This document shows positions 1-64,000 of a stretch of DNA of 64,000 bases, in pieces (within the stretch, counting starts at the first letter, position 1; every line of letters starts with the position of its first letter). Source of the DNA: a virus. The notes under the pieces are model-generated. The model was not told the origin of the DNA. It ran no database searches and saw only the letters and a program-made list of their open reading frames with translations. The DNA lies in IMG/VR virus record IMGVR_UViG_3300026512_000006, positions 1 to 64,000 of that record, one strand, 5' to 3'. Position numbers and translations under genes: made by a program.

Positions 1-1000
1 GGTTAGTAATTAATTTATAGAGATTTTAGTATATATAATAAAGAATAATACTCGTTAATACGTCCATACAACTATACTAGTATAATTCTATAGATGTATT
101 TATTAAGGTATTCCCACACTTACATCAGCGGACTATGGTATCTTCTTTTACTCATTGAAGCAATAAAAGGTTATTTTGTTTTTAGACCGGGACTAGAGAA
201 TCGCACTCTAGTATATTAACCATTCCACTATAGATTGTAGTCAATATGTGAGCCACTAAGCTCCCGGATATTTAGATATTATAGGTAGCTGGAGGCCAGT
301 TGCTAGCTGACATAACTAGTATAGGCATGAGTTATATTCCCACCGCTTTAAGCATTTAAGCTACTCCAGCATATTAATGGCGGCCTTTTCCAAGTACTAA
401 GTCTTGTACTGAGTAACCTAACTCAGGACCAATTCAGGTCTGGAGTGTAGAAAGTTTTATAATACTGCTATTCTCTATAATTACTTTGATAAGAGAGTTT
501 ACGTAGTTATTCCGCTTCTGTATATGCCCTAGTTCAAGTCCAGGGTAAATGACTAACTTGTTTGTATTGACGTCTGTAAGTCAAACATTCGTGTCTTAAC
601 GTTATACTCCGATGAAGACAAATGGAGTACCTTTTTTGGAACGCTTTCTCAGCTAAAGGTTAACCATACTTGCAGTTCTTTTATATAGCGTCGTTGCAAG
701 TGCCAACGCTAACCACTCATTATTATCCGAATGGTAGCGGATATCTCTAACTACACGATGGTAGTTGAGCAAATTACTATTTACATCTAGTTGATGCTTC
801 ATGGTGAGTTTTAAGCCATCTCAAGGCTGCAAGGTGTAGGGAGCTTACTTAGACAATACCTCACGGTATTGAATTGCAATGATAGTAGCATTTTCCCACT
901 CTCTACGTGAGTAATTTAGATTACAGGGCCCATTCGCGGTATTCATAGTACCCAATGGTTCTCAGTCTCGTATAGCTATGAACAGTCCTGAGCAGTTTGT
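1..1000 (-). other. ORF-free, GC-elevated, hairpin-dense region (candidate large structured RNA, or regulatory/terminal region)
   Basis: No ORF >=60 aa in any frame over ~1 kb, although flanking DNA is densely coding. All three stop types occur in every frame. Sampled GC is ~40-43% vs ~28-30% in adjacent genes. Stems at 192-212, 409-426, 527-545, 725-742, 749-766 and 854-871. Some are fully paired (G-U) or GNRA-looped only when read on the minus strand. Confidence 0.3.
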
Positions 1001-1072
1001 GTTACCACCATAAAGTGTCATTGTATATGTTGTAATGCTTTGTTTAAATTTCATAATATTTTCTGAGTTATA

Positions 1073-1363
1073 TTAAAAGGGTATGTCATCATAAATATTA
1101 ATCGAAACTGATTTAGGCAGCTTTTTAGTAGCTTTTAGTTTTGGTTTAGAGTTACTGAACCAATCTTTAGAAGTATTCCCTAACACTTCTATATTGTACA
1201 TTTTTGTTATAATCTCTGTTTGCTCAGGGCTTAAATAATAGCCCGATTTTCATTTATTTAGGATATCTTTTTTAGTTTGCAACCATTTATTATTTTCTGC
1301 TTTGCCTTTTATGATGTAATTAAAACATGCCTCGCATATCTTGTTTATGTGTGTTGGGTTCAT
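1073..1363 (-). CDS. hypothetical protein, 96 sense codons with one in-frame TGA (1250-1252)
   Basis: ATG at 1363 lies one nt after the stop of the upstream gene, with an AAAGG SD. The frame is continuous to TAA at 1073 if TGA is read through (MNPTHINKICEAC...LNK[TGA]KSGYYLSPEQ...DDIPF). The gene uses TGG for Trp elsewhere. Confidence 0.4.
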
Positions 1364-1364
1364 A

Positions 1365-1893
1365 TTATACCTTTGTGTATATTAAATTATTATCAAGGCT
1401 CTCTTTAATGTCTTGGAAGTCTACAGAGCAGTAGTTACAGTTTTCTAGAGAAACGTTTGCATATCTTGGACCGTCCATATTGATGTCATAGGTATATCCA
1501 TGTATGTTGTACTTGTTACATAATTTATCTGGATGGGCTAGTGCATGGTTTAGTCATCAGCCTTCACGGCTATGTAGTCCATATACTTCATTAAAAGTAT
1601 CGTGTAGTTTTATAGTACGAAATTCTCCGAACTGATTCTCATGATTGCCCATTACTAAGTGGTTATCCCCTGGTAAAGATTTAATGAGGTCTAGTGAGTG
1701 CTCTTTAAAGCAGATATCCCAAGGAAGAATAGTACGTTTTGTTTGCCTATGGTACTTAAATAATTATCTAAGATGCACTCGTTATGTATTTTATCTGATT
1801 TGAATATTGGCTTGAATTTTTTAGTTATTCCAAGATGGCCTATATGTCAGTCTGATGTGTAAAATACTTTATTTGCGATAACCCCTTATACAT
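1365..1893 (-). pseudogene. calcineurin-like metallophosphoesterase, reading frame disrupted as sequenced
   Basis: Minus-strand translation shows VFYTSD[TGA]HIGH, LFFLG/DICF (GD motif), LVMGNHENQ and NIHGYTY. The frame needs +1 G in G-runs (plus-strand C-runs 1882-1885 and 1718-1720); 529 nt + 2 = 177 codons. It also needs read-through of TGA at 1847-1849, 1557-1559 and 1554-1556. Confidence 0.6.
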
Positions 1894-1901
1894 TTATATC
1901 G

Positions 1902-2135
1902 CTATTTTTCAGTTGGTTCATTTTCTAGTAAAGGATACCAGGATATCCCACCGAAGTCCTCTATGTTTATAGTTTGTATAGGTAACATCGTATTAATAGG
2001 AATAGATACTATAAAGCATTCTGTACAGTTACTTTGTATTACTGCATCTATTGCTTTATCTTTATGTGTGAAGATGCCTTGCATCTCCCACTCTGTATCG
2101 CTTATACGTTTACCTACGTACCATATCTTATTCAT
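1902..2135 (-). CDS. hypothetical protein (77 aa)
   Basis: ORF track; AAAGGAC SD upstream of the ATG; packed in a co-oriented array. Confidence 0.6.
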   Translation of the reverse strand: MNKIWYVGKRISDTEWEMQGIFTHKDKAIDAVIQSNCTECFIVSIPINTMLPIQTINIEDFGGISWYPLLENEPTEK

Positions 2136-2475
2136 TGTAGTCCTTTATAATTTTATAGGCTGTTTCTATATCTACAGTGAGATGCACATTAAATGTATCA
2201 GGAATAGCAAATTGAGGTAAGCCTTTTGTGGATCCCTTTAATTTTATATATCTATCTACTGCTGCTCTAAATAGTTTTAAATGGTATATTGAGTTTTTTA
2301 TTCTAATTTTACTATTAGGACTTAAGTCATAAATATCTAAAAAGTTGTGAGCCTTGTAGGAAGTATTACTGTTGGACATATGATAAGATATTTGAGATTT
2401 TAGCCATGTTGTACGGGTAGTACTATTAATTTTTTCTAACTGTACTTTATACGTAAAATTATTTAGTTTGTTCAT
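2128..2475 (-). CDS. hypothetical protein (115 aa)
   Basis: ORF track; start overlaps the stop of the upstream gene (translational coupling). Confidence 0.6.
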   Translation of the reverse strand: MNKLNNFTYKVQLEKINSTTRTTWLKSQISYHMSNSNTSYKAHNFLDIYDLSPNSKIRIKNSIYHLKLFRAAVDRYIKLKGSTKGLPQFAIPDTFNVHLTVDIETAYKIIKDYNE

Positions 2476-3095
2476 AACTTTATTATCCTTTCTATTTCAG
2501 AACGTATCCTTTCTGAGGGTACTTTAGTTGTTATTTTAAAATACCTACGTACTGCTTTTAAGGAAGCTGAATGTGGTATTAAGCTTTTAGTAGCTAAAAG
2601 ACGATAGAAACGATAGATACGTAAGGGGTCTTCCATTATACGAGATACTGGATTATCTATAAAGCGAAGGCAATGATTCTGTATGTCTGTTTTACCTTTT
2701 CCAGTAGGATCCAGAATAGTGTTATCAGTAAGAGACATATAAAGAGCATTAATAGTAAAATCCCTTCTATCAGCATCAGTGGTAACAGTGCCAAGCTTGC
2801 CACCATTATTGTCAGTATCTTTACGAAAGTTTGAAAGTTCAAAGTGATGCCCTTGTTTTGAGATATTTAATACTAAGTAATGCTTGCCAGTTTGTTTTAC
2901 ATTCCAGCCAGCTTCTACGAAGGCTGTAGCCATTGCGTCATAAGGTGCATCTGTTACTATGTCAATATCTTTAGAGGGTAGACCTAGTAACAAGTCTCTT
3001 ACGTACCCTCCCACTATGTAGGATGATGCATTTAGTGAGCGTAGAATTATAGCTAGCTGTAGGATTATTAAATCTCTATGGTGTAGTGATTTCAT
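2472..3095 (-). CDS. class II nucleotidyltransferase, CCA-adding / poly(A) polymerase head-domain protein
   Basis: GGYVRDLLLG..DIDIV, RRDFTINA and EDPLRIYRFYR motifs typical of tRNA nucleotidyltransferase/PcnB head and neck. Only 207 aa (minimal form). Confidence 0.75.
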   Translation of the reverse strand: MKSLHHRDLIILQLAIILRSLNASSYIVGGYVRDLLLGLPSKDIDIVTDAPYDAMATAFVEAGWNVKQTGKHYLVLNISKQGHHFELSNFRKDTDNNGGKLGTVTTDADRRDFTINALYMSLTDNTILDPTGKGKTDIQNHCLRFIDNPVSRIMEDPLRIYRFYRLLATKSLIPHSASLKAVRRYFKITTKVPSERIRSEIERIIKL

Positions 3096-4066
3096 AATAA
3101 TTTAAGTAATAATTGTTTATAGACCTTACTATCGGCTTTTGCTGGTAACGTAGTTGATTTTACTAAGTTATCTACCTCTTCAATAGTGGTAAGTATAACT
3201 TCCATAACATCTTCTAATTGTTCATTTCCTTCTTTAATAGATTTAATGTAAGTTCTATCAAGTAAAGGAAAAGTTATTGTATTAACAGTTAATAGCTCTC
3301 GTACTTCAAATAAAACTCGTACGGCATGACTAAGTGCTTTATAGTCAATAGAAGTAACTGCGTTTTTAGTACGATTACCATATTGTGTTTTTATTAATTG
3401 TAGACGAGATATAATATAATCACGATCTAATGAGATATCAAATAATTTTCCTAATACAGAAAGATAGGTAGTATTTCCTTTAGTATTATTTTTAGTGTTT
3501 TTGGCTTGTATTATTTTTATATAACTGTAAGTATTATTAGCAATTATTGTTTCTAATGAAGTATTTGGGTATTCTTTAATTTGTTCTAAAAAATTTAGCA
3601 ATTCTTTATAACGTTTACCTTTAACATTGTATCGTTTACTTTGTCCTATTGCATAACCTAGGAAGGCATGAACATTACTATGAAGTAAGTTAGGGAGTTC
3701 TTTTAAAATTTCTTCTGATTGCTTAGTATAAAGTAATTGAGTATCTTTATGTTGCATACTGAATAGTAAATCAAGCGCTCCTGTTTCACCTTTTTTTAAA
3801 AGATGTAGAAACTTGTGGATAGACCATAGTTGAATATCTATATCTTCTAAATCATTACGGGATTTATTATTACCTGTAGTAGTAGTATAATGTTCTGCAT
3901 CTGTTTTAAGTAATAAAGATTCTTTAGATGGTATAAATATTCCTTTGTAATCTTTATCTGAATTAGAATTTTTAGTTCCATAAAGTCTTGAGCCTGACAA
4001 TGTCACGTAGATTACCTTGTAATCAGGGAATTGTTTATAAAATGGTTCTAGTAATTTAGCTATCAT
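3092..4066 (-). CDS. Pol-beta superfamily nucleotidyltransferase (RlaP-like, RNA-repair associated type)
   Basis: N-terminal LSGSRLYGTKNSNSDKDYKGIF matches the GS-x10-DxD NTase signature. Size and helical C-terminal half fit the 'predicted nucleotidyltransferase' family found next to RNA repair genes. Confidence 0.55.
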   Translation of the reverse strand: MIAKLLEPFYKQFPDYKVIYVTLSGSRLYGTKNSNSDKDYKGIFIPSKESLLLKTDAEHYTTTTGNNKSRNDLEDIDIQLWSIHKFLHLLKKGETGALDLLFSMQHKDTQLLYTKQSEEILKELPNLLHSNVHAFLGYAIGQSKRYNVKGKRYKELLNFLEQIKEYPNTSLETIIANNTYSYIKIIQAKNTKNNTKGNTTYLSVLGKLFDISLDRDYIISRLQLIKTQYGNRTKNAVTSIDYKALSHAVRVLFEVRELLTVNTITFPLLDRTYIKSIKEGNEQLEDVMEVILTTIEEVDNLVKSTTLPAKADSKVYKQLLLKLL

Positions 4067-4266
4067 TTTGATGCCTCACATTGTTTTTTAAAGCTTAGTT
4101 TCCAGTATTTAACTTGATGTTCTAATTGACTTAGTTGTTTATCAAAATCGTTAAAAATTGCATGTAAGATATTATCGTGTTCAAATTTTGTGATAGCATC
4201 TATATTCCCTGAACAGTCTACTTTTACTTTTTGTATATTTATATTTAGGGCTTCTTCTCTTGTCAT
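4063..4266 (-). CDS. hypothetical protein (67 aa)
   Basis: ORF track; ATGA overlap with the upstream exonuclease gene. Confidence 0.55.
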   Translation of the reverse strand: MTREEALNINIQKVKVDCSGNIDAITKFEHDNILHAIFNDFDKQLSQLEHQVKYWKLSFKKQCEASK

Positions 4267-5081
4267 AGCTTAGTTCCTAATAATGGTTTATAGTTATTGT
4301 TTGGTAAATATTTTTTAATTTTACTAAGTTTATTATAAGTTTTAACAGGACCATCTTTTAAAAACTTAGGACTGAATATGGCAGAAAGTTCTCTAGCTAA
4401 TTCTCCTTTTTCTTGTAGAAGTTTAGTATTAAGAGCTTTAGCCATTTTAATGTCTATATAAAAACCATTAGAAGTTTGTTCAGCTATTATAGAAGCTGCT
4501 TTATGCTCTATATCTATAACTGACTCTATTGGAAAGTTATTTTTTTCCATGAGGAATAATAGTAGTCTAGTTGTTAAATCAACATCTTGATTACAGTAGA
4601 TAGCCATTTCTTCTGTTAGTTTTGAAAAGTCATTAAAGTCTATTTTAAAATCTCCTAGACGTTGCCCGAAAGCTTTCAAGGAATAAGAACCATAAAGATC
4701 TTTGTCTATGCCTAATTGAGGGTCCATAGCGTATAAGTCATCTTTTGAAAATATTATTTTTGATATAATAAGTGTATCAAGTGGCTTAGGAGTTATATCA
4801 ACTCCTAGATGCTTACGAAGTTCATTGCAATCAAATCCTATAATATTATGTCCACATATATAATCACATTTATTTAGTTGTGTTATTGTTTGCATTAAAG
4901 ACCCATTTGAGTATGGTGTCCAATATTGTGTATAAGCTTTTGAGGGTGTTATTTTAGTGTTACCTTTTGAATCAATATCAATAAATGCTATACCATTACA
5001 GAAAATTTCTGTTGTAGGTATTCGATCTGTCTCTAAGTCAAATATTCCTATTCTTTTATTATGTAGCCATTTAGGTATCAT
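4263..5081 (-). CDS. family A DNA polymerase-type 3'-5' exonuclease domain protein (no polymerase domain)
   Basis: ExoI FDLETD, ExoII GHNIIGFD, ExoIII YCNQDVDLT. The ORF ends at a TGA that overlaps the next ATG. No motif A/B/C of a PolA palm/fingers anywhere in the window. Confidence 0.75.
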   Translation of the reverse strand: MIPKWLHNKRIGIFDLETDRIPTTEIFCNGIAFIDIDSKGNTKITPSKAYTQYWTPYSNGSLMQTITQLNKCDYICGHNIIGFDCNELRKHLGVDITPKPLDTLIISKIIFSKDDLYAMDPQLGIDKDLYGSYSLKAFGQRLGDFKIDFNDFSKLTEEMAIYCNQDVDLTTRLLLFLMEKNNFPIESVIDIEHKAASIIAEQTSNGFYIDIKMAKALNTKLLQEKGELARELSAIFSPKFLKDGPVKTYNKLSKIKKYLPNNNYKPLLGTKL

Positions 5082-5115
5082 TTAGTTTCCTTAAAAGTAA
5101 TAGTTAGTATATATT

Positions 5116-5421
5116 TTATTTGACTTGAAGTGTATTTTTTATTGTATTTATTTTATCTTTTACTATTGCTAGTTCTTGATTAACTGTAACTAAACGATTA
5201 GATAAATTGTCTTTTTCTTTTAAACAGGTATTTAGTGAGTCTTTTAGTTTAGGTGTTTCAGTATCAATGATTGTTTCAGAGTTATCGTAAAGTTCTATAA
5301 TATCTTTAGCCTTGAAATAGGCTTTGACTAAGATATCATAAAGTTCTTCTTTAGTTGCTTCTTCGTCTAAGTTATTTTCTATTTCTATTATTTCATCTTT
5401 AAGTTGTTGAATTTTATTCAT
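5116..5421 (-). CDS. hypothetical coiled-coil protein (101 aa)
   Basis: ORF track; heptad-rich, charged sequence; AAAGGAC SD. Confidence 0.6.
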   Translation of the reverse strand: MNKIQQLKDEIIEIENNLDEEATKEELYDILVKAYFKAKDIIELYDNSETIIDTETPKLKDSLNTCLKEKDNLSNRLVTVNQELAIVKDKINTIKNTLQVK

Positions 5422-5464
5422 GGTAGTCCTTTAATGTATGTATAAGTGTAATCGAATTCTTTAG

Positions 5465-5644
5465 CTAAATCGTGCCAGCACGTTTAGCTTCGAAGAACTC
5501 TGATACAGCTACAGCTGCTTTATAGGCGTCTGAGTCTAGACGTTGATTTAGTGTTTGTATTTCTTGAGCTGATAGTCCAATACATGAGTATTCTAAAGAG
5601 TCTCTAATATATTGGGTTAGTTGTTGAAGTTCTTGTGCGTTCAT
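5465..5644 (-). CDS. hypothetical protein (59 aa, below the ORF-track cutoff)
   Basis: Own translation: MNAQELQQLTQYIRDSLEYSCIGLSAQEIQTLNQRLDSDAYKAAVAVSEFFEAKRAGTI. It fills an otherwise empty gap between co-oriented genes. Confidence 0.45.
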   Translation of the reverse strand: MNAQELQQLTQYIRDSLEYSCIGLSAQEIQTLNQRLDSDAYKAAVAVSEFFEAKRAGTI

Positions 5645-5662
5645 TGGGTATGCTTTAATATT

Positions 5663-6148
5663 TTAAGTTTCTTTTAATGCGATAAAAGGAATTGTAATAT
5701 CGTGATTTTTTAAAGTTACATTACCATCACTGTCTGTTTGACTGAATTCTAATTCTTCAGGATTATTAAATGCTTTTGAATTACAAATTTTATCTATCTC
5801 TTTTAGTGGTATAATTTCATGCCAATATGGATTTAATATAAATTTTTTACCTAGTAAAGATTCTGTAGGTTCTACTATGTCATTAGCAGGAGTTTGCTGC
5901 ATTGATATTTTTAGCAGTACTAGATAGCCTAAGAGGTCTTGCAAGACATCTTCATCTTCAGTGATACTTTGAGTCCTAAGACGACTAAGTTTGTCGTCTA
6001 GGCGTACTAAGAGTTGCTCTGTAGCACTTGCTTTAGAGAATACTCTTACAGGTTCTAGTGCTGAATTACCATATTTTTCATTTTTTGAAATAAGTAATTC
6101 AGCAAGATCGTTAGTAACCTTATGTACTTTTTCTGCGAAGGTATTCAT
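5663..6148 (-). CDS. hypothetical protein, possible MazG-like/DUF1599-type all-alpha NTP pyrophosphohydrolase domain
   Basis: N-terminal KNEKYGNS...RLDDKLSRL...LLGYLVLL pattern resembles MazG-like helical bundles; weak by-eye call. Confidence 0.35.
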   Translation of the reverse strand: MNTFAEKVHKVTNDLAELLISKNEKYGNSALEPVRVFSKASATEQLLVRLDDKLSRLRTQSITEDEDVLQDLLGYLVLLKISMQQTPANDIVEPTESLLGKKFILNPYWHEIIPLKEIDKICNSKAFNNPEELEFSQTDSDGNVTLKNHDITIPFIALKET

Positions 6149-6150
6149 AA

Positions 6151-6957
6151 TTAGTTACTTCCGCTATTAAAACTTAGTTCAGGATATACTTCGTTTTCAA
6201 AGGTTTCTTTTAGTTTATTAAGTTTTTGATGTGCTATTTCTGCTTGAAGGTATTCTTCCATTGAGCTAGAAGCATCATTGATGTCTGCTAAGAAGCGAAG
6301 AGCTTTCATATCGTCTGACTTGTGTACTGGCTCTGCGATGATACTATAAAAGATGTCCCATGAACCTAATAGGAAATATGCTTGAGACATTTTTTCAGTA
6401 AACTCTTGACGACCTTCAGGGTGTAGTCGTTGAGCATCTAAGATTAATGCTTCAGTCATATTGTGTTCTGATAGGAGCCACTCGTGGAGGGCTTTCTTTT
6501 TCATAGCTTCAATACTGATAGCAGCATCTGACATACGTTTTGGCATAGTACCAGTTGTTTCAGCAGCTTTTTTAAGGTTGTCTGCAGTTGGTTTGCCAAA
6601 TTTAGCAAGACATACGTCTAGGAGTGCCATAGCATCTTCGATACTGTCTGGGATGTATTCTGCAGCTGAAAGGGATAAGGCTACATAGTATTTAGTTTTA
6701 ATAGCTTCTAGTATTACTCTTTTTTGTAAATAGCTGATATAAGTATTAGCTGTTTCTACCGTGTAGCCTAGATCGTTGATTGATTGCTCGAAGCCAGAGG
6801 CTGAGAGGTTTGTTTGTAACATGAAGAAGATTTCTCCACGACCATAGTTAAGTAGTTCTTGTGAAAATACGTCTACACGAGATAATTGCTCTTGTGCCCA
6901 TTTAGTATCAATGATATTGTCTTCTGGTAAGATTACCCCTGTATTTGATTCGTTCAT
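6151..6957 (-). CDS. hypothetical protein (268 aa)
   Basis: ORF track; higher GC than neighbours (core-like composition); the antisense ORF 6461-6688 is judged a shadow. Confidence 0.65.
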   Translation of the reverse strand: MNESNTGVILPEDNIIDTKWAQEQLSRVDVFSQELLNYGRGEIFFMLQTNLSASGFEQSINDLGYTVETANTYISYLQKRVILEAIKTKYYVALSLSAAEYIPDSIEDAMALLDVCLAKFGKPTADNLKKAAETTGTMPKRMSDAAISIEAMKKKALHEWLLSEHNMTEALILDAQRLHPEGRQEFTEKMSQAYFLLGSWDIFYSIIAEPVHKSDDMKALRFLADINDASSSMEEYLQAEIAHQKLNKLKETFENEVYPELSFNSGSN

Positions 6958-7211
6958 TTAGTCTCCTTTGGTGTTGTGTATATTAATGATTTAATTGTGC
7001 GTTCTGACAATCCAGTAGCAAGCTTTGCTGCTTTCATAAACATTGTGTAGTTGGGTGAGGCTTCTTTAGCCTCTTTTAGTATTAATTGTTTTGCTTCTAG
7101 TATTGATTCTTTATCAAATGGATTAATATTAAATGATTTTTGTTTAATAAAAAAGAATATTTGTCCGTACGTAAGTTCTTTATGAGGGTAGTAAGGACTG
7201 CTCTTAGGCAT
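6954..7211 (-). CDS. hypothetical protein (85 aa), possible HTH
   Basis: ORF track; ATGA coupling; C-terminal AAKLATGLSERTIKSLIY looks helix-turn-helix-like. Confidence 0.5.
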   Translation of the reverse strand: MPKSSPYYPHKELTYGQIFFFIKQKSFNINPFDKESILEAKQLILKEAKEASPNYTMFMKAAKLATGLSERTIKSLIYTTPKETK

Positions 7212-7212
7212 A

Positions 7213-7779
7213 TTACGCTCCCAGTTTTAAGCCGGCTACATGATAAGTTGTAGATTCACATGCGTTTTCGTTGAATTTTATTGCCCATTCATTAAGTGTT
7301 TCAATTGTTTTAGGTAGTGCTACTTTTGTAACATCTCCTGAGATATGATTTACTTGTACTAAAGTAGGTTCAATAAATTCTTTTAATTTAGTATTAATGT
7401 TAGTATGAATAATTCTGCTTGAATTAGAATTAAATACCATGCTTATTTTTTTAACTAAGAAGCTATAATCTTGATAAAAATCCCCAGTACCTGTAAATAC
7501 GCTATTACGATAATTAGAGAAATAACGATGAGTTAATATACACATTGCAATTTCATGCTGAGTTGTTTTACCCATCATATTAACTGATACTTCAATAGCT
7601 TTTCTATGATCTTCATAAGTAGTTTTTAATGGAGTATTTTGATATTGTCTTTGAATTTCATCACGGTTATACCAAAAGATATTTCTATCAAATGTTGTAA
7701 GTGTTTCTTCGAATTTTTTAGGGGGACGTTTGGCTACATTTTGAAAATATTTTTCGAGTTGATAGTCTATGAGTGTCAT
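7213..7779 (-). CDS. hypothetical protein (188 aa)
   Basis: ORF track; tightly packed. Confidence 0.6.
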   Translation of the reverse strand: MTLIDYQLEKYFQNVAKRPPKKFEETLTTFDRNIFWYNRDEIQRQYQNTPLKTTYEDHRKAIEVSVNMMGKTTQHEIAMCILTHRYFSNYRNSVFTGTGDFYQDYSFLVKKISMVFNSNSSRIIHTNINTKLKEFIEPTLVQVNHISGDVTKVALPKTIETLNEWAIKFNENACESTTYHVAGLKLGA

Positions 7780-7968
7780 TTAGTTTCCTTGTGTTATATA
7801 GGTTAAGAGTAATTGTGATAAAGCTATAAATATTGAGCCTATTATTATTATTTGTATTAGTACTCTGTCATGTACTTTTTGATGCGCTTCTATGGGATGC
7901 ATTTTGCGTTGTTTTACTAGTTTTAGTAAATCATCTGCTTTTATCCATCGAACTAGTCTATGTAGCAT
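7780..7968 (-). CDS. hypothetical small membrane protein (62 aa)
   Basis: ORF track; C-terminal hydrophobic helix IIIIGSIFIALSQLLLTYI. Confidence 0.5.
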   Translation of the reverse strand: MLHRLVRWIKADDLLKLVKQRKMHPIEAHQKVHDRVLIQIIIIGSIFIALSQLLLTYITQGN

Positions 7969-8127
7969 ATATAAAATCCTTTAATAGTAGTATTGTATCA
8001 GAATTATTTTAAAAGTGCAATATCCACTTCTAAGCCGTATAATTTTATTGCTTGTTCTAGTGCAGATTTTTCTGAGTAAGTTTTTATTGTTGTCTTTTTT
8101 GTACCATATAAACTTATTATATAAGTT

Positions 8128-8325
8128 CTATAAAGTAACATTTAAGTTCTTTGCAAAAGTTTCAGCTATTGCTTTGTTTGAGTATACTCCGTGCAATATT
8201 CCTAAATTATCTTTTATTGCATATCTGCCATATGCAGATGTTGTTATATAGAATTGATTCGAGTATGCTTGTGATTTATTAGCTTCTTTTAGTTGTGCTA
8301 TTACGGGATTAGATTCATGTATCAT
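8128..8325 (-). CDS. hypothetical protein (65 aa)
   Basis: ORF track; AAAGGACTCC SD upstream. Confidence 0.5.
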   Translation of the reverse strand: MIHESNPVIAQLKEANKSQAYSNQFYITTSAYGRYAIKDNLGILHGVYSNKAIAETFAKNLNVTL

Positions 8326-8343
8326 AGGGAGTCCTTTAGGGAG

Positions 8344-8805
8344 TTACAACTCCCAAGGTTTCTTAGGGAGCGGTTCTGTTATTGATTGTTGGGCTTTAAT
8401 GGCTTTTACTTCTTCTTTAGTTTTATTATCTGCAGCTGCCTTAGTTTTTAGTTTATCTGCTTTTAGTTTTTCTTTTTCTGCTATTAAAGTTAGTCGTTTT
8501 TCCTCTTGCTTTGCAAAGGAGTCTATTTGAGATTGAGTTCTACCGAATGTTGGCATTTTAGTTTTCTTGCCAGCCGTTGGTGTTACAGACGGTTTAGAGC
8601 TAGCTGAAGGCTTAGAAGTAGTAGGTGCTGATGATTCATCCTCTGCAGCTTGTTTGAGGGCTGAGTAGCTTCTATTGAAGTCTGACGGCATGTTATTTAA
8701 GAAAGCCATTACAGCCGCTACTTCTTTGTATGTTAAGTTTAATGTTATTGATACTGTTTTCAAATTAATCTCCTTTAGTATTCTATTGAAGCGTACACTG
8801 TACAC
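8344..8805 (-). CDS. hypothetical protein with S/T/P-rich linker and Lys-rich coiled coil (153 aa)
   Basis: ORF track; AAAGGAG SD. Confidence 0.55.
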   Translation of the reverse strand: MYSVRFNRILKEINLKTVSITLNLTYKEVAAVMAFLNNMPSDFNRSYSALKQAAEDESSAPTTSKPSASSKPSVTPTAGKKTKMPTFGRTQSQIDSFAKQEEKRLTLIAEKEKLKADKLKTKAAADNKTKEEVKAIKAQQSITEPLPKKPWEL

Positions 8806-9057
8806 TTCTCACAATACTATATTTATTGTTCTCATCCGTTTTTCCTCTAACGGTTTGTCTAAAAGTATAGTTTCTCTTGAGTAGGGCTGGAAACATATAA
8901 AACAGAAGCCAAGCAGTTTTATTGAGTGTCAGACTATTCCTCTAGCAAAATAATATTTATCGTCTTCTATTTTCAATTAGACTAGCTATAATTATCATCT
9001 ATAGCAAAGAGCATACTTATTATTTAATCGACATATTAGTATACAAATATTGTCCAT

Positions 9058-9079
9058 AAGATACTCCGAAGAGTACCTT
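9058..9079 (-). terminator. stem-loop with UUCG tetraloop just after the JAMM gene stop
   Basis: Minus strand AAGGUACUC-UUCG-GAGUAUCUU (9 bp incl. one G-U). No clear U-tract, so it may be a stabiliser rather than a terminator. Confidence 0.35.
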
Positions 9080-9088
9080 AGGACAGTA

Positions 9089-10294
9089 TTAGTAACGAAA
9101 TAATGTATCTTCGTAGCTGTAGGTAATTTTTTCATCGATTTTAGTGTATTCTTCTTCTTGAAGCCATAAAATATCTTGTAAGTATAAGATATTTTTTATC
9201 GGGTTTATGGAAGTTAAAACATATTCATCTACTACGCATTCAAGATCTTTTAAAATCATTTTTAATTTTTCTTTAGACATTTTCTTTAATTCTTTTTCAG
9301 TATATAAAGAGATAGTATATTCTTCTTGAATTGCAGCAGCTATTGCTTTATATTCTAAAGAGGTAGGTGCTGGTATTTTTGTTATCGGTTTACTGAAAGA
9401 TTTAGTAGAGTTTATTTCGTAGTTATACTTTGAAATAAATGATTTTTCTTCTAAGTTTTCTTCTTTAACAAATTGAGTAGATGCATTGTATTTCAGCTTT
9501 TTAAAAAGTTCTCTAATATTATTTACTAATGTATTTATAGGAATATTATCCGCTACAGTGTAAGATAAATCGACAGGAACTACTCCTAAAAGTTTTTCTA
9601 CTTCTGAAGGATTTGTTGTTTCAGCATGAATTATTGAAGCACATCTATTCTTATGGTAAGTTATAGTATTAGATGTAGTTGTATTAGCTAGGCGATACTC
9701 TGTATGACAAATTTCTGTTCTATCTGATTTGTGTAACATAATGGAGCTAAATGATGGTTTTTGAAAATCTTTTTCTATTTCTGCTAAAGGAAAACAAATA
9801 CCTGGATCAGGGAATGTTGTAGATAAGTCAGTGCCACTAAATGTTGCCAAGTTACCAGGATGGCGATGTATTGTGCCAAGGTTCACAGATATCCATTCAA
9901 AAGATGCTGAAGGGAACTGTGCTTTTAGTTTGGTGCCAAATGTGGATTTTGTTAATTCATTAACTTTAGTGTTGTGAATTATTTTTAAGGAGTCACTCAT
10001 AGTATCAACATCTTTAAGATTGAAATCAATAGCTGCTGAACTTACAGTTTGTTTATAATTAAAATAGACTGTTGGTATTGCTATATCAATTATAGAACCA
10101 TCTTTAAATGTAAATCTACCATTGAGAAACCAGTAGTGTACTTGGTATTCATTGTGATGTGTAAGTGGTCCTGAATTAGTGGTGATAGCATTAATATCCA
10201 AATCTTTAAATAGAATTATACCTAAATTTTTAGTGTTAGTGTAATCTTCAATTGTTGGTAAGGTTATTGCGGTTGGTAGTACAAGTTTTTTCAT
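9089..10294 (-). CDS. JAB/JAMM (MPN+) metallopeptidase domain protein (401 aa)
   Basis: HRHPGNLATFSGTD = H-x-H-x7-S-x2-D JAMM signature at ~aa 154-167; AAGGAG SD; long C-terminal extension with a coiled coil. Confidence 0.7.
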   Translation of the reverse strand: MKKLVLPTAITLPTIEDYTNTKNLGIILFKDLDINAITTNSGPLTHHNEYQVHYWFLNGRFTFKDGSIIDIAIPTVYFNYKQTVSSAAIDFNLKDVDTMSDSLKIIHNTKVNELTKSTFGTKLKAQFPSASFEWISVNLGTIHRHPGNLATFSGTDLSTTFPDPGICFPLAEIEKDFQKPSFSSIMLHKSDRTEICHTEYRLANTTTSNTITYHKNRCASIIHAETTNPSEVEKLLGVVPVDLSYTVADNIPINTLVNNIRELFKKLKYNASTQFVKEENLEEKSFISKYNYEINSTKSFSKPITKIPAPTSLEYKAIAAAIQEEYTISLYTEKELKKMSKEKLKMILKDLECVVDEYVLTSINPIKNILYLQDILWLQEEEYTKIDEKITYSYEDTLFRY

Positions 10295-11366
10295 TTGGTA
10301 TCTCCTTAATTATGTTTGCTCTAATATATATTTCTAAAGATTTATCGACACATGCTGCTGCGTATGTTAGTGCTCCAGTGTGCATTATCCTATGAGTATA
10401 TGGAGAGGACGCATTTGAATGTGTTAGTGTTCTTATACCCTTTAGAGTCTTATTATCTAATGAACCTGTACATACTGATCTAAATACTATTTTGGGGAAT
10501 TCACAAGAAGTATTTACCCATTCATCTAGGCCAATAGTACAGTTTGAAGATATGTTACAAGACCACATAGGAGTAAGGTAGGTACCAGAGGTAGTATTAC
10601 CTAGTTTTATTAGTGATGTTCCGTAATAAGGCATGATAATGCCTTTTGTAAGGATTTGATGTGCAACTATATAGCATTCTTCATCAGGATACTCACCAGG
10701 TACTTTATTAATTTTATAATTTAAATTTGAAGTATTATCTTCAGGTAAACGTTGTATTTTTGTAGGAACTGTATTTGTAAATATTAGTAATTGATTATTG
10801 ATATTTTTATCTATTCTATCTTTACATGCTCTATGTTCTTCATATTTTTCAAATAAATTTTCTTTTTCTTCTATTGAACTATACGCATAAATTACAAGTT
10901 TAAAAATAGTCTTAGAAGTTAGTTCATTTGCAGATAGAAGACTCATAGCAGTTAATGGATGTAATGGATTTAATATTGTTTTATCATCAATTAATAGAGC
11001 GCCATAAAATCTTTCTTCTAGAGATACTTTAATTTTATTAATCTTATTTAGACATTCTTTAATTGTGCCTGCTTTATTTATAGTTATAATTGTAGAAGTT
11101 ATATTATTCATAGCAATATCGTAGTGTTCAGCAGAAAGTAAATTATTAGGATTTCTATCTTTAGCTACTATTCTATTTTCATTTAATAGTTCTTGGAATG
11201 CTTTAGTTTTAGGTATTGTTCTGAAACAAACATTACCATCTTTAAAAGTATCATCCGGGTATTCTAATAAAAAATCTATATCGATTGAATCTTTATATTT
11301 TGCTGATTCTTTAAATAATGTTGATTGTAGAACAGTGTTATGACTAAGTGCTGTTAAAGTGCTCAT
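10248..11366 (-). CDS. Cys-rich hypothetical protein (372 aa) between the E1-like and JAMM genes
   Basis: ORF track; ATGA overlap with the E1-like gene and 47-nt overlap with the JAMM gene; 10 Cys. The segment YPDDTFKDGNVCFRTI is only faintly E2-like. Confidence 0.6.
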   Translation of the reverse strand: MSTLTALSHNTVLQSTLFKESAKYKDSIDIDFLLEYPDDTFKDGNVCFRTIPKTKAFQELLNENRIVAKDRNPNNLLSAEHYDIAMNNITSTIITINKAGTIKECLNKINKIKVSLEERFYGALLIDDKTILNPLHPLTAMSLLSANELTSKTIFKLVIYAYSSIEEKENLFEKYEEHRACKDRIDKNINNQLLIFTNTVPTKIQRLPEDNTSNLNYKINKVPGEYPDEECYIVAHQILTKGIIMPYYGTSLIKLGNTTSGTYLTPMWSCNISSNCTIGLDEWVNTSCEFPKIVFRSVCTGSLDNKTLKGIRTLTHSNASSPYTHRIMHTGALTYAAACVDKSLEIYIRANIIKEIPNEKTCTTNRNNLTNN

Positions 11367-12364
11367 AAAGTTACTCCGGTTTCTGGTGTTATTAGGCCAT
11401 CATGGTTTAGTTGGAATGCGTAGTTTCTATCTGCTTTACGAACTGCGGTGCCGTCAAAGCTGAACTCTAATAATTCTTTATTTTGTTCTAAAGGATCGAA
11501 TGAAGGATCTGCTAATATTTCTAAGAATCCTATAGCCATACGTAGCTGGTTCATGAAGAAATTACTTAGTTGAATTACCCCATAAGATTCTACTTGTAAT
11601 GAAGTATCTTGAATAGGATTTAGATGTAAACTACATGAAGCATTACCATGAGTTGCTGAAATGAAACCGCCAAGTTTTGATAAAGATATTCTAGTTTCAA
11701 TATTTGGTGCTCCGTAGAATATATGTTGTTTATCCTTATTTAGTGTTCCATAATAGTCTCTCCAATAATGTCTGTTAGTTGTTGTTTTGTAAGATAGTCT
11801 AGTTAATTCATCTTCTAATAATTCTAGTTTGTGATTGTACCCAAGTGTTGCACTAGGATTTTTAGGAAATCTTATTAGGTTACTTACATCGATGTAGTCA
11901 TCCTCATAAATTACTGACTCATTAAATATATTAATTACATTAGTAAATTTAGATATTTCACTTAACCAATGTAATGTATTTACATTTGTACCTCCATAAC
12001 CTATAAAGCTAACTGAGTATTTAGCTGTTTTTACTTTTTTTAATAAAGTAGTTAAGTCTTTTTTTGTATACCCTAGTATTAGACATAATTGCTCAGTTGG
12101 AATTTGTTTTACATTAAATGTAGATGCAAACCATGGTGATATAGCGCATGCTGTTTTAGGTAAGTTAGCTTGTTCTTTAGCATAATTCATATTTAAATTA
12201 GAGGAAACAAATAATCTAGGTACAAATGAATCAATTACTGGATTTAATTTTCCTTCTACAGGTCTTTCATACATTGCGTATCTTGTTCTTATTTGATTTA
12301 TTAAATATTCAGTAAAATCTACGTAGTATGTTCGTGGAGTTGACCATTCTTGTTCTGTGTTCAT
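11363..12364 (-). CDS. ThiF/MoeB/E1-like adenylyltransferase (333 aa)
   Basis: VSFIGYGGTNVNTLHWL (GxGGxG Rossmann) followed by VIYEDDYIDVSNLIRF (D-x-D...SNL-x-R), the E1-superfamily nucleotide-binding signature. A ~115-aa N-terminal extension precedes it. Confidence 0.7.
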   Translation of the reverse strand: MNTEQEWSTPRTYYVDFTEYLINQIRTRYAMYERPVEGKLNPVIDSFVPRLFVSSNLNMNYAKEQANLPKTACAISPWFASTFNVKQIPTEQLCLILGYTKKDLTTLLKKVKTAKYSVSFIGYGGTNVNTLHWLSEISKFTNVINIFNESVIYEDDYIDVSNLIRFPKNPSATLGYNHKLELLEDELTRLSYKTTTNRHYWRDYYGTLNKDKQHIFYGAPNIETRISLSKLGGFISATHGNASCSLHLNPIQDTSLQVESYGVIQLSNFFMNQLRMAIGFLEILADPSFDPLEQNKELLEFSFDGTAVRKADRNYAFQLNHDGLITPETGVTL

Positions 12365-12443
12365 GTTGTTTTCCTATGTTAATAAATGTTTAATTTAGTG
12401 TGACTAAGTAAGACCTCCTGAGAGGCCTTTATAGACAAACTAG

Positions 12444-12560
12444 TTAGATACCTGATTTTGATGAAGTCTGTAAAGATGCTCCACTTGATTGAGTTACTGA
12501 TGTATTTTCTGTAGTATCTGTGCCTGCAATTGCTGCTGCGATTTCTTCTGCTAATGTCAT
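12444..12560 (-). CDS. 38-aa peptide ORF (not in ORF track): MTLAEEIAAAIAGTDTTENTSVTQSSGASLQTSSKSGI
   Basis: ATG 2 nt after the stop of the 85-aa ORF, with a GGAGA SD inside that ORF's end. Helical N-terminal half, Ser/Thr-rich C-terminal half. Lies directly upstream of the E1-like gene. Confidence 0.4.
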   Translation of the reverse strand: MTLAEEIAAAIAGTDTTENTSVTQSSGASLQTSSKSGI

Positions 12561-12562
12561 AG

Positions 12563-12820
12563 TTATTCTCCTTTTTCTTCGTCTGGTTTAATATTTACTG
12601 GAATATCTACTTCTACAGTGCCTTCAAGTTTGAATACATTAATAGCTGCAGTTGAGCATGCAAGAGCTTTTACTTGTTTTAGAAGTTCTTTTTTAGTCAT
12701 ACGTTTAGTAATAATCTTACCATTAATTTCTAGTACATATTTACCTGGTTTAGCAGTACGCTGTTTTTTAGCGGATAGTTCTGTTAAGAGTTGATCGATT
12801 AGTGATGTTGGTTTAGACAT
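12563..12820 (-). CDS. hypothetical protein (85 aa), possible beta-grasp-like; ends ...EEKGE
   Basis: ORF track; first gene of the coupled block. The pattern KYVLEINGKIITK-helix-INVFKLEGTVEV is compatible with a small beta-alpha-beta fold (inference). Confidence 0.55.
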   Translation of the reverse strand: MSKPTSLIDQLLTELSAKKQRTAKPGKYVLEINGKIITKRMTKKELLKQVKALACSTAAINVFKLEGTVEVDIPVNIKPDEEKGE

Positions 12821-12875
12821 GAATGTCTCCTGTATTGATTTATGAGAGGAATCTCTCTACAAAGTAATATTGCTA

Positions 12876-13139
12876 TTACTTTATAGAAGTATTCTTTTTT
12901 AGTAGTAGTTTATACTTATTTTGTAATTGTTTAGCATATTTAATCTCTGCATTTGCTTGGTGTACTTTAATATTTGTATTAGTTATTGAAGTAGTTATTT
13001 TAGAAGTATAAATTACAGATGTTACACTGCCTCCTATAGCAAAGCCTAGGAGTATAGTAGTGGGTATTAATGTAAGCATGCAGGAAGACATTTCTTTTTT
13101 GAGAAGATGCTCATGTTGCTCTATAGTCAGTACATTCAT
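12876..13139 (-). CDS. hypothetical membrane protein (87 aa)
   Basis: ORF track; one TM helix (MLTLIPTTILLGFAIGGSVTSVIY). Confidence 0.55.
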   Translation of the reverse strand: MNVLTIEQHEHLLKKEMSSCMLTLIPTTILLGFAIGGSVTSVIYTSKITTSITNTNIKVHQANAEIKYAKQLQNKYKLLLKKNTSIK

Positions 13140-13141
13140 AG

Positions 13142-13348
13142 TTAAGGTTCTAAACGTAGATAATGCCCAGTATCTTCAACTACTTTGACTCTATTATTTA
13201 ATGCATCTGTTATATGTGATATATCATTTACCCATGCCATACATTTAGTTGTAATGCATTTATACTTTAAATCTATTTCTTGATAATCCATAATTGCTAC
13301 AGATGTAATGAATGGACATATTTTAGTTCTTGCTATTGCTTCTTTCAT
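13142..13348 (-). CDS. hypothetical Cys-containing protein (68 aa)
   Basis: ORF track; four Cys (KICPF...KYKCITTKCMAW). Confidence 0.5.
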   Translation of the reverse strand: MKEAIARTKICPFITSVAIMDYQEIDLKYKCITTKCMAWVNDISHITDALNNRVKVVEDTGHYLRLEP

Positions 13349-13371
13349 GAATTTCCTTTAGTTGTAGTATA

Positions 13372-13459
13372 TTATCAATGCAACCTACTATATTTTATAG
13401 GAGAAAATATGTTAGTGTAGGAGGACTAAATTAGTTTGATTAGTAGGCTGCATTGATAA
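13372..13459 (-). repeat. 19-bp inverted repeat (arms 13372-13390 / 13441-13459) with a 50-nt loop
   Basis: TTATCAATGCAACCTACTA vs the reverse complement of TAGTAGGCTGCATTGATAA: one mismatch, which is a G-U pair only in minus-strand RNA. Confidence 0.6.
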
Positions 13460-13596
13460 TACAGGTGTTGAAGAGACTTATGCGTGAGCTGCTCTTCTAT
13501 TTAGTAGTTGTATAGGGGGTTTAATCCCGCATCGTCTTTTGTAAACAATGTAAATCCTTGTTGTGAGGTATTCCCCTCACTAAAGGAGAATTAATA

Positions 13597-13860
13597 TTAA
13601 AAATCAGTTGCAGGAATAGGTTCTTTGTCTTCTGTTAGGTCAGTAATTACGCATGATACATAATCATTCCCTAATAAGTCTGGTAGAACTTCTGCTGCTT
13701 GTGCTGCTGTTACTTCTGATGCATTTTGTACACCAAATACTTTACGTGCAAAATCGTCTGTGATATGACTCCAACTAACTGTAGCTTGTGTCTTGTTAGA
13801 TACTAAACGTGCTACAAATTGATTTTTATTTTTGGTTGTTTGTTGACTATTAAATGCCAT
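13597..13860 (-). CDS. small abundant-type protein, paralog family A (87 aa), acidic-aromatic C-terminus ...EPIPATDF
   Basis: ORF track; near-identical N-terminus to 21680-21940 (MAFNS..T.KNKNQFVAR.VS); AAGGAG SD. Confidence 0.7.
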   Translation of the reverse strand: MAFNSQQTTKNKNQFVARLVSNKTQATVSWSHITDDFARKVFGVQNASEVTAAQAAEVLPDLLGNDYVSCVITDLTEDKEPIPATDF

Positions 13861-13947
13861 TAATGCTCCTTATGCCCTATGGGTCTTTTTATTTGTAGAG
13901 GAGTAATGCCTCATTGCCTCCAGTTTAAAGACGTTAGTGGTCTTAGA

Positions 13948-14193
13948 TTACTTTTTAAAGCAGAATACTGCTGGAGAAGAATTTTCGTTTGATGATGCCA
14001 TTACTACTAGGCATTTGTTACCGTTAGTAGTTGTCCATTCATATACTCGTGGATTAAAACCCGGTGTTTCTACTGTGTAAGCTGCTTGAGGTTTAATAGT
14101 CTTTGAAGGGCCTGTTGCGACTGACCATAGACCTGCGTGTGCTGTAAATGTTAGCATACACAATGCTGTTAGAGATAGTATTAATTTTTTCAT
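13948..14193 (-). CDS. secreted small protein (81 aa)
   Basis: N-terminal signal peptide MKKLILSLTALCMLTFTAHA. Confidence 0.6.
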   Translation of the reverse strand: MKKLILSLTALCMLTFTAHAGLWSVATGPSKTIKPQAAYTVETPGFNPRVYEWTTTNGNKCLVVMASSNENSSPAVFCFKK

Positions 14194-14205
14194 TTAGATT
14201 CCTTT

Positions 14206-14442
14206 TTATTTTATTGGTGCCTTATCATAATGATAAATATCATATGTTGGGGCTCTATAATCGTACATTACGTTAGGAGCGGGTGTTGTTTGAGTAGGGT
14301 AATATTTCGGTTGTTTGAGTTGTTGTTCTACTTTGTAAGACTGATAAGTAGTATCCCACGGATTAGTAGAAGGTAGATTATCTTGAAAGTTTGATGCGTA
14401 AGTTAAACTCACTAAACTTAATAATAATAGTAATTTATACAT
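14206..14442 (-). CDS. secreted small protein (78 aa)
   Basis: Signal-peptide-like MYKLLLLLSLVSLTYAS. Confidence 0.55.
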   Translation of the reverse strand: MYKLLLLLSLVSLTYASNFQDNLPSTNPWDTTYQSYKVEQQLKQPKYYPTQTTPAPNVMYDYRAPTYDIYHYDKAPIK

Positions 14443-14872
14443 TAGGAGCCTTTATAGGAGGATAATAGCTAGCGCCTTTACCTGCCATTTTATGAGTGTA
14501 TTCGTGGCAATCTCTGCATAGAGTTGTTAAATCCTCTGTATGTTCATTACCTAGATTTTTATAAGTTATATGGTGTACTTCAATAGTATCTGAGTTACCA
14601 CACATTCTACATTGGTAATGATCAGAATGCAATACATTTTTTCTAGCTTGATTTTCTTTCCATTTAGATGATTTTATATAAGTTTGATAATCTATCATAT
14701 CTTTAGGTTCTGTGTATATGTATTCTTGTTTATTATTACGTAATTCATACATATACTCTTGGAATTCATTTTTAGTTACTTCGTTAGAAATGTTGGTTGG
14801 AGTTGGAGCAGTGCCTATATTATATAGTATGAAAGCTATGAATGCAATTATTGCAATAGTTGTAAACATCAA
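14435..14872 (-). CDS. HNH endonuclease with N-terminal transmembrane helix (145 aa)
   Basis: CRMCGNSDTIEVHHITYKNLGNEHTEDLTTLCRDCHEYTH HNH/zinc motif; N-terminal MMFTTIAIIAFIAFILYNIG. Confidence 0.75.
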   Translation of the reverse strand: MMFTTIAIIAFIAFILYNIGTAPTPTNISNEVTKNEFQEYMYELRNNKQEYIYTEPKDMIDYQTYIKSSKWKENQARKNVLHSDHYQCRMCGNSDTIEVHHITYKNLGNEHTEDLTTLCRDCHEYTHKMAGKGASYYPPIKAPNV

Positions 14873-15126
14873 TTTCCTTTAATGGGTTTTGGCATTTTAT
14901 GTACTCTACGTGTCAAAATGAGTTTTATCTTGTAGAAGAAGCCTTGGCGTCTAGCTGTTCTCCAAGTGAGTTGTCTTAAAGAATATGGCTTTTTTCTATG
15001 AGAAGAAGTATAATAATTACCTAGGAATTTAAAGGTAATTGTATATTGGCGTAATTCAAATAATACAATACCTTCTTCGTATGCTTGAAGACGATTAGAT
15101 TGTCCGTTGATACTAATATTTTTCAT
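14869..15126 (-). CDS. hypothetical basic protein (85 aa)
   Basis: ORF track; overlaps both neighbours by a few nt. Confidence 0.45.
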   Translation of the reverse strand: MKNISINGQSNRLQAYEEGIVLFELRQYTITFKFLGNYYTSSHRKKPYSLRQLTWRTARRQGFFYKIKLILTRRVHKMPKPIKGN

Positions 15127-15748
15127 GTTTTGCCTTTAATGTTTGTACAAATTCTAATGGAGCAATATTGTCCCAATCTCCTTTTTGTTGTAAATATCTA
15201 TAATGGTTGTCAAATTCATCCCCAAATGTTTCTTTAAAGCATAAAGCTCCATATCTACCAATGTAGTATTCATTACAATTATTATCCCAAAACACACATA
15301 ACTCGGTATATTTAGGTTTCCATAATTCAACATTATCTATCCTGTAGTGTTCAGATGTACTAGAATGTACATAAGTAGCATCTATAGCATTTATTTGTAT
15401 TATTATAGAATAACCTTTTCTTTGTACCCAATCACCGACTTTAAATTCAGGTTCTTCTGGTTTTATACGTATATTTTTGGTATTAAACCAAGTATCTAAT
15501 TTACGGTAATGCGTAGACCAAGTTTTACCATCATCTTCTGTATATTGTAATTCCTTGCCATCTACTAATGCTTTTCTAAATTCAGCATATTTATCGTTTT
15601 GTACATAAAAGTAATCTTTACACCAGTTAGGTGTATTGTCTATATGCCATTCACTGTAGGGAGTCTTTTTTTTCCATACACCTTTAGTTGGATTATCAAC
15701 AAACCATTTTATAACTTCTTTATGTTTTTCAACTTGTTCTATTGTCAT
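15113..15748 (-). CDS. Trp-rich paralog family B protein (211 aa)
   Basis: The N-terminal 100 aa are ~80% identical to 15798-16133 (EQVEKH..VIKWFVDNP.KGVW.K.TP...IDNTPNW...YVQNDKYAEFRKALVDGKELQYT). Confidence 0.65.
   Translation of the reverse strand: MTIEQVEKHKEVIKWFVDNPTKGVWKKKTPYSEWHIDNTPNWCKDYFYVQNDKYAEFRKALVDGKELQYTEDDGKTWSTHYRKLDTWFNTKNIRIKPEEPEFKVGDWVQRKGYSIIIQINAIDATYVHSSTSEHYRIDNVELWKPKYTELCVFWDNNCNEYYIGRYGALCFKETFGDEFDNHYRYLQQKGDWDNIAPLEFVQTLKAKHEKY
15541..15608. repeat. 68-nt exact duplicate of 15926-15993
   Basis: Identical string tatattgtaattccttgccatctactaatgcttttctaaattcagcatatttatcgttttgtacataa in both paralogs. Confidence 0.9.
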
Positions 15749-15797
15749 TATTTTTTCCTCATTTTTTAATATTTATTTATAAATTTTAAAAATAATA

Positions 15798-16133
15798 TTA
15801 TCTATAATATGCCCAGTCATTAATTTCAAATCTAAGTTCTTCTGGTTTTATGCGAATATTTTCAGGAGTATAAAAAGTATTTAATTTATTATAATTAGTA
15901 AACCAAGTCTTACCATTATTTATTGTATATTGTAATTCCTTGCCATCTACTAATGCTTTTCTAAATTCAGCATATTTATCGTTTTGTACATAAGTATAAT
16001 CTTCGTACCAATTAGGTGTGTTATCTATATACCAGTCATTAGTAGGAGTATCTTTTCTCCATACTCCTTTATCAGGATTATCCACGAACCATTTGATTAC
16101 TGTACCATGTTTTTCTACTTGTTCTTTAGTCAT
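15798..16133 (-). CDS. Trp-rich paralog family B protein (111 aa)
   Basis: See 15113-15748; carries the second copy of the 68-nt exact repeat (15926-15993). Confidence 0.65.
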   Translation of the reverse strand: MTKEQVEKHGTVIKWFVDNPDKGVWRKDTPTNDWYIDNTPNWYEDYTYVQNDKYAEFRKALVDGKELQYTINNGKTWFTNYNKLNTFYTPENIRIKPEELRFEINDWAYYR

Positions 16134-16150
16134 GTAATATCCTTTTAACT

Positions 16151-16549
16151 TTATCTATATTGTTTTAAAATAGCGAGTATTTTATCTTGATTAGGTAAGA
16201 TTGGATTGCCTATATGTTTAATATACCATTTTAATGATTTTTCAATTTCATTTAATTGGCTTATGCTAAACCAGCGGTCTAATTCACATAAACCAAATTC
16301 ATATAATTCAGAGGTTATTTCATAAATATGGTCTATTGGTATGAATAATTCGTCGTTAAAAAATGCTAAAGCTTCTTCGAGTGTTTTCACTTTAACTACT
16401 TTACTGTTTTTCATAATTACTTTATAAAATAAAGTATTATTTGCCAAATTTGCTCCTAGTAAAATTTCTTTATTATTTTTCGCAGCAAGTACAGTAGTAC
16501 AGTTAATTCTGTATTCAACCATATTATTTAATATTTCTTCTCTAGTCAT
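16151..16549 (-). CDS. hypothetical protein (132 aa)
   Basis: ORF track. Confidence 0.6.
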   Translation of the reverse strand: MTREEILNNMVEYRINCTTVLAAKNNKEILLGANLANNTLFYKVIMKNSKVVKVKTLEEALAFFNDELFIPIDHIYEITSELYEFGLCELDRWFSISQLNEIEKSLKWYIKHIGNPILPNQDKILAILKQYR

Positions 16550-16563
16550 TATTTATCCTTGTT

Positions 16564-16932
16564 TTAAAATCCATTCACAAGCTTTAAAACAGCTTCTGGT
16601 TCTGTATTTTCTACAAATGTATCTACTTTATCTAAAAATATGTTTAAAGCTACATAATCCTTATGATAAATTATCTGAATAGCTTTATTGTGGTGTTGAA
16701 TAGCCCATTCTTTACACTTATGAACTAATTCATAAAGATTGAAATATCTTAAATGAGTACTTTTTTGATCTTGATATTTAAAATTTAAATAAGTTCCGTC
16801 ATAGTCACTCGTAATATTTACAACTCTTGTAATTCCTAATTCATTTATAGATTTAGAAATAGGAATGCCTGTAATTACACTTAATAATTTTTTACTTGGT
16901 AATACCATTATAACCTCCTTAACAATAGTCAC
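16564..16932 (-). CDS. hypothetical protein (122 aa)
   Basis: ORF track. Confidence 0.6.
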   Translation of the reverse strand: MTIVKEVIMVLPSKKLLSVITGIPISKSINELGITRVVNITSDYDGTYLNFKYQDQKSTHLRYFNLYELVHKCKEWAIQHHNKAIQIIYHKDYVALNIFLDKVDTFVENTEPEAVLKLVNGF

Positions 16933-17007
16933 TAAATCTAATAAGACTTTTTACTTTCTTAACGATTATTTGTGCATAGCTAGCTTTTTACATATTCCAT
17001 TTAAACT

Positions 17008-17193
17008 TTAGCGCTTTTTGTTTAATAATTTGGCAGCTGTTATATCCCAGTCATAGCTCTGTAATCCTTTAAGGGCTTGTGCAAACTCGCCTACTGATAT
17101 ATCTTCTGATACACTAAGACGATTTAAAGCATATTCCCAATCAGTTCGTAACTTATATTCTATATAAGCATCTTCTTTTGCTTCTTGTTTCAT
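17008..17193 (-). CDS. hypothetical protein (61 aa)
   Basis: ORF track. Confidence 0.5.
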   Translation of the reverse strand: MKQEAKEDAYIEYKLRTDWEYALNRLSVSEDISVGEFAQALKGLQSYDWDITAAKLLNKKR

Positions 17194-17250
17194 TTCTTCT
17201 CTAATTTCTCTAGGTATTATTTTGTTCCCCTTTATATAATTATATATCTA

Positions 17251-17580
17251 TTATTCATTTCTGATAAGCATTAAATCATCGTACATTTCATCAATAAGTT
17301 GTTGTGCTAATTCTTCTGTTTTAAGATATTGCCAATTAGGATATTGCCAATTAGGATAACATTTGTTTGCTAGCCACCCTTGAGATACTAGACGAGTATT
17401 GTTTAAGTTTAAACTAAATGATCAATTATTCTCATTTAGTTTAAATTCAATAATTTCTCCATTATTTAGTTCCCAAATACGTTTCTTAACTCTGTATTTA
17501 GCAGCACGAAGTTTTACTTCTTTTTCTGCTTCTTCCCTAGTTTTAAATACATTTCCTTGTTTAATAGTATCTTTATCCAT
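17251..17580 (-). CDS. hypothetical protein, 109 sense codons with one in-frame TGA (17422-17424)
   Basis: Own translation: MDKDTIKQGNVFKTREEAEKEVKLRAAKYRVKKRIWELNNGEIIEFKLNENN[TGA]SFSLNLNNTRLVSQGWLANKCYPNWQYPNWQYLKTEELAQQLIDEMYDDLMLIRNE, then TAA. The plus-strand ORFs listed here look like low-complexity shadows. Confidence 0.5.
17411..17442 (-). promoter_or_regulatory. perfect 11-bp stem / 10-nt loop hairpin with the in-frame UGA in its loop
   Basis: Minus strand AAACUAAAUGA-GAAUAAUUGA-UCAUUUAGUUU. The last three loop nucleotides are the UGA codon. Confidence 0.6.
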
Positions 17581-17644
17581 TTTATAATTCCAATGATTAC
17601 TTGTATCTATATACCCTGCTATACCTATAAAATAAGCTCTTTTA

Positions 17645-17869
17645 TTATTTTTTGGTTTCCACCATTTTGGTGTTTTTTATATATATTTTCCATTTTGTTT
17701 CATCCCATGACTTGTTCATTGGAATATTATATGAAAGAATATCTATAAATCGAAAAGGTTTAGTGTATGTCTCATCGTAATAACAATAGGTTATATTATT
17801 ATAATTTTTGGGAGTTAATTTTTCTCCATTTATCAGTCTTTGTATTAATTCTTTTTTAGTTAATGTCAT
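17645..17869 (-). CDS. hypothetical protein (74 aa from MTLTKKELIQ...)
   Basis: ORF track 17645-17929. The internal ATG at 17869 gives the usual short overlap with the upstream gene end (17856). Confidence 0.5.
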   Translation of the reverse strand: MTLTKKELIQRLINGEKLTPKNYNNITYCYYDETYTKPFRFIDILSYNIPMNKSWDETKWKIYIKNTKMVETKK

Positions 17870-18341
17870 TTTTTTCTCCTTGATATAAATCTTCAGGCTT
17901 AACAGGTTTAGCGTATTGCCAACTAGCACCTCCTCGTACTACGAAAGGATATTTAGTATCTTTTTCATAGTTTTTAAAAGTTCTTAAAAGCCATTCTCTT
18001 TCTTTAAAATCTCTAACCCATACAGGCTTATCTATCATATCAGGGTCTTCATACCATTCTTTAGGTTTAATACGATATCTAGTACAAATATTCCAAGTAG
18101 GGGTACATTCTACCCATTTTCTTAAACTTACGTCATACATTTGAAATTGAGTTTCTGGTTTATCTATTTGTAATTTTTTAAGTTTTGCTTGTTTATCATC
18201 TACTATATAAATTTCAGTTTCATTCCAAGTTGGTATATTTTTTAAACTCCAAAATTTTTCATGAGGATACCTACACCATACATTGTCTCTTCTTATACTT
18301 ATCCATCTACTAAATTCTTTTCTAATTTCTTCATTAGTCAT
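17856..18341 (-). CDS. Trp-rich protein distantly related to family B (161 aa)
   Basis: Shared pattern W..P.W....Y.V.D..A......Q......W......W...YRIKP with 15113-15748 and 15798-16133. Confidence 0.6.
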   Translation of the reverse strand: MTNEEIRKEFSRWISIRRDNVWCRYPHEKFWSLKNIPTWNETEIYIVDDKQAKLKKLQIDKPETQFQMYDVSLRKWVECTPTWNICTRYRIKPKEWYEDPDMIDKPVWVRDFKEREWLLRTFKNYEKDTKYPFVVRGGASWQYAKPVKPEDLYQGEKNDIN

Positions 18342-18342
18342 T

Positions 18343-18810
18343 TTATTTTCCTTTATAAATTAAATTTTTTAATTTAGCAAAATCTTGTTTTACTAATCCA
18401 TAATCACCGTTTGGTTGATATGTATGTATATAGCTATTTATACGAATATTTTGACCTTTACACCCTTTTTTTAATATTACAGATATTTCATCATCTATTA
18501 CTATGGAATAATCGTAGTTTAATGAAATTAAGTTTACATTTGATATTAGTTTATTTGTATCTCCTTTTAATTTGAAAGGTAGATGTGGCTGAAGTTTTTC
18601 TAGTTTCCATGCACTGAATACAAATACATCAATATTATATTTTTTAATTAGTCTAGCTAGTCTTGTTACTTTTTTAGGGTAAGGATTAAAGCAATTGTAT
18701 TCTTTTTTGAAGTTATTTCTTTTATATTTTTTATACCTTTTAATTCTTTCATGTGCTCGATACTGATTCAATACTCCGTCAACATCTAAAAAAATAGCTG
18801 TAGTTTTCAT
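18343..18810 (-). CDS. HAD-superfamily phosphatase-like protein (155 aa)
   Basis: N-terminal FLDVDGVLN = HAD motif I (DxDGx). Confidence 0.6.
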   Translation of the reverse strand: MKTTAIFLDVDGVLNQYRAHERIKRYKKYKRNNFKKEYNCFNPYPKKVTRLARLIKKYNIDVFVFSAWKLEKLQPHLPFKLKGDTNKLISNVNLISLNYDYSIVIDDEISVILKKGCKGQNIRINSYIHTYQPNGDYGLVKQDFAKLKNLIYKGK

Positions 18811-18860
18811 TTCTTTCCTTTATTTATTTATATTCATCAAGGTTTATAGGTCTTATATGG

Positions 18861-18947
18861 TATTAGAGATATTTATCCATACCATTAATCAGAGCTTACA
18901 AAGATTATAAAGATATTTATTCATATTATTTATCAAAACTATACAAG
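18861..18947 (-). repeat. imperfect ~43-nt tandem direct repeat upstream of the HAD gene
   Basis: tattagAGATATTTATcCATAccATTaATCAgAgCTtaCAAG / ttataaAGATATTTATtCATAttATTtATCAaAaCTatacAAG. Confidence 0.6.
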
Positions 18948-19003
18948 AAAGCCTCCGGCAAGAACTAGCAGTAGCGATTAGATAGTATAAGCATTACTAT
19001 GGA

Positions 19004-19016
19004 ATCCCATAGGGAT
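19004..19016 (-). promoter_or_regulatory. 5-bp stem / 3-nt loop DNA hairpin ATCCC-ATA-GGGAT
   Basis: Perfect palindromic arms; lies just downstream of the RNAP terminator and upstream of the next operon. Confidence 0.25.
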
Positions 19017-19038
19017 GGAATTGGAATGATTCTATTTA

Positions 19039-19069
19039 GAAAAAAAAAGAAGTAGTACCCAAAGGGTAC
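19039..19069 (-). terminator. intrinsic terminator after the RNAP C-terminal subunit gene
   Basis: Minus strand GUACCC-UUU-GGGUAC followed by UACUUCUUUUUUUUUC; begins 4 nt after the stop codon. Confidence 0.75.
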
Positions 19070-19072
19070 GTA

Positions 19073-19822
19073 TTAGCAGAGAGCATATGAAGATTTTTCA
19101 AGACCTTTTACTAACTTTGTTGTATTTATACTAAAGTCTTTTTCACAAAATTCTTCAAGATAATTGCCTTCAGCTATAACTTTGAGAGCTTCTTTGTAGA
19201 GTTCTCGTAATTTAGACATGTTATTAGGATGAGCTTGTAGTTCATCATGTATATGCGATACTTGAAAGTCTGCATTTTCTACTACGTAACGTATTACAAA
19301 GGCGTCTAAACTATGCACTACATTAGGAGCTAATGAAGTTTTTACATTTGATGGCATATTCTTTTCATAACGATAAGGTAAGTTAAGGCCTTCTTGTTCG
19401 ATAATTCCATCTATGTGTTGAGTTACTTTGACATGAGCTACATGTCCATCTGGGAGAGCCCATTCGTGGAACATAGTAGTATTATCCCATCTATCGTTGA
19501 GAGCTTTTAGGACATTCATAGCGCCGGGGAATAACTCTTGAAGGGTATCGTAGAAAGCATGAAGTTCTTCAGTATCTTCTCCAAAGGCTTCAAGAGGTTG
19601 TAGACGACTATTATACATAGTAGTCATTACAGGCTTTTTACAGAAAGAGCGTACTTGTTTAAATGACATTCCATCGAAGATAGTAGAGTGAGGTATTTTT
19701 TCTAACATACGTGTAGCTACTAGACTATAAGGGTCGGCTCTAATAGTTGTTTCGATATAGTTATTTTTATTTGTTTTAATATTACGTATTTCTGCTAAAA
19801 TTTGTTGTTTAGTGCGTTTCAT
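19073..19822 (-). CDS. T7-like (N4 RNAPII-type) RNA polymerase, C-terminal catalytic subunit (249 aa)
   Basis: RSFCKKPVMTTMYNS ~ T7 motif B RSVTKRSVMTLAYGS. APNVVHSLDA ~ APNFVHSQDG. SHIHDELQ ~ motif C IHDSFGT. C-terminal SSYALC ~ DFAFA. Has its own AGGAGG SD 4 nt upstream of the ATG. Confidence 0.85.
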   Translation of the reverse strand: MKRTKQQILAEIRNIKTNKNNYIETTIRADPYSLVATRMLEKIPHSTIFDGMSFKQVRSFCKKPVMTTMYNSRLQPLEAFGEDTEELHAFYDTLQELFPGAMNVLKALNDRWDNTTMFHEWALPDGHVAHVKVTQHIDGIIEQEGLNLPYRYEKNMPSNVKTSLAPNVVHSLDAFVIRYVVENADFQVSHIHDELQAHPNNMSKLRELYKEALKVIAEGNYLEEFCEKDFSINTTKLVKGLEKSSYALC

Positions 19823-19837
19823 ATTTCCTCCTACGGA

Positions 19838-19975
19838 TTATAAAGAAGCTAATTCTGCTTCTAATTCTTCAAGGCGTAATTGAGCCTCCTCTGTGTACTC
19901 ACGTATTATTTTAGGGTTTACATTAGAATTTTCAGCTGTAGTTGTACATCCACTTAGTAGAGACATTATTTGGAG
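19838..19975 (-). CDS. T7-like RNA polymerase middle subunit, exon 2 (45 codons + TAA)
   Basis: LQIMSLLSGCTTTAENSNVNP continues T7 ...SGIQHFSAMLRDEVGGRAVNL after motif A; ends EEAQLRLEELEAELASL-stop. Confidence 0.7.
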   Translation of the reverse strand, partial: LQIMSLLSGCTTTAENSNVNPKIIREYTEEAQLRLEELEAELASL

Positions 19976-20347
19976 CGTTGTATTCAAGTAAGGGCGTTAA
20001 TCTTACTTCGTTATTAAGTTACCAAATACATAACCACGTAACTCTTTAGGTATTCTACCATCATAAAGGTCTGCGCGTTTATTTATATTTATTTAACTTA
20101 ATAACTGCTTAATATTTCTATTAAGACTAGACTATATCATCTCCCGTTCTGGGAGTTCCGCACTTCGAATACACTTGTATTCTACGGACTTCATCTACTG
20201 TTCTAGTAGGTATGTCCTAGTCGTTGCACCTTCAAAGAGATTCCTCTCTAAGCTTGGCTCATGATTGCCTTCAGCGTTATCTGTTAAGGGTTCCCATGAA
20301 TTCACGGAATATTTTTAGAATAGCATTCCTGTTAAACTGGGCGATTC
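19976..20347 (-). mobile_element. group I intron (372 nt, no ORF) inside the RNAP middle-subunit gene
   Basis: The intron interrupts the conserved DATASG|LQ motif A. The exon ends in U and the intron ends in G. An R-like element GUGCAACGACUAGGAC (20214-20230) and an S-like element GAUGAUAUAGUCUAGUC (20125-20141) have complementary GACUA/UAGUC (P7). GCCC 5 nt into the intron can pair with exon GGGU (P1). The region is GC-rich and structured relative to the exons. Confidence 0.8.
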
Positions 20348-21019
20348 ACCCGAAGCTGTTGCGTCTAACCCCATATTATGTCCTATTGGATTGCCTTTTA
20401 TAACACCTTCGTACCATGCGTAGATAGCTTTTATAAGAAGTTGTGGGGTATCTGCTATAGCTATATACTTATTTAAAGCTTCTTCATTAATTTCATTATT
20501 TATAAAGATTTCTTTAATGACTTTATTAGCTTCTGTGATACGTTTAAACCATACATCTTTATCATAGCCTAAGCAATTTGCTATATCTATTTTGAGGTAT
20601 GTCATGCCCTCTGAGGTTAGTAATTCTTTGTCTGAGAAGCTTAACATAGCTTTACGGTATTCATTGCCTTGTATGTTACAGTGATACCCTTGTGAGTACA
20701 TTCGGCCTCTTTTGTCATATTTCCATCCAAAGTAGAATTTATTGCCATTTTCTAGTAAGTAGTCTATTACGTTGTTTGTTTCTTTGTCACGTAGCTTATA
20801 AGACTTTACACGTTCTTTTTCTTCTATAGCTGATAGAGGTTTGCTTGATGGCTTTAATGTATCTGTAAGTAAATGTAGAATATTCTCATTTAATTCCCAT
20901 GGAATTGCTTGAAGTTTATTGATTGCATTTTTATTTACTCGTTGCCCTACAAAGTTTCCTCTGCCTAATACTAGTGTGTCTTTGTCTTTAGTTAATAAAT
21001 GAGATACGATACGTTTCAT
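20348..21019 (-). CDS. T7-like RNA polymerase middle subunit, exon 1 (224 codons)
   Basis: WKYDKRGRMYSQGYHCNIQGNEYRKAML ~ T7 DWRGRVYAVSMFNPQGNDMTKGLL (T/DxxGR). LKIDIANCLGYDK ~ LKIHGANCAGVDK. GLDATASG ~ motif A FDGSCSG. The track ORF then runs into intron-encoded ESPSLTGMLF-stop. Confidence 0.85.
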
Positions 21020-21053
21020 AGAATTCCTTTAAGTATGTGGGGATAAGACTACA

Positions 21054-21644
21054 TTAGTAGTCTAGTGGTTTAATTAACATTGGCGGCAAGTATTGTGTAA
21101 ATTTGATACGTTTATATAAGTCTATTGAGACATGCATAGTTGGAATTACTACGGCAGAGTCTCCATGTATTTCTGTATGTCCTCCACGGTTTACTGCACG
21201 GTCTTCTTCTTTTACTACTCGTACATCAAATATTCCCATATCATGGAATTCTGATAGTATATCAATACCTGTTTGTACTGCGTCTATTTGGTCGTGATGA
21301 AGTGCTAGGCCTATTTGAGTTGCTACTGCTTGTAATGGAGCTACACCTGCAAAGGCTACCTCTTTACCTCCACGAATTAAGATATCTGGTTTGATAAGAA
21401 TTATAGAAGATAGCAGTGTATTTACTATAAGCTGTTTAGCGTCTTCTAAGGTATATAGAAGGCAAAGTTCTTCTATTCTGGCTTTACTGTCTAAGTCACT
21501 GCGTTCTTTTGTTAAGAAGAGCTCTGCACGGTCTAAGGCTAAGTCAATAGATGCTTGGTCTATTGATGATATTTCTTCTTGAATCCATTTAGTTATGTTA
21601 TGTTTACCTTGTACTGCTTCTGTTAGTAGTTGTGTTGAATACAT
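21054..21644 (-). CDS. T7-like RNA polymerase N-terminal piece (196 aa)
   Basis: The C-terminus TQYLPPMLIKPLDY ~ T7 FQPCVVPPKPW, which precedes the region aligned by the next ORF. Separate stop, 34-nt spacer and AAAGGA SD before the next gene. Confidence 0.6.
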   Translation of the reverse strand: MYSTQLLTEAVQGKHNITKWIQEEISSIDQASIDLALDRAELFLTKERSDLDSKARIEELCLLYTLEDAKQLIVNTLLSSIILIKPDILIRGGKEVAFAGVAPLQAVATQIGLALHHDQIDAVQTGIDILSEFHDMGIFDVRVVKEEDRAVNRGGHTEIHGDSAVVIPTMHVSIDLYKRIKFTQYLPPMLIKPLDY

Positions 21645-21679
21645 TTAATTTTCCTAATATTTATTTTTTGTGAAAGATA

Positions 21680-21940
21680 CTAGAATTCTGTTGGGTCTAC
21701 TACTTTTACTTCTTCTGTGAGGTCTGTGATTGCTACTTTTAAGTAGTCGTTACTGTAAAGTTTTGGGAGTACTTCCATTGCTTGTTGAGCAGTTACCATT
21801 GATAGTTCGCTACCGAATACGTTACGTGAGAATTCATCTGTAAGGTTAATCCAAGAAGCTGTTTTACCTGATTTTCTTGATACTTGTCTTGCTACGAATT
21901 GGTTCTTATTTTTAGATGTGTTTGTTGAATTGAATGCCAT
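21680..21940 (-). CDS. small abundant-type protein, paralog family A (86 aa), C-terminus ...VVDPTEF
   Basis: See 13597-13860; CCGTAGGAGG leader upstream. Confidence 0.7.
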   Translation of the reverse strand: MAFNSTNTSKNKNQFVARQVSRKSGKTASWINLTDEFSRNVFGSELSMVTAQQAMEVLPKLYSNDYLKVAITDLTEEVKVVDPTEF

Positions 21941-21979
21941 GATGTATGTTCCTCCTACGGAATTGATGTTTAGTTAAAA

Positions 21980-21992
21980 GCCTATATTAGGC
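21980..21992 (-). promoter_or_regulatory. 5-bp stem / 3-nt loop DNA hairpin GCCTA-TAT-TAGGC, 40-52 nt upstream of the family A gene start
   Basis: Perfect arms; loop-centre purine on the template (plus) strand; geometry like N4 vRNAP promoter hairpins. Confidence 0.3.
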
Positions 21993-22023
21993 AACTTGTA
22001 TACATAGTTTAAGTAATTGGTAA

Positions 22024-22182
22024 TTATGCTTTAATGTAATTATTATGTTGATTATGCGTTAGTGTAGCTACAAGAGCTTCTAAGGTATGTACACGTTGTT
22101 CTAAAGTCTTTTTAGAGTTAGTAGTTGGTTTAATTGGTTCGTAACGTCCTGTGGCTTTATTTAGTACTCTAATTAGTGCCAT
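22024..22182 (-). CDS. hypothetical protein (52 aa, below track cutoff)
   Basis: Own translation MALIRVLNKATGRYEPIKPTTNSKKTLEQRVHTLEALVATLTHNQHNNYIKA; ATG 2 nt after the upstream stop. Confidence 0.4.
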   Translation of the reverse strand: MALIRVLNKATGRYEPIKPTTNSKKTLEQRVHTLEALVATLTHNQHNNYIKA

Positions 22183-22184
22183 TG

Positions 22185-22373
22185 TTATTTCCTTTTTCTT
22201 TTGGAGATTTTGTAGTATTCATCTAAGGATTGCATGTGTTCACATAGTTCTGGAATGAATCCTAATTTTTCAGCTTGTTTGTAAGCAACTGAGTCTTCTC
22301 TTTGGAAGTCTATTTGTCTTGAGTATTTAGTAGCAATGTCTACTAGTTCTTCTATGGGATATCGTTTGGCCAT
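22185..22373 (-). CDS. hypothetical protein (62 aa) = single copy of the ~42-aa repeat found twice in the GIY-YIG protein 34655-35305
   Basis: YPIEELVDIATKYSRQIDFQREDSVAYKQAEKLGFIPELCEHM vs WTQENVLKEALKYKFRGEFSNLSKVAYEKAREFGILDCVCSHM. Confidence 0.6.
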   Translation of the reverse strand: MAKRYPIEELVDIATKYSRQIDFQREDSVAYKQAEKLGFIPELCEHMQSLDEYYKISKRKRK

Positions 22374-22501
22374 TAGAGTCCTTATAACTTAGGGAAAGCT
22401 TAAATGTAGTATTAGCTTATTGAAGTTAGATTATTGATAATTTTATAGTGAAACTTGAAGTCCCCTATGGAAATGCGGGAAGGAATTAGTAAGGAATTTT
22501 A

Positions 22502-22756
22502 CTAATACTCTTCTGCTGGAATTGGTTGTTTATCTTGTTGAATACCTGTGATTTCTATATGCATTTTCTTTAGGTATTCTTCGAAGTTACCATTGTTAAT
22601 TTGTTCTATGTCTGAGACTGTAACCATGTCTTCTCGTTTACCTATTACTGAGCGAATGAATTGACTTGAAAGGTTTATGAAACCTACTGTATTACCGTTA
22701 GGTGACTTGATTGTTATGCTGTATTGTTTTTCTGGTTTATTGTGTTGATTAAACAT
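22502..22756 (-). CDS. small protein, divergent member of paralog family A (84 aa), C-terminus ...QPIPAEEY
   Basis: Same length and same middle pattern as the other two (INLS.QF.R.V.G....VT...). Shares the I-P-A core of its acidic-aromatic tail with 13597-13860; 21680-21940 shares only the acidic-aromatic ending. Confidence 0.6.
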   Translation of the reverse strand: MFNQHNKPEKQYSITIKSPNGNTVGFINLSSQFIRSVIGKREDMVTVSDIEQINNGNFEEYLKKMHIEITGIQQDKQPIPAEEY

Positions 22757-22985
22757 TTTATCTCCTTTGATATTGTTTCATTTCTCAAGTAGAGGGTACT
22801 ACTTATTGAAAAGGTTTGTTGGCTGAGGTCTCTGAGCGTATAAAAAGAATTAAAAAAAGTTGTAGGTAAGTTAGTTAGTAAGTATGTTAGTATGTTGTTG
22901 TAGGGTACTTTCAGGAGAGTTTAAGAATACTCTATAGAAAGTCTCTTGTTTACGCTGTTAGAAGCTGTACTTATATTTATTATAA

Positions 22986-23369
22986 TTAATCTGTATACTT
23001 AACTTTACTCCATTCGTAGATGGTTGGCATAGCTTTTTGCATATTATCAAAGAGTAACCTTTGAAGGTGCTCGTTACTTACTAAGGCATTTAGTCTTGTA
23101 GGTAGTGAGGCTCTGTATATAAAAGTAGCTAGTGCTTTAACTCGTAGTTCAGCTCCGCAGTATTTACATCCTAGGATAATGTAACGAAGGTTACGATAAG
23201 TAAGGTCTTTGAAGGTTTTACCACGTGTCTTGCTTGCTAGGCTTCTACTGGTTACTTCCTCATTTTGAATGTCTGTATAGATATTTTCTGCTGTTTCGAA
23301 GTCCATGTCTTCTAACATTTCAAGGTACATAGCCTCGTCGTCTGAGTCTATAAAGTAGTCTTTAGGCAT
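22986..23369 (-). CDS. hypothetical protein (127 aa)
   Basis: ORF track; acidic N-terminus; AAAGGACTC SD. Confidence 0.6.
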   Translation of the reverse strand: MPKDYFIDSDDEAMYLEMLEDMDFETAENIYTDIQNEEVTSRSLASKTRGKTFKDLTYRNLRYIILGCKYCGAELRVKALATFIYRASLPTRLNALVSNEHLQRLLFDNMQKAMPTIYEWSKVKYTD

Positions 23370-23378
23370 TTGAGTCCT

Positions 23379-23606
23379 TTAATTTCCTCTATTGTTACGT
23401 TCATACATTACTGCTATAAGTATTTCTATATCATCTTTAAGAGTAGCTTCAATTTTATTGAATTCTACAATAGTAGTACTTATATCAGTATTTTTCATTA
23501 GTTTTGCTTTATCTAATATTCTTGAAGAGACTTTAATTAGGTAGTCTATGTATCTTTCGTTGACTGGTTTACCGTGAGGTACTAATGGTATTTCTATTGT
23601 TTGCAT
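23379..23606 (-). CDS. hypothetical protein (75 aa)
   Basis: ORF track; AAAGGACTC SD. Confidence 0.55.
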   Translation of the reverse strand: MQTIEIPLVPHGKPVNERYIDYLIKVSSRILDKAKLMKNTDISTTIVEFNKIEATLKDDIEILIAVMYERNNRGN

Positions 23607-23789
23607 AAGAGAGTCCTTTTAAGGTGGGTAGAAGGCTTTAAATAATCTTTTAGGAGTATTTGTATACCTTGAGGAGTTTGAAGCCTTGTAGGGCTTTATA
23701 TAGAGTTTAGTACTATGCTGAAAGTTATAGTAGCTATTCCAAACATTAATATCATTAACGGGAGTGAGTATGATTCCATAGTTAGTCCT

Positions 23790-23954
23790 TTATTTGTAGT
23801 CTTTAAGGATTGCCATACATTCAAGACATAGGAATTTAGAGCCTATTGTGTGTATTGTAGCTCCTTTGGAGATGAAGAAGCTTGTGGTAGCTTCAGGGCG
23901 TATTAGTAACTTGTTATTTAATGCAAGTAGTATGAAGGATTGTTCCTGAGGCAT
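23790..23954 (-). CDS. hypothetical protein (54 aa)
   Basis: The internal ATG of track ORF 23790-24077 lies 4 nt after the stop of 23959-24183; the longer version would overlap that gene by >100 nt. Confidence 0.4.
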   Translation of the reverse strand: MPQEQSFILLALNNKLLIRPEATTSFFISKGATIHTIGSKFLCLECMAILKDYK

Positions 23955-23958
23955 AATA

Positions 23959-24183
23959 TTAAGATTCTGATTGCATTTCATTGAATCTATATTCGAAATA
24001 GAAGATTTTACAGTAAGATTGAGCCTCTTCAGGAGAGATTTCTTTCCATTTAGTGCCGTTGAAGTAGAACCATACATTTGAAGTAGTTAGTACTAAATGA
24101 ATGTTTCTATTTGCGTCTAGGCAAGTGTAGGCTTTAGTTGTTGTATGAGCTTTGATACGTTTAGTGAGAGTTTGAGTTTTCAT
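23959..24183 (-). CDS. hypothetical protein (74 aa)
   Basis: ORF track; AAAGGACTC SD. Confidence 0.55.
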   Translation of the reverse strand: MKTQTLTKRIKAHTTTKAYTCLDANRNIHLVLTTSNVWFYFNGTKWKEISPEEAQSYCKIFYFEYRFNEMQSES

Positions 24184-24367
24184 TTGAGTCCTTTGGTGAG
24201 TTATCTAGGGTAGTATCCTGTAAGGTTGTATAGGCTCCATTGAGCCATGCTATTAGAAGTAAGTCTTTGATTGCTTTATAGTTTGTCGAAGGTATTGAGG
24301 GAGGTATTAGGGATTTACCTTCCTTTTGGAACCATGTATTGAATTGGGTTATTTCTTTTTCTTGCAT
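24161..24367 (-). CDS. hypothetical protein (68 aa)
   Basis: ORF track; AAGGACAC SD. Confidence 0.55.
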   Translation of the reverse strand: MQEKEITQFNTWFQKEGKSLIPPSIPSTNYKAIKDLLLIAWLNGAYTTLQDTTLDNSPKDSNENSNSH

Positions 24368-24574
24368 TAGGTGTCCTTGATTTAGTTTTTGAAGTGTCTT
24401 TATTGTTTTAAGTACAGGGAAACCGCATGGTTTACGGGATTATGGATGATAGGGGTGCAGTAAACTAGTGCTTCAGAGGCCCATACAGCGTCTATAAGGG
24501 CTAAACTAATTTTCCAGGTACAAAACCATAGATTATTGAAGTCGGAGCTTCTAGGTACCTTAAAATGAGTTATA

Positions 24575-24784
24575 CTAGGATAGTGTATTTTTGAGGAATA
24601 AAGCATATCTTACTTCATCTTCGTCAGGGCTTGCTAAGTATGTATTAAGGATAGCATGAATGCTACGTTGGTCTCTAGAGCCAAGTACTTTGTACTTGCT
24701 CTTAACTAGTTCTGATATCATTGGACTGGTTAGCCCGCTAGTGCCTTTTATATGGCTTATTATTAGTGCTTTAAGTTCTTTCAT
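24575..24784 (-). CDS. hypothetical protein (69 aa)
   Basis: ORF track; AAAGGACTCC SD. Confidence 0.55.
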   Translation of the reverse strand: MKELKALIISHIKGTSGLTSPMISELVKSKYKVLGSRDQRSIHAILNTYLASPDEDEVRYALFLKNTLS

Positions 24785-24941
24785 GGGAGTCCTTTAAGTT
24801 TACTAGAAGGTATCTAAGCCCTTTTGTGGTGTAACTACATTATCATGCTACTTGACCGAAGCTTCTAGTATTGTTAGATACAATAGTATCGCTCCTAAAG
24901 TAATAGTAAGTGCGTAAGAGGAGTCCTTGCTTGTAGGGAAT

Positions 24942-24956
24942 ACTACCTGCGGTAGT
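24942..24956 (-). promoter_or_regulatory. 6-bp stem / 3-nt loop DNA hairpin ACTACC-TGC-GGTAGT (candidate vRNAP-type early promoter)
   Basis: Perfect arms, with G at the loop centre on the template (plus) strand. Flanked by direct repeats GTCCTTGCTT (24924-24933, 24977-24986). Lies between the early terminator and the next early gene. Confidence 0.35.
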
Positions 24957-25047
24957 TTCGTCTCTCCTCTAGGACGTCCTTGCTTCTTTAATGTGAGCTA
25001 GGAAGTGTACTCGTAACTAGAGGAGCGATAGCGATACGTGAGCTCTT

Positions 25048-25083
25048 AAAAAAAGAAGAAGTAACTACCCGAAGGTAGCTACT
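25048..25083 (-). terminator. intrinsic terminator after the first early operon
   Basis: Minus strand AGUAGCUACC-UUCG-GGUAGUUACU followed by UCUUCUUUUUUU. Confidence 0.8.
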
Positions 25084-25108
25084 GGAGAAGTTATAAGATT
25101 TTGCAAGG

Positions 25109-25216
25109 TTAGAGGGAGTTGATTGAGCGAATTGCTTTAAGGTAGTAAGCGAAGTCTGATACTGTACCTTTAGGGAAATTAGCAAGGAATTGTTGTAAGT
25201 GTTTATTATGTTTCAT
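25109..25216 (-). CDS. hypothetical peptide (35 aa)
   Basis: Own translation MKHNKHLQQFLANFPKGTVSDFAYYLKAIRSINSL. ATG 1 nt after the upstream stop; ends 25 nt before the terminator hairpin. Confidence 0.4.
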   Translation of the reverse strand: MKHNKHLQQFLANFPKGTVSDFAYYLKAIRSINSL

Positions 25217-25217
25217 C

Positions 25218-25352
25218 TTAGTGTCCTGTGAATACTGCGGTGACTTTAGCACCTGTTGTGATTAGTCCCGCTATGATAGTAGCAGAACGTTTATAAGTTA
25301 CTCTAGTTCTATAAGTACGATTATTCATTCTATAAATTATTACTACTACCAT
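25218..25352 (-). CDS. hypothetical peptide (44 aa)
   Basis: Own translation MVVVIIYRMNNRTYRTRVTYKRSATIIAGLITTGAKVTAVFTGH; AAAGGAT SD. Confidence 0.4.
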   Translation of the reverse strand: MVVVIIYRMNNRTYRTRVTYKRSATIIAGLITTGAKVTAVFTGH

Positions 25353-25363
25353 AGTGGTATCCT

Positions 25364-25630
25364 TTATGAAGTTTTACGTTTAGGAGTTGGGTTAACTGCT
25401 TTGCGTATTAATTTAGCTTCAGCTTGCGCTGTTGCCACTCTAGCGTCTCTTTTAGCGTTGTCCACAATGGAATCGCATTGTAAGTCCGCTAACATATTTT
25501 TACTTGGTATTTCAATAGCGTCGAACCCGATGTCTAATAAACTTGCTGTTCTTGTGACAGCGTTGTCTACTACATCTACTAATGTTCCTGCTGTATTGAA
25601 TACTTTACCTAATGCTTGAAATGGTCCCAT
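25364..25630 (-). CDS. first minus-strand (early) gene, hypothetical protein (88 aa)
   Basis: ORF track; CCGTAGGAGG leader 5 nt upstream of the ATG. Confidence 0.65.
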   Translation of the reverse strand: MGPFQALGKVFNTAGTLVDVVDNAVTRTASLLDIGFDAIEIPSKNMLADLQCDSIVDNAKRDARVATAQAEAKLIRKAVNPTPKRKTS

Positions 25631-26445
25631 GAATGCCTCCTACGGCTTTGATTTATATAGAGTGTGTGATTCCGTCAAGTAGTACAGTATTTAAACCCTG
25701 CGATAGTGATGCTATGTTTTAGCTAGTATCCGACTAACACGTCTAGTGACTATATCGAACTGTAAGTGACATCTGTACATTTGTATCTCCTATGTAATTT
25801 ATCTATTGATATCTCACCACTATAGTAGTAGGTTATGCGTACAGAAATGATATACATTTGGTATGTAGTACTACGGAATTTTTATGGGTCCCTTTTCAAA
25901 GTTATTAGGGGGGGGGGTATATTTGGTATGAGTCCCCTTGGGGACCTATACTGCACGCACCTCACAAAATAACAATCCAAACTATAAGCCCCCCTTAAAA
26001 AGTAATCCATGTAAACTACTAATACCTATATGTTAATTAGACCTTCGGCCCAATTCCCGGCTTACTAATCCTACAATCTCAAAAAATAAAAAATTAACTA
26101 TAAAGGCCTAAAGGCTGCCCAGCAATAGATACAAGTATCAGATAACCCTAATACAACGAACAAGTAAGCCAGCTATACGAGCTAGTGAGGGAAGCCGATA
26201 GGCTAACCGAATTAGTGAGTAGAGCGAGTGGTAACTAGACGAAGGCTATGTTACATTGTATGGATCATTTTAAGGTACATTGTGCAACTTCTTTCCCAGA
26301 GACTAGTGATTTACTCCCTTGGTACCGATAAAGCCTTCAAGAGCTCCAGAGAGTTCTCTAGTAGTATTGAAGTACATGCACTAATTTTTAAGCTAAGACT
26401 AAGAAAGCTGTACTATACTGCTATAATTAATATAAAGGAGCTTTA
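25631..26445. other. divergent ORF-free control region / possible genome-end junction
   Basis: 815 bp without credible ORFs between oppositely oriented arrays. Contains a G10 run (25908-25917), the palindrome GTCCCCTTGGGGAC (25932-25945), a C6 run (25989-25994) and five exact TAGTGA hexamers on one strand. Confidence 0.5.
26419..26427 (+). promoter_or_regulatory. extended -10 promoter element TGcTATAAT
   Basis: Ends 18 nt upstream of the first plus-strand ATG (26446). Confidence 0.45.
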
Positions 26446-26568
26446 ATGGAAACTACAGAAGTAAGTAACCCAGATAAAGATATGGTAGTATATGTAACTA
26501 AATGTGTAGATAGTAAAATAGTGGCTGTACAGGAAACTACGTTAGAAGAGGTAGGTATACAGCTATGA
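26446..26568 (+). CDS. hypothetical peptide (40 aa)
   Basis: Own translation METTEVSNPDKDMVVYVTKCVDSKIVAVQETTLEEVGIQL; AAGGAG SD; ATGA coupling to the next ORF. Confidence 0.4.
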   Translation: METTEVSNPDKDMVVYVTKCVDSKIVAVQETTLEEVGIQL

Positions 26569-26702
26569 GTAAGAAAACAGTTTATTGTAAGATTTGTAAG
26601 AAAGATGTAGTACCAATTGTTAAGATATTTAATACTAAGGTATGTCCTAAATGCAATATAATTCTTAGTAGTGATAAAGGTATCGACAAGGCAGGAATAT
26701 GA
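26565..26702 (+). CDS. zinc-ribbon peptide (45 aa)
   Basis: Own translation MSKKTVYCKICKKDVVPIVKIFNTKVCPKCNIILSSDKGIDKAGI (CxxC...CxxC); ATGA coupling on both sides. Confidence 0.45.
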   Translation: MSKKTVYCKICKKDVVPIVKIFNTKVCPKCNIILSSDKGIDKAGI

Positions 26703-26995
26703 GTTACATAGGGTACGGCATTAAAACTCCATGTAGTGTATGTGGCAAGTTCGTCAGTATAGGTGAGCCATGTGACTGTAATGCTAAAAAGACTATCAAA
26801 TACAGAGTCTTAGGTCCTTCAGTTAGCGAGACACACAATACAGGTACAAGTGCTGTAAATACTTCAGCTACCTCTATGTGCCGTTTAGAAGACTTGTATA
26901 ATGATCTTGGTACTCTTAAATGGCTTGGTAGTGATGATGGCTGGGATAGAGCTATAGAAGCTGTAAGGGCTGAAATTAAGAAGAGGTTGGAATAA
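26699..26995 (+). CDS. hypothetical Cys-containing protein (98 aa)
   Basis: ORF track; CSVCGKFVSIGEPCDC. Confidence 0.55.
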   Translation: MSYIGYGIKTPCSVCGKFVSIGEPCDCNAKKTIKYRVLGPSVSETHNTGTSAVNTSATSMCRLEDLYNDLGTLKWLGSDDGWDRAIEAVRAEIKKRLE

Positions 26996-27001
26996 GTAAC
27001 A

Positions 27002-27430
27002 ATGGCCTTTCTTACTGTTGGTGCCGGAGTGCCTAAAAAGAAACAAAGACTTTACCTTATGGAGATAACCTTACCATCTGGCATGGTAGTTATCAAATGC
27101 GGTAAAGCTTCAGGTAGTTCTTCTAAAGAAAGAATGCTGCAGATATGTAGTAGTATCTATGATAAATTTAGAAGAACCCCTATGATTAAGATACAAAGGG
27201 ACCGAGAAGTAAATGCTGACCTAGTATTCAAGTATGAGACAATTATGCATAGATTCTTTAGTGATTATAGGTATGAGTCTAAGCATAAGTTTGATGGTAT
27301 TAGTGAATGCTTCGTAGTGCCCTTAGATGATATGGTACAGGCCTATGAAGCTGTAATGGAAGGACTAGAACCTGATGGAGTGTATAAACGTGCTCCTATA
27401 GTGTTAGACAAGTATGATCTGCCTTTTTAA
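27002..27430 (+). CDS. T5orf172 / GIY-YIG-superfamily domain protein (142 aa)
   Basis: LYLMEITLPSGMVVIKCGKASGSSSKERM ... ETIMHRFFSDYR ... DGISECFVV pattern typical of T5orf172-type domains. Confidence 0.5.
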   Translation: MAFLTVGAGVPKKKQRLYLMEITLPSGMVVIKCGKASGSSSKERMLQICSSIYDKFRRTPMIKIQRDREVNADLVFKYETIMHRFFSDYRYESKHKFDGISECFVVPLDDMVQAYEAVMEGLEPDGVYKRAPIVLDKYDLPF

Positions 27431-27578
27431 TGATAAGCTAAGTAAGGTGTAAGTATACTACGTAAATTTAACAAAAGGATGGTAGTGAAAGAAAAAGATA
27501 CTGATGTAATCAGGACTAGTGATAATACGGTAGAGACAATATAATACCTACAGAATAAACAATAATAAAGGAAGTAAT

Positions 27579-27908
27579 ATGGAAGAAATAGAGGATATGG
27601 AAGAATTAGCAATGGCTGGTAATAAGATGGAAAAGAAAGCTATGTTGGAAAAGAAGAAGAAGCGTGAGCATATTAGAAAGCTTAAACGACTTGTAGGCCT
27701 GGATTCATGGGAGAACCCAGATGAACTAATTGTAAGTGAAGCTGGTGAGAAACTAATTAATTACGTAAAGTTTATTAAAGATCCAATGGTTAAGAAAGAG
27801 TTCACTAAAGCCCAGTTCAAGACTGTTAACAACTGTCTAGTGGATATCATTAATGTATTTAGTGAACTTGAGGTGGCTTACGAGGATAACTTACTAAAGA
27901 AGGTCTAA
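27579..27908 (+). CDS. hypothetical protein (109 aa)
   Basis: ORF track; Lys/Glu-rich. Confidence 0.5.
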   Translation: MEEIEDMEELAMAGNKMEKKAMLEKKKKREHIRKLKRLVGLDSWENPDELIVSEAGEKLINYVKFIKDPMVKKEFTKAQFKTVNNCLVDIINVFSELEVAYEDNLLKKV

Positions 27909-28260
27909 AAGAAGTAAGAACTCTTTAAGGAAAAGTTGCCTACAATGGTGACCAAGGACAATCAGAGCTCCTACTTAAGTCTCTGGTAACTATGGGAGGT
28001 GCAAATTAAAGCCCTCCAACTACAAGTGCTGTAGCTAGTATATTTTGATAAATTAGCTAAAGTACTTCGTCTTAGGAAGACACTAAACTCACTACCTTTT
28101 TGATTTGATGGATAGAACTATCCTTGAGAAGAATTAACTAATCTTCCTTTACAGCACCTCCGTGGCGCTTAAACTTCATATATAATTAAACACACATTAC
28201 TTTTAAACATAGATTAAGCTTTACATAGTTATTATTGCAATAATTAAATAAAGGATAACT

Positions 28261-28518
28261 ATGCATATAGAGAGATTATCTCCCATAGACTGGCTTACAG
28301 CTATGGATAGACTAAGTGTTGGTGCCTTCTACTTACTGAATGTAATATACCGTAAAGATATAGATGTAAGTGATGAGAACCTTATGGACCTTACAGGGTA
28401 TGGTATTAGCACTCATAGAAAGCAGAAGAAGGAATTACTGGATTGTGATTACCTTAGTATCGAACAGATAGGTAAAGGTGTCTATCAATATACAGTAAAG
28501 GATAATAATGTCAAGTAA
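28261..28518 (+). CDS. hypothetical winged-helix-like protein (85 aa)
   Basis: ORF track; AAAGGA SD; precedes the terminase genes. Confidence 0.5.
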   Translation: MHIERLSPIDWLTAMDRLSVGAFYLLNVIYRKDIDVSDENLMDLTGYGISTHRKQKKELLDCDYLSIEQIGKGVYQYTVKDNNVK

Positions 28519-29290
28519 GTTAATAGATACCCCCCATAAGGACGCTAGAAGAATGGCGCCAGACACACGACAATATGTAACTGTAGAAAAGATAAAGAAC
28601 TTACTACCTAAGAAAACTAATATAGCAGTTACGGAAGAAGTTGTTGAGCTAATAAATAGAATGGAAGATGATACTGGACTTCCTCAAGAGCTATTGGAAG
28701 AAGATGTAATGTCTTATACCCATTTACTGGGCGGAATGAGAGGAGTAGGATTAAAAGACTTAGTGAATGCTGTTAAGTACTGTAACCTACGTAGAAATTA
28801 TGGCAATAAAGAAGCATGGTCTATAGTATTTCCAGAGAAGTACAACGCTTTAGTAGAAGCTAATAAGCAAATTGATAACCATGTAAGTATGTATACTAGC
28901 AGTAAGCTAGTCGTTGCTATGGATAAAGAAATGCTTATTCCTATACACTTACAGTATGCCCCTTACTTCCATGCAGCTGTTAAGAAGCAATTTGATTTAA
29001 TGAATGGCAATGCCTCTAAAGATACTAAAGGTAATGAGATGAATGTATCTCCTATGGTTCAACATTTAGCTGCTAAAGAATTAGCTAATCTTACCAGACA
29101 GCCTGAGGAGCAGAAGCTTGCTGTATCTATTACTCCTAGTGACGCAGCTATGGGATTACAAAGTGATATGAATGACCAGTTGAAGCAGATAGTGGCTAAT
29201 CAGAAAAGACAGCTTGAGGATGGTGCAGATATTCTAGATGTACAAGTACTTGGCATTGACTTCTCTGATGTTGGGAAAGACAATGAGTAA
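28508..29290 (+). CDS. putative terminase small subunit (260 aa)
   Basis: Called by position only: it lies immediately upstream of the large terminase gene and overlaps it. Confidence 0.35.
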   Translation: MSSKLIDTPHKDARRMAPDTRQYVTVEKIKNLLPKKTNIAVTEEVVELINRMEDDTGLPQELLEEDVMSYTHLLGGMRGVGLKDLVNAVKYCNLRRNYGNKEAWSIVFPEKYNALVEANKQIDNHVSMYTSSKLVVAMDKEMLIPIHLQYAPYFHAAVKKQFDLMNGNASKDTKGNEMNVSPMVQHLAAKELANLTRQPEEQKLAVSITPSDAAMGLQSDMNDQLKQIVANQKRQLEDGADILDVQVLGIDFSDVGKDNE

Positions 29291-31001
29291 CATTAGAAAG
29301 GCACAGAAGAAATTTGACCTAGATAAAGCATTAGATAGTATAGATCTATCGTTCAATGGGTATGTGCCTTCAGAAGATGCTTTGGAGTTCTTTGCATTGA
29401 TGAGACTAGTGCAAGGAGAGGATTTTGAATTTAGTACTCCACTTTTTCACTATTGGTTAGTTGACCTAATGTTTGGTAATATAACCAGAGATCACTATCC
29501 GTATTCTAAGGAAGTTAGAGATACTATTACTATTAACGCTAAGAGGATATGTATTGTGGCATCTCGTGGCGTTGCAAAATCTACTGTAGTCACTGCTTTT
29601 TACCCAGTGTATTGTGCTATTAAAGGCAAGACTCCTGATGGGATTAAGTCTGAGTTTCACTTACTAGTTGCTGCTTCACAGCAAGGTGGTGGTAGAGTAA
29701 TGGCAAAGGCTGTACAGTCTTTATGTGAGGACAGTGTGTTCTGTCAGAATTACTTTGAGTCAATGAGGTTTACTGAAACTGAAAGTGAGTTCATTCGTAA
29801 AGGAAATACAAAAGTAAAGAATAGAGTATTTCTTGCTAGGTATATAGGTATTGGTGGAGGCATCCGGGGGGTGCGTTCTAACATAGGGTCAGAGAGACCA
29901 GACCATATAATCTTTGATGATGTTATCCTAAATTCAGACACAGCATACTCAGATACTATAATGAATAGTTTAAGAACTACTATAAAAGCAGATGCGATAA
30001 ATGCGCTTAGAGGCGGTGGACGTGGTAAGATATTCTCTGTTGCAACCCCCTTTCATTTACTTGATCCAGTTATTGAGATGCTAACAGGAGGTGCGTACAC
30101 TCCAGTGGCTATACCTATATGTGAGAAGATATATGAAGGTATGCCTGAGGAGGAGTTTGTAGGTGTTTGGCCTTCTATGCACCCGTATGAGGCTGTAATA
30201 GAACAGTATGAGTCAGCAGTTGCTTCTAATGCTACGAGGGAATTTAATCAGGAAAGAATGCTTAGAATTAGTTCAGATGAAGACAGAATGATAAGTGATA
30301 ATATGATTGAGTGGTATAGCAGAAAAGATTTGCTAAAGAATATAGGTGCTTATAATATCTACATAACTACAGACTTTACAACAACTTCTGAAGCTAAGTC
30401 GGACTTCTCTGCGTTAGCTGCATGGGCTGTTAATAGCAACCGAGACTATTACTTAGTAGACTTATGTGTAAAGAGGCAAGGCATAGCAGAGCAGTATAAT
30501 GAGTTGTTTAGGATGGTAAATTTCTGGTTAAGTCATGGTAGGTCTGTAGAGGTAGGCATTGAGGTAGATGGCCAGCAGAAGGCTCATTTATTTGCACTAA
30601 AGGAGATGATGCTTAAAAGGTCCGAGTGGTTTACCTTTGCTAGACAGAAAGGAACTAAGATAGGTAGTCAGGGAATTCTTAGCAGAAACTCTGGAGGGAA
30701 TAAGCATGAGAGATTTAGGATGATGCTTCCACAGTTCCAGAACCATAAGATACATTTTCCATATGAATTAGAGAATACACCGGATATGAGAGAAGCACTG
30801 ACTCAACTTAAGTATACTACTTGGGAAGCTTTTGGAGGGCACGACGATTTCCCGGACACTATCAGTCAATTAGGAATGATAGAGTTGGTATTCCCTATGG
30901 TAAGTCCTGGAAGCTATAGTGCTAATAGTAGAAAGGATAGGTCACTATGGGATGATATCGAAGATACAAGTGATAGTTCTGCTTACTCAAGTTACACTTA
31001 G
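29283..31001 (+). CDS. terL: terminase large subunit
   Basis: Walker A-like IVASRGVAKST, Walker B-like HIIFDDV, C-terminal nuclease-like TTDFTTTSEAKSDFSA...EVDGQQ. ATG 29283 overlaps the upstream stop. Confidence 0.8.
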   Translation: MSNIRKAQKKFDLDKALDSIDLSFNGYVPSEDALEFFALMRLVQGEDFEFSTPLFHYWLVDLMFGNITRDHYPYSKEVRDTITINAKRICIVASRGVAKSTVVTAFYPVYCAIKGKTPDGIKSEFHLLVAASQQGGGRVMAKAVQSLCEDSVFCQNYFESMRFTETESEFIRKGNTKVKNRVFLARYIGIGGGIRGVRSNIGSERPDHIIFDDVILNSDTAYSDTIMNSLRTTIKADAINALRGGGRGKIFSVATPFHLLDPVIEMLTGGAYTPVAIPICEKIYEGMPEEEFVGVWPSMHPYEAVIEQYESAVASNATREFNQERMLRISSDEDRMISDNMIEWYSRKDLLKNIGAYNIYITTDFTTTSEAKSDFSALAAWAVNSNRDYYLVDLCVKRQGIAEQYNELFRMVNFWLSHGRSVEVGIEVDGQQKAHLFALKEMMLKRSEWFTFARQKGTKIGSQGILSRNSGGNKHERFRMMLPQFQNHKIHFPYELENTPDMREALTQLKYTTWEAFGGHDDFPDTISQLGMIELVFPMVSPGSYSANSRKDRSLWDDIEDTSDSSAYSSYT

Positions 31002-31006
31002 TAGTG

Positions 31007-31035
31007 TTGACAAACTTATCTAATTACACTATTAT
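31007..31035 (+). promoter_or_regulatory. sigma70-type promoter TTGACA-17-TATTAT
   Basis: Exact -35 consensus, 17-nt spacer; ends 25 nt upstream of the ATG at 31061. Confidence 0.6.
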
Positions 31036-31060
31036 GCTGTTAATAAATTAAGGAAGGTAA

Positions 31061-31513
31061 ATGACATACTCTATGTTAAAGAATATAACTACTGGTTTAC
31101 TAACAGGTGATAATGTATTACCATCTGATAGTGATGTATTATCAGGGCTACTGCAGTATGCACTGACTACTGTTGCTATGCAAGCAGACTCACTTCATTT
31201 AATGACATTGAGTACTACAGCAGATGTATTAAGGCTAGCACAAGGGGATTACTTAATTAGAACTCCTGCTACTCCTATTTTAGATACAGATCTAGTAGAT
31301 ATTGACGAAGAGTTAATGTTTGCAGTAGCAAGATATCTAGCTAGCTATATTAGTAAGGAGAAAGGCGGGATACACGTTCAAGCAGCTGATAGGATAATTA
31401 AGGACTACAATGCTAAGACTTGGGAAATACTTGAACAAATGCAATTAGAAGCTGCTGCAGCTGATGTGGAAGATGTTTGCTATACTGCCTCTTCGACGGA
31501 ATGGACACTATGA
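31061..31513 (+). CDS. virion-module hypothetical protein (150 aa)
   Basis: ORF track; AAGGAAGG SD. Confidence 0.6.
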   Translation: MTYSMLKNITTGLLTGDNVLPSDSDVLSGLLQYALTTVAMQADSLHLMTLSTTADVLRLAQGDYLIRTPATPILDTDLVDIDEELMFAVARYLASYISKEKGGIHVQAADRIIKDYNAKTWEILEQMQLEAAAADVEDVCYTASSTEWTL

Positions 31514-31534
31514 TATATTCTTTAAAGGCATATT

Positions 31535-31984
31535 ATGGCAGGTAACAGAGCATTACAAGGAGGCACACTGGCCCCTATCAGTAGAGTAGGTGATCTGGAA
31601 AATAGAATATCTATAGGTACTGCAGGTGCATTTTTAGCAAGAGACTTATTTAAAGAAAGTACACCTTACTATAAAGAGTATGATGATACTGGTTTAGTTA
31701 TTTATATAACTTACCATTTTTTAAGAGAATTAAGGAGACAACTTAGTGGTGATATTGTAGAGGGGACATCTACATTCAGCCCTGAAGAAGCAGTATTTTA
31801 CAACGAGTACCAAGAATGGGCTGAGGGAGTAGCTAAGGCAGGAGAACTACTACAGGCTATAGAAACTTTAGATACTTGGTTGTTAGATGAGTTGCGAGGT
31901 AACACCCATCCTACACTAAACAGAGATTACTCAGTTACGCATCCTTGGCGTAAAACACTCACAAGAGAAATACCATGGCCTTAA
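31535..31984 (+). CDS. virion-module hypothetical protein (149 aa)
   Basis: ORF track. Confidence 0.6.
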   Translation: MAGNRALQGGTLAPISRVGDLENRISIGTAGAFLARDLFKESTPYYKEYDDTGLVIYITYHFLRELRRQLSGDIVEGTSTFSPEEAVFYNEYQEWAEGVAKAGELLQAIETLDTWLLDELRGNTHPTLNRDYSVTHPWRKTLTREIPWP

Positions 31985-32015
31985 CCCATATAACTAAACT
32001 TACAGGAGGTGTGAT

Positions 32016-33056
32016 ATCGCATCAGATTTATTAAAGGTACTTCGTGAAGTACGTGGAACGGGTGCTCCAGAGGCTGCTTATACCGATGGAATATACTGGG
32101 AACTTACACAGCAATTACTAAACGGTAATGCAGGTGTTTATGGGGATATAAAAGCAATATATGCTGCATTAGGTAGTGGTGATTTCAAAGCTGACTACTT
32201 AGACTTTATTGCTAAGTATGAAGACTTCACACCAAAGTATGATGATTTCGTAATCAAATACGCAGATGTGTTAGTTAAATGGCAAGAGACTGTTGACAAT
32301 GCAACTGCTACCGCAAGTGATAGAGCAGCTACTCAGGTAGATAAGTGGGAGTCAACTGCTACTAAAATGACTGCTGATAGTTACGCTACTGAGCCGGAAG
32401 ATGTCTTAGTAAAAGTATGGAGTTCTAATGGGGATGGTACGTTTAGTTCAGTTGATACTACTGAGTACAGTGCATTACATCACAAGTCTAAGGCAGAAAC
32501 TGCTGAAGCTTTAGTGGCTCCGCACTACACAGCTATAGAAGCAGTTAGTGCTAATGAAGTTAATGTTAATAAAGTAGCTGATGTCACTTCAGATGTTACT
32601 ACAGTAGCAGCCAGTATTGCTGACGTAAGCACAGTAGCAGCGATAGATGACGCTGTTATTTCTCTAGCAGATATCAAAATTGGATTAGATAGTCTGTATG
32701 CTGATAAAACTACACTAGATAGTTTGTATACTGATAAAGCTACTTTAGACAATGTAGCTAGTAATCTCCCAACTATTGTTGCAGTTAATGATAATGAAAC
32801 TAATATAAATGATGCTGTTAATGTTACAGTGCCATTACTACTAAGTAGAATGAATATAGATAATATGGTCTATACCGATGGAAATCTTACGAAGATAGAG
32901 TATGCAGGTACCGATAATTATGAAGATTTTTCATATAATAAAGATGGAAATTTATCTACTATTAAGCATACAAAAGATGGTGTATTAGCTGGTTCTACTG
33001 CATTTAATTATGATACTGATGGAAACTTAGTATCTTCAATATTCACAGAAGCATAA
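32016..33056 (+). CDS. tail fibre protein with YD-type repeats; likely non-canonical ATC start
   Basis: The frame is open from 31998. A perfect AGGAGG lies at 32004-32009, 6 nt before ATC 32016. The first canonical start is GTG 32268. The C-terminus has YTDGNL / YNKDGNL / YDTDGNL repeats. Confidence 0.55.
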   Translation: MASDLLKVLREVRGTGAPEAAYTDGIYWELTQQLLNGNAGVYGDIKAIYAALGSGDFKADYLDFIAKYEDFTPKYDDFVIKYADVLVKWQETVDNATATASDRAATQVDKWESTATKMTADSYATEPEDVLVKVWSSNGDGTFSSVDTTEYSALHHKSKAETAEALVAPHYTAIEAVSANEVNVNKVADVTSDVTTVAASIADVSTVAAIDDAVISLADIKIGLDSLYADKTTLDSLYTDKATLDNVASNLPTIVAVNDNETNINDAVNVTVPLLLSRMNIDNMVYTDGNLTKIEYAGTDNYEDFSYNKDGNLSTIKHTKDGVLAGSTAFNYDTDGNLVSSIFTEA

Positions 33057-33065
33057 GGAGATTAA

Positions 33066-34658
33066 ATGGATGCAGTAAGTTATGCTCATAGTGCTAAACA
33101 AGCCAAGAGAATCACAGATTTAATTAGGGTAGGAGAGCTTGAACCTGCTAGTGTTGAGTTAGGTACTGAATGGTATGTACCAACAACAGGTAAAACATAT
33201 AAACGTATTAATGATGGTTCTAATGATGTTTGGGTAGATATTAATAGTAGTGGAGCTAATGCTGCTATTAAACAAAGTGAAGAATTTATAGTAGGTACTG
33301 CAAGTGGTAATTACGATGGCAGCAGTTTAAACACCTTTCCTATACAAGCAGGATATTATCCTGAGTATGTACTAGTAACTCTTAACGGTAGAGTATTAGC
33401 TAAAGGGGATTTTACAGCTACTGACGGGTATACAATTGTATTATCTTCAGACGCTGCTAATACAGATATTATAGAAGTTCTTGCATTTGGTACATTTGTT
33501 ATAGCAGACCACTACAGAAAGGCCGAAACTGATAATTTATTGGGAACTAAAGCAGATAAAAATGGTAGTGTGAGTGATACTTTTAAAGCGGCAATAGCTA
33601 CTAGTAATGATGAAGTATTGCCTAAGGGACAGTATATATCACTAACTTCAAAATATATAAAGCCGTCTAATAATGTCTTATTTACTAAGACAGCTCCTGC
33701 TGAATTCAGCATTCCTGAGGGGTTTAAGGTTACTGTAAATGACACTATTGTAGAGGTAACTGCAGAAGCTACATTAAACTTAAATGATGATTTAGACACT
33801 GGCACTAAAACAGCCGGTACAGACTACTATGTTTATGTAAAAGCAGATAGCACCTTTTACATTAGTGCAGACAAAACTATAACAGCTGATAGACTTATTG
33901 GTGGTTTTCATTATGGTTTAACCGCTGAAGATGAAGCAAAGACTGGGAATAAAACAGATGATGATATGGTTGCTATTCGTGGTATCAATCAGTATAGTTT
34001 TTGGGACTTGAAATTTAGACCAGTAGCAAACCCAGAAGGTATGGTTTTTGTTGGTGGTCATTGGTATGATATTTATCTTTTAAATAGCGAACATATCACA
34101 AATGGAACTTCTAAAGCTGGTGCTGTTATAGCTGGTGGTGCTACAGATAACGGTCGTGGAGTTCCAAAAATACCATTGGCTTATGGTGGTGATGGAGATG
34201 TTGATTATGGAAAGTTTACTTGGTTTCAAGCTTGTGAAATTGCTAAATCACACGGTAAAGAACTTATAGACTATGCGGAATTTCCTACTATCGCCTATGG
34301 TGTTGATGAGGGCAAATCATCTGATGACTATGAAACAACTGCTGGAAAAATTGAACACTACTCTCATCTTACTTCAAAGTTTGGTATTGAACAAGCTACT
34401 GGTGCTCAACACATTTGGGGTAAAGATGTGGGAGGTAATAGAGACGAGGATTCTACATCGTGGGGATGGAGAGACAAAGCAGATGCTAGAGGTCAAATAT
34501 ATGCACTTAATGATAAACATATTACAGCGGTGCTTCTGGGTGCGACTCGTGGCAGTGGTGCTCATGCTGGTTCTCGTGCCTCGTATTGGAGCAGTTATGT
34601 TTGGAGCTCGAGCTGGAGCATTGGTTCTCGTTTCGCTTGTGAAGGGATATTCGAATGA
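33066..34658 (+). CDS. tail fibre / receptor-binding protein with C-type-lectin (Mtd/FGE-like) C-terminal domain
   Basis: The C-terminus AVLLGATRGSGAHAGSRASYWSSYVWSSSWSIGSRFACEG fits the GG.W..G...GSR...W......G.R..C pattern of CLec-fold phage receptor-binding domains. Confidence 0.6.
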   Translation: MDAVSYAHSAKQAKRITDLIRVGELEPASVELGTEWYVPTTGKTYKRINDGSNDVWVDINSSGANAAIKQSEEFIVGTASGNYDGSSLNTFPIQAGYYPEYVLVTLNGRVLAKGDFTATDGYTIVLSSDAANTDIIEVLAFGTFVIADHYRKAETDNLLGTKADKNGSVSDTFKAAIATSNDEVLPKGQYISLTSKYIKPSNNVLFTKTAPAEFSIPEGFKVTVNDTIVEVTAEATLNLNDDLDTGTKTAGTDYYVYVKADSTFYISADKTITADRLIGGFHYGLTAEDEAKTGNKTDDDMVAIRGINQYSFWDLKFRPVANPEGMVFVGGHWYDIYLLNSEHITNGTSKAGAVIAGGATDNGRGVPKIPLAYGGDGDVDYGKFTWFQACEIAKSHGKELIDYAEFPTIAYGVDEGKSSDDYETTAGKIEHYSHLTSKFGIEQATGAQHIWGKDVGGNRDEDSTSWGWRDKADARGQIYALNDKHITAVLLGATRGSGAHAGSRASYWSSYVWSSSWSIGSRFACEGIFE

Positions 34659-35305
34659 GTAATATAATATGGACACAAGAAAATGTATTAAAAGAAGCTT
34701 TAAAGTACAAATTCAGAGGAGAGTTTTCGAACTTATCCAAAGTTGCGTACGAGAAAGCAAGAGAGTTCGGTATACTAGATTGTGTATGCTCCCATATGCA
34801 ATCAAAACATATAAAGTATACAAAGAGTATTGTTCTAGATATAGCAAAAGAGTATTCTTCAAAAACAGAGTCTATTAAGGCAGAAAGAAAAGCTTATAGG
34901 TATGCACAAAGAAATGGATTTGTAGAAGATGTATTTTCCAATATGAGAGTAGTTAGTACTAATCATATGTTTACTGATTTCAGGTATAAGACAGGCATCT
35001 ATATGTTACTAGCAAAAGATGAGATAGTGTATATAGGTAAATCACTATCGTCTGTATCTCACCGTCTTTACGCACATTACAACAATACAGATATGTTATT
35101 TGATGCTATCACAATACATGAAATAAATAATACAGCAGATATAAATGTGTTGGAAACATATTTAATAGAGAAGTTTAAACCAATTTATAATTCTGATACA
35201 AAAAGCGAATGCTCGTGTAATATAAATATAAATAATTGGGCAGTATATGTAGAAAACTCTACCGATATACCATGTCCACTTGGAACTTACATAAAGGAAT
35301 TATAA
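34655..35305 (+). CDS. GIY-YIG (homing-type) endonuclease with two N-terminal ~42-aa repeats
   Basis: GIYMLLAKDEIVYIGKS...SHRLYAH...NVLETYLIEKFKPIYN; ATGA/TAATG overlaps with the flanking tail-fibre genes. Confidence 0.7.
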   Translation: MSNIIWTQENVLKEALKYKFRGEFSNLSKVAYEKAREFGILDCVCSHMQSKHIKYTKSIVLDIAKEYSSKTESIKAERKAYRYAQRNGFVEDVFSNMRVVSTNHMFTDFRYKTGIYMLLAKDEIVYIGKSLSSVSHRLYAHYNNTDMLFDAITIHEINNTADINVLETYLIEKFKPIYNSDTKSECSCNININNWAVYVENSTDIPCPLGTYIKEL

Positions 35306-35742
35306 TGAATGAAATAAATAAAATACCATTAGTGGATATATTAAGTAAAAAATTAAATAAGCAAATAGTAATGAAAGATAATAACTATGTGGAGTTAGGT
35401 ACTTTAGAGTTAGTTTCTCAAGAAGATATTAATACAGCTTTAGAAGAACAAGGAAACTTATATGTGGAAGAGTTACAGCAAACTTTTAATAAAGCTATAC
35501 AAAACCACTTAGACACTAAAGCACAAAGTCTTAAATATGATGATATAAATGCTATTGGTAAATATGTAGGTTATGATAATGACTTTAGAGTTGAAGCAGA
35601 AGCACTTGGTGCTTGGGCTAGTGCTTGTTGGAAAGTTGCTGGAGAGATTGAAGCAGATGTAAAAGCTGGTAATAGAGATATGCCTACAGTTGAAGGGGTA
35701 CTTGAAGAATTACCTAAATATGATGATGATGGAGGTGAGTAA
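35305..35742 (+). CDS. tail-fibre-associated protein (possible assembly chaperone), paralog of 39783-40259
   Basis: The internal ATG overlaps the upstream stop. The C-terminal ...AWASACWKVAGEIEADVKAGNRDMPTVEGVLEELPKY resembles ...NALVWAETRTIQKDILAGNIEVPTDEEFIAMLPAY. Confidence 0.45.
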   Translation: MNEINKIPLVDILSKKLNKQIVMKDNNYVELGTLELVSQEDINTALEEQGNLYVEELQQTFNKAIQNHLDTKAQSLKYDDINAIGKYVGYDNDFRVEAEALGAWASACWKVAGEIEADVKAGNRDMPTVEGVLEELPKYDDDGGE

Positions 35743-36470
35743 TGAGTTTTCCAACAAGTCCTAGTACAGGCAACAGGTACACATTAGGCAATACTCAGTA
35801 TGAGTTTAATGGAGTTGCTTGGGATATAGTAGGAACAGTTAGTGGCAATGCTGTAGAAGAGATAGAAAGTAGAGTTACTGTTAACGAAATCATGATAGAA
35901 ACAAATAAGAGTGGAGATGCTACTCAAACTTTCAAAGTAGCCAATGCAATTAATGCGGATGAAGCAGTAAATAAAGCTCAAGCAGTAATGAAGAATGGCG
36001 ACACAATGACAGGGGCTTTAACTAATATTGAGCATACAATACAGCCAATATCAAGTGCTGATAACGGAAGATTGAATTATAAAAGAAGTGATGGCACAAA
36101 AGCTTATGATATTGCTTGGAATTATAGTAATGATACATTGATAGTTAGAAAATTTGATACAGATGGTACAACAATATTATCTAATTTTGAATTAGATGGT
36201 GGAATAGGCGTAAATCAATCTTGGATAGATGAAACAGCAAATAGAGAGGTTAGTACAACTTACACGAACTCTACAAATAAACCTATTGTGGTAAGTGTTT
36301 CAAATAACTATGGTGGTTATTTTTATGTTGATGGAAATAAAGCAGGAAGATATAAGGTATCAAATACAATTATATCTATGACAATAATAGTTCCTAGTGG
36401 AAGTACGTATAAATTTGAACAAGACGATACAGGTGGAACTGATACATTCACTTGGTTTGAATTAAAATAA
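35742..36470 (+). CDS. tail fibre protein (242 aa)
   Basis: N-terminal FPTSPSTGNRYTLGNTQYEFNGVAWDIV is typical of phage fibre N-termini. Confidence 0.55.
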   Translation: MSFPTSPSTGNRYTLGNTQYEFNGVAWDIVGTVSGNAVEEIESRVTVNEIMIETNKSGDATQTFKVANAINADEAVNKAQAVMKNGDTMTGALTNIEHTIQPISSADNGRLNYKRSDGTKAYDIAWNYSNDTLIVRKFDTDGTTILSNFELDGGIGVNQSWIDETANREVSTTYTNSTNKPIVVSVSNNYGGYFYVDGNKAGRYKVSNTIISMTIIVPSGSTYKFEQDDTGGTDTFTWFELK

Positions 36471-36483
36471 AAGGAATTAAAAT

Positions 36484-36963
36484 ATGATTTACTATAAAGA
36501 CACAAACAATAAACCGTTTGTATTTGAAGATAATGTAACTGATGAAATAATCACTAAAGTAGAAGCTACACATAATACTACTTTGACAAAAATCACTAAA
36601 GAAGAGTTTAATGTTATAAAGGCTCCTACATTTGAGCAATTACAATCAAAGAAGTTATCTGAAATTAAGTCTTCATACTTACAAGCTAATCAACAAGATA
36701 TAGCTTATATGGATACTACATTTCAAGCAGATAGTAAGAGTCAAGCATTGATAGTATCTGTACTTAGTGCAGGAAGTGTGCCAGATGGTTTCTATTGGCT
36801 AGATATAGATAACAATCAAGTAAGTATGAGCTATGCAGATTTACAAGGCTTAAGTGGAATTATATTAGAAAGAAGTCAAAGTAACTTTACAAAGTTACAA
36901 GACTTAAAGAAACAAGTAAAAGATGCCACTACTCAAGATGACCTTGATAGTATAGTTTGGTAA
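36484..36963 (+). CDS. DUF4376-like tail-fibre-associated protein (159 aa)
   Basis: The segment FQADSKSQALI...GFYWLDIDNNQVSMSYADLQGLSGIILERSQSNF resembles the DUF4376 pattern. Confidence 0.4.
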   Translation: MIYYKDTNNKPFVFEDNVTDEIITKVEATHNTTLTKITKEEFNVIKAPTFEQLQSKKLSEIKSSYLQANQQDIAYMDTTFQADSKSQALIVSVLSAGSVPDGFYWLDIDNNQVSMSYADLQGLSGIILERSQSNFTKLQDLKKQVKDATTQDDLDSIVW

Positions 36964-36973
36964 AGGATAATAA

Positions 36974-39310
36974 ATGAGTTTAATAAGAAATATAATTGAG
37001 AATGAAAGACCTGATATACATGGTACAGGTCGGTTATCTACAGTAGCTAGTAATGTGTTGCTTAGTGGTAATTTAGCATTAGAAGATTACGCAGTTACTA
37101 AGAACTTTGCTACTGTATTATATACAGGTAATGGAGATACTCAAGATATCACCACAGGTATTAGTTCAGTAGATTTTACAGTAAGTGGTAATGGTAGTGG
37201 TTATTGGTTAGATAGAGATACATTTGAAGTAAAGACTGATGCAGGAGATGTTGTAACTAATGGGGAGTGTTTAGTTAATACTAGTAAGGTGCATATTAAG
37301 AGTAGGAGTGAAGCTCATAATAATGTCGTATATGACAGTCTTAGAGGTGCAGCTAAAGAGATATACACTAATGATACAACTGCTGAAACTGGCAATACAG
37401 ATAGTGTAACATCATTTAGTACTACCCAAGTAAGTATAGGTGCTGATGCACTAGTTAATGAAGATGGTACAACTTATGTCCTCTACCAAACTCTATACAC
37501 TCATCTTAAATGGGGAACTACAAACCAAGATAAGAAATATGTAGAAGCATTTAATCCTGTTACTAGAGAAACTATGGTAATGTACGAGGGGTCAGGTAAT
37601 GATGAACATGAGATACCACATAGTTTGGGTGTTGAATTAGACTACATGGAAGAAAAGATTTTATCAACAAATGGTAATTGGGTATCTAGAGGTCAGTCAT
37701 GGCAGCAGTTATACTTGAATACTGATACGGCTAATAACACTGCCAATATACCGGAAGATGGGTGGGGGATATCTTCTACATCCATTACTGCTTATTGTAA
37801 TGCCCAAGACAGTTCCTACATTCTCTACGGTAAAGCTAAATCAGAAAACTGGACTATTGTACAATATACAGGTACAGGAGCAGCAGGTAACTTTATAGAA
37901 ACTAAAGATGTTTATGGAGTAGCCAGGAAACCTAGAAGAGTTATACTAAAAGTTACAAGTACTAGTGGCGACTGGATTGTATATGACAGTAAGAGACTAA
38001 CAAGCTCGGAGAACATAGAATTAAATACTGATAATGCTGAACTTGTGAATAGTGGGTATAATATAACTCTCGATACTTATGGTATAACTATAAATGGTAC
38101 TACAGGAGCAATAAATGCTTCAGGTGAACAATACATAGCCCTAGTAGAATTCGACACTAACTCAAATGGTGGAGATGGTTACTTCAATATGCCAACAGAT
38201 GATAGTAACTTAAATCTTACAGACGGTGTATTTAGCTATACAGATGGTAAAGACTCTAATGGTTATGTAAGAAGTACAGAGAGTTTAGCTGGTACAACTA
38301 CAATAGATTTTGCAGGTGTAAATGATGGTAAGCATTGGGTAGCTAGGGCTAAAGATGGTGATTATGGTTTTTATAAAGGCTTATCAAATGGGCTTTATAA
38401 TAAAGAATATGCAGATGATAATAGGTTAGTATTTAATCCTGATGATGGTAAAGTATATAGTACAACTGGTGGAGAGTTAGTTACTAATGGTACTTTTGAT
38501 GTTGATACTAGTGGTTGGACTGCTGTTAATGACGCAAACCTATCTATTGATAATGGTAGATTGGCAGTAAATGCTAATGATACAGATTACCCTTATGCTG
38601 TGCAAAATTTTCCTGTTGAGGTAGGAGTCTCATATAAGGTTAAATGTAATATGAGTGGTGCTTCCCCAAAGCTTAGAGTGTACACATCTAACTTTTTAGG
38701 AGAACTAGCATCAGGAGGAGAACTAGAAGTAACTGCAACAAATACTAATTTTATTATTAGGTGCTATATGTATGGCACAGGAGATGACGATACAGCATAC
38801 TTTGACGCCATCTCAGTCTACAAACTAGAAGCAACACTAGACCAACCAATATCTCCAATAAGCTTCTTACCTAATCCTATTATGGTAACAAGTGAAACAC
38901 CTCAGTATATTGATTATACTGAGGAATTAGCTGCTAATGTTATGGATAGCTTAGAAGTAAGTAATACTATCAAATGTAATAACTACTTAGGTAAAAATGC
39001 TTGTACAGCTTGGGTTAATTTTGATGGTACTACAACTCCGCCTACGATACGAGATAGTTTTAATGTTAGCGATGTTGTGAGGATTGCTACAGGGTTATAT
39101 GAATTATATTTTAATGAAAATATGAATAATGAAAATTACTCAGTAAATGGATCGGCAAATTATATGGGAGTTAATCACCCTAGAGTTATTATGGGTATTA
39201 ACAACAACTTGGATCATATTTACTTTGCATCTACTAGAATGTATGATGATACAGAGGAATTTTCTAATAATCCAGAGATTTCAATACAAGTATTTGGAGG
39301 TAAAGAATAA
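36974..39310 (+). CDS. large tail fibre/spike protein with carbohydrate-binding-module-like segment (778 aa)
   Basis: LVTNGTFDVDTSGWTAVNDANLSIDNGRLAVNA... is CBM4/9-like. The N-terminal FATVLYTGNGDTQDITTG is common in podovirus fibres. Confidence 0.55.
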   Translation: MSLIRNIIENERPDIHGTGRLSTVASNVLLSGNLALEDYAVTKNFATVLYTGNGDTQDITTGISSVDFTVSGNGSGYWLDRDTFEVKTDAGDVVTNGECLVNTSKVHIKSRSEAHNNVVYDSLRGAAKEIYTNDTTAETGNTDSVTSFSTTQVSIGADALVNEDGTTYVLYQTLYTHLKWGTTNQDKKYVEAFNPVTRETMVMYEGSGNDEHEIPHSLGVELDYMEEKILSTNGNWVSRGQSWQQLYLNTDTANNTANIPEDGWGISSTSITAYCNAQDSSYILYGKAKSENWTIVQYTGTGAAGNFIETKDVYGVARKPRRVILKVTSTSGDWIVYDSKRLTSSENIELNTDNAELVNSGYNITLDTYGITINGTTGAINASGEQYIALVEFDTNSNGGDGYFNMPTDDSNLNLTDGVFSYTDGKDSNGYVRSTESLAGTTTIDFAGVNDGKHWVARAKDGDYGFYKGLSNGLYNKEYADDNRLVFNPDDGKVYSTTGGELVTNGTFDVDTSGWTAVNDANLSIDNGRLAVNANDTDYPYAVQNFPVEVGVSYKVKCNMSGASPKLRVYTSNFLGELASGGELEVTATNTNFIIRCYMYGTGDDDTAYFDAISVYKLEATLDQPISPISFLPNPIMVTSETPQYIDYTEELAANVMDSLEVSNTIKCNNYLGKNACTAWVNFDGTTTPPTIRDSFNVSDVVRIATGLYELYFNENMNNENYSVNGSANYMGVNHPRVIMGINNNLDHIYFASTRMYDDTEEFSNNPEISIQVFGGKE

Positions 39311-39312
39311 AA

Positions 39313-39783
39313 ATGAAAGATTACCTTAGAAAATGTAGGATATGTGATAAAAAAGCAACCACTAGTGAAGAGCTAGAATACTTCATTAAGGATAAAGCTT
39401 CGAAGCACGGAAGAGCTAACTGCTGTATAGATTGCCGTAGAGAAGAGTATAATAAATACGACAGCGACAATAGAGAAGACAGAAACGAAAAAGCATTAAG
39501 CCTATATCACACATCTGGTTGGAAATACAATATGAAAAAGAAGTATGGAATAACTGAAGAAGATTATGACAAAATGTACAATGAGCAGAAAGGTTCTTGC
39601 AGGATTTGTGGTGTTCATTCCTCTCATCTTACTGAGAGATTATCGGTAGACCACTGCCATACAACTAAGAAAGTTAGAGGACTACTTTGCAGACATTGTA
39701 ATCTAATGCTAGGTAATGCTAGTGATAGAATTGAGATACTAGAAAATGGCATTAAATACTTACAAGAAATAAAGGATAAATAA
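39313..39783 (+). CDS. endonuclease VII-type HNH nuclease (156 aa)
   Basis: CRICGVHSS...LSVDHCHTTKKVRGLLCRHCNLMLG = Endonuclease_7 signature; an extra N-terminal Cys cluster. Confidence 0.75.
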   Translation: MKDYLRKCRICDKKATTSEELEYFIKDKASKHGRANCCIDCRREEYNKYDSDNREDRNEKALSLYHTSGWKYNMKKKYGITEEDYDKMYNEQKGSCRICGVHSSHLTERLSVDHCHTTKKVRGLLCRHCNLMLGNASDRIEILENGIKYLQEIKDK

Positions 39784-40259
39784 TGGCATATGGTAAACTA
39801 AATGAACAAGGGCAGTTAATATCTACCAACACACAACTAGATGATAGCTTTCAAGAGCTATCACTATTTGAGATTAAAGATGAAGACGGTAATGGGACTG
39901 GTGAATACTATGAGTTCTATAATCAGGATGGTACTCCTGATGTAGACAAATGTAGTGCTAAAGCTCTAGAAGACTTAGTAACAACAGGCGAGCGCTTAGT
40001 TAAACAGTATATACAAGATGTAATAGATGCTTATAATAAAGCTTATGGAGTTAAGTTTGAGAGTGTCTATAACTGTACTATGTATAAAGATATAACTGAT
40101 TATGAACATCAACAGTTTTGTATTGATGCATTAGCTTTTAATGCACTTGTATGGGCAGAGACTAGAACCATACAAAAAGATATCTTAGCAGGAAATATAG
40201 AGGTACCTACCGATGAAGAGTTTATAGCAATGTTACCTGCATATGAAGGTGTAGTGTAA
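39783..40259 (+). CDS. tail-fibre-associated protein, paralog of 35305-35742
   Basis: See 35305-35742. Confidence 0.45.
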   Translation: MAYGKLNEQGQLISTNTQLDDSFQELSLFEIKDEDGNGTGEYYEFYNQDGTPDVDKCSAKALEDLVTTGERLVKQYIQDVIDAYNKAYGVKFESVYNCTMYKDITDYEHQQFCIDALAFNALVWAETRTIQKDILAGNIEVPTDEEFIAMLPAYEGVV

Positions 40260-40262
40260 CAT

Positions 40263-40586
40263 ATGTTTAATATACAGCTAAAGCCTACTACTAATGATAA
40301 GTTTATATTATTAGAAGATTATTCCTATAGAGAAATAACTATACCTGCTGGGTACGAGACTAATGGCGCTGACGTACCCTGGTTAGCTACTTTAATAATA
40401 CCTAGATATTTGCCTAGTAATTTGCCTATGGTAGCTATGCATGACTACCTAACAGATAGGGAAGAATATAAGTTAGCAGATGATACGTTTGAGCAAATGT
40501 TTATAGAAGCTGGCTATACATTAAGAAGAAAGTTAGCAGTTAAGTCTGTAAGACTTTATCACAAAATTAGATATGGAGTTAAATAA
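40263..40586 (+). CDS. DUF1353-like protein (107 aa)
   Basis: GYETNGADVPW...MVAMHDYL pattern. Confidence 0.45.
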   Translation: MFNIQLKPTTNDKFILLEDYSYREITIPAGYETNGADVPWLATLIIPRYLPSNLPMVAMHDYLTDREEYKLADDTFEQMFIEAGYTLRRKLAVKSVRLYHKIRYGVK

Positions 40587-41285
40587 ATGAAATACTTAAA
40601 TTATATGTTTGTACTGTTTACAGTTGTGCTCAGGAGATTGGTATTCCCATTAGTTTTTATTGCTATCCCTTTTAGGAAGTATTTAAGGAATGTAGTCTAC
40701 AACTACCATCTAAATAATGGTATAGTGCTAAAGAGGTTATATGAACGTAGCCCTGAGCTAAGCGAAGATGGTACAAAGTGGCTACTTAATGGAGGTACAC
40801 ATAGTTCTATTGTAGGCACAGTACAAAAGCGAAATATACCTAAGTTATTATATTGGGGTGTACTGCCTATGTGGTTGTTGTTGGACGATGATTCTAATGA
40901 AGATACGTACTGTAAAGGTTTTAATGAAACTATACTAAAAGGTGAACGCAAAACATGGATGCCTAAATTTATTAAGAAGAGTTTACAGAAAGATGTCGAT
41001 GCTGCTTATGCTTGTGAAAATAGTTGTAATATAAAAGGCAATAGTTTTGATTTAGGCGATGAACGTGCTAAGTGTTCTCTATATGGTTTTTGGTCTGTAT
41101 TTTGGTGGACATTAAGAAATCCTGCGTATAACTTTAACTATAAGTTTAATCAATTGTGTAGACCTGAACTAGCTTTTAAGGTAGTAATATTTAATAGAGT
41201 ATTTGGATGGTGTGAGGACGGGGTGCTTAAGGGTGTACAAACTTACTCATGGGAATTCGGAAGATTATACAAGAAGGAGATATAA
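40587..41285 (+). CDS. hypothetical membrane protein (232 aa)
   Basis: ORF track; N-terminal TM helices. Confidence 0.55.
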   Translation: MKYLNYMFVLFTVVLRRLVFPLVFIAIPFRKYLRNVVYNYHLNNGIVLKRLYERSPELSEDGTKWLLNGGTHSSIVGTVQKRNIPKLLYWGVLPMWLLLDDDSNEDTYCKGFNETILKGERKTWMPKFIKKSLQKDVDAAYACENSCNIKGNSFDLGDERAKCSLYGFWSVFWWTLRNPAYNFNYKFNQLCRPELAFKVVIFNRVFGWCEDGVLKGVQTYSWEFGRLYKKEI

Positions 41286-41758
41286 TGGCAGACTTTAATA
41301 AAGCCATAGAGAAGACCTTAGTTAATGAAGGTGGGTACGTATGGGACAAAGATGATCGAGGTGGAGAGACTAACTTTGGTATATCTAAGAGAGCTTACCC
41401 TAATGTAGATATTAAGAACTTAACCGTGACTGGGGCTAAAGAGATTTACAAGAGAGACTACTGGGATAAAGTTAAAGGAGATTCTATTGAGTCACAAGTA
41501 GTGGCTGAAGAGCTGTTTGATACAGCAGTTAATATGGGTGCTAGAACAGCGTCTAAGCTCCTTCAGGGCTGCGCAGGAGTTACACCTGATGGATTCATAG
41601 GGGATAAGAGTTTGGAGGCTATAAACGCTATAGATGAAGAGCTGTTGATGCTTAGATTTAAACTAGCTAAGATTGCAAGATATGCCTATTTGGCTAAGAA
41701 TAGACCTGCTAATAGAAAGTACCTATTAGGCTGGCTAAATAGAACGTTAGGAGCATAG
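41285..41758 (+). CDS. endolysin, glycoside hydrolase family 108-like with peptidoglycan-binding C-terminus
   Basis: LVNEGGYVWDKDDRGGETNFGIS matches the GH108 EGGY..D..D.GG.T.YGI motif. Confidence 0.75.
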   Translation: MADFNKAIEKTLVNEGGYVWDKDDRGGETNFGISKRAYPNVDIKNLTVTGAKEIYKRDYWDKVKGDSIESQVVAEELFDTAVNMGARTASKLLQGCAGVTPDGFIGDKSLEAINAIDEELLMLRFKLAKIARYAYLAKNRPANRKYLLGWLNRTLGA

Positions 41759-42220
41759 ATGGGATTTTTTGATTTTTTAGGTGGTGGTATAGTTGAGAGT
41801 GTAGGTAAGGTAGCAGATGCTTTAATCACTAGTGATGAAGAAAGAATGGAGAAGGAGAATGAGAAGCAAAAGACTGATCTAAGTTATAAGGCTGAGATGC
41901 GTAAGTCAGATGTAAGAGAAACAGAGGCTTATTTAGAAGATACTCAAAGTGCTAGGAAGATGAATAGTGATTTAGTTGTCTCTAAGGATTGGCTTGTAAG
42001 AAATACAGGAAGCTTATTAGCATGGTTTGTAATCTTAGGAACTTTTGCTTTAGATTACATGGTGGCATTCCAAGGACTTAAAGAGGTCGTAGGGGATAAA
42101 GAAGTATTGATGTTTATACTAGGTAGTATGAATACGTATACAGCAGGAGTTATAAGTTTTTACTTCGGTAGCTCAAAGACTGAGGCAGACGCTAAGCGCG
42201 CGGTAGTTAGTAAGCATTAG
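41759..42220 (+). CDS. holin-like membrane protein (GTA-holin 3TM-like)
   Basis: N-terminal MGFFDFLGGG..., C-terminal TM helices; adjacent to the lysin. Confidence 0.5.
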   Translation: MGFFDFLGGGIVESVGKVADALITSDEERMEKENEKQKTDLSYKAEMRKSDVRETEAYLEDTQSARKMNSDLVVSKDWLVRNTGSLLAWFVILGTFALDYMVAFQGLKEVVGDKEVLMFILGSMNTYTAGVISFYFGSSKTEADAKRAVVSKH

Positions 42221-42222
42221 TG

Positions 42223-42251
42223 TTGACTTTACCTAGCCTTCTAGGTATACT
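42223..42251 (+). promoter_or_regulatory. sigma70-type promoter TTGACT-17-TATACT
   Basis: 17-nt spacer; ends 44 nt upstream of the ATG at 42296. Confidence 0.55.
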
Positions 42252-42295
42252 TTCGTCACTTTAAAACAGTATAAATAAAATAGAATGGAGAGTTA

Positions 42296-42667
42296 ATGGA
42301 AGGTGTACTATTTGGATGGTTAGGAGAAATGATTTATTCTAATGGTCATCTTACGCCTATAGCAGGGTTTATTATAGTGGCAATTGTTATGGGAGCTATT
42401 ACTAAGTATTTTATCTACCCTACTCACAAGAGACTAGAGCGTATAGAAGAAGAGATGTTTCCAGATGTGATACATAACGTGGAAACTTCTTTTGAGGTTA
42501 CTCAGGAAATACTCCATAATCAGAGTAAAGTTATATCAGATACTATACTGCATAACAAGACAGTATGTGATATGGATAAAGATGTATCAGATATTAAGTC
42601 GGCTGTTGGAAAGATAGAAGCAATGTTTTCAATACTCGGACTAAATACTAATAGAGGTATAAAATAA
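42296..42667 (+). CDS. membrane protein, possible spanin/lysis accessory (123 aa)
   Basis: One N-terminal TM helix followed by a helical periplasmic part; the position follows the lysin/holin pair. Confidence 0.4.
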   Translation: MEGVLFGWLGEMIYSNGHLTPIAGFIIVAIVMGAITKYFIYPTHKRLERIEEEMFPDVIHNVETSFEVTQEILHNQSKVISDTILHNKTVCDMDKDVSDIKSAVGKIEAMFSILGLNTNRGIK

Positions 42668-43410
42668 TGATTTTTGATAGCAAAACGTTTCTTCCTAATA
42701 ATATAGAATTCAGAGAATTATCTAGTCTGTGTATTAGTAAGTACAAAGAAGCTCAGGCATTTGCACTTGGAGAGCTTGTAAATAATCCTACGCATAAGTT
42801 TAGTAAGACCGCGAGAGAGATATTGTTGTTAAAGTATGATGTTTGGTTTAGATGGCTAGTTGAGGTAGAAGATATACTTAGACGTAGTGATAGAAACACT
42901 AACATTCACGCAGAAGTTATACGTGTAAGTAATGAATTGGAACTAGAGTATGACAAAGTACTAGAGAGTAATTCTGATATATTTGATATAAAGTATGTTG
43001 AAATATGGACTAAATCACATAAGTTTATTTATGAGTATTTTAAAGCTAAGGTAGTTAATACACCTACAAATGATATAGGTAAGTTTATGGCTGGCATCAC
43101 AGATATGCTAGTAACAATTATGGATAACACTTTATTTGAGCTTCACGAGATAGATAGTCTTATAGAGGGTAACAGAGTATTTGTCAGCTTTGATGACATA
43201 TGTCTTGATTACCCAGAAGTGATGGGAACGCACTCGTGTCTTTTAGCTGATAGGTTGAACGTGTACAAAGAATATTTCCCGAAGATGGGTAAAGAGGTAA
43301 CTGTTAAAGACTACTCTAGAGGTAACACTTTAAAGCATAGTCTCGAGATGATTAAAGAAATAACAGAGCAGTTCTATAAAATAGGATTAGAGTTGGAAGT
43401 TGTTATATAG
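42667..43410 (+). CDS. hypothetical protein (247 aa)
   Basis: ORF track. Confidence 0.6.
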   Translation: MIFDSKTFLPNNIEFRELSSLCISKYKEAQAFALGELVNNPTHKFSKTAREILLLKYDVWFRWLVEVEDILRRSDRNTNIHAEVIRVSNELELEYDKVLESNSDIFDIKYVEIWTKSHKFIYEYFKAKVVNTPTNDIGKFMAGITDMLVTIMDNTLFELHEIDSLIEGNRVFVSFDDICLDYPEVMGTHSCLLADRLNVYKEYFPKMGKEVTVKDYSRGNTLKHSLEMIKEITEQFYKIGLELEVVI

Positions 43411-43432
43411 GGCTTTCATAGTTGTATATAGG

Positions 43433-43461
43433 TTGACTTTACTAAAGTAGTTGAGTATAAT
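43433..43461 (+). promoter_or_regulatory. sigma70-type promoter TTGACT-17-TATAAT
   Basis: Consensus -10, 17-nt spacer; upstream of the portal gene. Confidence 0.65.
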
Positions 43462-43520
43462 TCAGCAATTAAATATTTAGAGCGTTTATTAAGCTACGTA
43501 CAAACTAAAGGGATATAAAT

Positions 43521-45698
43521 ATGACAGAAGAAACTACTGAAGTAGAAGACTTGCCTAAACGTAAGAAAGTACTGCAGAAAGGATGGAAGAATGCTCCTAC
43601 ACGTTCAGATCTTTACAACGACTATGCCAGTGCAGAGAATAGTCAAGAAGAGTTAAAGACTAAGCTATTAGAGTGGAAAGAAACCAGAGATGGTGGTCCT
43701 AAGATTAAAGTACAAGGACTTGGTAAATCTACTGCTAGACCTAAACTAGTTAGAAAACAAAACGAGTGGAAATACCCTGCGTTAGAAGACCCTTTTTTAA
43801 GCACATCTAATTTATTTAGAGTAGCTCCTGCTACATCTATGGATACAGACGCTGCTAAGCAAAATGCTAGAGTACTTAACTACCAATGGAATACTAAAGT
43901 ACAGAAGACTAAGCTAGTTAATGACATTGTAAGAACTGTAGTAGATGAAGGTACAGTTATTGTAAAGACTGGGTGGGAAGCTGAGACAGTGTTCAAAGAG
44001 GTAGAAGAAGAAGTCCCTGTATATGCAAGTCCTGAAGAGTCAGTAATGATGATGCAGCAAGCAGTACAATCAGGACAAATGACCCCTGAACAAGCTCAAG
44101 CTATGCTAGAAACTGGAGAGCCTATGCAAGTAGGTACAGCTATGGAGATGGTAGAGAAAGAGGTCTTAGTAAAGAATCAACCATCTTACGAAGTGTGTGT
44201 TACAGCTAATGTAACTGTAGACCCTACTTGTGATGGAGTAGCAGCTGATGCATTGTTTGTTATACATGAATACGACACTTCATATGCTGAACTTAAGAAT
44301 GAAGAGTTTGGTGTAGATGAGGATGGAGACGAGTACGGTGTTTATCATAATCTAGATTTTATCAATGATGCTGGTGAAGATACTTACGACGAACATGTGA
44401 GTGATGCTTCTAATAATTTTGAGTTTAAGGATAAGGCTAGAAAGAGACTTAGAGCTTATGAGTATTGGGGATATTGGGATATTCAAGGAGATGGTGCACT
44501 AGTTGGTATAGTGGCTACTTGGATAGGTAATACTTTGATACGCTTAGAGGAGAATCCATTCCCTCATGGCAGATTACCATTTAGTATAGCTACTTATATG
44601 CCAGTGTCTAAGAGTGTTCATGGGGAGCCTGATGCTGAATTGTTAAAAGAGAATCAAGATGCTGTAGGAAAAATGACTAGAGCTATTCATGATATAACAG
44701 CTAAGCAAGCAGTTGGACAGGAGTTTATAGATGAGAACTTCTTTCCTAGTCCTAGTCAAAAGAATAGTTATGAGAAAGGTAATACAGTTTATTATAGAAC
44801 TGGTTTCAATCCTAAGACAGCGATACACAGACAAGATGTACAACAAGTAGGTAATACTCCTTTCGAGATAATTAATTGGCAGTCAGCAGACGCTAGCGAG
44901 CTTACAGGTACTAAAGCATTTGCAGGTCCTGGTGGACCTAAGATGGGTGGAGGTACTAGAGAGAGAGACTCTATGGATGCTACAGCTAAAAGAGAGCTAT
45001 CTATACTAAGAAGACTTAGTGATCTGTTGTTTGTGGATATGGCTAGAATGACTATAGCTATGAATCAGGTGTTTTTATCTGAGGAAGAAGTTGTAAGGAT
45101 TACTGATAAAGAGTTTGTCACGGTTAAAAGAGACGATCTTCAGGGAGACTTTGACTTAAGAGTTCAAGTGTCTACTCCAGAGAAAGATGAAGACCAAGCT
45201 AATAAGATAATGAAGTTGATGCAGACTAATGCAGCTAACATGGATCCTAGTATTGCTAAGATGCATTACGTTAAGATGGCAGAGTTGTGGAAGCTAAATG
45301 ACTTAGCTGAAGCAGTAGACTCCTTTGAGCCTCAGGCTAACCCTCAACAACAACAGTTGCTGGAGTTGCAGATTGAAGAACAGAAACTTAAGAATGCATT
45401 AGCTATGAAACAGTTAGATGATTACGATAGTCGTATAGCAGAACGTGTAAGCAGAGCTACTGAGAATCAATATGATCAGCAGTTAAAATCTTCTAAAGCT
45501 GAACAGCAGTTAGCTGTAGCAGAAAAATTAAGAAGTGAAACAGATATTCTCGATGCTTCATTTATGAGGCTGCAGGATGGGACAGATAGATTAGAGAAGG
45601 TACAGGATGAAGAGTATAAAGCTAGTGTAGATATGGCTAAGCAACAGTTTCAGAAAGCTGCCTTGAATGTTCCAGCTAAGACAATTAGTGAGATTTAA
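43521..45698 (+). CDS. portal protein (725 aa)
   Basis: Size, position upstream of the scaffold-like and capsid genes, and a Gln/Glu-rich C-terminal coiled coil; N4-like gene order. Confidence 0.6.
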   Translation: MTEETTEVEDLPKRKKVLQKGWKNAPTRSDLYNDYASAENSQEELKTKLLEWKETRDGGPKIKVQGLGKSTARPKLVRKQNEWKYPALEDPFLSTSNLFRVAPATSMDTDAAKQNARVLNYQWNTKVQKTKLVNDIVRTVVDEGTVIVKTGWEAETVFKEVEEEVPVYASPEESVMMMQQAVQSGQMTPEQAQAMLETGEPMQVGTAMEMVEKEVLVKNQPSYEVCVTANVTVDPTCDGVAADALFVIHEYDTSYAELKNEEFGVDEDGDEYGVYHNLDFINDAGEDTYDEHVSDASNNFEFKDKARKRLRAYEYWGYWDIQGDGALVGIVATWIGNTLIRLEENPFPHGRLPFSIATYMPVSKSVHGEPDAELLKENQDAVGKMTRAIHDITAKQAVGQEFIDENFFPSPSQKNSYEKGNTVYYRTGFNPKTAIHRQDVQQVGNTPFEIINWQSADASELTGTKAFAGPGGPKMGGGTRERDSMDATAKRELSILRRLSDLLFVDMARMTIAMNQVFLSEEEVVRITDKEFVTVKRDDLQGDFDLRVQVSTPEKDEDQANKIMKLMQTNAANMDPSIAKMHYVKMAELWKLNDLAEAVDSFEPQANPQQQQLLELQIEEQKLKNALAMKQLDDYDSRIAERVSRATENQYDQQLKSSKAEQQLAVAEKLRSETDILDASFMRLQDGTDRLEKVQDEEYKASVDMAKQQFQKAALNVPAKTISEI

Positions 45699-45720
45699 TT
45701 TAAATATAAAGGAGGCTTAG

Positions 45721-46164
45721 ATGCCACAAGTTAATATGCCAGTACATCCTGCTAGACAGCAGGGCTTAGGAGCTCCACAAGAGCAAGGGAATCAAAACCC
45801 ATACTATCGACCGTCTACAGCTTTAGATGGCTACAACGCAAGCTTACAGCAAGCTCAGGCTATGCAAGCACAGGCTCAAGCTGAGAAGGCAGCAGCAGAG
45901 ACAGCAATCCTAAGAGGTGGCCTTGGTTCTCCAGCACAGATGGCTCCACAAGAAGCTCCTGAAGTATCCCCACAGCAAGTTCAAGCTGAGCAGATAGCTG
46001 ATGGGATAATTAAGGGGCAAGTAAGTCAAGGGGATATTCAAGGACTTATACATGCTGGGCAAATAGACCCGGCTGTAGCGGATGCTGCAGTAGGTATGGC
46101 ACATCAGTTTTTACAGGCCGATCAGGCTAGATTGCAACAATCACAGGGTTTAGGCGGGCTTTAA
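45721..46164 (+). CDS. Gln/Ala-rich hypothetical virion-module protein (147 aa)
   Basis: ORF track; AAGGAGG SD. Confidence 0.55.
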   Translation: MPQVNMPVHPARQQGLGAPQEQGNQNPYYRPSTALDGYNASLQQAQAMQAQAQAEKAAAETAILRGGLGSPAQMAPQEAPEVSPQQVQAEQIADGIIKGQVSQGDIQGLIHAGQIDPAVADAAVGMAHQFLQADQARLQQSQGLGGL

Positions 46165-46259
46165 TATAACTTTAAGGATTAAGTTATTATAATCCCCTTA
46201 CTTATTAACACAGGCCAAATATTGACTGCCTCTAAAAGCTACAATAAAAGGAATGACTA

Positions 46260-46538
46260 ATGACTCAATTAGCTGTAAATAAATATAACGGTGTCGCTAA
46301 AGGTGAACTAACAATTAAAGATGATAGATCAGAACCTTCTACCGCTACTGCCGCTAAACTTAGCATAGAAAGTGCTACTGGGAATAAAGTAACATTTGAT
46401 TTTAGTAAGTTCAATGACTTATCTAAAGTAAATACTGTTGCAGTAGCTGATAGTGTTGCTGATGATGTAGCAGGAGTAGTGGCTGATTTAAATCTCTTAC
46501 TTGCTGCCTTACGCACATCTAAAGTATTAAGTGTTTAA
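46260..46538 (+). CDS. hypothetical protein (92 aa)
   Basis: ORF track; the antisense ORF 46265-46516 is judged a shadow. Confidence 0.5.
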   Translation: MTQLAVNKYNGVAKGELTIKDDRSEPSTATAAKLSIESATGNKVTFDFSKFNDLSKVNTVAVADSVADDVAGVVADLNLLLAALRTSKVLSV

Positions 46539-46558
46539 ATAACACTTTATAATAAAAT

Positions 46559-47023
46559 ATGAGCCAAACTACTGTACGCTCTAAAACTCTGACATACCGG
46601 GCAATGTTAAGACATCCCATATTAAAGGATCAAGCAATGGATGGGGCATCATCAAACTTGAAAGAAACACTAGAAGCTATCGACGCTGCTATAGCTAGAA
46701 AGAAAGAAGCTATAAAAGCAGGAGAGGCGTTAAATCGTCTTATGAACAACCCAGACTTTAAAACAGTAATCCTTGATGGTTACATTGAAGCTGAAGCAAA
46801 CAAGTTATTTAAAATCTTGACAGACCCTAGTGGTACTAGTCCGTATACCGATGATCAGGTTAAACTGAAGTTAGCGGCTATTAGTCACTTTAGAGGGTAT
46901 GTAGGTACTGAGGACTTTCCTGGTACTATAAAGATTGAAGCGGAACAAGCTCCACTAGATATACTTAGTGAAGAGAATTATCGTAAAGAAGTAACAGCAA
47001 TGTATGCTGAAAGTGGAGAGTAA
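46559..47023 (+). CDS. hypothetical head-module protein (154 aa)
   Basis: ORF track. Confidence 0.55.
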   Translation: MSQTTVRSKTLTYRAMLRHPILKDQAMDGASSNLKETLEAIDAAIARKKEAIKAGEALNRLMNNPDFKTVILDGYIEAEANKLFKILTDPSGTSPYTDDQVKLKLAAISHFRGYVGTEDFPGTIKIEAEQAPLDILSEENYRKEVTAMYAESGE

Positions 47024-47025
47024 TT

Positions 47026-48411
47026 ATGAGTGATACTATTAATAAAGATGAAGTAGAATTTGATGAAGATGTATTTGAGTCAATGTTACACGGGACGTTC
47101 GAGGCAGAGACTTCAGATACCGACGAGGTAGAGGAAGAAGGTGTTGAAGAAGATGCAGATACTGCGGAAGACTTTGACGAAGAAGACAATGAAGACCAAG
47201 AGGACACAGACCAAGAAGAGGATTCTGAGGATGATGAGGAACTTGATGAGGCTGACGACGGTGAGCTTGATGAAGACTCTGAAGACGAAGATGATGATGA
47301 GGAAGAAGACTCTCTAGTAGAAGATTATGATTCAGATGATGAAGATAGTGATGGCGAAGACGAAGATGATACAGATACTGACGAAGTAGCTGAAGAGTCT
47401 GAGGATGGTGACACTGACGAGGAATCAGAAGACGAAGCAGACACAGAAGAGACTAGCGACGGCGAAGCTCAGGACACAGACGGAGTTGATTATAAGGCCT
47501 TCTATGACGCTGTAGTGAATACAGAATTTGTTGTTAACGGAAGAAAGACTAAAGGCTTTGCAGATCCTCAGAAGATTATACAGTCACAACAGATGGCTGG
47601 TGGTTTCTCTGAGAAAATGGCAGGCTTTAAGCAGTATCGACCATTCATGGCTCCTCTGAAAGAGAGAGGTATGCTTGAAGATCAGACTAAGTTTGACTTA
47701 GCAATGAACCTTATCGATGGAGATAAGGAAGCTATCAAGAAGCACTTGCAGTCATTAGAGATTGATCCGTTAGATTTAGATATGGAGAAGATTGAGTATA
47801 GTGGTAAACCCACTGTAGCTAGTCAAGAGTCTTTAGTTATCGAAGATGTAATGGAGAGAGCTAAGGCTACAGGTATTGAAGATCGCGTTAGACAAGTAGT
47901 TGGCAAAGATTGGGATGCTGAAAGCTTCCAAGAATTTGTTTCTAATGATGCTGTACGTGAAGATTTACTTAACCACATTGAAACCGGAGCATATGATGCT
48001 GTACAGGATAAGATGTTAGAGATGAGTAGACTTGACGTAAACGGTTCGTTTGGTGCTATGAATACTATTTCAAAGTATAGAGCAGCTGTAAGAGAGTTAC
48101 AAGCTGAGCAGCCAGCTGCACAACCAAGTACTCCCGTTGTAGAGCCAAAAGCCACAACTCCTAAGAAGGTTGCTAAGAAGCCTACAGTGAAAGCTGAGAA
48201 GGCTAAAATCGAGCAAGCTAGGAAGGAAGAAGAGTATAAGGCTAAAGCAGCTAAACGTGAAGCTAAGTTAACACAGCAACGTAAGAAAGCTGCTTCAATG
48301 AGTAGAAAGAAAGCTAAGGCTAAGCCTAAGCCTAAATTCGACCCATTAAAGGTAGAAGGTGAAGAGTTAGATAATCTCATGGATTTTCTTATATCAGGCG
48401 GTAGAGGGTAA
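47026..48411 (+). CDS. scaffold-like protein with ~130-aa poly-acidic N-terminal region and Lys-rich C-terminus (461 aa)
   Basis: Composition, and position immediately upstream of the major capsid gene. Confidence 0.45.
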   Translation: MSDTINKDEVEFDEDVFESMLHGTFEAETSDTDEVEEEGVEEDADTAEDFDEEDNEDQEDTDQEEDSEDDEELDEADDGELDEDSEDEDDDEEEDSLVEDYDSDDEDSDGEDEDDTDTDEVAEESEDGDTDEESEDEADTEETSDGEAQDTDGVDYKAFYDAVVNTEFVVNGRKTKGFADPQKIIQSQQMAGGFSEKMAGFKQYRPFMAPLKERGMLEDQTKFDLAMNLIDGDKEAIKKHLQSLEIDPLDLDMEKIEYSGKPTVASQESLVIEDVMERAKATGIEDRVRQVVGKDWDAESFQEFVSNDAVREDLLNHIETGAYDAVQDKMLEMSRLDVNGSFGAMNTISKYRAAVRELQAEQPAAQPSTPVVEPKATTPKKVAKKPTVKAEKAKIEQARKEEEYKAKAAKREAKLTQQRKKAASMSRKKAKAKPKPKFDPLKVEGEELDNLMDFLISGGRG

Positions 48412-48451
48412 GACCTCACTCCTAAAACAATAATTTTAAAGGAATTTATTA

Positions 48452-49780
48452 ATGGCTACAAAATCATTATTTAACACAGGCGGACTTACTTCAACAGATA
48501 TCGATGAGCAGTACAACGACCATTTCTGGTCAAAGGGTGCAATTCGTGAAGCTGCTAAAAAGCGTGTGTTTACACAACTTGGAGATCGTTTAACTCAGCC
48601 TAAGCACTATGGTGACGAAATTGTTAAAGAACGTCAGTTCCCAATTTTACATGAACTTAATAAGCTTGATGGTGGTGTTGATGCTACTACTGCTTCTGTT
48701 GTTCAAGCTGTATTTTATGCTTATAACACTTCAGGTGTTTTAGTTGGTACATTTGAGACTCGTGATTATGCCGATGCTGCTGCTGCAGAAGCTGATGCAG
48801 TTACTGCTGCTGATGGTGGTAAAGTACTTAATGGTACTGGTGCTATCTATGGTGGAGATGCTGACTATTCAGTTGTATCTGGTACTTTTCCTTCGTTGAC
48901 TGAGGAAGGTGGAAACGTTAATGGCGTTAACACTAAGTCTGTTACTGTTAAAGGTAAAGTTAACGAGTTCGGTATGCACATGAAGTTTACTCAGAAATCT
49001 ATTGATATGGATTCTAGAGTTGGTGTTCTTGCACAAAAAACTAAAGCGCTTGGTGAAGCTAAGGGCGATATCTATGAAGCTCAAGTACAGTCAGACTTAA
49101 TTGCTGCTTCTGAGATTAATAGAACTTTCGCTGGTACAGCTGCTTCTTCTTTACTAACTTGTAATAGAGATGCTGTTCTTACTTTCGCTGACTTACGTCT
49201 TATGGAACAAGAACTTAAGCGTTTACTAGTGCCTCGTGATACTAAGATCATCACTGGTTCGACTAAGATTGATACTCGTGTTGTTGGTAAGTCTTATTAT
49301 GCATATGTAGGTCAAGAGCTTACTCCTATGTTAGAAGATATGACACATAATGGTATTAATGTATGGGTTCCAGTTGAAGCTTACGCTGACTCAGGTGTAG
49401 TTGCTGATGGAGAGATCGGTAAGATTGGTCGTTTCCGTTTCATCGAAGTTGACAATATGCAAAAGTACCGTGGTGTCGGTGCTAATGACAGTGGTAATGA
49501 CGATGCTGATGATGTTGCTGGTTACCACTCATCTAATGCAGCTGGCGGTGGTGAAATTTCTTTCGACGTATTCCCAGTATTGTTTGTTGGTTCAGACTCA
49601 TTCGCAACTGTAGGTTTTGAGGGGGATTCTTCTAAGATTAAAACTGCTATGCCTAAAGCTGATGCACATAATGATCCATTTGGTAAAAATGGTTCTATGA
49701 GTATCTCTTGGTATTTCGGTACTTTGATCTATAGAGCTGAGCGTATCCGTCAAGTAGCGTGTACTGCACCAATTAGCTAG
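48452..49780 (+). CDS. major capsid protein (442 aa)
   Basis: Size, strong codon bias and high GC, position after portal and scaffold, and strong hairpins downstream. Confidence 0.6.
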   Translation: MATKSLFNTGGLTSTDIDEQYNDHFWSKGAIREAAKKRVFTQLGDRLTQPKHYGDEIVKERQFPILHELNKLDGGVDATTASVVQAVFYAYNTSGVLVGTFETRDYADAAAAEADAVTAADGGKVLNGTGAIYGGDADYSVVSGTFPSLTEEGGNVNGVNTKSVTVKGKVNEFGMHMKFTQKSIDMDSRVGVLAQKTKALGEAKGDIYEAQVQSDLIAASEINRTFAGTAASSLLTCNRDAVLTFADLRLMEQELKRLLVPRDTKIITGSTKIDTRVVGKSYYAYVGQELTPMLEDMTHNGINVWVPVEAYADSGVVADGEIGKIGRFRFIEVDNMQKYRGVGANDSGNDDADDVAGYHSSNAAGGGEISFDVFPVLFVGSDSFATVGFEGDSSKIKTAMPKADAHNDPFGKNGSMSISWYFGTLIYRAERIRQVACTAPIS

Positions 49781-49789
49781 ACAGGTTAG

Positions 49790-49843
49790 TTAGTAGCGTA
49801 AGCTACTAATTAGTTACTGTTAAGGCTCCTCTAAGGAGTCCTT
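49790..49843 (+). terminator. two tandem stem-loops after the capsid gene
   Basis: UUAGUAGC-GUAA-GCUACUAA (GNRA loop) and AAGGCUCC-UCUAA-GGAG(U)CCUU. U-tracts are weak, so these may be mRNA-stabilising hairpins. Confidence 0.45.
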
Positions 49844-49935
49844 AACTATAATACAACTTGATTTATGAGAGGTGTAGCAATAGCTAGAACATATGGCAAT
49901 AGGTTAGTACCTACCCACAATAAAGGAACAATTTA

Positions 49936-50517
49936 ATGAATAAAACATTTGAAGATATGACTAACGCAGAGCTTAAAGAAGCTTGTGGAGATTTTGGTTT
50001 AGAAGTAAAAGCTAAGAACCCGGCTAAGCCTAACAAGGCAGAGTACTTAGAAGCTCTTAATACATTTAAAGCTGAGCAAGATAAGATGCACGGTAAGGAT
50101 GATAATGAGGAAGAAGAAAAGAAAGAGGTTAAAGAAGTAACTGATGGTTCTAAACGAAAACCTCAAAATAAGTTTCAATTGATGAAGTTAGATTTATTTA
50201 GAAAAGATAGAGTTATCATACATGATCAGCAAGAGTCTCAAACTAAAGACGAGATGATTTCAGTATCATGGGGTAACAGAGCAATTGGGGGGCAAACTGA
50301 TTGGGTAGACTTAAGTGGAGAGCCTCAGTATGTTAGACGTGGTGCCTTGAATAACTTAAAGGAAGCTAATATGGTTATTCAAATGCCTAAGCCTAATGGT
50401 GGTGTACATTCAGTACATAAGAAGCGTTTCATAGTTGTTGAAGTAGATGGTTTAACTACTGAAGAGTTTGAAGACTTAAAATCTCAACAAAAGATGCGTA
50501 ACAGCAAACTCGCTTAG
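49936..50517 (+). CDS. virion-module protein with N-terminal SAP/HeH-like motif (193 aa)
   Basis: MTNAELKEACGDFGLEVKAKNPAKPNKAEYLEAL resembles Rho-N/HeH helix-extension-helix motifs. Confidence 0.45.
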   Translation: MNKTFEDMTNAELKEACGDFGLEVKAKNPAKPNKAEYLEALNTFKAEQDKMHGKDDNEEEEKKEVKEVTDGSKRKPQNKFQLMKLDLFRKDRVIIHDQQESQTKDEMISVSWGNRAIGGQTDWVDLSGEPQYVRRGALNNLKEANMVIQMPKPNGGVHSVHKKRFIVVEVDGLTTEEFEDLKSQQKMRNSKLA

Positions 50518-50526
50518 TACTTATAG

Positions 50527-50550
50527 AAGTCTCCTCGGAGGCTTTTATTA
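50527..50550 (+). terminator. intrinsic terminator
   Basis: AAGUCUC-CUCG-GAGGCUU followed by UUAUUAAUUAUU. Confidence 0.5.
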
Positions 50551-50571
50551 ATTATTAAAAAGGATTTTTAT

Positions 50572-51042
50572 ATGGCTGATATACTATGGAGTGATATAGT
50601 TGGTGCTGCTACTGTTTCTGATGGTGGGTACGTAGGAGATTTACTTAAACTTGCTAGAGCTCATATAGATGAAGCTATAAGGAATAATGAGCTCACGCAA
50701 GGAGACGCTGGTCAAATTTATACAGCAATGATACCTGCCGCATTTCAGAATGGTATAGGATTTTCTATGCAAGAGGAACTGACAGAGGCTAAGATAGCTA
50801 ATGAAGAAGATAAACTCCTTACAAGCGAACAGCAACGTGCAGTATTGGTCAAGCAGGAAGCATTGTACCAGAGACAAGCAGCAGCATTTGATGATAAGAA
50901 ATATCAAAATATTTTAGATACACAGATGAATGCATGGGGTATCACATTCCAAGATACCGATACAACTTTTATACCTTCACAACTCACACAGTCTGAATTC
51001 GATACTTCAATGGCAGCTGTTAGAGCAGATTACGATGTTTAA
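50572..51042 (+). CDS. hypothetical virion-module protein (156 aa)
   Basis: ORF track. Confidence 0.6.
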   Translation: MADILWSDIVGAATVSDGGYVGDLLKLARAHIDEAIRNNELTQGDAGQIYTAMIPAAFQNGIGFSMQEELTEAKIANEEDKLLTSEQQRAVLVKQEALYQRQAAAFDDKKYQNILDTQMNAWGITFQDTDTTFIPSQLTQSEFDTSMAAVRADYDV

Positions 51043-51283
51043 TAGAGAAGAAGTACTAGGTTTCATTAATGATGTTATTGAGGACAACCACGGTAATGTT
51101 GTTACGGAAGAAACTATAGTTAGAGACAGTGGTATTGATAGCTTTGGCTTTGCAGTACTATTCCTAGAACTTGACGAAGAGTATGAGTGCTTCGATACAG
51201 AGTATGTAGATAAAATGTATAAGACACTTAGTAGTGGTGTAACTGTTAAAGAGCTTATAGATAGAGTAGAGCAATGTTCGTAG
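51035..51283 (+). CDS. acyl/peptidyl carrier protein-like (82 aa)
   Basis: DSGIDSFGFAVLFLELDEEY matches the ACP phosphopantetheine site D-L-G-x-D-S-L-x-x-V-E-L-x-x-x-L-E-E-x-F (Ser36). ATG 51035 overlaps the upstream stop; small and acidic. Confidence 0.65.
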   Translation: MFNREEVLGFINDVIEDNHGNVVTEETIVRDSGIDSFGFAVLFLELDEEYECFDTEYVDKMYKTLSSGVTVKELIDRVEQCS

Positions 51284-52134
51284 AAAGTTATACGTATCAT
51301 ACAGCAGACGTTAAAAGCGAACTGTTTATGCGTATAGATGGTATTGCTAGAAATAAATACATGACTTCAGAGTACCTTAAAAAGTTTCCAGATTTACTAG
51401 GTGCGGATACTGTAGGGAGTGTAGCTTTTCTATATGCTGGAGGTCCAGCTAGTCACCATAGTGATATAAGAGATATAAATGATTTATCAGATAGTGGTAG
51501 AATAGTTATTAAAGGGCAATTAGGATTTAATGCTTTTAACTTGGCTAAAAAGTTTGGGGATGTGCAGCATGTTAGTATAAATGCTAATACTTGTGCTAGT
51601 AGTATGTTCAGTCTTCACGAGGCTAAGGCACTACTTAAGGTATATGACAACGTAATAATATATGCTGAGGAACGAGTAGATAATGCTCTATTGCTGCTAT
51701 TTAACCAACTAGGAGTAGATTTAGTATGTGGAGATGCTGTAGCTATGATGCATTTAACTAGTGCTAAGACTAGTAATACTATAGCTGAAATAACTGATAC
51801 AGCATGGGGATGGTACCCTGATGACTCCCCTATGGGAGTTAGTAAAGAAGGGTACTTAAGCGTACTTAGTAAGATAGATTGCAGTGATGTGACTATTGTC
51901 AAACCTCATGGTACTGGGACACCTAGAAATGATGCAGAAGAAGATAGCGCTATTGCTGAGGTATTTCCTAATGTTGAGGTAGTAAAATTTAAACCTGCTA
52001 TAGGGCATACACAAGGAGCTAGTGCTTTAGTGGAACTATGCATGCTGTTGGATAAGTATGAGGATAGCTTTACAGGTGTTTGTATGGCGTCAGGACTAGG
52101 AGCTATGTATGGTTGTTGTAAAGTCATTAAATGA
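51274..52134 (+). CDS. compact beta-ketoacyl synthase (KAS I/II / PKS-KS type, 286 aa)
   Basis: Cys-His-His triad in the correct order and spacing: NANTCASS (C107), VKPHGTGTPRNDAEE (H212), KPAIGHTQGAS (H245). Overlaps the ACP gene end by 10 nt. Confidence 0.65.
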   Translation: MFVESYTYHTADVKSELFMRIDGIARNKYMTSEYLKKFPDLLGADTVGSVAFLYAGGPASHHSDIRDINDLSDSGRIVIKGQLGFNAFNLAKKFGDVQHVSINANTCASSMFSLHEAKALLKVYDNVIIYAEERVDNALLLLFNQLGVDLVCGDAVAMMHLTSAKTSNTIAEITDTAWGWYPDDSPMGVSKEGYLSVLSKIDCSDVTIVKPHGTGTPRNDAEEDSAIAEVFPNVEVVKFKPAIGHTQGASALVELCMLLDKYEDSFTGVCMASGLGAMYGCCKVIK

Positions 52135-52573
52135 GTATGCAATAGCATTCGCAGAAAATGTTGACACTGAAGATACGTATAAGATACTGCAGGAAGCTGT
52201 AGTAGGAAAAGAGGGTACAGCTAATTCGCGAATGCGAAAGGCCAGAATATTACGTGCAAGGATAGTAAAAGCTATAGCCGAGAATAAGCTTATATGCCTC
52301 ATGTACCTGAGTAAGCCTATCGCTGCATGTATTGTAGATGATAGAAAAGGTAATATGCTTATTAATATAAATGTATTGAAAGCATACAGGTTATTGCCTA
52401 AAACTGGATTGCTTATGCACTACATTGTAAATAATGTATTTAAAGGTGAGGATGTATACTTCATGGACACCACCGGACAATTTGCTAGTGTAGGCGAATT
52501 AGTTGATGACAGTATATACAAAGTTAAACCAACTGTTGCTGCCACGTTACAAAAACTATATGGAGAAATATAA
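52109..52573 (+). CDS. hypothetical protein coupled to the ketosynthase gene (154 aa)
   Basis: ORF track; 26-nt overlap with the KS gene and ATG overlap with the next gene. No motif recognised. Confidence 0.5.
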   Translation: MVVVKSLNEYAIAFAENVDTEDTYKILQEAVVGKEGTANSRMRKARILRARIVKAIAENKLICLMYLSKPIAACIVDDRKGNMLININVLKAYRLLPKTGLLMHYIVNNVFKGEDVYFMDTTGQFASVGELVDDSIYKVKPTVAATLQKLYGEI

Positions 52574-54864
52574 TGGGAGGGCATACACTAGTAGGTAAAA
52601 TATTTAATGCTATACTAGACCCTATAGATGCCTTATTAGACAGCATATTCGGTAGTACAGAAACTATGGTCGACGTCCAAATAACTAATTTACTTACTCC
52701 TGGGGAAGCAGATAACAGGGCTAGAAGACAAAGTATTAGGAACTCTCATGGAGAACTATCCGTTTACGGATCTCAATATAGAGCATTTCAAAGAAACTAC
52801 AGACAGAAGTACAGTGCTAAATTTTTAACTAATCTTGGATACCTACCGTCAGATACTGCAACTACAAGGGTTCTAGATCCTGTAGCAGTTAAAGACTATG
52901 TAGCTACATATGACGACGCTATTGTCGGCGTATCCCAAACATTTATTAAGTATATGTCCGAGGAAGAAGCTGCATGGGACTGGATGGAAGATAATATAGG
53001 ATGGAGTAATGCTAATAATATAGCTATTAATGATGATAAGACATGGATAGATCTAGTAGTTACTAATGATTCTACAGATATTACTATGGATTTTACTAGG
53101 GAGCCTGAAGAAACTATATATGATAATTTAACTACTAATTATTCATATGATGCAGAAGAACGTACTGTCGAACTGTTTACTGGTCCAAATACTTATGATG
53201 TAACAGGCACGACAGATAGTGGTACTACAAATATAAGAGTGACTATTGATGATACTGAATTTTATAATGAAGATATAGACGAACTTACAGATTATGTTAT
53301 TACTACACCGTTAGAAGAGCCAGGCAGTTACACTATAAAAGTATATGAAACTGCTGACGACACAGAATCTCTTACATCAGAGACTACAATTGATATCATT
53401 GCTACTGCAGAACTGTATGATGTACCAGCATTGGATACTACAGATCTAGACGGTTTCTACAGGACTATAGTAGTGTTGCAAAGTGACGATACAACTTCAG
53501 TTAATATAGATACTTCTGTAGAGACAGCGTCTTGGGATATACCATCCTCTACTATAGAAAATGAAAAAATGATTGTAATGTATGATAGAGGAGAAACCGA
53601 ATGGTATTACTACTCGGAAGATTTGAGTACTGTTCCTGATTCTTTGTATACATTAGCTGCTGTAGATATAACCGCAATTATTCCTCTCAAAGAAGATAAC
53701 CATATTTTTAATGAGAATAGAAAAATGGAACGAATGTTAGATAAATTAAATATAACAAGAGCTTCACTGTTGCCTACATTACATAACGGGGATATAGACT
53801 CGGCCTACTTAATGACTGGGATTTATCCTCACACACAAAGTCAGGCAGGGATCAAAGCAATATTTAATATATTTGATTTAATGCTTGAAGGTAGTGGAGA
53901 TGTTAGTATAGCTATGAGTAAGCTGAGTATGGTATACGCATTTACTATAGGTAAGTCTACCGTAAATGCTAAAGTGTTAAAAACGGGTACTTATAGTAAC
54001 TCTACATCTAATGGTGTTAAGACTCTGATTTATCAAGCAACTTCTACACAGTATAAAAAAATAGTTATTAGCAACTACTCCCATACTTACACAATTAGTG
54101 GGCAAACTATTAGTGCAACTTTCAGTGATGCTAAAGATATCTCTAGAATGGTCTTACCGCTTACTGTATTAAACGGACTAGTGTATAAAGATTTTGTAGC
54201 AGTGTATGAGGATAGCTTAAGCTTGTTAGCATACTCTGTTGAGGTAGTAGAGATATCTTGGGAAGAGAGCGCTGCTTTTTCTGTTATATTAAAGATAGCG
54301 GCAGTAGTGGTAGCAGTATGGTCATTGGGTACGGCAATACAAGTATCTTATGCTTTATGGACTGCAGGAGCATACCTATCATTGGCTATATATGTAGCAA
54401 CTACGATAGCAATAGGTATTGTAGTAAGTATAGGCGTTACTTTAGCTATGGATTTTCTTGTCAATACTCTTGGGCTTGATCCTTCTATAGCTGCACTAGT
54501 TGCAATGGCAGCTGCCTACGCAGGTGCTAAGTTTGCAAATATATCCTTTGGAAAGGAACAGTGGCTACAATTAGCTAATACTATTGTTGAAGAGGGTTCT
54601 GATATAACTAGTGAGCAAACACTAGCAGTACTTAGGGAAAGTGAAGAGTACTCCAAGGAGATGCAAGAAAAGAATGAAAGTATAATGGAGCTACTGCAAG
54701 CATTTGATACTGGTGTAGTAGGAATGTTTAATATGAGTCTTACTAAGGAGTACTCTCCCTATCAAATAGCTGAAGTTTATGTTGATAGTAAAGTAAATAT
54801 TACCGATTTAGAGATGTTGCTAGATGTCAATGGGGTTGTTCGCAGTAAATTAGAATTAGAGTAA
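52573..54864 (+). CDS. large virion protein with C-terminal cluster of transmembrane helices (763 aa)
   Basis: ORF track; ~110 aa of hydrophobic helices (AAFSVILKIAAVVVAVW...AMAAAYAGAKFA). Confidence 0.6.
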   Translation: MGGHTLVGKIFNAILDPIDALLDSIFGSTETMVDVQITNLLTPGEADNRARRQSIRNSHGELSVYGSQYRAFQRNYRQKYSAKFLTNLGYLPSDTATTRVLDPVAVKDYVATYDDAIVGVSQTFIKYMSEEEAAWDWMEDNIGWSNANNIAINDDKTWIDLVVTNDSTDITMDFTREPEETIYDNLTTNYSYDAEERTVELFTGPNTYDVTGTTDSGTTNIRVTIDDTEFYNEDIDELTDYVITTPLEEPGSYTIKVYETADDTESLTSETTIDIIATAELYDVPALDTTDLDGFYRTIVVLQSDDTTSVNIDTSVETASWDIPSSTIENEKMIVMYDRGETEWYYYSEDLSTVPDSLYTLAAVDITAIIPLKEDNHIFNENRKMERMLDKLNITRASLLPTLHNGDIDSAYLMTGIYPHTQSQAGIKAIFNIFDLMLEGSGDVSIAMSKLSMVYAFTIGKSTVNAKVLKTGTYSNSTSNGVKTLIYQATSTQYKKIVISNYSHTYTISGQTISATFSDAKDISRMVLPLTVLNGLVYKDFVAVYEDSLSLLAYSVEVVEISWEESAAFSVILKIAAVVVAVWSLGTAIQVSYALWTAGAYLSLAIYVATTIAIGIVVSIGVTLAMDFLVNTLGLDPSIAALVAMAAAYAGAKFANISFGKEQWLQLANTIVEEGSDITSEQTLAVLRESEEYSKEMQEKNESIMELLQAFDTGVVGMFNMSLTKEYSPYQIAEVYVDSKVNITDLEMLLDVNGVVRSKLELE

Positions 54865-54868
54865 AGTA

Positions 54869-54877
54869 TGGTATAAT
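54869..54877 (+). promoter_or_regulatory. extended -10 promoter TGgTATAAT
   Basis: The 11-mer TATGGTATAAT (54867-54877) recurs exactly at 57370-57380. Confidence 0.5.
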
Positions 54878-54899
54878 ACAAAACTTAAAGAGGTGAAGC

Positions 54900-55079
54900 A
54901 TGGGTAAAAGGCTAATTAACATTGACGAGAAAAATGAAGACACATTTACTAAGTACTGTAAAGGACTTGGAGAGCTGTTAGTAACTAAGAAATGTATTGA
55001 AAAAGGTAAAAAGTCTAAGAATAAGACTACTAAAAAGAGAGCAGTCTTTGCAGACAACGCTAAGAAGTGGAAACACTAA
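54900..55079 (+). CDS. hypothetical Lys-rich protein (59 aa, below track cutoff)
   Basis: Own translation MGKRLINIDEKNEDTFTKYCKGLGELLVTKKCIEKGKKSKNKTTKKRAVFADNAKKWKH; GAGGTG SD; the listed antisense ORF 54827-55057 is rejected. Confidence 0.45.
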   Translation: MGKRLINIDEKNEDTFTKYCKGLGELLVTKKCIEKGKKSKNKTTKKRAVFADNAKKWKH

Positions 55080-55100
55080 TTAAATTAGAAAGGAAGTAAC

Positions 55101-55541
55101 ATGGCAGAAACAAGTAATTTATATATGGGGTACACTCCTGAGCAATGGCAGGCTTTTGGAGCTAGTGGCGGTACTGTGAATGATGGTTACCAGATAACTG
55201 GAGGATTAGGCTCTGATATTGGCAAATCATTACAAGGTCAGGGAGGGTTAACTAATGGAGAATTCTCGCTAGGTAATACAGATCCTGGTGGGTTTTCATT
55301 AAAAAGTGTTGGAGGAATAAAAGGGCTCACAGGTATAGGTAAGCTAGGCATAGGTCTAGGGCAGTTGTACTTAGGCGGACAACAACTGGGACTAGCTAAA
55401 GATCAGTTTGCCTATAATAAGATGGCAAAGGATAGAGAATATGCTGCTAATGTTGCTGAGTATAATAACTCATTAGCTAGAACTGCTGCAGTGGATAAGT
55501 TTTACGGAACTCAGTCTGCTGGAACTCCGATAAAGGCTTAA
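55101..55541 (+). CDS. Gly-rich virion-module protein (146 aa)
   Basis: ORF track; AAGGAAG SD. Confidence 0.55.
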   Translation: MAETSNLYMGYTPEQWQAFGASGGTVNDGYQITGGLGSDIGKSLQGQGGLTNGEFSLGNTDPGGFSLKSVGGIKGLTGIGKLGIGLGQLYLGGQQLGLAKDQFAYNKMAKDREYAANVAEYNNSLARTAAVDKFYGTQSAGTPIKA

Positions 55542-55544
55542 TAA

Positions 55545-57362
55545 ATGTCATTAAAAAGTAGAGCTGCTTTTAGTGGCAGTGGAGTTGTAGCACCTAATTT
55601 AGCACCTGCTATGCAAGCATTGAATAACGTTGGCAATATGCTAACTGATTACGAAAAGTCTCAAGCGTTAGCTACACAGCAAGCTATAGCGAATAAAAGA
55701 GCTGATGCTCTGTTAGGCATTCAGCAAGCACAAGAAGGTAGACAACAGTCAGCTTTTGACGAAACTCAAGCTAAGAAACAAGCTATAGCTGCTGCTGCTG
55801 GTTTGCAGACTAATGTGCTTAGTGGGCAACCAGGACAGCAACGCTTTGAAGAAGCTATGACTAGCGCAGTACCTAAGTTCGAGACACCTAAACAGCAGAA
55901 GTTTGATTACTACAAGCAATCAGATGCGATAGCTCAGTTGCCTGCAGAGCAAAGGCAGGCTGCTACAGCTAAGTTACAAGCGGACTACGCTGCTCTTGGG
56001 GATAAAGACTTGATAACTGCTAGAGATAAGTACTTTGAAGATATGGGTACTAAGTACGCTCACGTAAGTGAGGCTAGTAATTTTGATGGGCTAAAAGTCA
56101 ATAAGGCTGATGCTGGTTATAAGAATAGAGTTTACAATGAATTAGTTAAGTCAGGTACAATGACACCGGCAGAGGCAATGCAGCAAGCTACTATACAAGC
56201 ATCGCTGTATGCACCTGCCCCACTTACTAAGGCTCAACAAAAAGATAAAGAAGCTGCTATGAAGAGAGCTGATGAGCAATTGAAGATGGACTTAGATATT
56301 GCTAAGACTGCTACTGAGAAGATGAAAGTCACTGGTGGTAAAAGCTCTACAGGTAGTAAGTCAAGATTTGGTAAATATACAATAGAGAAAGCTGCTGATA
56401 CTTTGAAGCTAGAGGACGGATGGACAGAAGACACAAGACAAAATGCTATAGACGCGGCTGAAAAACTTAGAGTTAAACACGGGCTACCTGAAGGGTTAGT
56501 TGCTGACGCGTTATTTCAAGCTGCAGAAAAAAAAGGCTGGATTAATAAAGACAAGAGTGTAGATAAAGATATTCTTGAAACATACGTATTAAATCTACAG
56601 AAGATTAAAGAGAAAATGGGGGATAACTTTAGCACAAAACTGTATAGTAAGTACGGCCCAGATTACTTAACTAAGGCCGAAGGAGCACTAGAGAAGCATG
56701 CTAAGCAGCTTCAAGCTATCACGGCAGGGTACTCACAAGCAGATGCAGGGGATACTGGACTAGCTACGTTAGAGTCACAATATGGTAGATTAGGACTACC
56801 AGTTAAGGATAATCTTAAGAGCACTAAGGAACCTATAAAAAAGACTAAAGTACCTGTAGAAGATATACCTGAAAAAGACGTCACCGTACCTCCTGTGGTT
56901 ACTCAGGACATATTTAATAAGAAACAAAGCAAAAATGCTATTGATGCTTATAAGAGAAAGAGTTCTTATGATAACATTTCAGAAAGTACAGCTGCCGATG
57001 GATCTCCAATCTATACAGCCACGAGTCACGGTAGGAAAGTAGACGTGACAGACGATGTTATAGAAGAAATGCGGACTAATGAGTATAGAAATGCTGCTAA
57101 GGCTTTTGCTACTAAAAAAGGTGCAAATGGTTTAAAGAATACAACTGAAGATATGCTACAAGAAATATTAGACGAAGAGTACGGCAGACATCCTGCAGGT
57201 ACTAAAGGTTCATACGCTATTGAGAAAGAGCTAGAGCGTAGAGAACTTTTAAAAAGAAAATGGCTTAAAGATAATAATAAACTTATACCAACATCTAGTG
57301 CTGTTAGAGATATTAGCCCTGCAGAGCAGGAAACTCTTAGAAAATATCTGCTAAATAACTAA
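55545..57362 (+). CDS. large virion/internal protein (605 aa)
   Basis: ORF track; Ala/Gln/Lys-rich helical sequence. Confidence 0.6.
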   Translation: MSLKSRAAFSGSGVVAPNLAPAMQALNNVGNMLTDYEKSQALATQQAIANKRADALLGIQQAQEGRQQSAFDETQAKKQAIAAAAGLQTNVLSGQPGQQRFEEAMTSAVPKFETPKQQKFDYYKQSDAIAQLPAEQRQAATAKLQADYAALGDKDLITARDKYFEDMGTKYAHVSEASNFDGLKVNKADAGYKNRVYNELVKSGTMTPAEAMQQATIQASLYAPAPLTKAQQKDKEAAMKRADEQLKMDLDIAKTATEKMKVTGGKSSTGSKSRFGKYTIEKAADTLKLEDGWTEDTRQNAIDAAEKLRVKHGLPEGLVADALFQAAEKKGWINKDKSVDKDILETYVLNLQKIKEKMGDNFSTKLYSKYGPDYLTKAEGALEKHAKQLQAITAGYSQADAGDTGLATLESQYGRLGLPVKDNLKSTKEPIKKTKVPVEDIPEKDVTVPPVVTQDIFNKKQSKNAIDAYKRKSSYDNISESTAADGSPIYTATSHGRKVDVTDDVIEEMRTNEYRNAAKAFATKKGANGLKNTTEDMLQEILDEEYGRHPAGTKGSYAIEKELERRELLKRKWLKDNNKLIPTSSAVRDISPAEQETLRKYLLNN

Positions 57363-57371
57363 AATAACTTA

Positions 57372-57380
57372 TGGTATAAT
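57372..57380 (+). promoter_or_regulatory. extended -10 promoter TGgTATAAT
   Basis: Ends 29 nt upstream of the ATG at 57410; second copy of TATGGTATAAT. Confidence 0.5.
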
Positions 57381-57409
57381 GCCCTTAATAATTTAAAAGG
57401 ACATTATCC

Positions 57410-60400
57410 ATGCCAAGAACTGATGCATTCGGTAACATAATACCAGAACCGACTATCAATATCTCCGATAGTTGGTCGTTCCTCAATACCCCTACAATAC
57501 AAGATACAAAACAAGCAAGATTACAGCAACGTACAGCAGAAAAGCAAGCTAAATTATCAATGGCTAAAGATACTTTGCTTGGTATGAATGATGCAGATAC
57601 AGTAGTTACCAGTAACTTAGGAACAGTACGTACTAGTACTCCAGCTGCAGGTTATAACTATGATGCTATCGAGTCTGACCATATTACTAGGGTACTTGGC
57701 CGTGATGGTAAGTACGTAGAAGCTCCAACAGCAGACCCTTTAGAAGAGATACAAGCTAGTAGGTATAAGCAACGAGTTCAGCCAGATGCTGTAGCTAGAG
57801 TGCTGGGCAAGCCTGTAAATGAGCTTACTAAGCAAGATTACATAGATGTTGCTAATCAACAACAAATACAAGCTTTAGCTGATATGGCTAATGGCAACAA
57901 TGATTGGAAAGCCCCATTGATTCATGGTGTAACTAGCACTAATCTTACAGGTAAGTATGTGGATGAGTTTGGTAATAAAGTTGATGCACCTTTAAATGTC
58001 CCAATTACTAGTGCAGCCTTTGGTAAAGGTGCGTACGGGCGTACAGTAGCTTCTCTCGGAAGTGCGGATGGAACTAACACTACAGCGTTGGAAGTTAATG
58101 ATCCAACACAAAATGCTTATACTAATATACCTAGTACTAAATCTAGTGGTCAAATGACTCCCGAGGAATATGCTAAGGCAGTTACAGCCGGTATAAAAGA
58201 TACCCCAAGGAGTGACTCAAGTTGGTATTCTGATCTTATAAGTGGGATTGTTAAAGGTTTTACGTCTGGAGAGATGGAAACTGCTAATCTAGTAGAGGAC
58301 TTAGGCAGAGCGGCAGTAGGGGCTAAAGGTGAGGGGCTGCTTACTAATGAGGCTATAGATAAAGCAAGTACAGAGATAGCTAACAAGTTCGGATATGATG
58401 AAGCTGCTGTGAGAGCTGATATGATAAAACAGAAAAAGCTAGCCAATGAAGCATTTAAAGACACATATAATCCTGTAGAATGGGATTATGATAAGATACT
58501 AGATTTAGTAGGGCATTCGTTTAGCTCATTTTCAATGACAGGTAATTCAGTAGGTGCTATGTTAGCAGCTGTAGCCGGCGGAGGCGGAGTAAAACTAGTT
58601 GCTAAAGGTCTCAGTAAAGCAGTACTAAAGAAGACTACACAAGAAGCTATTAAAAAATCTGCAGAGAGTAGAGCAATAATAGAGGCAGCAAAAGCTAAGT
58701 TAAAAGATAAAGCAGTTAGCGGTGCCGATAAGTTTGCGCTTAAAAAAGAGATAGTTAAAAACAGAAAGAATTTAGTAGCTACTGAAGCTGCTTTTAAAGC
58801 TGCTAAAGAAATGGCTACACCAGTAGCATATGGTATGGCAATTACTGAACAAGATTTAGCAGAGTTAAGAAAGAATGGGGAAGAGATTACTCCTCAAAGA
58901 ATAATATCGGCTACTATTGCTAATACACTGGCTATAGCAGTTCCAGAACTAGCTGTGGCTAAGTTCCAATTAGGGTTTGCAGTTGATGCGACCGGTAAAG
59001 TATTAAAGGGCGATACACTTAAGAAGAGAGCAGCTGACGCGTTTAAAGGAGCAGTAACTGCCTATGGCACTAGTGTAGGGTTTGAAGTGCCTCAGGAAAT
59101 GTTACAGCAGGGAGTGCAAGCACTAAATCAGAAATGGGGTACAAAAGAGTATGAAGGAAAGTCGCCATTAGATATAGTAAAAGAAGAGGCCAGTAATGTG
59201 CTTAGTGCTGGTGTAGCAGCTGTAGGGATGAGTTCACATATGATGGCTCCCGGTGTTGCTATTAAAACAGCTAAGATACCATTTGGTGCTAAATTGAATG
59301 ATAAGTTTAAACCAAAAGATAAAGATACCCAAGTAGATATAGCTGAAGAGACTATAAAAGCTAACCCTAGTGTGAGTCCAGAAGCTATTAAGAAAGTATC
59401 CGAAAAGATGGTTAAGGTTGAAGGAGATTCGCTAGCAACACCTACTGACGCTGACTTGAAGTCTACTCCGATAGCTCCTACTGAGGTTAATAAGGAGGCA
59501 CATGCAGCTGTGGCTAAGCAATTGCATGATAATGAAGGTGGTGTAGCAACTGTTGAAGAAATAACTCCTGTAAGTAAAGAGAAAGAAGACGCATTGAATG
59601 GCTCACTAAAGCAATTTGACAGTGTATATGAAGATGCATTAGGACGCCTTACTAAACCTGTTGCAGATATTACTAAAGCTAATACTATACGAGAGGAAGC
59701 TGGACTACCAATTGATGAAGCTAAGAATAAGCAGTATACAGAAGCTGTTGCTAGAGGGTCTAAGGATTTCTTAGGCTATATCATAAAAGCTAAAGATGAG
59801 GCTATTAAGCAAGGTGCTGGGCCTAATCAGATAGCAGCTATGGATGCTAAGATAGAGAGACTTGTACCTTTAGCTACAGCGTCTAATGCTAAAGAGCTTC
59901 ACGCTATATTAACAGATGATAAGGTTACTAATTCAGAGAAAGTAATGAATATACTTGGTAGTTCAGCTGCGTCACTAGAGGATGTAGAGAGTGCTATTAA
60001 GCTTGAGGGCATATCTGAGAATGAGAAGAAACTACTTAAGTACAAAGCTAACGCATTAAAGAACTATAAGGAAGTTGCTGGTGAGAAGTTACTAGGAGGT
60101 GGTAGTAAACCTGGAGCGTTACAGTGGGCTGCAATGTTAGTAGAGGGTATAAAAGATAAGAAAGCTTTAGAGAATCTAAATGACTTTATTGGAGGGCAGT
60201 ACGATAAGGTAAAAGCTTTTCAGAATGAAGTATCTAGATGGGATAGAGAGAACAAGATGCCTTGGACTATTGACGGGCATAAAGATGCAAGTAAGTATTC
60301 TGAAGACCCTAAGGCTATGAAAGATACTAAAAGACTATATAGGAGTGAGTATCTTAAAGACCATAAGTCAGCAGATGATGCAATAGTCAGATACGGTAAT

Positions 60401-61402
60401 ACGACTATAAGAGGTATCGCTAGTATAGACGCATTGCTAGATACCCTTAAAACTGAACATAAGAGTATGCAAGATTTAAGAGAGTTAGCTGATAGTTTTG
60501 GTAAGCCAGAAGATGGGTTCCCTGCGGGCAAGACTGAGAAGATTACCGAGGCAGATACTACTGAAAAACCTAGTGATACTAATACACAAGTAGACAGTAT
60601 TAAAGAGGAAGTTGTTACCGAGACTGCTAAGCCTAAAGAGGTGTCACCAGAAGCACAGAAACCTACGGAGAAGGCAAAGAAAGAAGTTAAAGGTAAAAGT
60701 ACTAAGGAAGAGCCTAAGAGAGCTCCTAGAGTAGCTAAGGAGGCTGTAGCACCTACTAATGGTGATGGAGTTATACTAGAGAATCTTAAACCTTCTGACC
60801 AGAAATGGATTAAGGCTTTTAGAAATAAAATAGCTATATATGCTAATATTACTGAAGCAAGTAAACGAAAGTTTATAAAATTAAAGGAAGAGTCTAAGAA
60901 GCCTTATAAGAAGAAGATTAATAGACGAGCAGAGGAAGTGAAAGCAGCATCTGAAATACCTATTGGAGGATCTGAGGATGCAAAAAATACAGCTGTAAAA
61001 ACTGCAATGAAAAAAGATATTACTAAATCAAAGTATGAAAAATATACTAAAGAAGATATAGCTGAAGAGTCTGAAATATTTGAAAGAGAGTATGCTAGAG
61101 TTGTAAAGAAATTAGAAGCTTTTACTACAGAAAAAGAGCTTGCTGGTACTATTAAAGTTTTTAAAGATATAGATGGGCTAGTTGGCGAAGATCTATTAGC
61201 AGCATTAGTTGAAGAGCTAGTCAAGTTAGAAAGTAATGAAGTTGTAGTTAATCCTGTAATAGAAAAGACTACATCCGTTAAAATTGATACTATGAAAGCT
61301 TTAACTAACAAAAGAGAAGTTATAATAAATAAATTAAAAACAGCACCAGCAGGTATTCGTAAGATAATTATGGATAACCTTAGTAAGTGTAGTGGAGTAT
61401 AG
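57410..61402 (+). CDS. giant virion/internal (ejection-type) protein (1330 aa)
   Basis: ORF track; no TGA/TAG/TAA over 4 kb; lies immediately upstream of the virion RNAP gene. Confidence 0.65.
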   Translation: MPRTDAFGNIIPEPTINISDSWSFLNTPTIQDTKQARLQQRTAEKQAKLSMAKDTLLGMNDADTVVTSNLGTVRTSTPAAGYNYDAIESDHITRVLGRDGKYVEAPTADPLEEIQASRYKQRVQPDAVARVLGKPVNELTKQDYIDVANQQQIQALADMANGNNDWKAPLIHGVTSTNLTGKYVDEFGNKVDAPLNVPITSAAFGKGAYGRTVASLGSADGTNTTALEVNDPTQNAYTNIPSTKSSGQMTPEEYAKAVTAGIKDTPRSDSSWYSDLISGIVKGFTSGEMETANLVEDLGRAAVGAKGEGLLTNEAIDKASTEIANKFGYDEAAVRADMIKQKKLANEAFKDTYNPVEWDYDKILDLVGHSFSSFSMTGNSVGAMLAAVAGGGGVKLVAKGLSKAVLKKTTQEAIKKSAESRAIIEAAKAKLKDKAVSGADKFALKKEIVKNRKNLVATEAAFKAAKEMATPVAYGMAITEQDLAELRKNGEEITPQRIISATIANTLAIAVPELAVAKFQLGFAVDATGKVLKGDTLKKRAADAFKGAVTAYGTSVGFEVPQEMLQQGVQALNQKWGTKEYEGKSPLDIVKEEASNVLSAGVAAVGMSSHMMAPGVAIKTAKIPFGAKLNDKFKPKDKDTQVDIAEETIKANPSVSPEAIKKVSEKMVKVEGDSLATPTDADLKSTPIAPTEVNKEAHAAVAKQLHDNEGGVATVEEITPVSKEKEDALNGSLKQFDSVYEDALGRLTKPVADITKANTIREEAGLPIDEAKNKQYTEAVARGSKDFLGYIIKAKDEAIKQGAGPNQIAAMDAKIERLVPLATASNAKELHAILTDDKVTNSEKVMNILGSSAASLEDVESAIKLEGISENEKKLLKYKANALKNYKEVAGEKLLGGGSKPGALQWAAMLVEGIKDKKALENLNDFIGGQYDKVKAFQNEVSRWDRENKMPWTIDGHKDASKYSEDPKAMKDTKRLYRSEYLKDHKSADDAIVRYGNTTIRGIASIDALLDTLKTEHKSMQDLRELADSFGKPEDGFPAGKTEKITEADTTEKPSDTNTQVDSIKEEVVTETAKPKEVSPEAQKPTEKAKKEVKGKSTKEEPKRAPRVAKEAVAPTNGDGVILENLKPSDQKWIKAFRNKIAIYANITEASKRKFIKLKEESKKPYKKKINRRAEEVKAASEIPIGGSEDAKNTAVKTAMKKDITKSKYEKYTKEDIAEESEIFEREYARVVKKLEAFTTEKELAGTIKVFKDIDGLVGEDLLAALVEELVKLESNEVVVNPVIEKTTSVKIDTMKALTNKREVIINKLKTAPAGIRKIIMDNLSKCSGV

Positions 61403-61403
61403 A

Positions 61404-64000
61404 ATGGCATGTAGTATAAAGAGTATTATAAGAGAACTAGTAAGTAAGCCTACTATTAGTGAAGATAAATACCCAGAGGTGTTCAAAGACCTTAAAGAGC
61501 TTCAAGCAGTACAGCAAGAGATGGCTATACTAGCTAAAGCTATGCCTCCTAGGGAGTTGGTCACTTATAGGATAGAGAGTGATAATAGATACCAAGAGCT
61601 GCTGCAAGAGCGTGAAGATATTAATAACGCATCTAAAGAGAAGCTTGATAAGATATTCGAGAATCTAAAAGCTAAAGGCGGTAAGAAGTTTGCAGCTAAG
61701 CTGGAACTAAATACGAAGAAGCTACTAGGTTGGATTAATAACTACAAAACTGAACTTAAAGAACTTGAAGATGAATTAGATCCAGAACTATATTCTGCTA
61801 AAGAGATTACTAATACAAAGAAAGCTATTAAACGAATAACTAGTAAGATAACTGAGTATGAAGTGTTTATAGCTAAAGGTAAGAGAGACGCTACGTCAGC
61901 AAAGTCTAGAGACACTAAGGCGTTCAATACTAAAGAGAAAGAGGCATTGAAAAAAGCTGAAGCTTTAGAAGACGTTAATAGACGCATTAGAGAGCTTAAG
62001 CAAACTTACAGTGCAGGATTTTTATCTATAAATAATACTCCATCTAAGTTAAAAGCTAGGAAGGATAAGTTACTAAATTACATGAGAGCTAAACCTGTAT
62101 ACAACAACTTAGTAAGATTTAAAGAGGATGTGAATTCATTTACAAAGTTACTAGGAAAGGTTGAAGTAACTGATGAACATATGCCAGAGGCTAAAGAAGT
62201 TATGGAATTTCTAGAGAAAGCTATTAACTATACTACAGCAGATAAGATGTATCAAGGTATAGACTTAAGAGATTACAGCATCCCAGACGGAGCTGAAGCT
62301 TATCAGAATATATCTAGACTAATGTTTGTGGAAAATGCTGACAGGAAACTAATACTAAGACCTGAGGCAGTTACAGCTTTAGCTGCAGCTTCTACAGATT
62401 GGTTAGCTAATTCGGTTGATAGATGGAATGAAAGAACTGACGACGATGTAAACAGATTCTTTGGCATTCCTGCAGGAGCACAAGTTACAGCAGAGCAGCG
62501 TAAAAGGCTAGTTGACGTAGACACACTTACTAGTACTGCTGCTAATGCTATAGGGCAAGCTGTAGTTAAGTCTCTTGGTATTAAACCGGATTTAGATAAG
62601 TCTGACGTGTCAGAGATATTAGTTGCTAAGCTAAGCACAGAGCTAGGACTGATAGGGCTAGAGTCGATGAAAAGTGGTAAGCTACTAGACATGAATACTA
62701 AAAATGACACAGAAGTGTATGGTGAAGCTGGTAAAGGAAACAAGATAGGTATTGCTACCTTGACAAGTATTGACAAACTTAAAGCTAATCAAAGAACTAA
62801 GGTATTTGGTTCTAAAGTAAGTTTAGGTTTAGCTACTAAAGCTATTACAAAAATACTAGCTGCTGAAAGTAGCAGTAAAGGCCCTAGGTTTAGCAAAACT
62901 AGAGGAGATAAAGAAGTAATAAATCAGTCAGCTCAAGGTAAATACTTTACTACAGCACCAAAAACTCAAGAAGCTCTTAATAAGCACGAGAATGTTGAAT
63001 GGAATTGGAATGATGATTTCATGACAGATTTTAATAGTATAGTAGCTGACGAAAAAGAAAAGCAGAGACTTAGAGTATTTCTAGGATGGCAAGACCCTGA
63101 GAAAGTACATAGTACTAACAGGGAGGGCGTCAACGGCAAGAATTTAGCTATAGAAGCTAACATAGATCACATGATGACTCTAGAGGCTGACATGAAGAGT
63201 ACTGGTAAGACTAAGATGTTTTTCAATTACTTCTTTGGGAAGAATGGTAGATTTTATATAGACTCTAATACTTTTAACCCACAAGGTACAAAACTACATA
63301 GATTTGCTATTAATACTAAGCCTGAGGTAATAGAGACACAAGAAGATAAAGACATGATGTTATTATCTTTAGGTATGGCATTTGGTCTTGACATAGATAA
63401 GATGACTAAAGATAGCTCTATCAAAGAATGGGATAATATTAAAAGTCAAATAATTGAAATGGTTAAAGGCCATGAGAGCACATTGGATATAATGGATTTA
63501 CTGTACAGTAAAGATGTTAAAGACTCTAAAGGTAAAGGTGTCACACCTCACGATCCAGAGCATGCTTTAGCTGGGATAGCCGAGCTTAGAAGATACATAG
63601 AGTATATTGAGGCTAACAATGGGGATAGTAAGGGCTTTGAGGCTAAGCTAGTGCTTGAGGTAGATGCAGTAACTTCAGGATATATACTAAAGACATTACA
63701 GATGCCACTAATTGACAATCCAGAGTACCACTTAGAAGGTGGTGGAGTATTTGTTGGAGAGATGGTAGATGGCAAACCAGCATTCAAGTACAGCTCATTT
63801 GGTGAGCAAGCAGAAGATAAAGGTACTTTAGATGCATATCAGAAGCCTGCTAAAGAGATGGGTGAACGTATGCCTAAAATAGTTAAGAAGTATAAAGGCT
63901 CTGAAGCTATAGGAAGAGCTGTAGAGCTAGCACTAGGTAGTGACCTGGGATCAGCTGAAAATATAGCAGAGATATCTAGAAAGTTTATGAAGTCTCCGTT
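61404..64000 (+). CDS. N4-like virion-encapsidated RNA polymerase (vRNAP), 5' part; continues beyond the window
   Basis: The frame is open from ATG 61404 to the window end (865 codons). FFGKNGRFYIDSNTFNPQGTKLHR ~ T7 DWRGRVYAVSMFNPQGNDMTKG (T/DxxGR). LVLEVDAVTSGYILKTLQM ~ motif A LPLAFDGSCSGIQHFSAM. Minus-strand ORFs listed here are low-complexity shadows. Confidence 0.8.
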   Translation, partial: MACSIKSIIRELVSKPTISEDKYPEVFKDLKELQAVQQEMAILAKAMPPRELVTYRIESDNRYQELLQEREDINNASKEKLDKIFENLKAKGGKKFAAKLELNTKKLLGWINNYKTELKELEDELDPELYSAKEITNTKKAIKRITSKITEYEVFIAKGKRDATSAKSRDTKAFNTKEKEALKKAEALEDVNRRIRELKQTYSAGFLSINNTPSKLKARKDKLLNYMRAKPVYNNLVRFKEDVNSFTKLLGKVEVTDEHMPEAKEVMEFLEKAINYTTADKMYQGIDLRDYSIPDGAEAYQNISRLMFVENADRKLILRPEAVTALAAASTDWLANSVDRWNERTDDDVNRFFGIPAGAQVTAEQRKRLVDVDTLTSTAANAIGQAVVKSLGIKPDLDKSDVSEILVAKLSTELGLIGLESMKSGKLLDMNTKNDTEVYGEAGKGNKIGIATLTSIDKLKANQRTKVFGSKVSLGLATKAITKILAAESSSKGPRFSKTRGDKEVINQSAQGKYFTTAPKTQEALNKHENVEWNWNDDFMTDFNSIVADEKEKQRLRVFLGWQDPEKVHSTNREGVNGKNLAIEANIDHMMTLEADMKSTGKTKMFFNYFFGKNGRFYIDSNTFNPQGTKLHRFAINTKPEVIETQEDKDMMLLSLGMAFGLDIDKMTKDSSIKEWDNIKSQIIEMVKGHESTLDIMDLLYSKDVKDSKGKGVTPHDPEHALAGIAELRRYIEYIEANNGDSKGFEAKLVLEVDAVTSGYILKTLQMPLIDNPEYHLEGGGVFVGEMVDGKPAFKYSSFGEQAEDKGTLDAYQKPAKEMGERMPKIVKKYKGSEAIGRAVELALGSDLGSAENIAEISRKFMKSP

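Follow-up and report, generated by a model that had tools for sequence, protein, structure and literature searches.

Several characterized systems combine an E1-fold adenylase with a JAMM peptidase or apply an E1-like enzyme to a short peptide. In type II CBASS (Cap2/Cap3), the adenylase and peptidase share as substrate a flexible tail, the C-terminus of the CD-NTase, which is not a β-grasp protein, ends in Gly and is cleaved there by the JAMM enzyme. The archaeal SAMP/UbaA/HvJAMM1 and Thermus TtuB/TtuC systems are minimal sets of E1, JAMM and Gly-terminal modifier that lack a canonical E2 or E3 and in which a dual conjugation/sulfur-carrier logic is possible. In QbsC/QbsD/QbsE and MoeZ/Mec+/CysO, the JAMM enzyme removes the residues past the carrier's C-terminal Gly before E1-like adenylation. 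In the ThiF-like RiPP adenylyltransferase systems MccB/MccA (microcin C), PaaA/PaaP (pantocin A) and GrcB/GrcA, an E1-like enzyme with an extra N-terminal region before its adenylation domain acts on a short ribosomal peptide whose gene directly precedes its own, and a hairpin separates the precursor and enzyme genes. Microcin C and lantibiotic operons share this precursor–hairpin–enzyme layout. The modifier of the Pup/PafA/Dop system is small and disordered; one segment of it can form a helix, and its conserved C-terminus contains Gly and is matured before ligation.

These are the closest known systems to a block of five genes at 9089–12820 of a 64,000-nt stretch of viral DNA, hereafter the window (positions 1 to 64,000 of IMG/VR virus record IMGVR_UViG_3300026512_000006). 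The block is phage-encoded and differs from type II CBASS in having no CD-NTase, effector, E2 domain or conserved E1 cysteine, and in its candidate substrate, a free-standing peptide of ∼40 residues (p38). Unlike the MccB, PaaA and GrcB substrates, which end in Asn, Glu-Glu or Cys, this peptide has a predicted trimmed Gly end; moreover, its obligate partners include a JAMM protein and a Cys protein of a new kind, and the module has no transporter or immunity genes. The SAMP and TtuB modifiers are β-grasp proteins with a Gly-Gly end whose E1 is associated with a rhodanese or a catalytic Cys, whereas the modifier candidate here is short, ends in Ser-Gly and is accompanied by an extra protein with no known fold. 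The Qbs and CysO carriers have a ThiS/MoaD fold and stand alongside sulfur-transfer and biosynthetic enzymes, none of which was seen in the module. Pup has no sequence relation to p38 and is activated via a γ-glutamyl phosphate by a glutamine-synthetase-fold ligase rather than by an E1-like adenylase, and genes for PafA, Dop or a proteasome are absent here.

The module resembles a small machine for ubiquitin-like tagging or for peptide modification. Tentatively, and with slightly less than even confidence, we favor a phage module, complete in itself, in which a ∼40-residue ribosomal peptide is matured and activated at its C-terminus, the 372-aa protein then carrying the peptide onward for conjugation.

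The gene block and its conservation

All coordinates are window positions and all block features lie on the minus strand. A re-check of the ORFs bore out the coordinates, lengths and C-termini that an earlier note on this DNA had given for five genes of 85, 38, 333, 372 and 401 aa. Its claim that all five are translationally coupled was incorrect: the 85- and 38-aa genes are separated by a gap of 2 nt, the 333- and 372-aa genes overlap by ATGA, the 372- and 401-aa genes overlap by 47 nt, and between the 38- and 333-aa genes lies a 79-nt spacer with a stable hairpin inside. The ATGA overlap counts for the favored reading. Consistent with the AT-rich accessory placement and N4-like affiliation proposed earlier, the GC content of the block is 0.30 versus 0.37 for the structural half, the portal shares 37% identity with those of Schitoviridae, and split T7-type RNAPII genes lie at 19073–19822 and 20315–21019.

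All related loci from metagenomic phages that span enough sequence to reveal it (∼30 non-redundant) keep the order [85aa]-38aa-E1-372-JAMM. The 85-aa ORF is optional; the p38-E1-372-JAMM order held even in very distant loci and counts for the favored reading. Searches with the large proteins returned 91, 62 and 28 homologue matches, and each of the three has dozens to hundreds of homologues. Judged by these homologues and the recurrent gene order, the block is far beyond chance. It had no significant match in Pfam, PHROGs, PADLOC or NCBIfam and is not a known nucleotide or cofactor cassette, and no description of it was present in the family libraries, GenBank phage records and literature searched. 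On this sequence evidence, the gene set is conserved and so far undescribed in an uncultured N4-like phage. Membership in CBASS, Bil or Bub, as suggested earlier, was not upheld, with no CD-NTase, E2 or β-grasp Ubl detectable by sequence; the note's wider frame of a phage conjugation/de-conjugation or peptide-modification pathway is still the best general one.

The two small proteins and the hairpin

The 85-aa accessory protein (p85; 12563–12820), an optional module member ending in ...EEKGE, comprises an N-terminal helix, a basic linker and a small β-α-β core. The earlier note took it for a possible Gly-terminal tag. In the full version of that proposal, which we find scarcely credible, p85 is a ThiS/ubiquitin-like β-grasp tag trimmed to Gly84 and the 372-aa protein is a divergent E2. 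Such a tag would accord with a faint Pfam ThiS match of the window protein (E 0.11), a core order β-β-α-β-β predicted from the alignment and the many p85 relatives that end in G-E, G-N or G-A-E. However, ThiS was matched in only 1 of 14 members, hhalign gave a probability of 0.2%, and the 372-aa model did not match a UBC fold. The family alignment (A5) contained no invariant residue; the C-terminus varies in length and its Gly is not conserved (...ETLEEI, ...LDEDIA and ...EEAEVL in some relatives). Roughly half of the related loci have a homologue, and many loci without p85 keep the remaining module. The penultimate Gly is best explained, from sequence, as a by-product of the p38 gene's Shine-Dalgarno sequence, AAGGAG (12568–12573), which lies inside the last codons Lys83-Gly84-Glu85 and whose GGAG encodes Gly-Glu. 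GGAG or GAGG occurs 7–12 nt 5′ of the peptide ATG in all loci, whichever gene precedes, and the same GGAG terminates unrelated upstream genes in other loci. A role of p85 as a Gly-tag is thus unsupported.

The 38-aa peptide, p38 (MTLAEEIAAAIAGTDTTENTSVTQSSGASLQTSSKSGI; 12444–12560, ending in ...SKSGI), begins N-terminally with an amphipathic segment, continues with a Ser/Thr-rich middle and a conserved ...SL.T.SKSG end, and carries a one-residue tail; it is probably disordered. Its ∼30 non-redundant homologues, whose genes immediately precede the E1-like gene, all close with ...K-x-S-G and a tail of one to nine unconserved residues. Ser36 and Gly37 are nearly invariant, confirming the penultimate Gly of the earlier note as fixed in position in a conserved gene; the conserved Lys sits two to four residues ahead of the Gly, and the middle varies freely in length and sequence. 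In comparable pairs, pN/pS was 0.36–0.65. The Ser-Gly and variable tail match what is seen in Ubl and sulfur-carrier precursors trimmed by JAMM enzymes, and suggest a processing site between Ser36-Gly37 and Ile38 (12447–12455). Thus p38, rather than p85, is the candidate Gly substrate of the module. The Ser-Gly and tail count for the favored reading; the length of p38, far below that of a β-grasp Ubl, counts against it.

The 79-nt spacer downstream of p38 contains the stem-loop AAGGCCUC-UCAG-GAGGUCUU (12410–12429), part of an extended structure at 12396–12442, with a ΔG of −17.7 kcal/mol and a z-score of −3.1. Of 30 non-redundant loci, 25 have a stable hairpin at this position, versus 4 of 28 control windows, and loci L015 and L016 have a tRNA-Gln in its place. 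The hairpin, too, counts for the favored reading.

The three large proteins

The 333-aa protein (11363–12364) carries the E1/ThiF/MoeB signature reported earlier, with the nucleotide loop GYGGTNVN (G122–N129; 11978–12001) and SNLIRFP (residues 161–167; 11864–11884); R28-Y29, K179 and H239 are further invariant landmarks. According to Foldseek, its AF2 model (pLDDT 91.3, pTM 0.91) matches MccB, ThiF, Uba4, PaaA, UBA5, MoeB and Cap2 at E 1e-6 to 1e-4. MccB and PaaA were among the top matches, at only 10–16% sequence identity; Cap2 ranked lower (E 1.5e-4), and the module had no PADLOC match. Pfam ThiF was matched in 4 of 17 homologues but not in the window's own protein. In hhalign comparisons of the family with MoeB, the ATP-binding motifs G-x-G-G, E/D, SNL-R and Lys were aligned. 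Together, model and profile comparisons confirmed a true E1/ThiF-fold protein with an intact nucleotide-binding signature. No Cys is invariant across 67 sequences, and the presence of E1 motifs without such a Cys counts for the favored reading. In a hand alignment, the invariant His239 stands opposite the Mg-binding Asp of MoeB; the adenylation chemistry may therefore differ, and the substitution counts against the favored reading.

Also against it, MccB and PaaA yield small-molecule RiPPs rather than protein conjugates. We accordingly considered a RiPP-type natural-product pathway, which is possible though on balance unlikely, in which p38 would be the precursor and the product a bioactive peptide, either diffusible or intracellular, that lysis sets free. 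The ThiF-like enzyme would alter the C-terminal region of p38, either by nucleotidylation, as in MccB, or by cyclization onto the nearby conserved Lys, for which the intramolecular cyclization involving Cys by GrcB is a model. The JAMM enzyme would take off a follower or leader, and the 372-aa protein would be a further tailoring enzyme. This pathway fits the top structural matches, which are E1-like enzymes working on short ribosomal peptides, the precursor-like gene directly upstream, the hairpin between it and the enzyme genes, the Ser/Thr-rich p38 with its conserved Lys, and the ∼110 residues N-terminal to the Rossmann core of the 333-aa model, which could bind peptide. Varied chemistry on RiPP precursors is known for ThiF-like enzymes (PMC12250964). 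However, of the four TLAT RiPP classes known so far, none is found in phages or relies on a JAMM peptidase (PMC12250964). Across the related loci, the block has no recurrent neighbor gene for transport, immunity or typical RiPP tailoring, and the lack of the first two counts for the favored reading. Moreover, the predicted trimmed end is a Gly, typical of transferred E1 substrates, rather than the Asn of MccA, and the freely varying middle of p38 fits a linker rather than a core peptide.

The 372-aa protein (10248–11366) has, as first reported, 10 Cys and no nameable family. Its family, of 361 clusters at 50% identity, had no Pfam match, and its AF2 model (pLDDT 85.5, pTM 0.83) had no match in a PDB structure search (best E 0.93) and a single BFVD match, an uncharacterized homologue. 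The faint E2 resemblance once suggested was not borne out, Cys47 in GNVCFRTI being unconserved and the confident model having no UBC-fold match; the protein is not E2-like. Among its 10 Cys, only Cys299 in SVCTG (10470–10472) is invariant in 39 divergent members (alignments A3 and A7). Other conserved residues are N133/H136 (NPLHP), Q237, Y248-G249, N271 and H316-x-N318. The single invariant Cys counts for the favored reading. Structure and family profile searches detected no likeness to an E2, E3 or any ligase, which counts against it, so the role proposed below is a guess from one Cys.

The 401-aa protein (9089–10294) is a predicted JAMM/MPN+ metallopeptidase. The motif quoted earlier, HRHPGNLATFSGTD, is present, and the metal-site motif is complete by alignment: E49 (10148–10150) and H143, H145, S153 and D156 of H143-R-H145-PGNLATF-S153-GT-D156 (9827–9868) are invariant in 20 sequences (A2; H143xH145x7S153xxD156). 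The C-terminal half is variable. Profile searches of the PDB matched only AMSH-LP, at the motif, and hhalign placed the motif in register with that of Rpn11. The family is very distant from Prok-JAB, whose Pfam match was below threshold (E 0.064). The invariant motif counts for the favored reading and the subthreshold JAB library matches count against it.

In a sulfur relay paralleling ThiS/ThiF, MoaD/MoeB, TtuB/TtuC and QbsE/QbsC/QbsD, adenylation of the Gly-ended p38, or of p85, would lead to a thiocarboxylate, Cys299 would carry a persulfide, and the sulfur would serve to thio-modify tRNA, DNA or a cofactor. To our knowledge, known sulfur carriers are all β-grasp proteins; here, the only conserved Gly-ended product is a peptide of ∼37 residues, and p85 has no conserved C-terminal Gly. 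Although the combination of an E1 without a catalytic Cys, a JAMM that removes the residues past a C-terminal Gly and a Cys protein resembles QbsCDE and CysO/Mec+/MoeZ (Iyer et al. 2006, PMC1779556) and neighboring genes handle tRNA and RNA, no rhodanese, cysteine desulfurase or thiolation enzyme occurs among the block's own genes or recurrent neighbors. We consider this relay very improbable.

Proposed pathway and genomic setting

In the conjugation pathway that we favor, p38 would be made in excess over the enzymes because the hairpin (or tRNA) parts its gene from those downstream. The JAMM enzyme would cut off the short unconserved tail past Ser-Gly, here Ile38, exposing Gly37, whose carboxylate the E1-like enzyme would adenylate with ATP. 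Since it has no conserved Cys, the 333-aa protein would only adenylate, as MoeB and MccB do. In the 372-aa protein, Cys299 would attack the acyl-adenylate to form a thioester; this protein would be a new type of carrier or ligase, doing an E2's job without being an E2, and would hand p38 on to amino groups on proteins of the host or the phage. The product would be a Pup-like or ubiquitin-like mini-tag, and the JAMM enzyme may also undo tagging. We infer a biological role in host takeover or counter-defence.

Counter-defence could also operate by interference, the JAMM enzyme stripping host Ubl conjugates (type II CBASS on cGAS, Bil on tail proteins) and the E1 and peptide serving as decoy or competitor. 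Host CBASS, Bil and Bub systems work with E1 and JAMM enzymes (PMC10097602, PMC10557695), and the module's sporadic distribution among related phages is consistent with such a function. By contrast, four genes, one of them for a substrate-like peptide, are strictly conserved together, which points to a self-contained pathway rather than a lone deconjugase; the PADLOC Cap2, Cap3 and Bil models have no similarity to the block, and the JAMM family's distance from Prok-JAB also argues against interference, which we consider improbable. The surrounding genes bear on both readings: RNA-repair, NAD-salvage-like and further accessory genes count for the favored one, and accessory, likely counter-defence genes would suit interference. 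In the window the latter comprise a tRNA nucleotidyltransferase, RlaP and HAD_SAK_2; locus L002 has RtcB and an RNA ligase.

Organization, phage setting and distribution of the block

The block comprises five ORFs on the minus strand (9089-12820), encoding proteins of 85 (p85, 12563-12820), 38 (p38, 12444-12560), 333 (11363-12364), 372 (10248-11366) and 401 residues (9089-10294). We located these ORFs in the sequence at the positions and with the lengths and endings described in the earlier note; re-reading also recovered the motifs quoted there and the 10 Cys of the 372-residue protein. The proposal that all five genes are translationally coupled held in part. The genes for p85 and p38 lie 2 nt apart, those for the 333- and 372-residue proteins share an ATGA overlap, and those for the 372- and 401-residue proteins overlap by 47 nt, but a 79-nt spacer separates the p38 gene from that of the 333-residue protein.

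The phage is N4-like: its portal is ∼37% identical to Schitoviridae portals. Upstream of the block and on the same strand, two ORFs (19073-19822 and 20315-21019) each match part of a T7-type single-subunit RNA polymerase (PF00940, E 1.7e-8 and 4e-4, respectively). Split RNAPII genes are an arrangement typical of N4-like phages, and the position of these ORFs shows that the block follows RNAPII and belongs to the early/middle genes. The GC content of the block is 0.30 versus 0.37 in the structural half of the window.

In a word-indexed search, the 333-, 401- and 372-residue proteins had 91, 62 and 28 metagenomic homologues, respectively, all unannotated. The comparison drew on 16 loci taken from assemblies and IMG/VR, a further 35 of metagenomic origin and three reached via distant members of the 372-residue family; the five window proteins served as queries against the ORFs of these loci. 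The gene order peptide, E1-like, 372-like, JAMM was found in all loci whose contig is long enough. The block is therefore conserved in related phages with respect to order, which the earlier note had put forward as a check, but p85 was missing from roughly half of the loci. The genes flanking the module differ between loci.

Other searches returned little. Neither blastn with the block nor tblastn with the E1-like protein matched GenBank phages, and a pattern-based scan of 185,579 species genomes, of a kind that can miss relatives, found no relatives of the E1-like protein. Scans of all five window proteins against Pfam, PHROGs, PADLOC and NCBIfam gave nothing above threshold, the NCBI cluster members were without names, and we found no description of the module in the literature. 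None of the close portal relatives retrieved was on a contig that the pattern-based E1 scan also returned. Several of these relatives, with portals 50-77% identical to that of the window, are on IMG/VR contigs of at least 100 kb and of nearly genome length (L057, L062, L066, L069, L082, L084, L096 and L104). The module therefore looks like a sporadic accessory cassette, even among close relatives, although a pattern-based scan can only suggest this.

The E1-like, JAMM and 372-residue proteins

An AF2 model of the 333-residue protein, built from a 67-sequence alignment, had a pLDDT of 91.3 and a pTM of 0.91. According to Foldseek, it matched MccB, ThiF, Uba4, PaaA, UBA5, MoeB, UBA3 and Cap2 with a probability of 1.00 and E values of 1e-6 to 2e-4. 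Gly122, Gly124, Gly125, Asn129, Asn162, Arg165 and Lys179 were invariant in the 67 sequences. The model, the structural matches and these invariant nucleotide-binding residues bear out the E1/ThiF/MoeB identity read earlier from the sequence, and assignment of the protein as an E1-fold adenylase is, as to the predicted fold, well supported. In an hhalign comparison with E. coli MoeB, which is indicative only, GYGGTNVN aligned with GLGGLGCA and YEDDYIDVSNLIRF with LDFDTVSLSNLQRQ, such that the conserved residues fell on GLGGLG and DFD..SNLQRQ. Pfam PF00899 did not match the window protein itself; Pfam ThiF was matched by 4 of 17 homologues (best E 1e-5), and one homologue, P0088, carries a precomputed PF00899 annotation. 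A single-sequence search of solved structures with the E1-like protein found nothing, and profile searches were marginal.

The family alignment of the 333-residue protein (A4) contains neither an invariant nor a nearly invariant Cys. A flexible loop, residues 250-262, is conserved (Pro250, Gln257, Glu259, Tyr261, Gly262) and contains no Cys. A canonical thioester-forming E1 of the Uba1/UBA3/Cap2 type was excluded because it would have a conserved catalytic Cys in the crossover loop or in a Cys domain; the lack of a conserved Cys indicates instead an adenylase of the MoeB/MccB kind. Two further features concern the putative active site. Arg28-Tyr29 is reminiscent of the RY(x)RQ arginine-finger helix and may provide an arginine finger. 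His239 (in 'SATH', 11648-11650), invariant in all 67 members, aligns by eye with MoeB Asp130, the hhalign alignment stopping short of this region. In MoeB, Asp130 lies in 'TDN', after beta-strand 4, and is the Mg-binding Asp. If the alignment is right, His for Asp would be an unusual active-site change among E1-fold adenylases. In the model, ∼110 N-terminal residues precede the Rossmann core. In most homologues, the N-terminus is further extended by 100-350 poorly conserved residues without a Pfam match (for example, L002 1251-1870, L003 6077-7000 and L005 5954-7000, in related metagenomic loci); lacking this extension, the window protein belongs to the few minimal forms of the family.

The complete JAMM motif attributed to the 401-residue protein was confirmed: Glu49, His143, His145, Ser153 and Asp156 are invariant in 20 divergent sequences and follow the canonical HxHx7SxxD spacing. 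The C-terminal half varies freely among homologues. Pfam Prok-JAB matched the window protein with an E of 0.064 and just 1 of the 20 members. A profile of the family searched against the PDB had AMSH-LP as its sole match, exactly at the motif (E 0.6), and an hhalign comparison with Rpn11, indicative only, placed the motif in register (E 0.022). These weak library matches point the same way as the JAMM assignment. A single-sequence search of solved structures with the JAMM protein returned nothing relevant.

The AF2 model of the 372-residue protein was also confident (pLDDT 85.5, pTM 0.83). Foldseek found no match to it in the PDB (best E 0.93) and one match only in BFVD, a homologue, likewise uncharacterised, encoded on a contig of a gut podovirus; Pfam matched nothing in the 28 metagenomic homologues or in 39 divergent members. 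In a broad alignment, Cys299 (SVCTG) is the single invariant Cys of the ten. Also conserved are Gly122, Asn133, (His136), (Gln237), Pro246, Tyr248, Asn271 and Ser321, and from the alignment these residues together look like an active site centred on one Cys. The faint E2 likeness suggested in the earlier note did not survive: Cys47 is variable, and the confident model matches neither a UBC nor any other PDB fold. On these grounds, we rejected the 372-residue protein as an E2/UBC with an HPN-type motif. Comprising 361 clusters at 50% identity in a full profile search, and having a confident unmatched fold with one invariant Cys, the family is a candidate new class of transferase.

The 38-residue peptide, the spacer RNA and p85

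In all loci that extend that far, the gene immediately preceding the E1-like one encodes a p38 homologue, and each copy is preceded by a Shine-Dalgarno sequence. We compared ∼30 non-redundant p38 sequences. The peptides start with an amphipathic segment (L..IAAAIAG.DT), continue through a variable Ser/Thr-rich middle and end in …SL.T.K(S/A).SG, of which the Ser-Gly is nearly invariant. This Ser-Gly is followed by 1-9 unconserved residues (I, IAC, AK, S, VAA, Y, NR, K, RW, C, VHPN, GSSKNPL, DNSDRLDC and others); the window peptide ends Ser36-Gly37-Ile38. In comparable pairs, pN/pS was 0.36-0.65. The earlier note had attached significance to the penultimate Gly of both small ORFs. For p38, the near-invariance of Ser-Gly in the ∼30 homologues substantiates this.

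For p85, the same claim was not supported. The alignment of its family (A5) contains no invariant column, and the C-termini differ in length, several lacking Gly. Moreover, AAA-GGA-GAA, which encodes the 'KGE' end, doubles as the ribosome-binding site (AAGGAG) of the p38 gene, and GGAG likewise occurs at the end of unrelated upstream genes in other loci. The penultimate Gly of p85, its codon lying within the downstream Shine-Dalgarno sequence, is thus most simply a by-product of translational coupling. ThiS was matched by 1 of 14 p85 members (E 0.11); hhalign of the family with E. coli ThiS gave a probability of 0.2%, a value that is indicative only. We rejected p85 as a Ubl on sequence grounds and on the overlap of its terminal Gly with the Shine-Dalgarno sequence, and the version of the module in which p85 would be the Ubl ranks among the less likely ones.

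The 79-nt spacer between the p38 and E1-like genes is predicted to fold stably as a stem-loop (-17.7 kcal/mol, z -3.1). A z < -2 was reached in 25 of 30 non-redundant loci by the 70 nt that follow the stop codon of the peptide gene, with hairpins that differ in sequence but occupy the same place; for control windows within each of the enzyme genes (three in all), the count was just 4 of 28. In two related loci, L015 (6702-6777) and L016 (1768-1843), a tRNA-Gln(UUG) sits exactly in this spacer and replaces the hairpin. A canonical intrinsic terminator was considered and rejected: most copies lack a U-tract, and a terminator scan of the minus strand of the window called none at the spacer. From these two results, we infer that the spacer RNA serves as an attenuator, marks a site of processing or stabilises a 3' end, which would allow the peptide to be made in excess over the enzymes.

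Candidate peptide activation, known systems and gene neighbourhood

In Ubl maturation, Cap3 acts on CD-NTase tails and HvJAMM1 on SAMPs; in sulfur-carrier maturation, QbsD acts on QbsE. These comparisons draw on PMC1779556 and PMC10097602 and otherwise on established knowledge. As in such systems, the module combines an invariant Gly, a disposable tail, a JAMM protein and an E1-fold adenylase, and we therefore propose trimming, adenylation and transfer. The parts of the module and their conservation are observed directly in the loci; the chemical steps are what we infer from them. Specifically, p38 would be trimmed after Gly37, Gly37 would be adenylated, and the activated peptide would be transferred to Cys299 of the 372-residue protein and then to acceptor amines, the outcome being a Pup-like mini-tag made with E1 chemistry. 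That this phage group possesses its own protein-tagging system, in which a disordered ∼37-residue modifier, rather than a beta-grasp protein, is matured by the JAMM protein, adenylated by the E1-like protein and transferred by a new Cys-dependent fold, is a tentative proposal, possible rather than probable. If true, it would represent a third, independently assembled route of small-tag conjugation beside ubiquitin-like proteins and Pup, and a means for a virus to tag proteins of the host or of its own.

The principal alternative is a RiPP pathway, in which the peptide would be a precursor. Structurally, the E1-like enzyme comes closest to MccB and PaaA, which act in RiPP pathways, and the succession of precursor, hairpin and enzymes is likewise RiPP-like. 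The TLAT RiPP clusters (microcin C, pantocin A, GRC and enterofaecin) pair a short precursor gene with a TLAT that has an N-terminal peptide-recognition domain; in the module, a precursor-like gene is present in all loci, and the ∼110 residues ahead of the Rossmann core might be such a domain (RRE or peptide clamp). However, the middle of the peptide is freely variable, and no recurrent transporter or immunity genes were found adjoining the block among the related loci. The class cores of the TLAT clusters are a C-terminal Asn, Glu-Glu or Glu…Cys, whereas the module peptides end in K-x-S-G and a tail. Their partners include a transporter, rSAM and MccD/E, whereas those of the module are a JAMM protein and a protein without a known fold. 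The module thus lacks the class-defining core residues and partner genes of the four ThiF-dependent RiPP classes, which were rejected on this basis. A JAMM protein occurs in none of the known ThiF-dependent classes, and the review of these pathways contains no JAMM case and no phage case (PMC12250964). If the product were nonetheless a RiPP, the module would define a new ThiF-dependent class, and a rare phage-borne one.

Bacterial antiviral systems that combine E1 and JAMM have recently been recognised (CBASS type II, Bil and Bub), and the earlier note had likened the block to them. Membership was not upheld: the neighbours include no CD-NTase, effector or E2, there is no Ubl by sequence and no relevant PADLOC match, and the module is in a phage rather than a host island. 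It differs from SAMP/TtuB and the sulfur-carrier trios in that its conserved Gly-ended product is too short for a beta-grasp carrier; a sulfur relay of that type is one of the less likely readings. The ligase chemistry of Pup is unlike that proposed for the module. The five window proteins did not match PRTRC or other NCBIfam ThiF/JAB cassettes, and the best NCBIfam score of any homologue was to PRTRC_ThiF (E 0.069; cut-off 145 bits). Overall, the module resembles a minimal E1/JAMM system in its working, yet belongs to none of the named systems compared. E1/JAMM-based C-terminal activation is known; the putative disordered peptide substrate and the Cys protein of unmatched fold are new, and the location in a virulent N4-like phage is unusual. 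The earlier interpretation thus stands as to the E1 fold, the JAMM site and the Gly of p38, and is not supported as to the 372-residue protein as E2, p85 as Ubl and membership in CBASS, Bil or Bub. A viral module that relies on E1 and JAMM would mean that phages use this chemistry too, and that an E1 can be dedicated to a free, disordered peptide. As a simple four-gene system, it is testable by heterologous reconstitution.

Genes for a tRNA nucleotidyltransferase (PolyA_pol, 2472-3095), an RlaP-like nucleotidyltransferase (3092-4066) and a HAD_SAK_2 protein (18343-18810) lie on the strand of the block and form a cluster of RNA-/tRNA-repair type; other neighbours encode a DNA-polymerase exonuclease subunit and an HNH protein. 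A related contig, L002, encodes RtcB and an RNA ligase (8653-10969). Such repair-type genes near the block suggest a counter-defence neighbourhood; pure counter-defence by deconjugation is a less likely role for the module itself.

Upstream of the block in several loci, we also noted by eye recurrent genes resembling nicotinamide phosphoribosyltransferase (NAMPT), NMN adenylyltransferase (GRFQPxHxGH) and ThyX (RHR…S…SxRY); these NAD-salvage-like and ThyX-like genes are at 2716-4731 in L003, 5354-5928 in L012/L013, 4495-5238 in L005 and 5566-6309 in L015. In 13 of 29 non-redundant loci, the JAMM gene is followed at a distance of ∼1 kb by a reverse transcriptase gene; in one of them, L002 (6925-7842, Pfam RVT_1), this gene is preceded by ∼700 nt without called genes. 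The first 14 kb of the window contig showed no reverse transcriptase. In the structural half of the window, a 1330-residue ORF (57410-61402) has no Pfam match at E ≤ 0.001, and further large unannotated ORFs occur at 52573-54864, 55545-57362 and 29238-31001. Finally, the ORF at 33066-34658 encodes a tail-fibre-like protein whose second domain is that of Mtd (PF21916). Mtd-type proteins are the type targeted by diversity-generating retroelements.

What the first reader, a model, noticed from the sequence alone, without database searches (positions are those of the whole stretch)
12444..12560. Unannotated 38-aa leader/core-like peptide directly upstream of the E1-like gene
MTLAEEIAAAIAGTDTTENTSVTQSSGASLQTSSKSGI has an amphipathic helical N-terminal half. 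In its C-terminal half, 12 of the last 25 residues are Ser/Thr. Its ATG lies 2 nt after the preceding stop, with a GGAGA SD. This architecture resembles RiPP precursors, in which E1-like proteins act as MccB-type adenylases or as partners of YcaO cyclodehydratases. It also resembles short disordered Pup-like tags. The ORF falls below the 60-aa ORF-track cutoff, so it would be missed by default annotation.
Basis: partly seen in the sequence, partly recalled or inferred. Interest (0 to 1): 0.7.

Follow-up and report, generated by a model that had tools for sequence, protein, structure and literature searches.

The report
Phage peptide partnered with E1-like enzyme
The 38-codon ORF is a real gene, conserved in dozens of uncultured phages, whose peptide ends in a ubiquitin-style Ser-Gly plus a throw-away tail and always sits before an E1-like activating enzyme, an unknown cysteine protein and a JAMM peptidase, so it is probably a miniature ubiquitin-like tag or scaffold not described in the papers I could search.

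Summary
The ORF exists as described, on the minus strand (12560->12444), with a GGAG Shine-Dalgarno site and an ATG 2 nt after the upstream stop. A 38-codon ORF is unremarkable here; conservation is what makes it real. Every related locus with enough upstream sequence (about 27 distinct variants, E1 homologues only 34-53% identical) has a 37-54-aa ORF in the same place. These ORFs keep an SD site, show pN/pS of 0.28-0.77, share an Ala-rich N-terminal helix, and end in K-x(0-2)-S-G plus a variable 1-8-residue tail. A stem-loop conserved in structure but not sequence follows the stop codon. Downstream lies a fixed trio. The first is an E1/ThiF-fold enzyme (AF2 pLDDT 88; best PDB matches MccB, ThiF, Uba4, PaaA, Cap2) with no conserved cysteine. 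The second is a protein with no PDB fold match and an invariant cysteine. The third carries an invariant JAMM motif (E...HxHx7Sx2D). There is no YcaO, no terminal Asn and no PafA/Dop. My best reading is that the peptide is the substrate: JAMM trims the tail, E1 adenylates the exposed Gly, and the cysteine protein passes it on. That would be ubiquitin-like logic without a beta-grasp fold. The chemistry is inferred, not shown. The cassette was found almost only in phage or metagenome contigs, and I found no paper describing it.

The parts
12563..12820 (-). Upstream 85-aa gene (family U1). It is a variable accessory, and its last codons carry the SD of the peptide gene.
   Evidence: U1 homologues lie directly upstream of the peptide in about half of the loci. 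The others have an unrelated 162-206-aa family (U2) there instead. U1 showed no similarity to Pfam, PDB or ThiS.
12567..12571 (-). Shine-Dalgarno site GGAGA of the peptide gene.
   Evidence: Read directly from the sequence. A GGAG/AGGA-type site sits 5-10 nt before the ATG in nearly all homologous loci.
12444..12560 (-). The 38-aa peptide gene. It has an Ala-rich N-terminal helix, a polar linker, a conserved ...SL-x-T-x-S-K-S-G motif and a 1-residue tail (Ile38).
12410..12429 (-). Stem-loop AAGGCCTC-TCAG-GAGGTCTT, starting 14 nt after the peptide stop codon. It is a candidate attenuator or 3' stabiliser.
   Evidence: A strong hairpin follows the peptide stop, within about 25 nt in most loci, in nearly all of the 27 distinct gaps folded, each with a different sequence. 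The z-score was -2 or lower in 25 of 27 gaps, reaching -7.7. Only 6 hairpins of this strength occur on the minus strand of the 64-kb window. It has no T-run, so it is not a canonical intrinsic terminator.
11363..12364 (-). E1/ThiF-fold adenylating enzyme (333 aa). It has an N-terminal domain of about 115 residues, the motifs GYGGTN (family consensus GxGGTG) and DVSNLIRF, and no conserved cysteine.
   Evidence: 91 homologues, all from metagenomes. Pfam ThiF hit 4 of 30 members. AF2 gave pLDDT 88.3 and pTM 0.89. Foldseek best matches were MccB at 6e-7, then ThiF, Uba4, PaaA, Cap2 and MoeB. Invariant columns are listed.
10248..11366 (-). Protein B (372 aa). Its predicted fold has no PDB match. 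Invariant residues are N133, P134, H136, Q237, C299, H316 and N318. It is the candidate thioester carrier or ligase. Its start overlaps the E1 stop.
   Evidence: It is always the gene after E1. Alignments are A2 and A4. AF2 gave pLDDT 85.5 and pTM 0.83. The best PDB fold match had E = 0.93. The only BFVD match was an uncharacterised podovirus protein. There were no significant Pfam or PDB sequence hits and no similarity to UbcH5b.
9089..10294 (-). JAMM/JAB-motif metallopeptidase (401 aa). E49, H143-x-H145, S153 and D156 are invariant or nearly so. It has a C-terminal helical extension and overlaps B by 47 nt.
   Evidence: Alignment A3 holds 17 sequences at 29-43% identity. A weak Pfam Prok-JAB hit falls exactly on the motif. 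hhalign aligned the motif with the JAB motif of lambda K. The fold itself was not modelled.

Best explanation
The ORF encodes a translated peptide of about 40 aa that is the substrate of the three enzymes encoded after it. The four genes form a phage-specific cassette that follows ubiquitin-like logic but lacks a beta-grasp modifier. Proposed steps, all inferred: (1) The peptide is made in excess over the enzymes, because the conserved stem-loop after its stop codon attenuates or stabilises the short transcript. (2) The JAMM peptidase removes the variable 1-8-residue tail and exposes the conserved ...K-S-G carboxylate, Gly37 in this phage. (3) The E1-like enzyme, which has no conserved cysteine (like ThiF, MoeB, MccB and Bub E1), adenylates that glycine; its N-terminal domain may hold the peptide. 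(4) The activated peptide is passed to the invariant Cys299 of protein B and from there to an amine on a host or phage protein. The Ala-rich N-terminal helix would then be displayed on a flexible polar linker. The JAMM enzyme could also reverse the mark. What is shown: the gene is real and under purifying selection; the synteny, the C-terminal motif plus tail, the hairpin and the E1 fold are established; the JAMM motif and the invariant Cys are present. What is not shown: any of the chemistry, and the target.
For: The peptide is conserved with its SD site at a fixed position in every locus with enough upstream sequence. It is at least as conserved as the enzyme: 66% identity for the closest peptide in A5, against at most 53% for any E1 homologue in A1. 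pN/pS was below 1 in all 14 informative pairs. Ser-Gly is at least 90% conserved, is followed by a tail that is never absent and never conserved, and usually has a Lys 2 or 4 residues before the Gly. This is the pattern of ubiquitin, SUMO, NEDD8 and QbsE-type precursors, by established knowledge. E1 and JAB together are the hallmark of prokaryotic Ub-like cassettes (PMC1779556). The E1 fold is confirmed with an intact nucleotide loop and SNLxR motif. The JAMM motif is invariant. Protein B has an invariant Cys, His and Asn. E1, B and JAMM overlap or abut, as in an operon. A structure-only conserved hairpin separates the peptide gene from the enzymes. Precedents exist for E1-type systems that act on non-beta-grasp tails or lack an E1 cysteine: CBASS Cap2 with the CD-NTase tail (paper listed, not read; the mechanism is from my own knowledge) and Bub E1 (PMC11601596).
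Against: There is no biochemical evidence and no cultured phage carrying the cassette. Protein B is not recognisably an E2 by fold or by sequence, so the transfer step is an analogy. One member has SKSE-STI instead of S-G, and one has K-G-Q. The JAMM fold was not modelled, and sequence profiles do not reach significance against JAB families. The family has YGAP where ThiF and MoeB have the Mg-binding DxxD(N), so catalysis may differ. No target is evident. The top structural neighbour of the E1 is MccB, a peptide-modifying rather than conjugating enzyme.
Confidence: 0.5

Rival explanations
1. RiPP-like or scaffold-peptide pathway. The peptide is a precursor or carrier whose C-terminus is chemically elaborated by a MccB/PaaA-like E1 enzyme, for example by amidation, ligation of an amine or amino acid, or cyclisation. 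Protein B would be a tailoring enzyme or cysteine peptidase. JAMM would trim or release the product. The end product is a free small peptide or molecule, not a protein conjugate.
For: MccB is the best structural match of the E1, aligned over nearly its full length, and PaaA is also among the matches. The peptide has a leader-like conserved N-terminal helix and a conserved C-terminal motif. A hairpin between a precursor gene and its enzyme genes is typical of precursor-peptide operons such as mccA; this is from my own knowledge and I read no paper on it. The Gln-Cys-His-Asn order of invariant residues in B resembles papain-type peptidases.
Against: The cassette has no terminal Asn, no YcaO, and no Pfam-recognisable exporter, immunity gene or other known RiPP enzyme. 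The conserved residue is a glycine followed by a disposable tail. The E1 plus JAMM pairing is characteristic of Ub-like systems. The Foldseek ranking of MccB over ThiF is marginal, 6e-7 against 2.5e-6.
Confidence: 0.2
2. Sulfur-carrier peptide. After JAMM trimming, E1 adenylates the terminal Gly, which is converted to a thiocarboxylate, as in ThiS, MoaD, CysO and QbsE. The sulfur would feed a phage nucleic-acid or cofactor modification, with Cys299 of B acting as a persulfide relay.
For: E1 enzymes without a catalytic Cys, combined with JAMM trimming of a C-terminal tail, is the QbsC/QbsD/QbsE and CysO/Mec arrangement (established knowledge; discussed in PMC1779556). The cassette lies among nucleotide-metabolism and replication genes.
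Against: No rhodanese, cysteine desulfurase or PP-loop thiolase was detected in the cassette proteins or in the neighbouring ORFs I scanned. The peptide lacks a beta-grasp fold and a Gly-Gly end. The conserved N-terminal helix has no role in this model.
Confidence: 0.08
3. The peptide is an independent small phage protein, for example a regulator or an inhibitor of a host factor. It merely keeps its place next to the E1 operon and is not acted on by those enzymes.
For: Gene order is conserved in these phages generally. No physical or chemical link has been shown. A homing-endonuclease-like ORF (L011), a tRNA-Gln (L015/L016) or another ORF (L013) can sit between the peptide and E1 without loss of either.
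Against: The genes upstream of the peptide (U1, U2 or neither) and those downstream of the JAMM gene change between loci, while the peptide-E1-B-JAMM block does not. The Gly-plus-tail C-terminus is exactly what E1 and JAMM enzymes act on.
Confidence: 0.12
4. The ORF is a spurious, untranslated reading frame in an intergenic leader.
For: Short ORFs are frequent in this AT-rich DNA. Single-sequence phmmer found no database protein.
Against: The frame, length, SD site and motif are conserved across about 27 diverged variants, with pN/pS below 1. Homologues were called as genes independently.
Confidence: 0.02

Closest known systems
Prokaryotic ubiquitin-like conjugation cassettes with Ubl, E1, E2 and a JAB or other peptidase (Bil, Bub, the 6E-type operons of Iyer et al. 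2006, and CBASS Cap2/Cap3)
   Same: They share an E1/ThiF-fold adenylating enzyme, a JAMM-motif peptidase, and a third protein with an invariant Cys. The substrate has a conserved C-terminal Gly followed by a removable tail. The genes form a tight operon. As in Bub and ThiF-type E1s, there is no conserved E1 cysteine. As in CBASS, the activated end is a disordered tail rather than part of a beta-grasp domain.
   Different: The modifier is only 37-54 aa, low in complexity and too short for a beta-grasp fold. It ends in Ser-Gly, not Gly-Gly. The middle protein has no detectable UBC/E2 fold or motif. The cassette is carried by lytic-type phage genomes related to N4-like phages rather than by bacterial defence islands.
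Microcin C (MccA/MccB) and pantocin A (PaaP/PaaA)
   Same: A short ribosomal peptide is encoded immediately upstream of an E1-like enzyme that acts on it. MccB is the best structural match of the E1. A hairpin separates the peptide gene from the enzyme genes.
   Different: MccA must end in Asn and PaaP has a Glu-Glu-Asn core, whereas this family conserves Ser-Gly plus a variable tail. No Mcc or Paa accessory genes are present. A JAMM peptidase and a cysteine protein are obligatory partners here.
Sulfur carriers processed by JAMM peptidases (QbsE/QbsC/QbsD and CysO/MoeZ/Mec+)
   Same: In both, a JAMM enzyme removes residues after a C-terminal Gly, and an E1-like enzyme without a catalytic Cys then adenylates that Gly.
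   Different: Those carriers are beta-grasp proteins ending in Gly-Gly and work with sulfurtransferases. No sulfurtransferase was detected in the cassette proteins or the neighbours scanned here.
Pup and UBact (prokaryotic ubiquitin-like protein)
   Same: Both are small, probably disordered tags without a beta-grasp fold, attached through the C-terminal end so that the rest is displayed.
   Different: Pup ends in GGQ or GGE and is ligated through a Glu side chain by PafA/Dop, which are glutamine-synthetase-like enzymes. No E1 or JAMM enzyme is involved, and no PafA/Dop homologue is present here.

Membership tests
Ubl-E1-E2-JAB conjugation systems | E1/ThiF-fold adenylating enzyme with a nucleotide-binding loop | tested here: met
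   Pfam ThiF hit 4 of 30 homologues, best E 1e-5. The AF2 model matches MccB, ThiF, Uba4, Cap2 and MoeB at E 6e-7 to 3e-5. The GxGGTG and SNLxR motifs are conserved.
Ubl-E1-E2-JAB conjugation systems | JAB/JAMM peptidase with the motif E...HxHx7Sx2D | tested here: met
   E49, H143, H145 and D156 are invariant and S153 is at least 90% conserved in 17 sequences. A weak Prok-JAB hit falls on the motif. The motif aligns with that of lambda K. The fold was not modelled, and profile searches were not significant.
Ubl-E1-E2-JAB conjugation systems | Modifier with a beta-grasp (ubiquitin-like) fold | tested here: not met
   The peptides are 37-54 aa and low in complexity, and 17 of 26 have no aromatic residue. 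That is too short for a beta-grasp fold. The neighbouring 85-aa U1 protein shows no ThiS or PDB similarity and is absent from half of the loci.
Ubl-E1-E2-JAB conjugation systems | Modifier ends in a conserved Gly, either free or followed by a cleavable tail | tested here: met
   S36 and G37 are at least 90% conserved. 25 of 26 variants have the terminal-region Gly followed by a tail of 1-8 residues.
Ubl-E1-E2-JAB conjugation systems | E2/UBC-fold enzyme with a catalytic Cys | tested here: not met
   Protein B has an invariant Cys299, but its confident model has no PDB fold match (best E 0.93) and no hhalign similarity to UbcH5b.
Ubl-E1-E2-JAB conjugation systems | Formation of isopeptide conjugates | not testable with these tools
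   This needs biochemistry.
Microcin C type (MccA/MccB) | Precursor peptide ends in Asn, which becomes the nucleotide-linked residue | tested here: not met
   The last residue varies (I, S, K, R, C, Y, L, A, E, Q, N ...). Only one of the 26 variants ends in Asn, and no Asn is conserved.
Microcin C type (MccA/MccB) | E1-like enzyme with an N-terminal peptide-clamp domain | tested here: inconclusive
   MccB is the top Foldseek match, aligned over about 350 columns, but TM is only 0.40-0.42 and rmsd is large. The N-terminal 115 residues are conserved in the family.
TOMM, LAP and cyanobactin cyclodehydratases (E1-like plus YcaO) | A YcaO domain protein next to or fused with the E1-like protein | tested here: not met
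   No Pfam YcaO hit appeared in any cassette protein or in 22+17 homologues. The model of B has no PDB match.
Pup/PafA pupylation | C-terminal GGQ or GGE, and a PafA/Dop ligase | tested here: not met
   The peptides end in S-G plus a tail. No protein of the cassette has Pfam, NCBIfam or PDB similarity to PafA/Dop.
ThiS/MoaD/QbsE sulfur carriers | Beta-grasp carrier ending in Gly-Gly, plus a sulfurtransferase | tested here: not met
   The peptide is too short and ends in Ser-Gly. No rhodanese or desulfurase hit appeared in the cassette proteins or in the neighbours scanned.

The most novel reading that the evidence does not exclude
A phage-encoded protein-tagging system in which the tag is a peptide of about 40 aa, disordered and without a beta-grasp fold, in effect a ubiquitin tail alone. 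A JAMM peptidase matures it, an E1-like enzyme activates its terminal Gly, and it is transferred through a thioester on a cysteine enzyme of a previously unseen fold onto host or phage proteins during infection. That would make it a new architecture of ubiquitin-like conjugation, used by viruses of bacteria rather than against them.
Probability: 0.4. Interest if true: 0.9.

Novelty: new variant of a known kind. Interest (0 to 1): 0.78.

Why it matters
Ubiquitin-like conjugation in bacteria has so far been described as a cellular, mostly antiphage, function that relies on beta-grasp modifiers. The one exception is the CBASS CD-NTase tail. A widespread phage cassette that keeps the E1 and the JAMM peptidase but replaces the modifier with a 40-residue peptide and the E2 with an unknown-fold cysteine protein would have three consequences if the conjugation reading holds. 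It would show that E1 chemistry does not need the ubiquitin fold. It would add a viral counterpart to the bacterial systems, possibly for host takeover or counter-defence, since Apyc1-type anti-defence genes lie nearby in relatives. And it would supply a very small, genetically encodable, enzymatically attachable tag. Even if the RiPP-like reading is right, it would be a rare case of a phage-encoded peptide natural-product pathway. The hypothesis is directly testable with four genes in E. coli.

Tried and rejected
1. Close phage relatives. Megablast of the 4.4-kb cassette region and tblastn of the E1 (window copy and P0065) and the JAMM protein against INPHARED found nothing.

2. Family searches. 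Pfam, PHROGs, PADLOC and NCBIfam on the cassette proteins, and Pfam on family consensus sequences, gave only weak hits.

3. PDB profile searches for E1, B, JAMM and U1 were not significant.

4. B as an E2: rejected for now by Foldseek and hhalign.

5. U1 (the 85-aa protein) as the real beta-grasp modifier. It has no ThiS or PDB similarity and is absent from about half of the loci.

6. Gly-rich ends of U1 and U2. Their C-termini (EEKGE, DGGAE, TKEG) first looked like Ubl tails. They are explained by the peptide gene's SD site (GGAG/GAAGGA) embedded in those last codons.

7. The idea that the peptide is a remnant of the N-terminal extension seen in longer E1 homologues. This is rejected, because loci with 450-690-aa E1 proteins also have the separate peptide.

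A pattern scan with the peptide alignment was impossible.

9. A canonical intrinsic terminator after the peptide. None was found, because there is no T-run.

10. GTDB genomes. The only matches were two short contigs of one MAG, probably binned phage DNA.

Full report
**1. The observation**

The ORF at 12444-12560 lies on the minus strand and encodes MTLAEEIAAAIAGTDTTENTSVTQSSGASLQTSSKSGI. Its ATG is 2 nt after the stop of an 85-aa ORF (12563-12820). A GGAGA sits at 12571-12567, 7 nt upstream of the ATG. The 333-aa gene (11363-12364) starts 79 nt downstream.

- 13 rather than 12 of the last 25 residues are Ser/Thr.
- The N-terminal segment is Ala-rich and hydrophobic but only weakly amphipathic, with a helical moment of 0.29.
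- A gene caller did call this 38-aa product on another assembly of the same phage.

On its own the ORF is not remarkable. In this AT-rich stretch, 77 ORFs of at least 30 aa overlap 12 kb.

**2. Genome context**

The window is a tailed-phage genome. It encodes terminase, portal, major head protein and tail proteins on the plus strand. On the minus strand it has a block of early or middle genes that includes the two subunits of an N4-like RNA polymerase and DNA-polymerase fragments.

The minus-strand gene order is: 85-aa ORF, 38-aa ORF, 333-aa, 372-aa, 401-aa. The last three overlap or abut one another. The cassette region has no nucleotide match in INPHARED, and its E1 and JAMM proteins have no tblastn match there.

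**3. Conservation of the peptide**

The 333-aa protein has 91 homologues, all from metagenome or uncultured-virus assemblies, often on contigs of 80-120 kb. I fetched loci through exact-protein look-ups, IMG/VR and JGI metagenomes.

In every locus with enough upstream sequence there is a 37-54-aa ORF on the same strand directly before the E1 homologue. One apparent exception, L011, also has it. There the ORF was hidden inside a longer ORF, and a 295-aa ORF that I read as homing-endonuclease-like (no Pfam hit) is inserted before the E1 gene.

The 26 distinct sequences align as follows:
- Met-Ala/Thr, then a hydrophobic Ala-rich helix, often followed by A-G-x-D-T/S;
- a polar linker with a conserved Val and an S-G;
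- a C-terminal ...K-(x0-2)-S-G, in which Ser and Gly are at least 90% conserved;
- a tail of 1-8 residues that is never absent and never conserved.

Further evidence that the frame is coding:
- The closest peptide in the alignment is 66% identical to the window's, while no E1 homologue aligned in A1 exceeds 53%.
- pN/pS is 0.28-0.77 in the 14 informative pairs.
- A GGAG/AGGA site precedes nearly every start, and the start often overlaps the upstream stop.

This is a real protein-coding gene. Ser/Thr content varies from 0.15 to 0.41 and some members are strongly acidic. Ser/Thr richness is therefore linker composition, not a defining core.

**4. A conserved RNA feature**

A strong stem-loop follows the peptide stop, within about 25 nt in most loci. 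It appears in nearly all of the 27 distinct gaps folded, and the sequence differs from locus to locus. The z-score was -2 or lower in 25 of 27 gaps and reached -7.7.

In the window it is AAGGCCTC-TCAG-GAGGTCTT at 12429-12410. It is one of only six such hairpins on the minus strand of the 64 kb. It lacks a T-run.

I infer that it sets a high peptide-to-enzyme expression ratio, by attenuation or by 3' stabilisation. That would fit a stoichiometric substrate.

**5. The partner proteins**

E1-like protein (333 aa):
- 4 of 30 homologues reach Pfam ThiF.
- The AF2 model is confident, with pLDDT 88 and pTM 0.89.
- It matches MccB best (6e-7), followed by ThiF, Uba4, PaaA, Cap2 and MoeB.
- The GxGGTG loop and the DVSNLIRF motif (compare DxDxVxxSNLxRQ in ThiF/MoeB) are conserved. 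No cysteine is conserved.
- Most homologues carry variable N-terminal extensions of 100-350 aa with no Pfam domain. The window's protein lacks such an extension.

Protein B (372 aa):
- It is always the next gene.
- Its invariant residues are N133, P134, H136, Q237, C299, H316 and N318.
- Its model is confident, with pLDDT 85.5 and pTM 0.83, yet it has no PDB fold match (best E 0.93).
- Its only BFVD match is one uncharacterised podovirus protein.
- It shows no similarity to a canonical E2.

Protein C (401 aa):
- E49, H143-x-H145 and D156 are invariant and S153 is nearly invariant. This is the JAMM signature E...HxHx7Sx2D.
- A weak Prok-JAB hit falls on that motif.
- hhalign aligns it with the JAB motif of lambda K.

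Flanking genes:
- The gene upstream of the peptide is variable. It is either the 85-aa family U1 or an unrelated 162-206-aa family U2.
- Neither family resembles known folds by sequence.
- Their Gly-containing C-termini are explained by the peptide's SD site embedded in their last codons.

**6. Interpretation**

Three features point the same way:
- an E1-like adenylating enzyme paired with a JAMM peptidase, which is the hallmark of prokaryotic ubiquitin-like cassettes (PMC1779556);
- a substrate ending in a conserved Gly followed by a disposable tail;
- a third protein with an invariant cysteine.

The most economical mechanism is this. JAMM removes the tail. E1 adenylates the exposed Gly37. 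The acyl group passes to Cys299 of B and then to a target amine. JAMM may also reverse the mark.

Two precedents reduce the strangeness. Bub E1 enzymes lack a catalytic cysteine (PMC11601596). CBASS Cap2 activates the disordered C-terminal tail of a CD-NTase, by established knowledge. I give this conjugation reading about 0.5.

The rivals are:
- a RiPP-like or scaffold-peptide pathway giving a free product (0.2). It is supported mainly by MccB being the top structural neighbour and by the precursor-operon-like hairpin;
- a sulfur-carrier peptide of the QbsE/CysO type (0.08);
- an unrelated small protein that merely sits there (0.12);
- a spurious ORF (0.02).

The MccA analogy fails on the terminal Asn. 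Pup membership fails on GGQ/GGE and on PafA/Dop.

**7. Distribution and novelty**

The cassette was found in many diverged phage contigs. In 185,579 GTDB species genomes it appeared only on two short contigs of one MAG. It was not found in INPHARED. Full-text searches for phage E1/JAB/peptide-tag systems returned only the known bacterial systems.

I class it as a new variant of a known kind: ubiquitin-like E1/JAMM cassettes. Two components fall outside the known families, namely a modifier without a beta-grasp fold and a cysteine protein whose model has no PDB fold match. All mechanistic steps remain inferred.

Noticed in passing
L005 9481-10230; L010 9417-10199: In two related phages the gene directly after the JAMM gene is a small (249-260 aa) reverse transcriptase (Pfam RVT_1, E about 1e-20). 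The window has no counterpart. I did not establish whether it is linked to the cassette.
   Followed up: partly
L001 6301-7077; L002 3009-3755; L003/L004 equivalents: An Apyc1-type (anti-Pycsar, metallo-beta-lactamase) gene lies right after or a few kb before the cassette in several relatives. This suggests an anti-defence neighbourhood. I found no Apyc1 hit in the window ORFs I tested.
   Followed up: partly
L015 5907-5982; L016 1768-1843: A tRNA-Gln(UUG) gene sits between the peptide gene and the E1 gene.
   Followed up: yes
L011 4444-5331: A 295-aa ORF with Cys-rich zinc-finger-like motifs, which I read as homing-endonuclease-like, is inserted between the peptide gene and the E1 gene. It has no Pfam hit. 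The insertion shows the pair tolerates separation.
   Followed up: partly
L040 270-500: The peptide gene contains an exact duplication of about 85 nt covering its C-terminal half (...SLQGKAGSG twice). This gives a head-to-tail 'double' ORF that starts at GTG. It could be a poly-tag-like arrangement or an assembly artefact.
   Followed up: no
window 15113-15748, 15798-16133 and 17856-18341 (minus strand): Tandem paralogues share the N-terminal motif M-T-x-E-Q-V-E-K-H-x-x-V-I-K-W-F-V-D-N-P...W. They have no PHROG or Pfam hit.
   Followed up: no
window 19073-19822 and 20315-21019 (minus strand): Two ORFs match different parts of N4-like phage RNA polymerase (PHROG 2051 and 2166). This places the phage near N4-like podoviruses, although the contig is about 100 kb.
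   Followed up: partly
window 25060-25083, 8788-8808, 2070-2088, 27699-27720 (minus strand): These are the few other strong hairpins on the minus strand, for example AGTAGCTACC-TTCG-GGTAGTTACT. They may be transcript-end or processing signals of the early/middle gene block.
   Followed up: no
P0002-P0065 (E1 homologues): Most E1 homologues carry highly variable N-terminal extensions of 100-350 aa with no Pfam domain. The window's E1 and a few others lack any extension. Their function is unknown.
   Followed up: partly
window 14435-14872 (minus strand): An HNH endonuclease (Pfam HNH, E 4e-6) with an N-terminal hydrophobic segment lies about 2 kb upstream of the cassette.
   Followed up: no

Follow-up and report, generated by a model that had tools for sequence, protein, structure and literature searches.

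The TGA codon at 17422-17424 on the minus strand of the window, by which we mean the whole 64,000-nt stretch of viral DNA analysed here, probably belongs to a recently inactivated accessory gene of an N4-like phage. Three lesions mark the gene, namely a frameshift at a homopolymer, TGA in place of TGG and a tandem duplication, and a lineage-specific palindrome flanks the mutated Trp codon. We estimate the probability of this reading at about 0.8. The UGA would then act as a plain stop, and any read-through of it would be unprogrammed background. The question was settled by widening the comparison past the apparent ORF, which uncovered the upstream frameshift.

Extent of the disrupted gene

The features of the gene, from its ancestral start to its original stop, are as follows.

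17251-17869, minus strand: disrupted gene of about 205 codons once the frameshift is corrected, identified as a pseudogene by alignment with uninterrupted homologues
17876-17881, minus strand: Shine-Dalgarno (SD) sequence AAGGAG of the ancestral start, from the anti-SD duplex energy
17867-17869, minus strand: ancestral start ATG; the sequence MTLTKKEL lines up with the N-termini of homologues
17673-17678, minus strand: A6 run with one extra A (A5 to A6) causing the frameshift, from comparison with homologues
17645-17650, minus strand: TAA TAA closing the out-of-frame N-terminal read after 74 authentic and about 10 frameshifted residues
17578-17580, minus strand: ATG proposed earlier as the start, really an internal codon that aligns with V, L, I, T or N in homologues
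17408-17445, no strand assigned: perfect 14-bp palindrome with a 10-nt spacer (minus-strand arms 17445-17432 and 17421-17408, loop 17431-17422)
17422-17424, minus strand: in-frame TGA; the homologous codons indicate a nonsense change in an ancestral codon for an aromatic residue, most likely TGG (Trp)
17321-17358, minus strand: 15-nt in-frame tandem duplication (CCTAATTGGCAATAT, 2.5 copies; TRF score 69, 95% matches)
17251-17253, minus strand: original stop TAA of the gene, coinciding with the stop in every homologue

The initial annotation described a 109-codon ORF, intact except for one stop, from ATG 17580 to TAA 17251. The single internal stop is indeed there, namely the minus-strand TGA at 17422-17424 (...EFKLNENN[stop]SFSLNLNN...). 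The otherwise intact ORF is not: it is the 3' part of a longer gene of about 205 codons (17869-17251) that is frameshifted upstream. Related loci were taken from IMG/VR, JGI metagenomes and GTDB MAGs; L003 and L007 are the same locus, and the L004 copy is identical to that of L005. In L003, L005, L006, L008 and L010 the sequence matching the 109-codon frame constitutes the C-terminal half of a single uninterrupted protein of 198-207 aa.

The missing half lies directly upstream. The frame is open 5' of ATG 17580 up to a TAA right before ...KTPKWWKPKNNKRAYF... (translated ...KTPKWWKPK...), and the ORF at 17645-17929, in another frame, matches the N-terminal half of the homologues in L003, L006, L008 and L010. 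The pattern common to these N-terminal halves is M.LTK.EL..RL..GEKL ... W.ETEWE.Y.E.PEWW.PK. The tblastn match breaks between frames -1 and -2 at the A-run, where homologues read ...TAT GAA GAA ACA CCA GAA TGG TGG... and the window reads ...TAT ATA AAA A ACA CCA AAA TGG TGG.... Deletion of one A from the A6 run unites both gene halves in frame, and the corrected 205-aa product aligns end to end with its uninterrupted counterparts of 198-200 aa in L003, L010, L008 and L006 (two copies) at 51-62% identity. A programmed +1 frameshift at the A-run was considered and rejected: the A site would hold neither a stop nor a rare codon, the run is only 6 nt long and it is absent in homologues.

The initiation signals agree with the longer gene. 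The anti-SD duplex at ATG 17869 has an energy of -8.5 kcal/mol, compared with a median of -5.6 kcal/mol for 59 genes of the window, whereas ATG 17580 has no SD sequence and a duplex of only -3.3 kcal/mol. Translation from ATG 17869 would stop at TAA 17645, about 10 codons past the frameshift, and the UGA region would then be reached only through rare internal initiation, if at all. The C-terminal part is probably no longer expressed.

The third lesion, the 15-nt duplication, doubles YPNWQ within the most conserved C-terminal motif (YPNWQY) and is found in none of the homologues. Relative to intact orthologues, where a pseudogene is expected to show at least two independent disabling lesions, the gene has the frameshift and the nonsense codon, and also the motif duplication. 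The rest of the window is in good order: the structural module contains long uninterrupted ORFs, and intact ORFs outside the disrupted gene reach 1330 aa. The genome is therefore not generally degraded, and three lesions within about 430 nt of one small gene are meaningful.

From its sequence, the gene would encode a two-domain accessory protein of an N4-like phage. Pfam gave only a sub-threshold match to DUF7336 and nothing for the full-length homologues, and PHROGs gave only weak matches, mainly to families of unknown function. Relatives of the disrupted gene above about 62% identity were found neither in INPHARED phages (megablast and tblastn) nor in a search of 5.8 billion proteins, and likewise not in IMG/VR (searched with the protein and with the exact hairpin sequence), JGI metagenomes or GTDB genomes. 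Exact-protein look-ups of two intact neighbouring genes found no close relative of the window phage. Synteny with L003 is retained, as the upstream neighbour at 17856-18341 matches L003 9199-9726. The MAGs that contain relatives are binned as Campylobacterales and Peptostreptococcaceae. One phage contig, L006, has two tandem paralogues of the gene (8361-8960 and 8962-9558) that are 63% identical, one with Trp and the other with Tyr at the position of the TGA in the window.

The TGA codon and its palindrome

The initial annotation guessed that homologues would have Trp at the site of the stop, and alignment bears this out. The codon is TGG in five distinct genes (L005 with the identical L004, L006a, L008, L010 and the distant L001), TGC in L003, and TAC in L002 and L006b, while the L011/L009 allele has lost the segment with the site. 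The conserved context across homologues is N-[W/C/Y]-[S/T]-F, which is N-W-S/T-F in the TGG genes; L006a, for example, reads AAT AAT TGG TCT TTT and the window AAT AAT TGA TCA TTT. Since five homologous genes have TGG in the same context, one G-to-A transition is enough to give the stop, and the fallback proposal of a fresh TGG-to-TGA nonsense mutant stands.

The 56 C-terminal codons past the TGA are highly similar to homologues and contain no more stops or frameshifts. This similarity implies either that the inactivation was recent or that the segment is still translated to some extent. Sequence conservation downstream of the stop fits recent inactivation as well as it fits recoding, and is no demonstration of translation.

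The substitution pattern hints at relaxed constraint. Among 79 otherwise invariant residues, the window has the largest number of unique changes, seven as against two to six in the other genes, an excess that is not statistically decisive. Five of these seven replacements are E to K and sit in the conserved acidic motif adjoining the frameshift. Of the 16 nucleotide changes found only in the window, counted where the other five genes do not vary, 7 are G to A, compared with one to four in the others; this commonest class accounts for the five E-to-K replacements.

The TGA was described as lying within a perfect hairpin of 11 bp (17411-17442). It does form the final three bases of the 10-nt loop (GAAUAAUUGA), and the hairpin is indeed perfect; its stem is in fact longer, with 14 bp at 17408-17445. 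The arms UUUAAACUAAAUGA/UCAUUUAGUUUAAA give an RNA folding energy of -14.6 kcal/mol (z = -5.7 against dinucleotide shuffles). No other perfect hairpin with at least 11 bp and a loop of 3-12 nt occurs in the 64 kb, for which 0.39 are expected under a second-order Markov model. The hairpin is also the longest and top-ranked short-range inverted repeat in the window, with imperfect arms that reach 28 nt at 79% complementarity (17394-17459). Because nearly every pair of its stem is A-U, it comes only about 485th among 12,788 60-nt windows when these are ordered by folding energy alone. The palindrome is above chance level.

It is not conserved. In none of the seven homologous genes is the hairpin present: the arms are complementary at 14 of 14 positions in the window and at 4-9 of the 14 aligned positions in the homologues, with no indel in the arms and the nearest relative about 60% identical. 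At the same position L002 folds no better than shuffled sequence (z = +0.5). This low complementarity marks the palindrome as specific to the lineage of the window. Rfam gave no match at the hairpin at the gathering threshold or at E <= 1, and in a terminator and promoter scan it had no U-tract and was not terminator-like. The search of the window for sibling palindromes found none; the half-site search gave six matches for 2.9 expected, two of which are the hairpin itself.

We infer that the palindrome probably originated by template-switch (quasi-palindrome) mutagenesis, combined with drift in a sequence freed from protein-level selection. Error-prone replication or repair synthesis is described as yielding quasi-palindrome template switching, homopolymer frameshifts and clustered changes (PMC7202029; PMC3820800; bioRxiv 10.1101/2023.08.09.552703). 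The window resembles the quasi-palindrome events of the Ripley model, as seen in E. coli and yeast reporters (PMC7202029, PMC3820800), in that the repeat is perfect in one lineage and matches at only 4-9 of 14 positions in relatives, the substitutions are clustered and length-neutral, and a homopolymer frameshift and a short tandem duplication are nearby. It differs in that the TGA lies in the loop and is non-templated. If the palindrome extrudes as DNA, its loop could expose the complementary-strand cytosine to deamination, which would favour the G-to-A change.

In other respects the gene looks like an ordinary phage or bacterial pseudogene, with several independent lesions, intact orthologues elsewhere, fragments without initiation signals and other broken members of the family; the difference is that one of its lesions occupies the loop of a 14-bp palindrome whose perfection is unusual. 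One of the points against the pseudogene reading is that such a palindrome is far rarer than chance predicts. The probability that the stop falls in the loop by coincidence is roughly 1 in 10, given ten Trp codons and the G-to-A bias, and its position there is only partly explained.

Two features of the site (17408-17424, minus strand) are probably chance products of the AT-rich palindrome. The TGG-to-TGA change generated TGATCA, a GATC (Dam-type) or BclI site, where the loop meets the 3' arm. That arm also contains a canonical -1 slippery heptamer, U_UUA_AAC, which is in the zero frame.

Residual function, sequencing error and recoding

The gene may have undergone fission and retained a residual function, with an N-terminal domain of about 84 aa made from ATG 17869, perhaps a 52-aa peptide from ATG 17580, and the palindrome as a functional element in the dead 3' part, for instance a site for the processing or stability of RNA or a hairpin in the DNA that serves N4-type transcription as a signal. 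The N-terminal fragment does retain its SD sequence and 74 authentic residues, in L011 the family gene consists of two ORFs around an inserted homing-endonuclease gene with an own ATG for the C-terminal piece, and the palindrome, as the strongest short-range inverted repeat of the window, is statistically unexpected. DNA hairpins serve as virion-RNAP promoters in N4-like phages. Those promoter hairpins have 5-7-bp stems and 3-nt loops, unlike the 14-bp stem and 10-nt loop found here. With ATG 17580 lacking an SD sequence, and the palindrome lacking sibling sites in the window, an Rfam match, a U-tract and conservation in homologues, we consider this explanation unlikely.

Base-calling or consensus errors could have produced the extra A, the TGA or both, in which case the gene would be intact or have a single lesion. 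The frameshift is in a homopolymer, the classic place for indel errors, and no independent copy of the window genome for a cross-check was found in the databases searched. An artefact is nevertheless quite unlikely: the lesions within 430 nt are of three types (indel, substitution and 15-nt duplication), the remainder of the window has the long intact ORFs mentioned above, an A6 run is short for a systematic error, and the bias towards E-to-K and G-to-A changes speaks for genuine drift of the sequence.

The initial annotation proposed programmed recoding helped by the hairpin, through read-through, Trp insertion or bypassing. We found no support for it: the stop and the hairpin occur in no homologue, the gene is frameshifted upstream and duplicated downstream, and the proposed start is internal and has no ribosome-binding site. 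Each of the four forms of recoding considered, namely read-through, bypassing, selenocysteine insertion and code reassignment, fails at least one defining test.

Read-through of the UGA by Trp insertion, tuned by the hairpin, would yield a low level of the full-length C-terminal domain. Among stop codons UGA is the leakiest, and tRNA-Trp misreads it, for example in making the A1 protein of Q-beta. As in Q-beta coat/A1 and in viral read-through stimulated by structure, the UGA of the window stands where Trp fits, as the homologues show, and a strong RNA structure is nearby; the conserved downstream sequence also speaks for it. In those systems, by contrast, the stop is conserved in relatives, the upstream ORF is intact and initiated, and a stimulatory structure, where there is one, lies 3' of the stop. 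None of this applies here. Every homologue has a sense codon (TGG, TGC or TAC) at the site. The upstream ORF is broken at 17673-17678 and its proposed ATG is internal, which, together with the missing SD sequence, leaves no efficient delivery of ribosomes to the UGA. The 70 nt from the UGA on have z = 0.15 against shuffles, and the hairpin encloses the stop rather than trailing behind it. A ribosome with the UGA in its A site would cover or already have passed the 5' arm, 8-21 nt upstream, so that the helix would be open and unable to act as a downstream stimulator. The base after the UGA is U, which is not known as a notably leaky context. Programmed read-through is very unlikely.

A related version would make the hairpin a functional switch, as RNA or as extruded DNA, that sets read-through of the UGA as Trp for ribosomes starting at AUG 17580. 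If true, it would mean conditional synthesis of a stand-alone C-terminal domain, a form also seen in L002, where it is the called ORF P0001, and in L011, where it has an ORF to itself; we regard such a switch as highly improbable.

Reassignment or suppression of TGA, as Trp or selenocysteine, in the phage or its host is extremely improbable. Stop recoding is known in some phage lineages, where it touches many genes and usually comes with suppressor tRNAs (bioRxiv 10.1101/2021.08.26.457843; PMC9523058). When the window was translated with TGA as sense and aligned to all related loci, which covers only the regions that those loci share, 17422-17424 was the only in-frame TGA on a coding strand spanned by homology in those regions; other matches were in antisense frames of genes on the minus strand. 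TGA terminates 29 ORFs of at least 80 aa (22 on the minus and 7 on the plus strand), and one TGA end was checked against a homologue: the gene at 4063-4266 ends in TGA at most five residues from the end of its L011 homologue. All the remaining Trp codons of the disrupted gene are TGG, and the 64-kb window contains no tRNA genes. Campylobacterales and Peptostreptococcaceae, to which the MAGs with relatives are assigned, are not known to depart from the standard code. For selenocysteine, Cys would be expected in most relatives; it is found in one of nine distinct homologues, with Trp in five (including the distant L001) and Tyr in two. No SECIS hairpin was found shortly 3' of the UGA, either by folding (z = 0.15) or in Rfam (no match at E <= 1). 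A codon-usage screen for further ORFs interrupted by a single stop was non-discriminating, because real genes also gave high scores in their antisense frames.

Bypassing of the T4 gene 60 type can practically be dismissed: the matched AAU codons that were pointed out, one right before the UGA and one eight codons after, do flank a stop that directly follows the take-off codon and lies in local structure, as in gene 60, yet this AT-rich gene abounds in AAU and AAC, which makes the match weak evidence, the AAU-to-AAU hop would remove the conserved S-F of the N-W-S-F motif where a dispensable gap is expected, the hairpin encloses the take-off codon and stop in its 10-nt loop with the 5' arm 8-21 nt upstream instead of starting at the take-off codon, and the frameshift upstream stands against bypassing as well.

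Decay of the gene family and genome context

Inactivation of this gene is not confined to the window. The L002 copy has one in-frame TAA at a Lys codon (L002 434-436) in the N-terminal half, with no local structure, and homology runs on in frame on either side of it; as a result the gene caller gave only the C-terminal 105 aa (P0001). The L011/L009 copy is split in the linker by an insert (334-1089) with a 225-aa HNH/AP2 homing-endonuclease gene (ORF 347-1024; phrog_374, E = 4e-60; Pfam AP2), and its C-terminal piece has an own ATG overlapping the endonuclease stop (ATGA). Because of the TAA in L002 and the split in L011/L009, the family evidently appears dispensable.

The insertion in L011 and the damage in the window coincide in position. 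Nucleotide homology between the window and L011 ends at 17461, two bases off the edge of the extended palindrome, and resumes at 17343 with the second duplication copy, where 44 of 45 nt are identical (98%). Over this 45-nt tract the other homologues are about 70-76% identical to the window in a by-eye comparison, and the genes of the window and L011 are otherwise about 75% identical. Such high identity on the right flank of the insert points to mosaicism or to co-conversion of this tract. In the window the palindrome, the TGA and the first copy of the duplication lie together in a 117-nt segment, and it is this segment that L011 replaced with the endonuclease cassette, which suggests recombination activity at this place. 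We speculate that a homing endonuclease could have cut this endonuclease-free allele and that error-prone repair of the break left the palindrome, duplication and frameshift together as a scar. As a free-standing HNH endonuclease gene that splits a phage gene, the L011 insert concerns the same gene family and the same linker, and its junctions are the edges of the damaged 117-nt segment; it differs in that the window has no endonuclease gene at the site, and a causal tie through break repair is speculative.

One decaying accessory gene in an uncultured N4-like phage matters little in itself. It is a cautionary case, in which a pseudogene can mimic programmed recoding through three features: a stop in frame followed by conserved sequence, an internal ATG present by chance, and a conspicuous local hairpin. 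The 430-nt stretch may be of interest for mutational mechanisms: besides the homopolymer frameshift it contains the perfected palindrome, the tandem duplication and the G-to-A drift, these three in the segment that a relative swapped for a homing-endonuclease cassette.

The terminase is about 33% identical to those of N4-like podoviruses such as Achromobacter phage phiAxp-3 and N4-like phages of Klebsiella and Rhizobium. The disrupted gene is located in the early/middle region, just downstream of the genes for the RNAP II subunits. The T7-like RNA polymerase is encoded in pieces (21054-21644, 20315-21019 and 19073-19822), each with its own SD sequence. The possibility that this split reflects many broken genes was discarded, as separate RNAP II subunit genes are normal and are annotated in many N4-like phages. 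Between the ORFs 20315-21019 and 19073-19822, which are in the same frame, there is a stop-rich spacer of 492 nt (19823-20314, minus strand). It is strongly structured (-124.5 kcal/mol, z = -4.5 relative to shuffled sequence), and Rfam, including its group I and II introns, gave no match. Candidate explanations for the spacer are an intron that has escaped recognition, a structured RNA and a degenerate insert; in annotated N4-like phages small hypothetical ORFs occupy the corresponding place.

The neighbourhood of the disrupted gene contains a cluster of fast-evolving small early genes. The adjacent minus-strand paralogues at 15113-15748 and 15798-16133 have a common N-terminal domain of about 100 aa (MT.EQVEKH..VIKWFVDNP.KGVW...), the 111-aa protein looking like an N-domain-only form of the 211-aa one, and a related W-rich protein is encoded nearby at 17856-18341. 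The 16001-18000 segment has the lowest G+C content in the window (27.6%) and a plus-strand GC skew of -0.17, being one of only two 2-kb bins with negative skew; the skew is about 0 at 18001-20000 and between +0.01 and +0.32 in the rest. This composition suggests an island of accessory genes with a distinct mutational or acquisition history.

Close to the end of the window, 63213-63680 on the plus strand has a weak T7-RNAP-like match (GRFY..FNPQGTK..EVDAVTSG, E = 0.44) and possibly marks where the gene for the giant N4-type virion RNA polymerase begins. Within the window, local hairpins are most stable at 26171-26230, 49781-49850 and 9041-9100 (-23 to -25 kcal/mol per 60 nt). The first of them is located in the divergent region between minus-strand early and plus-strand late genes and is a candidate promoter, terminator or origin element.
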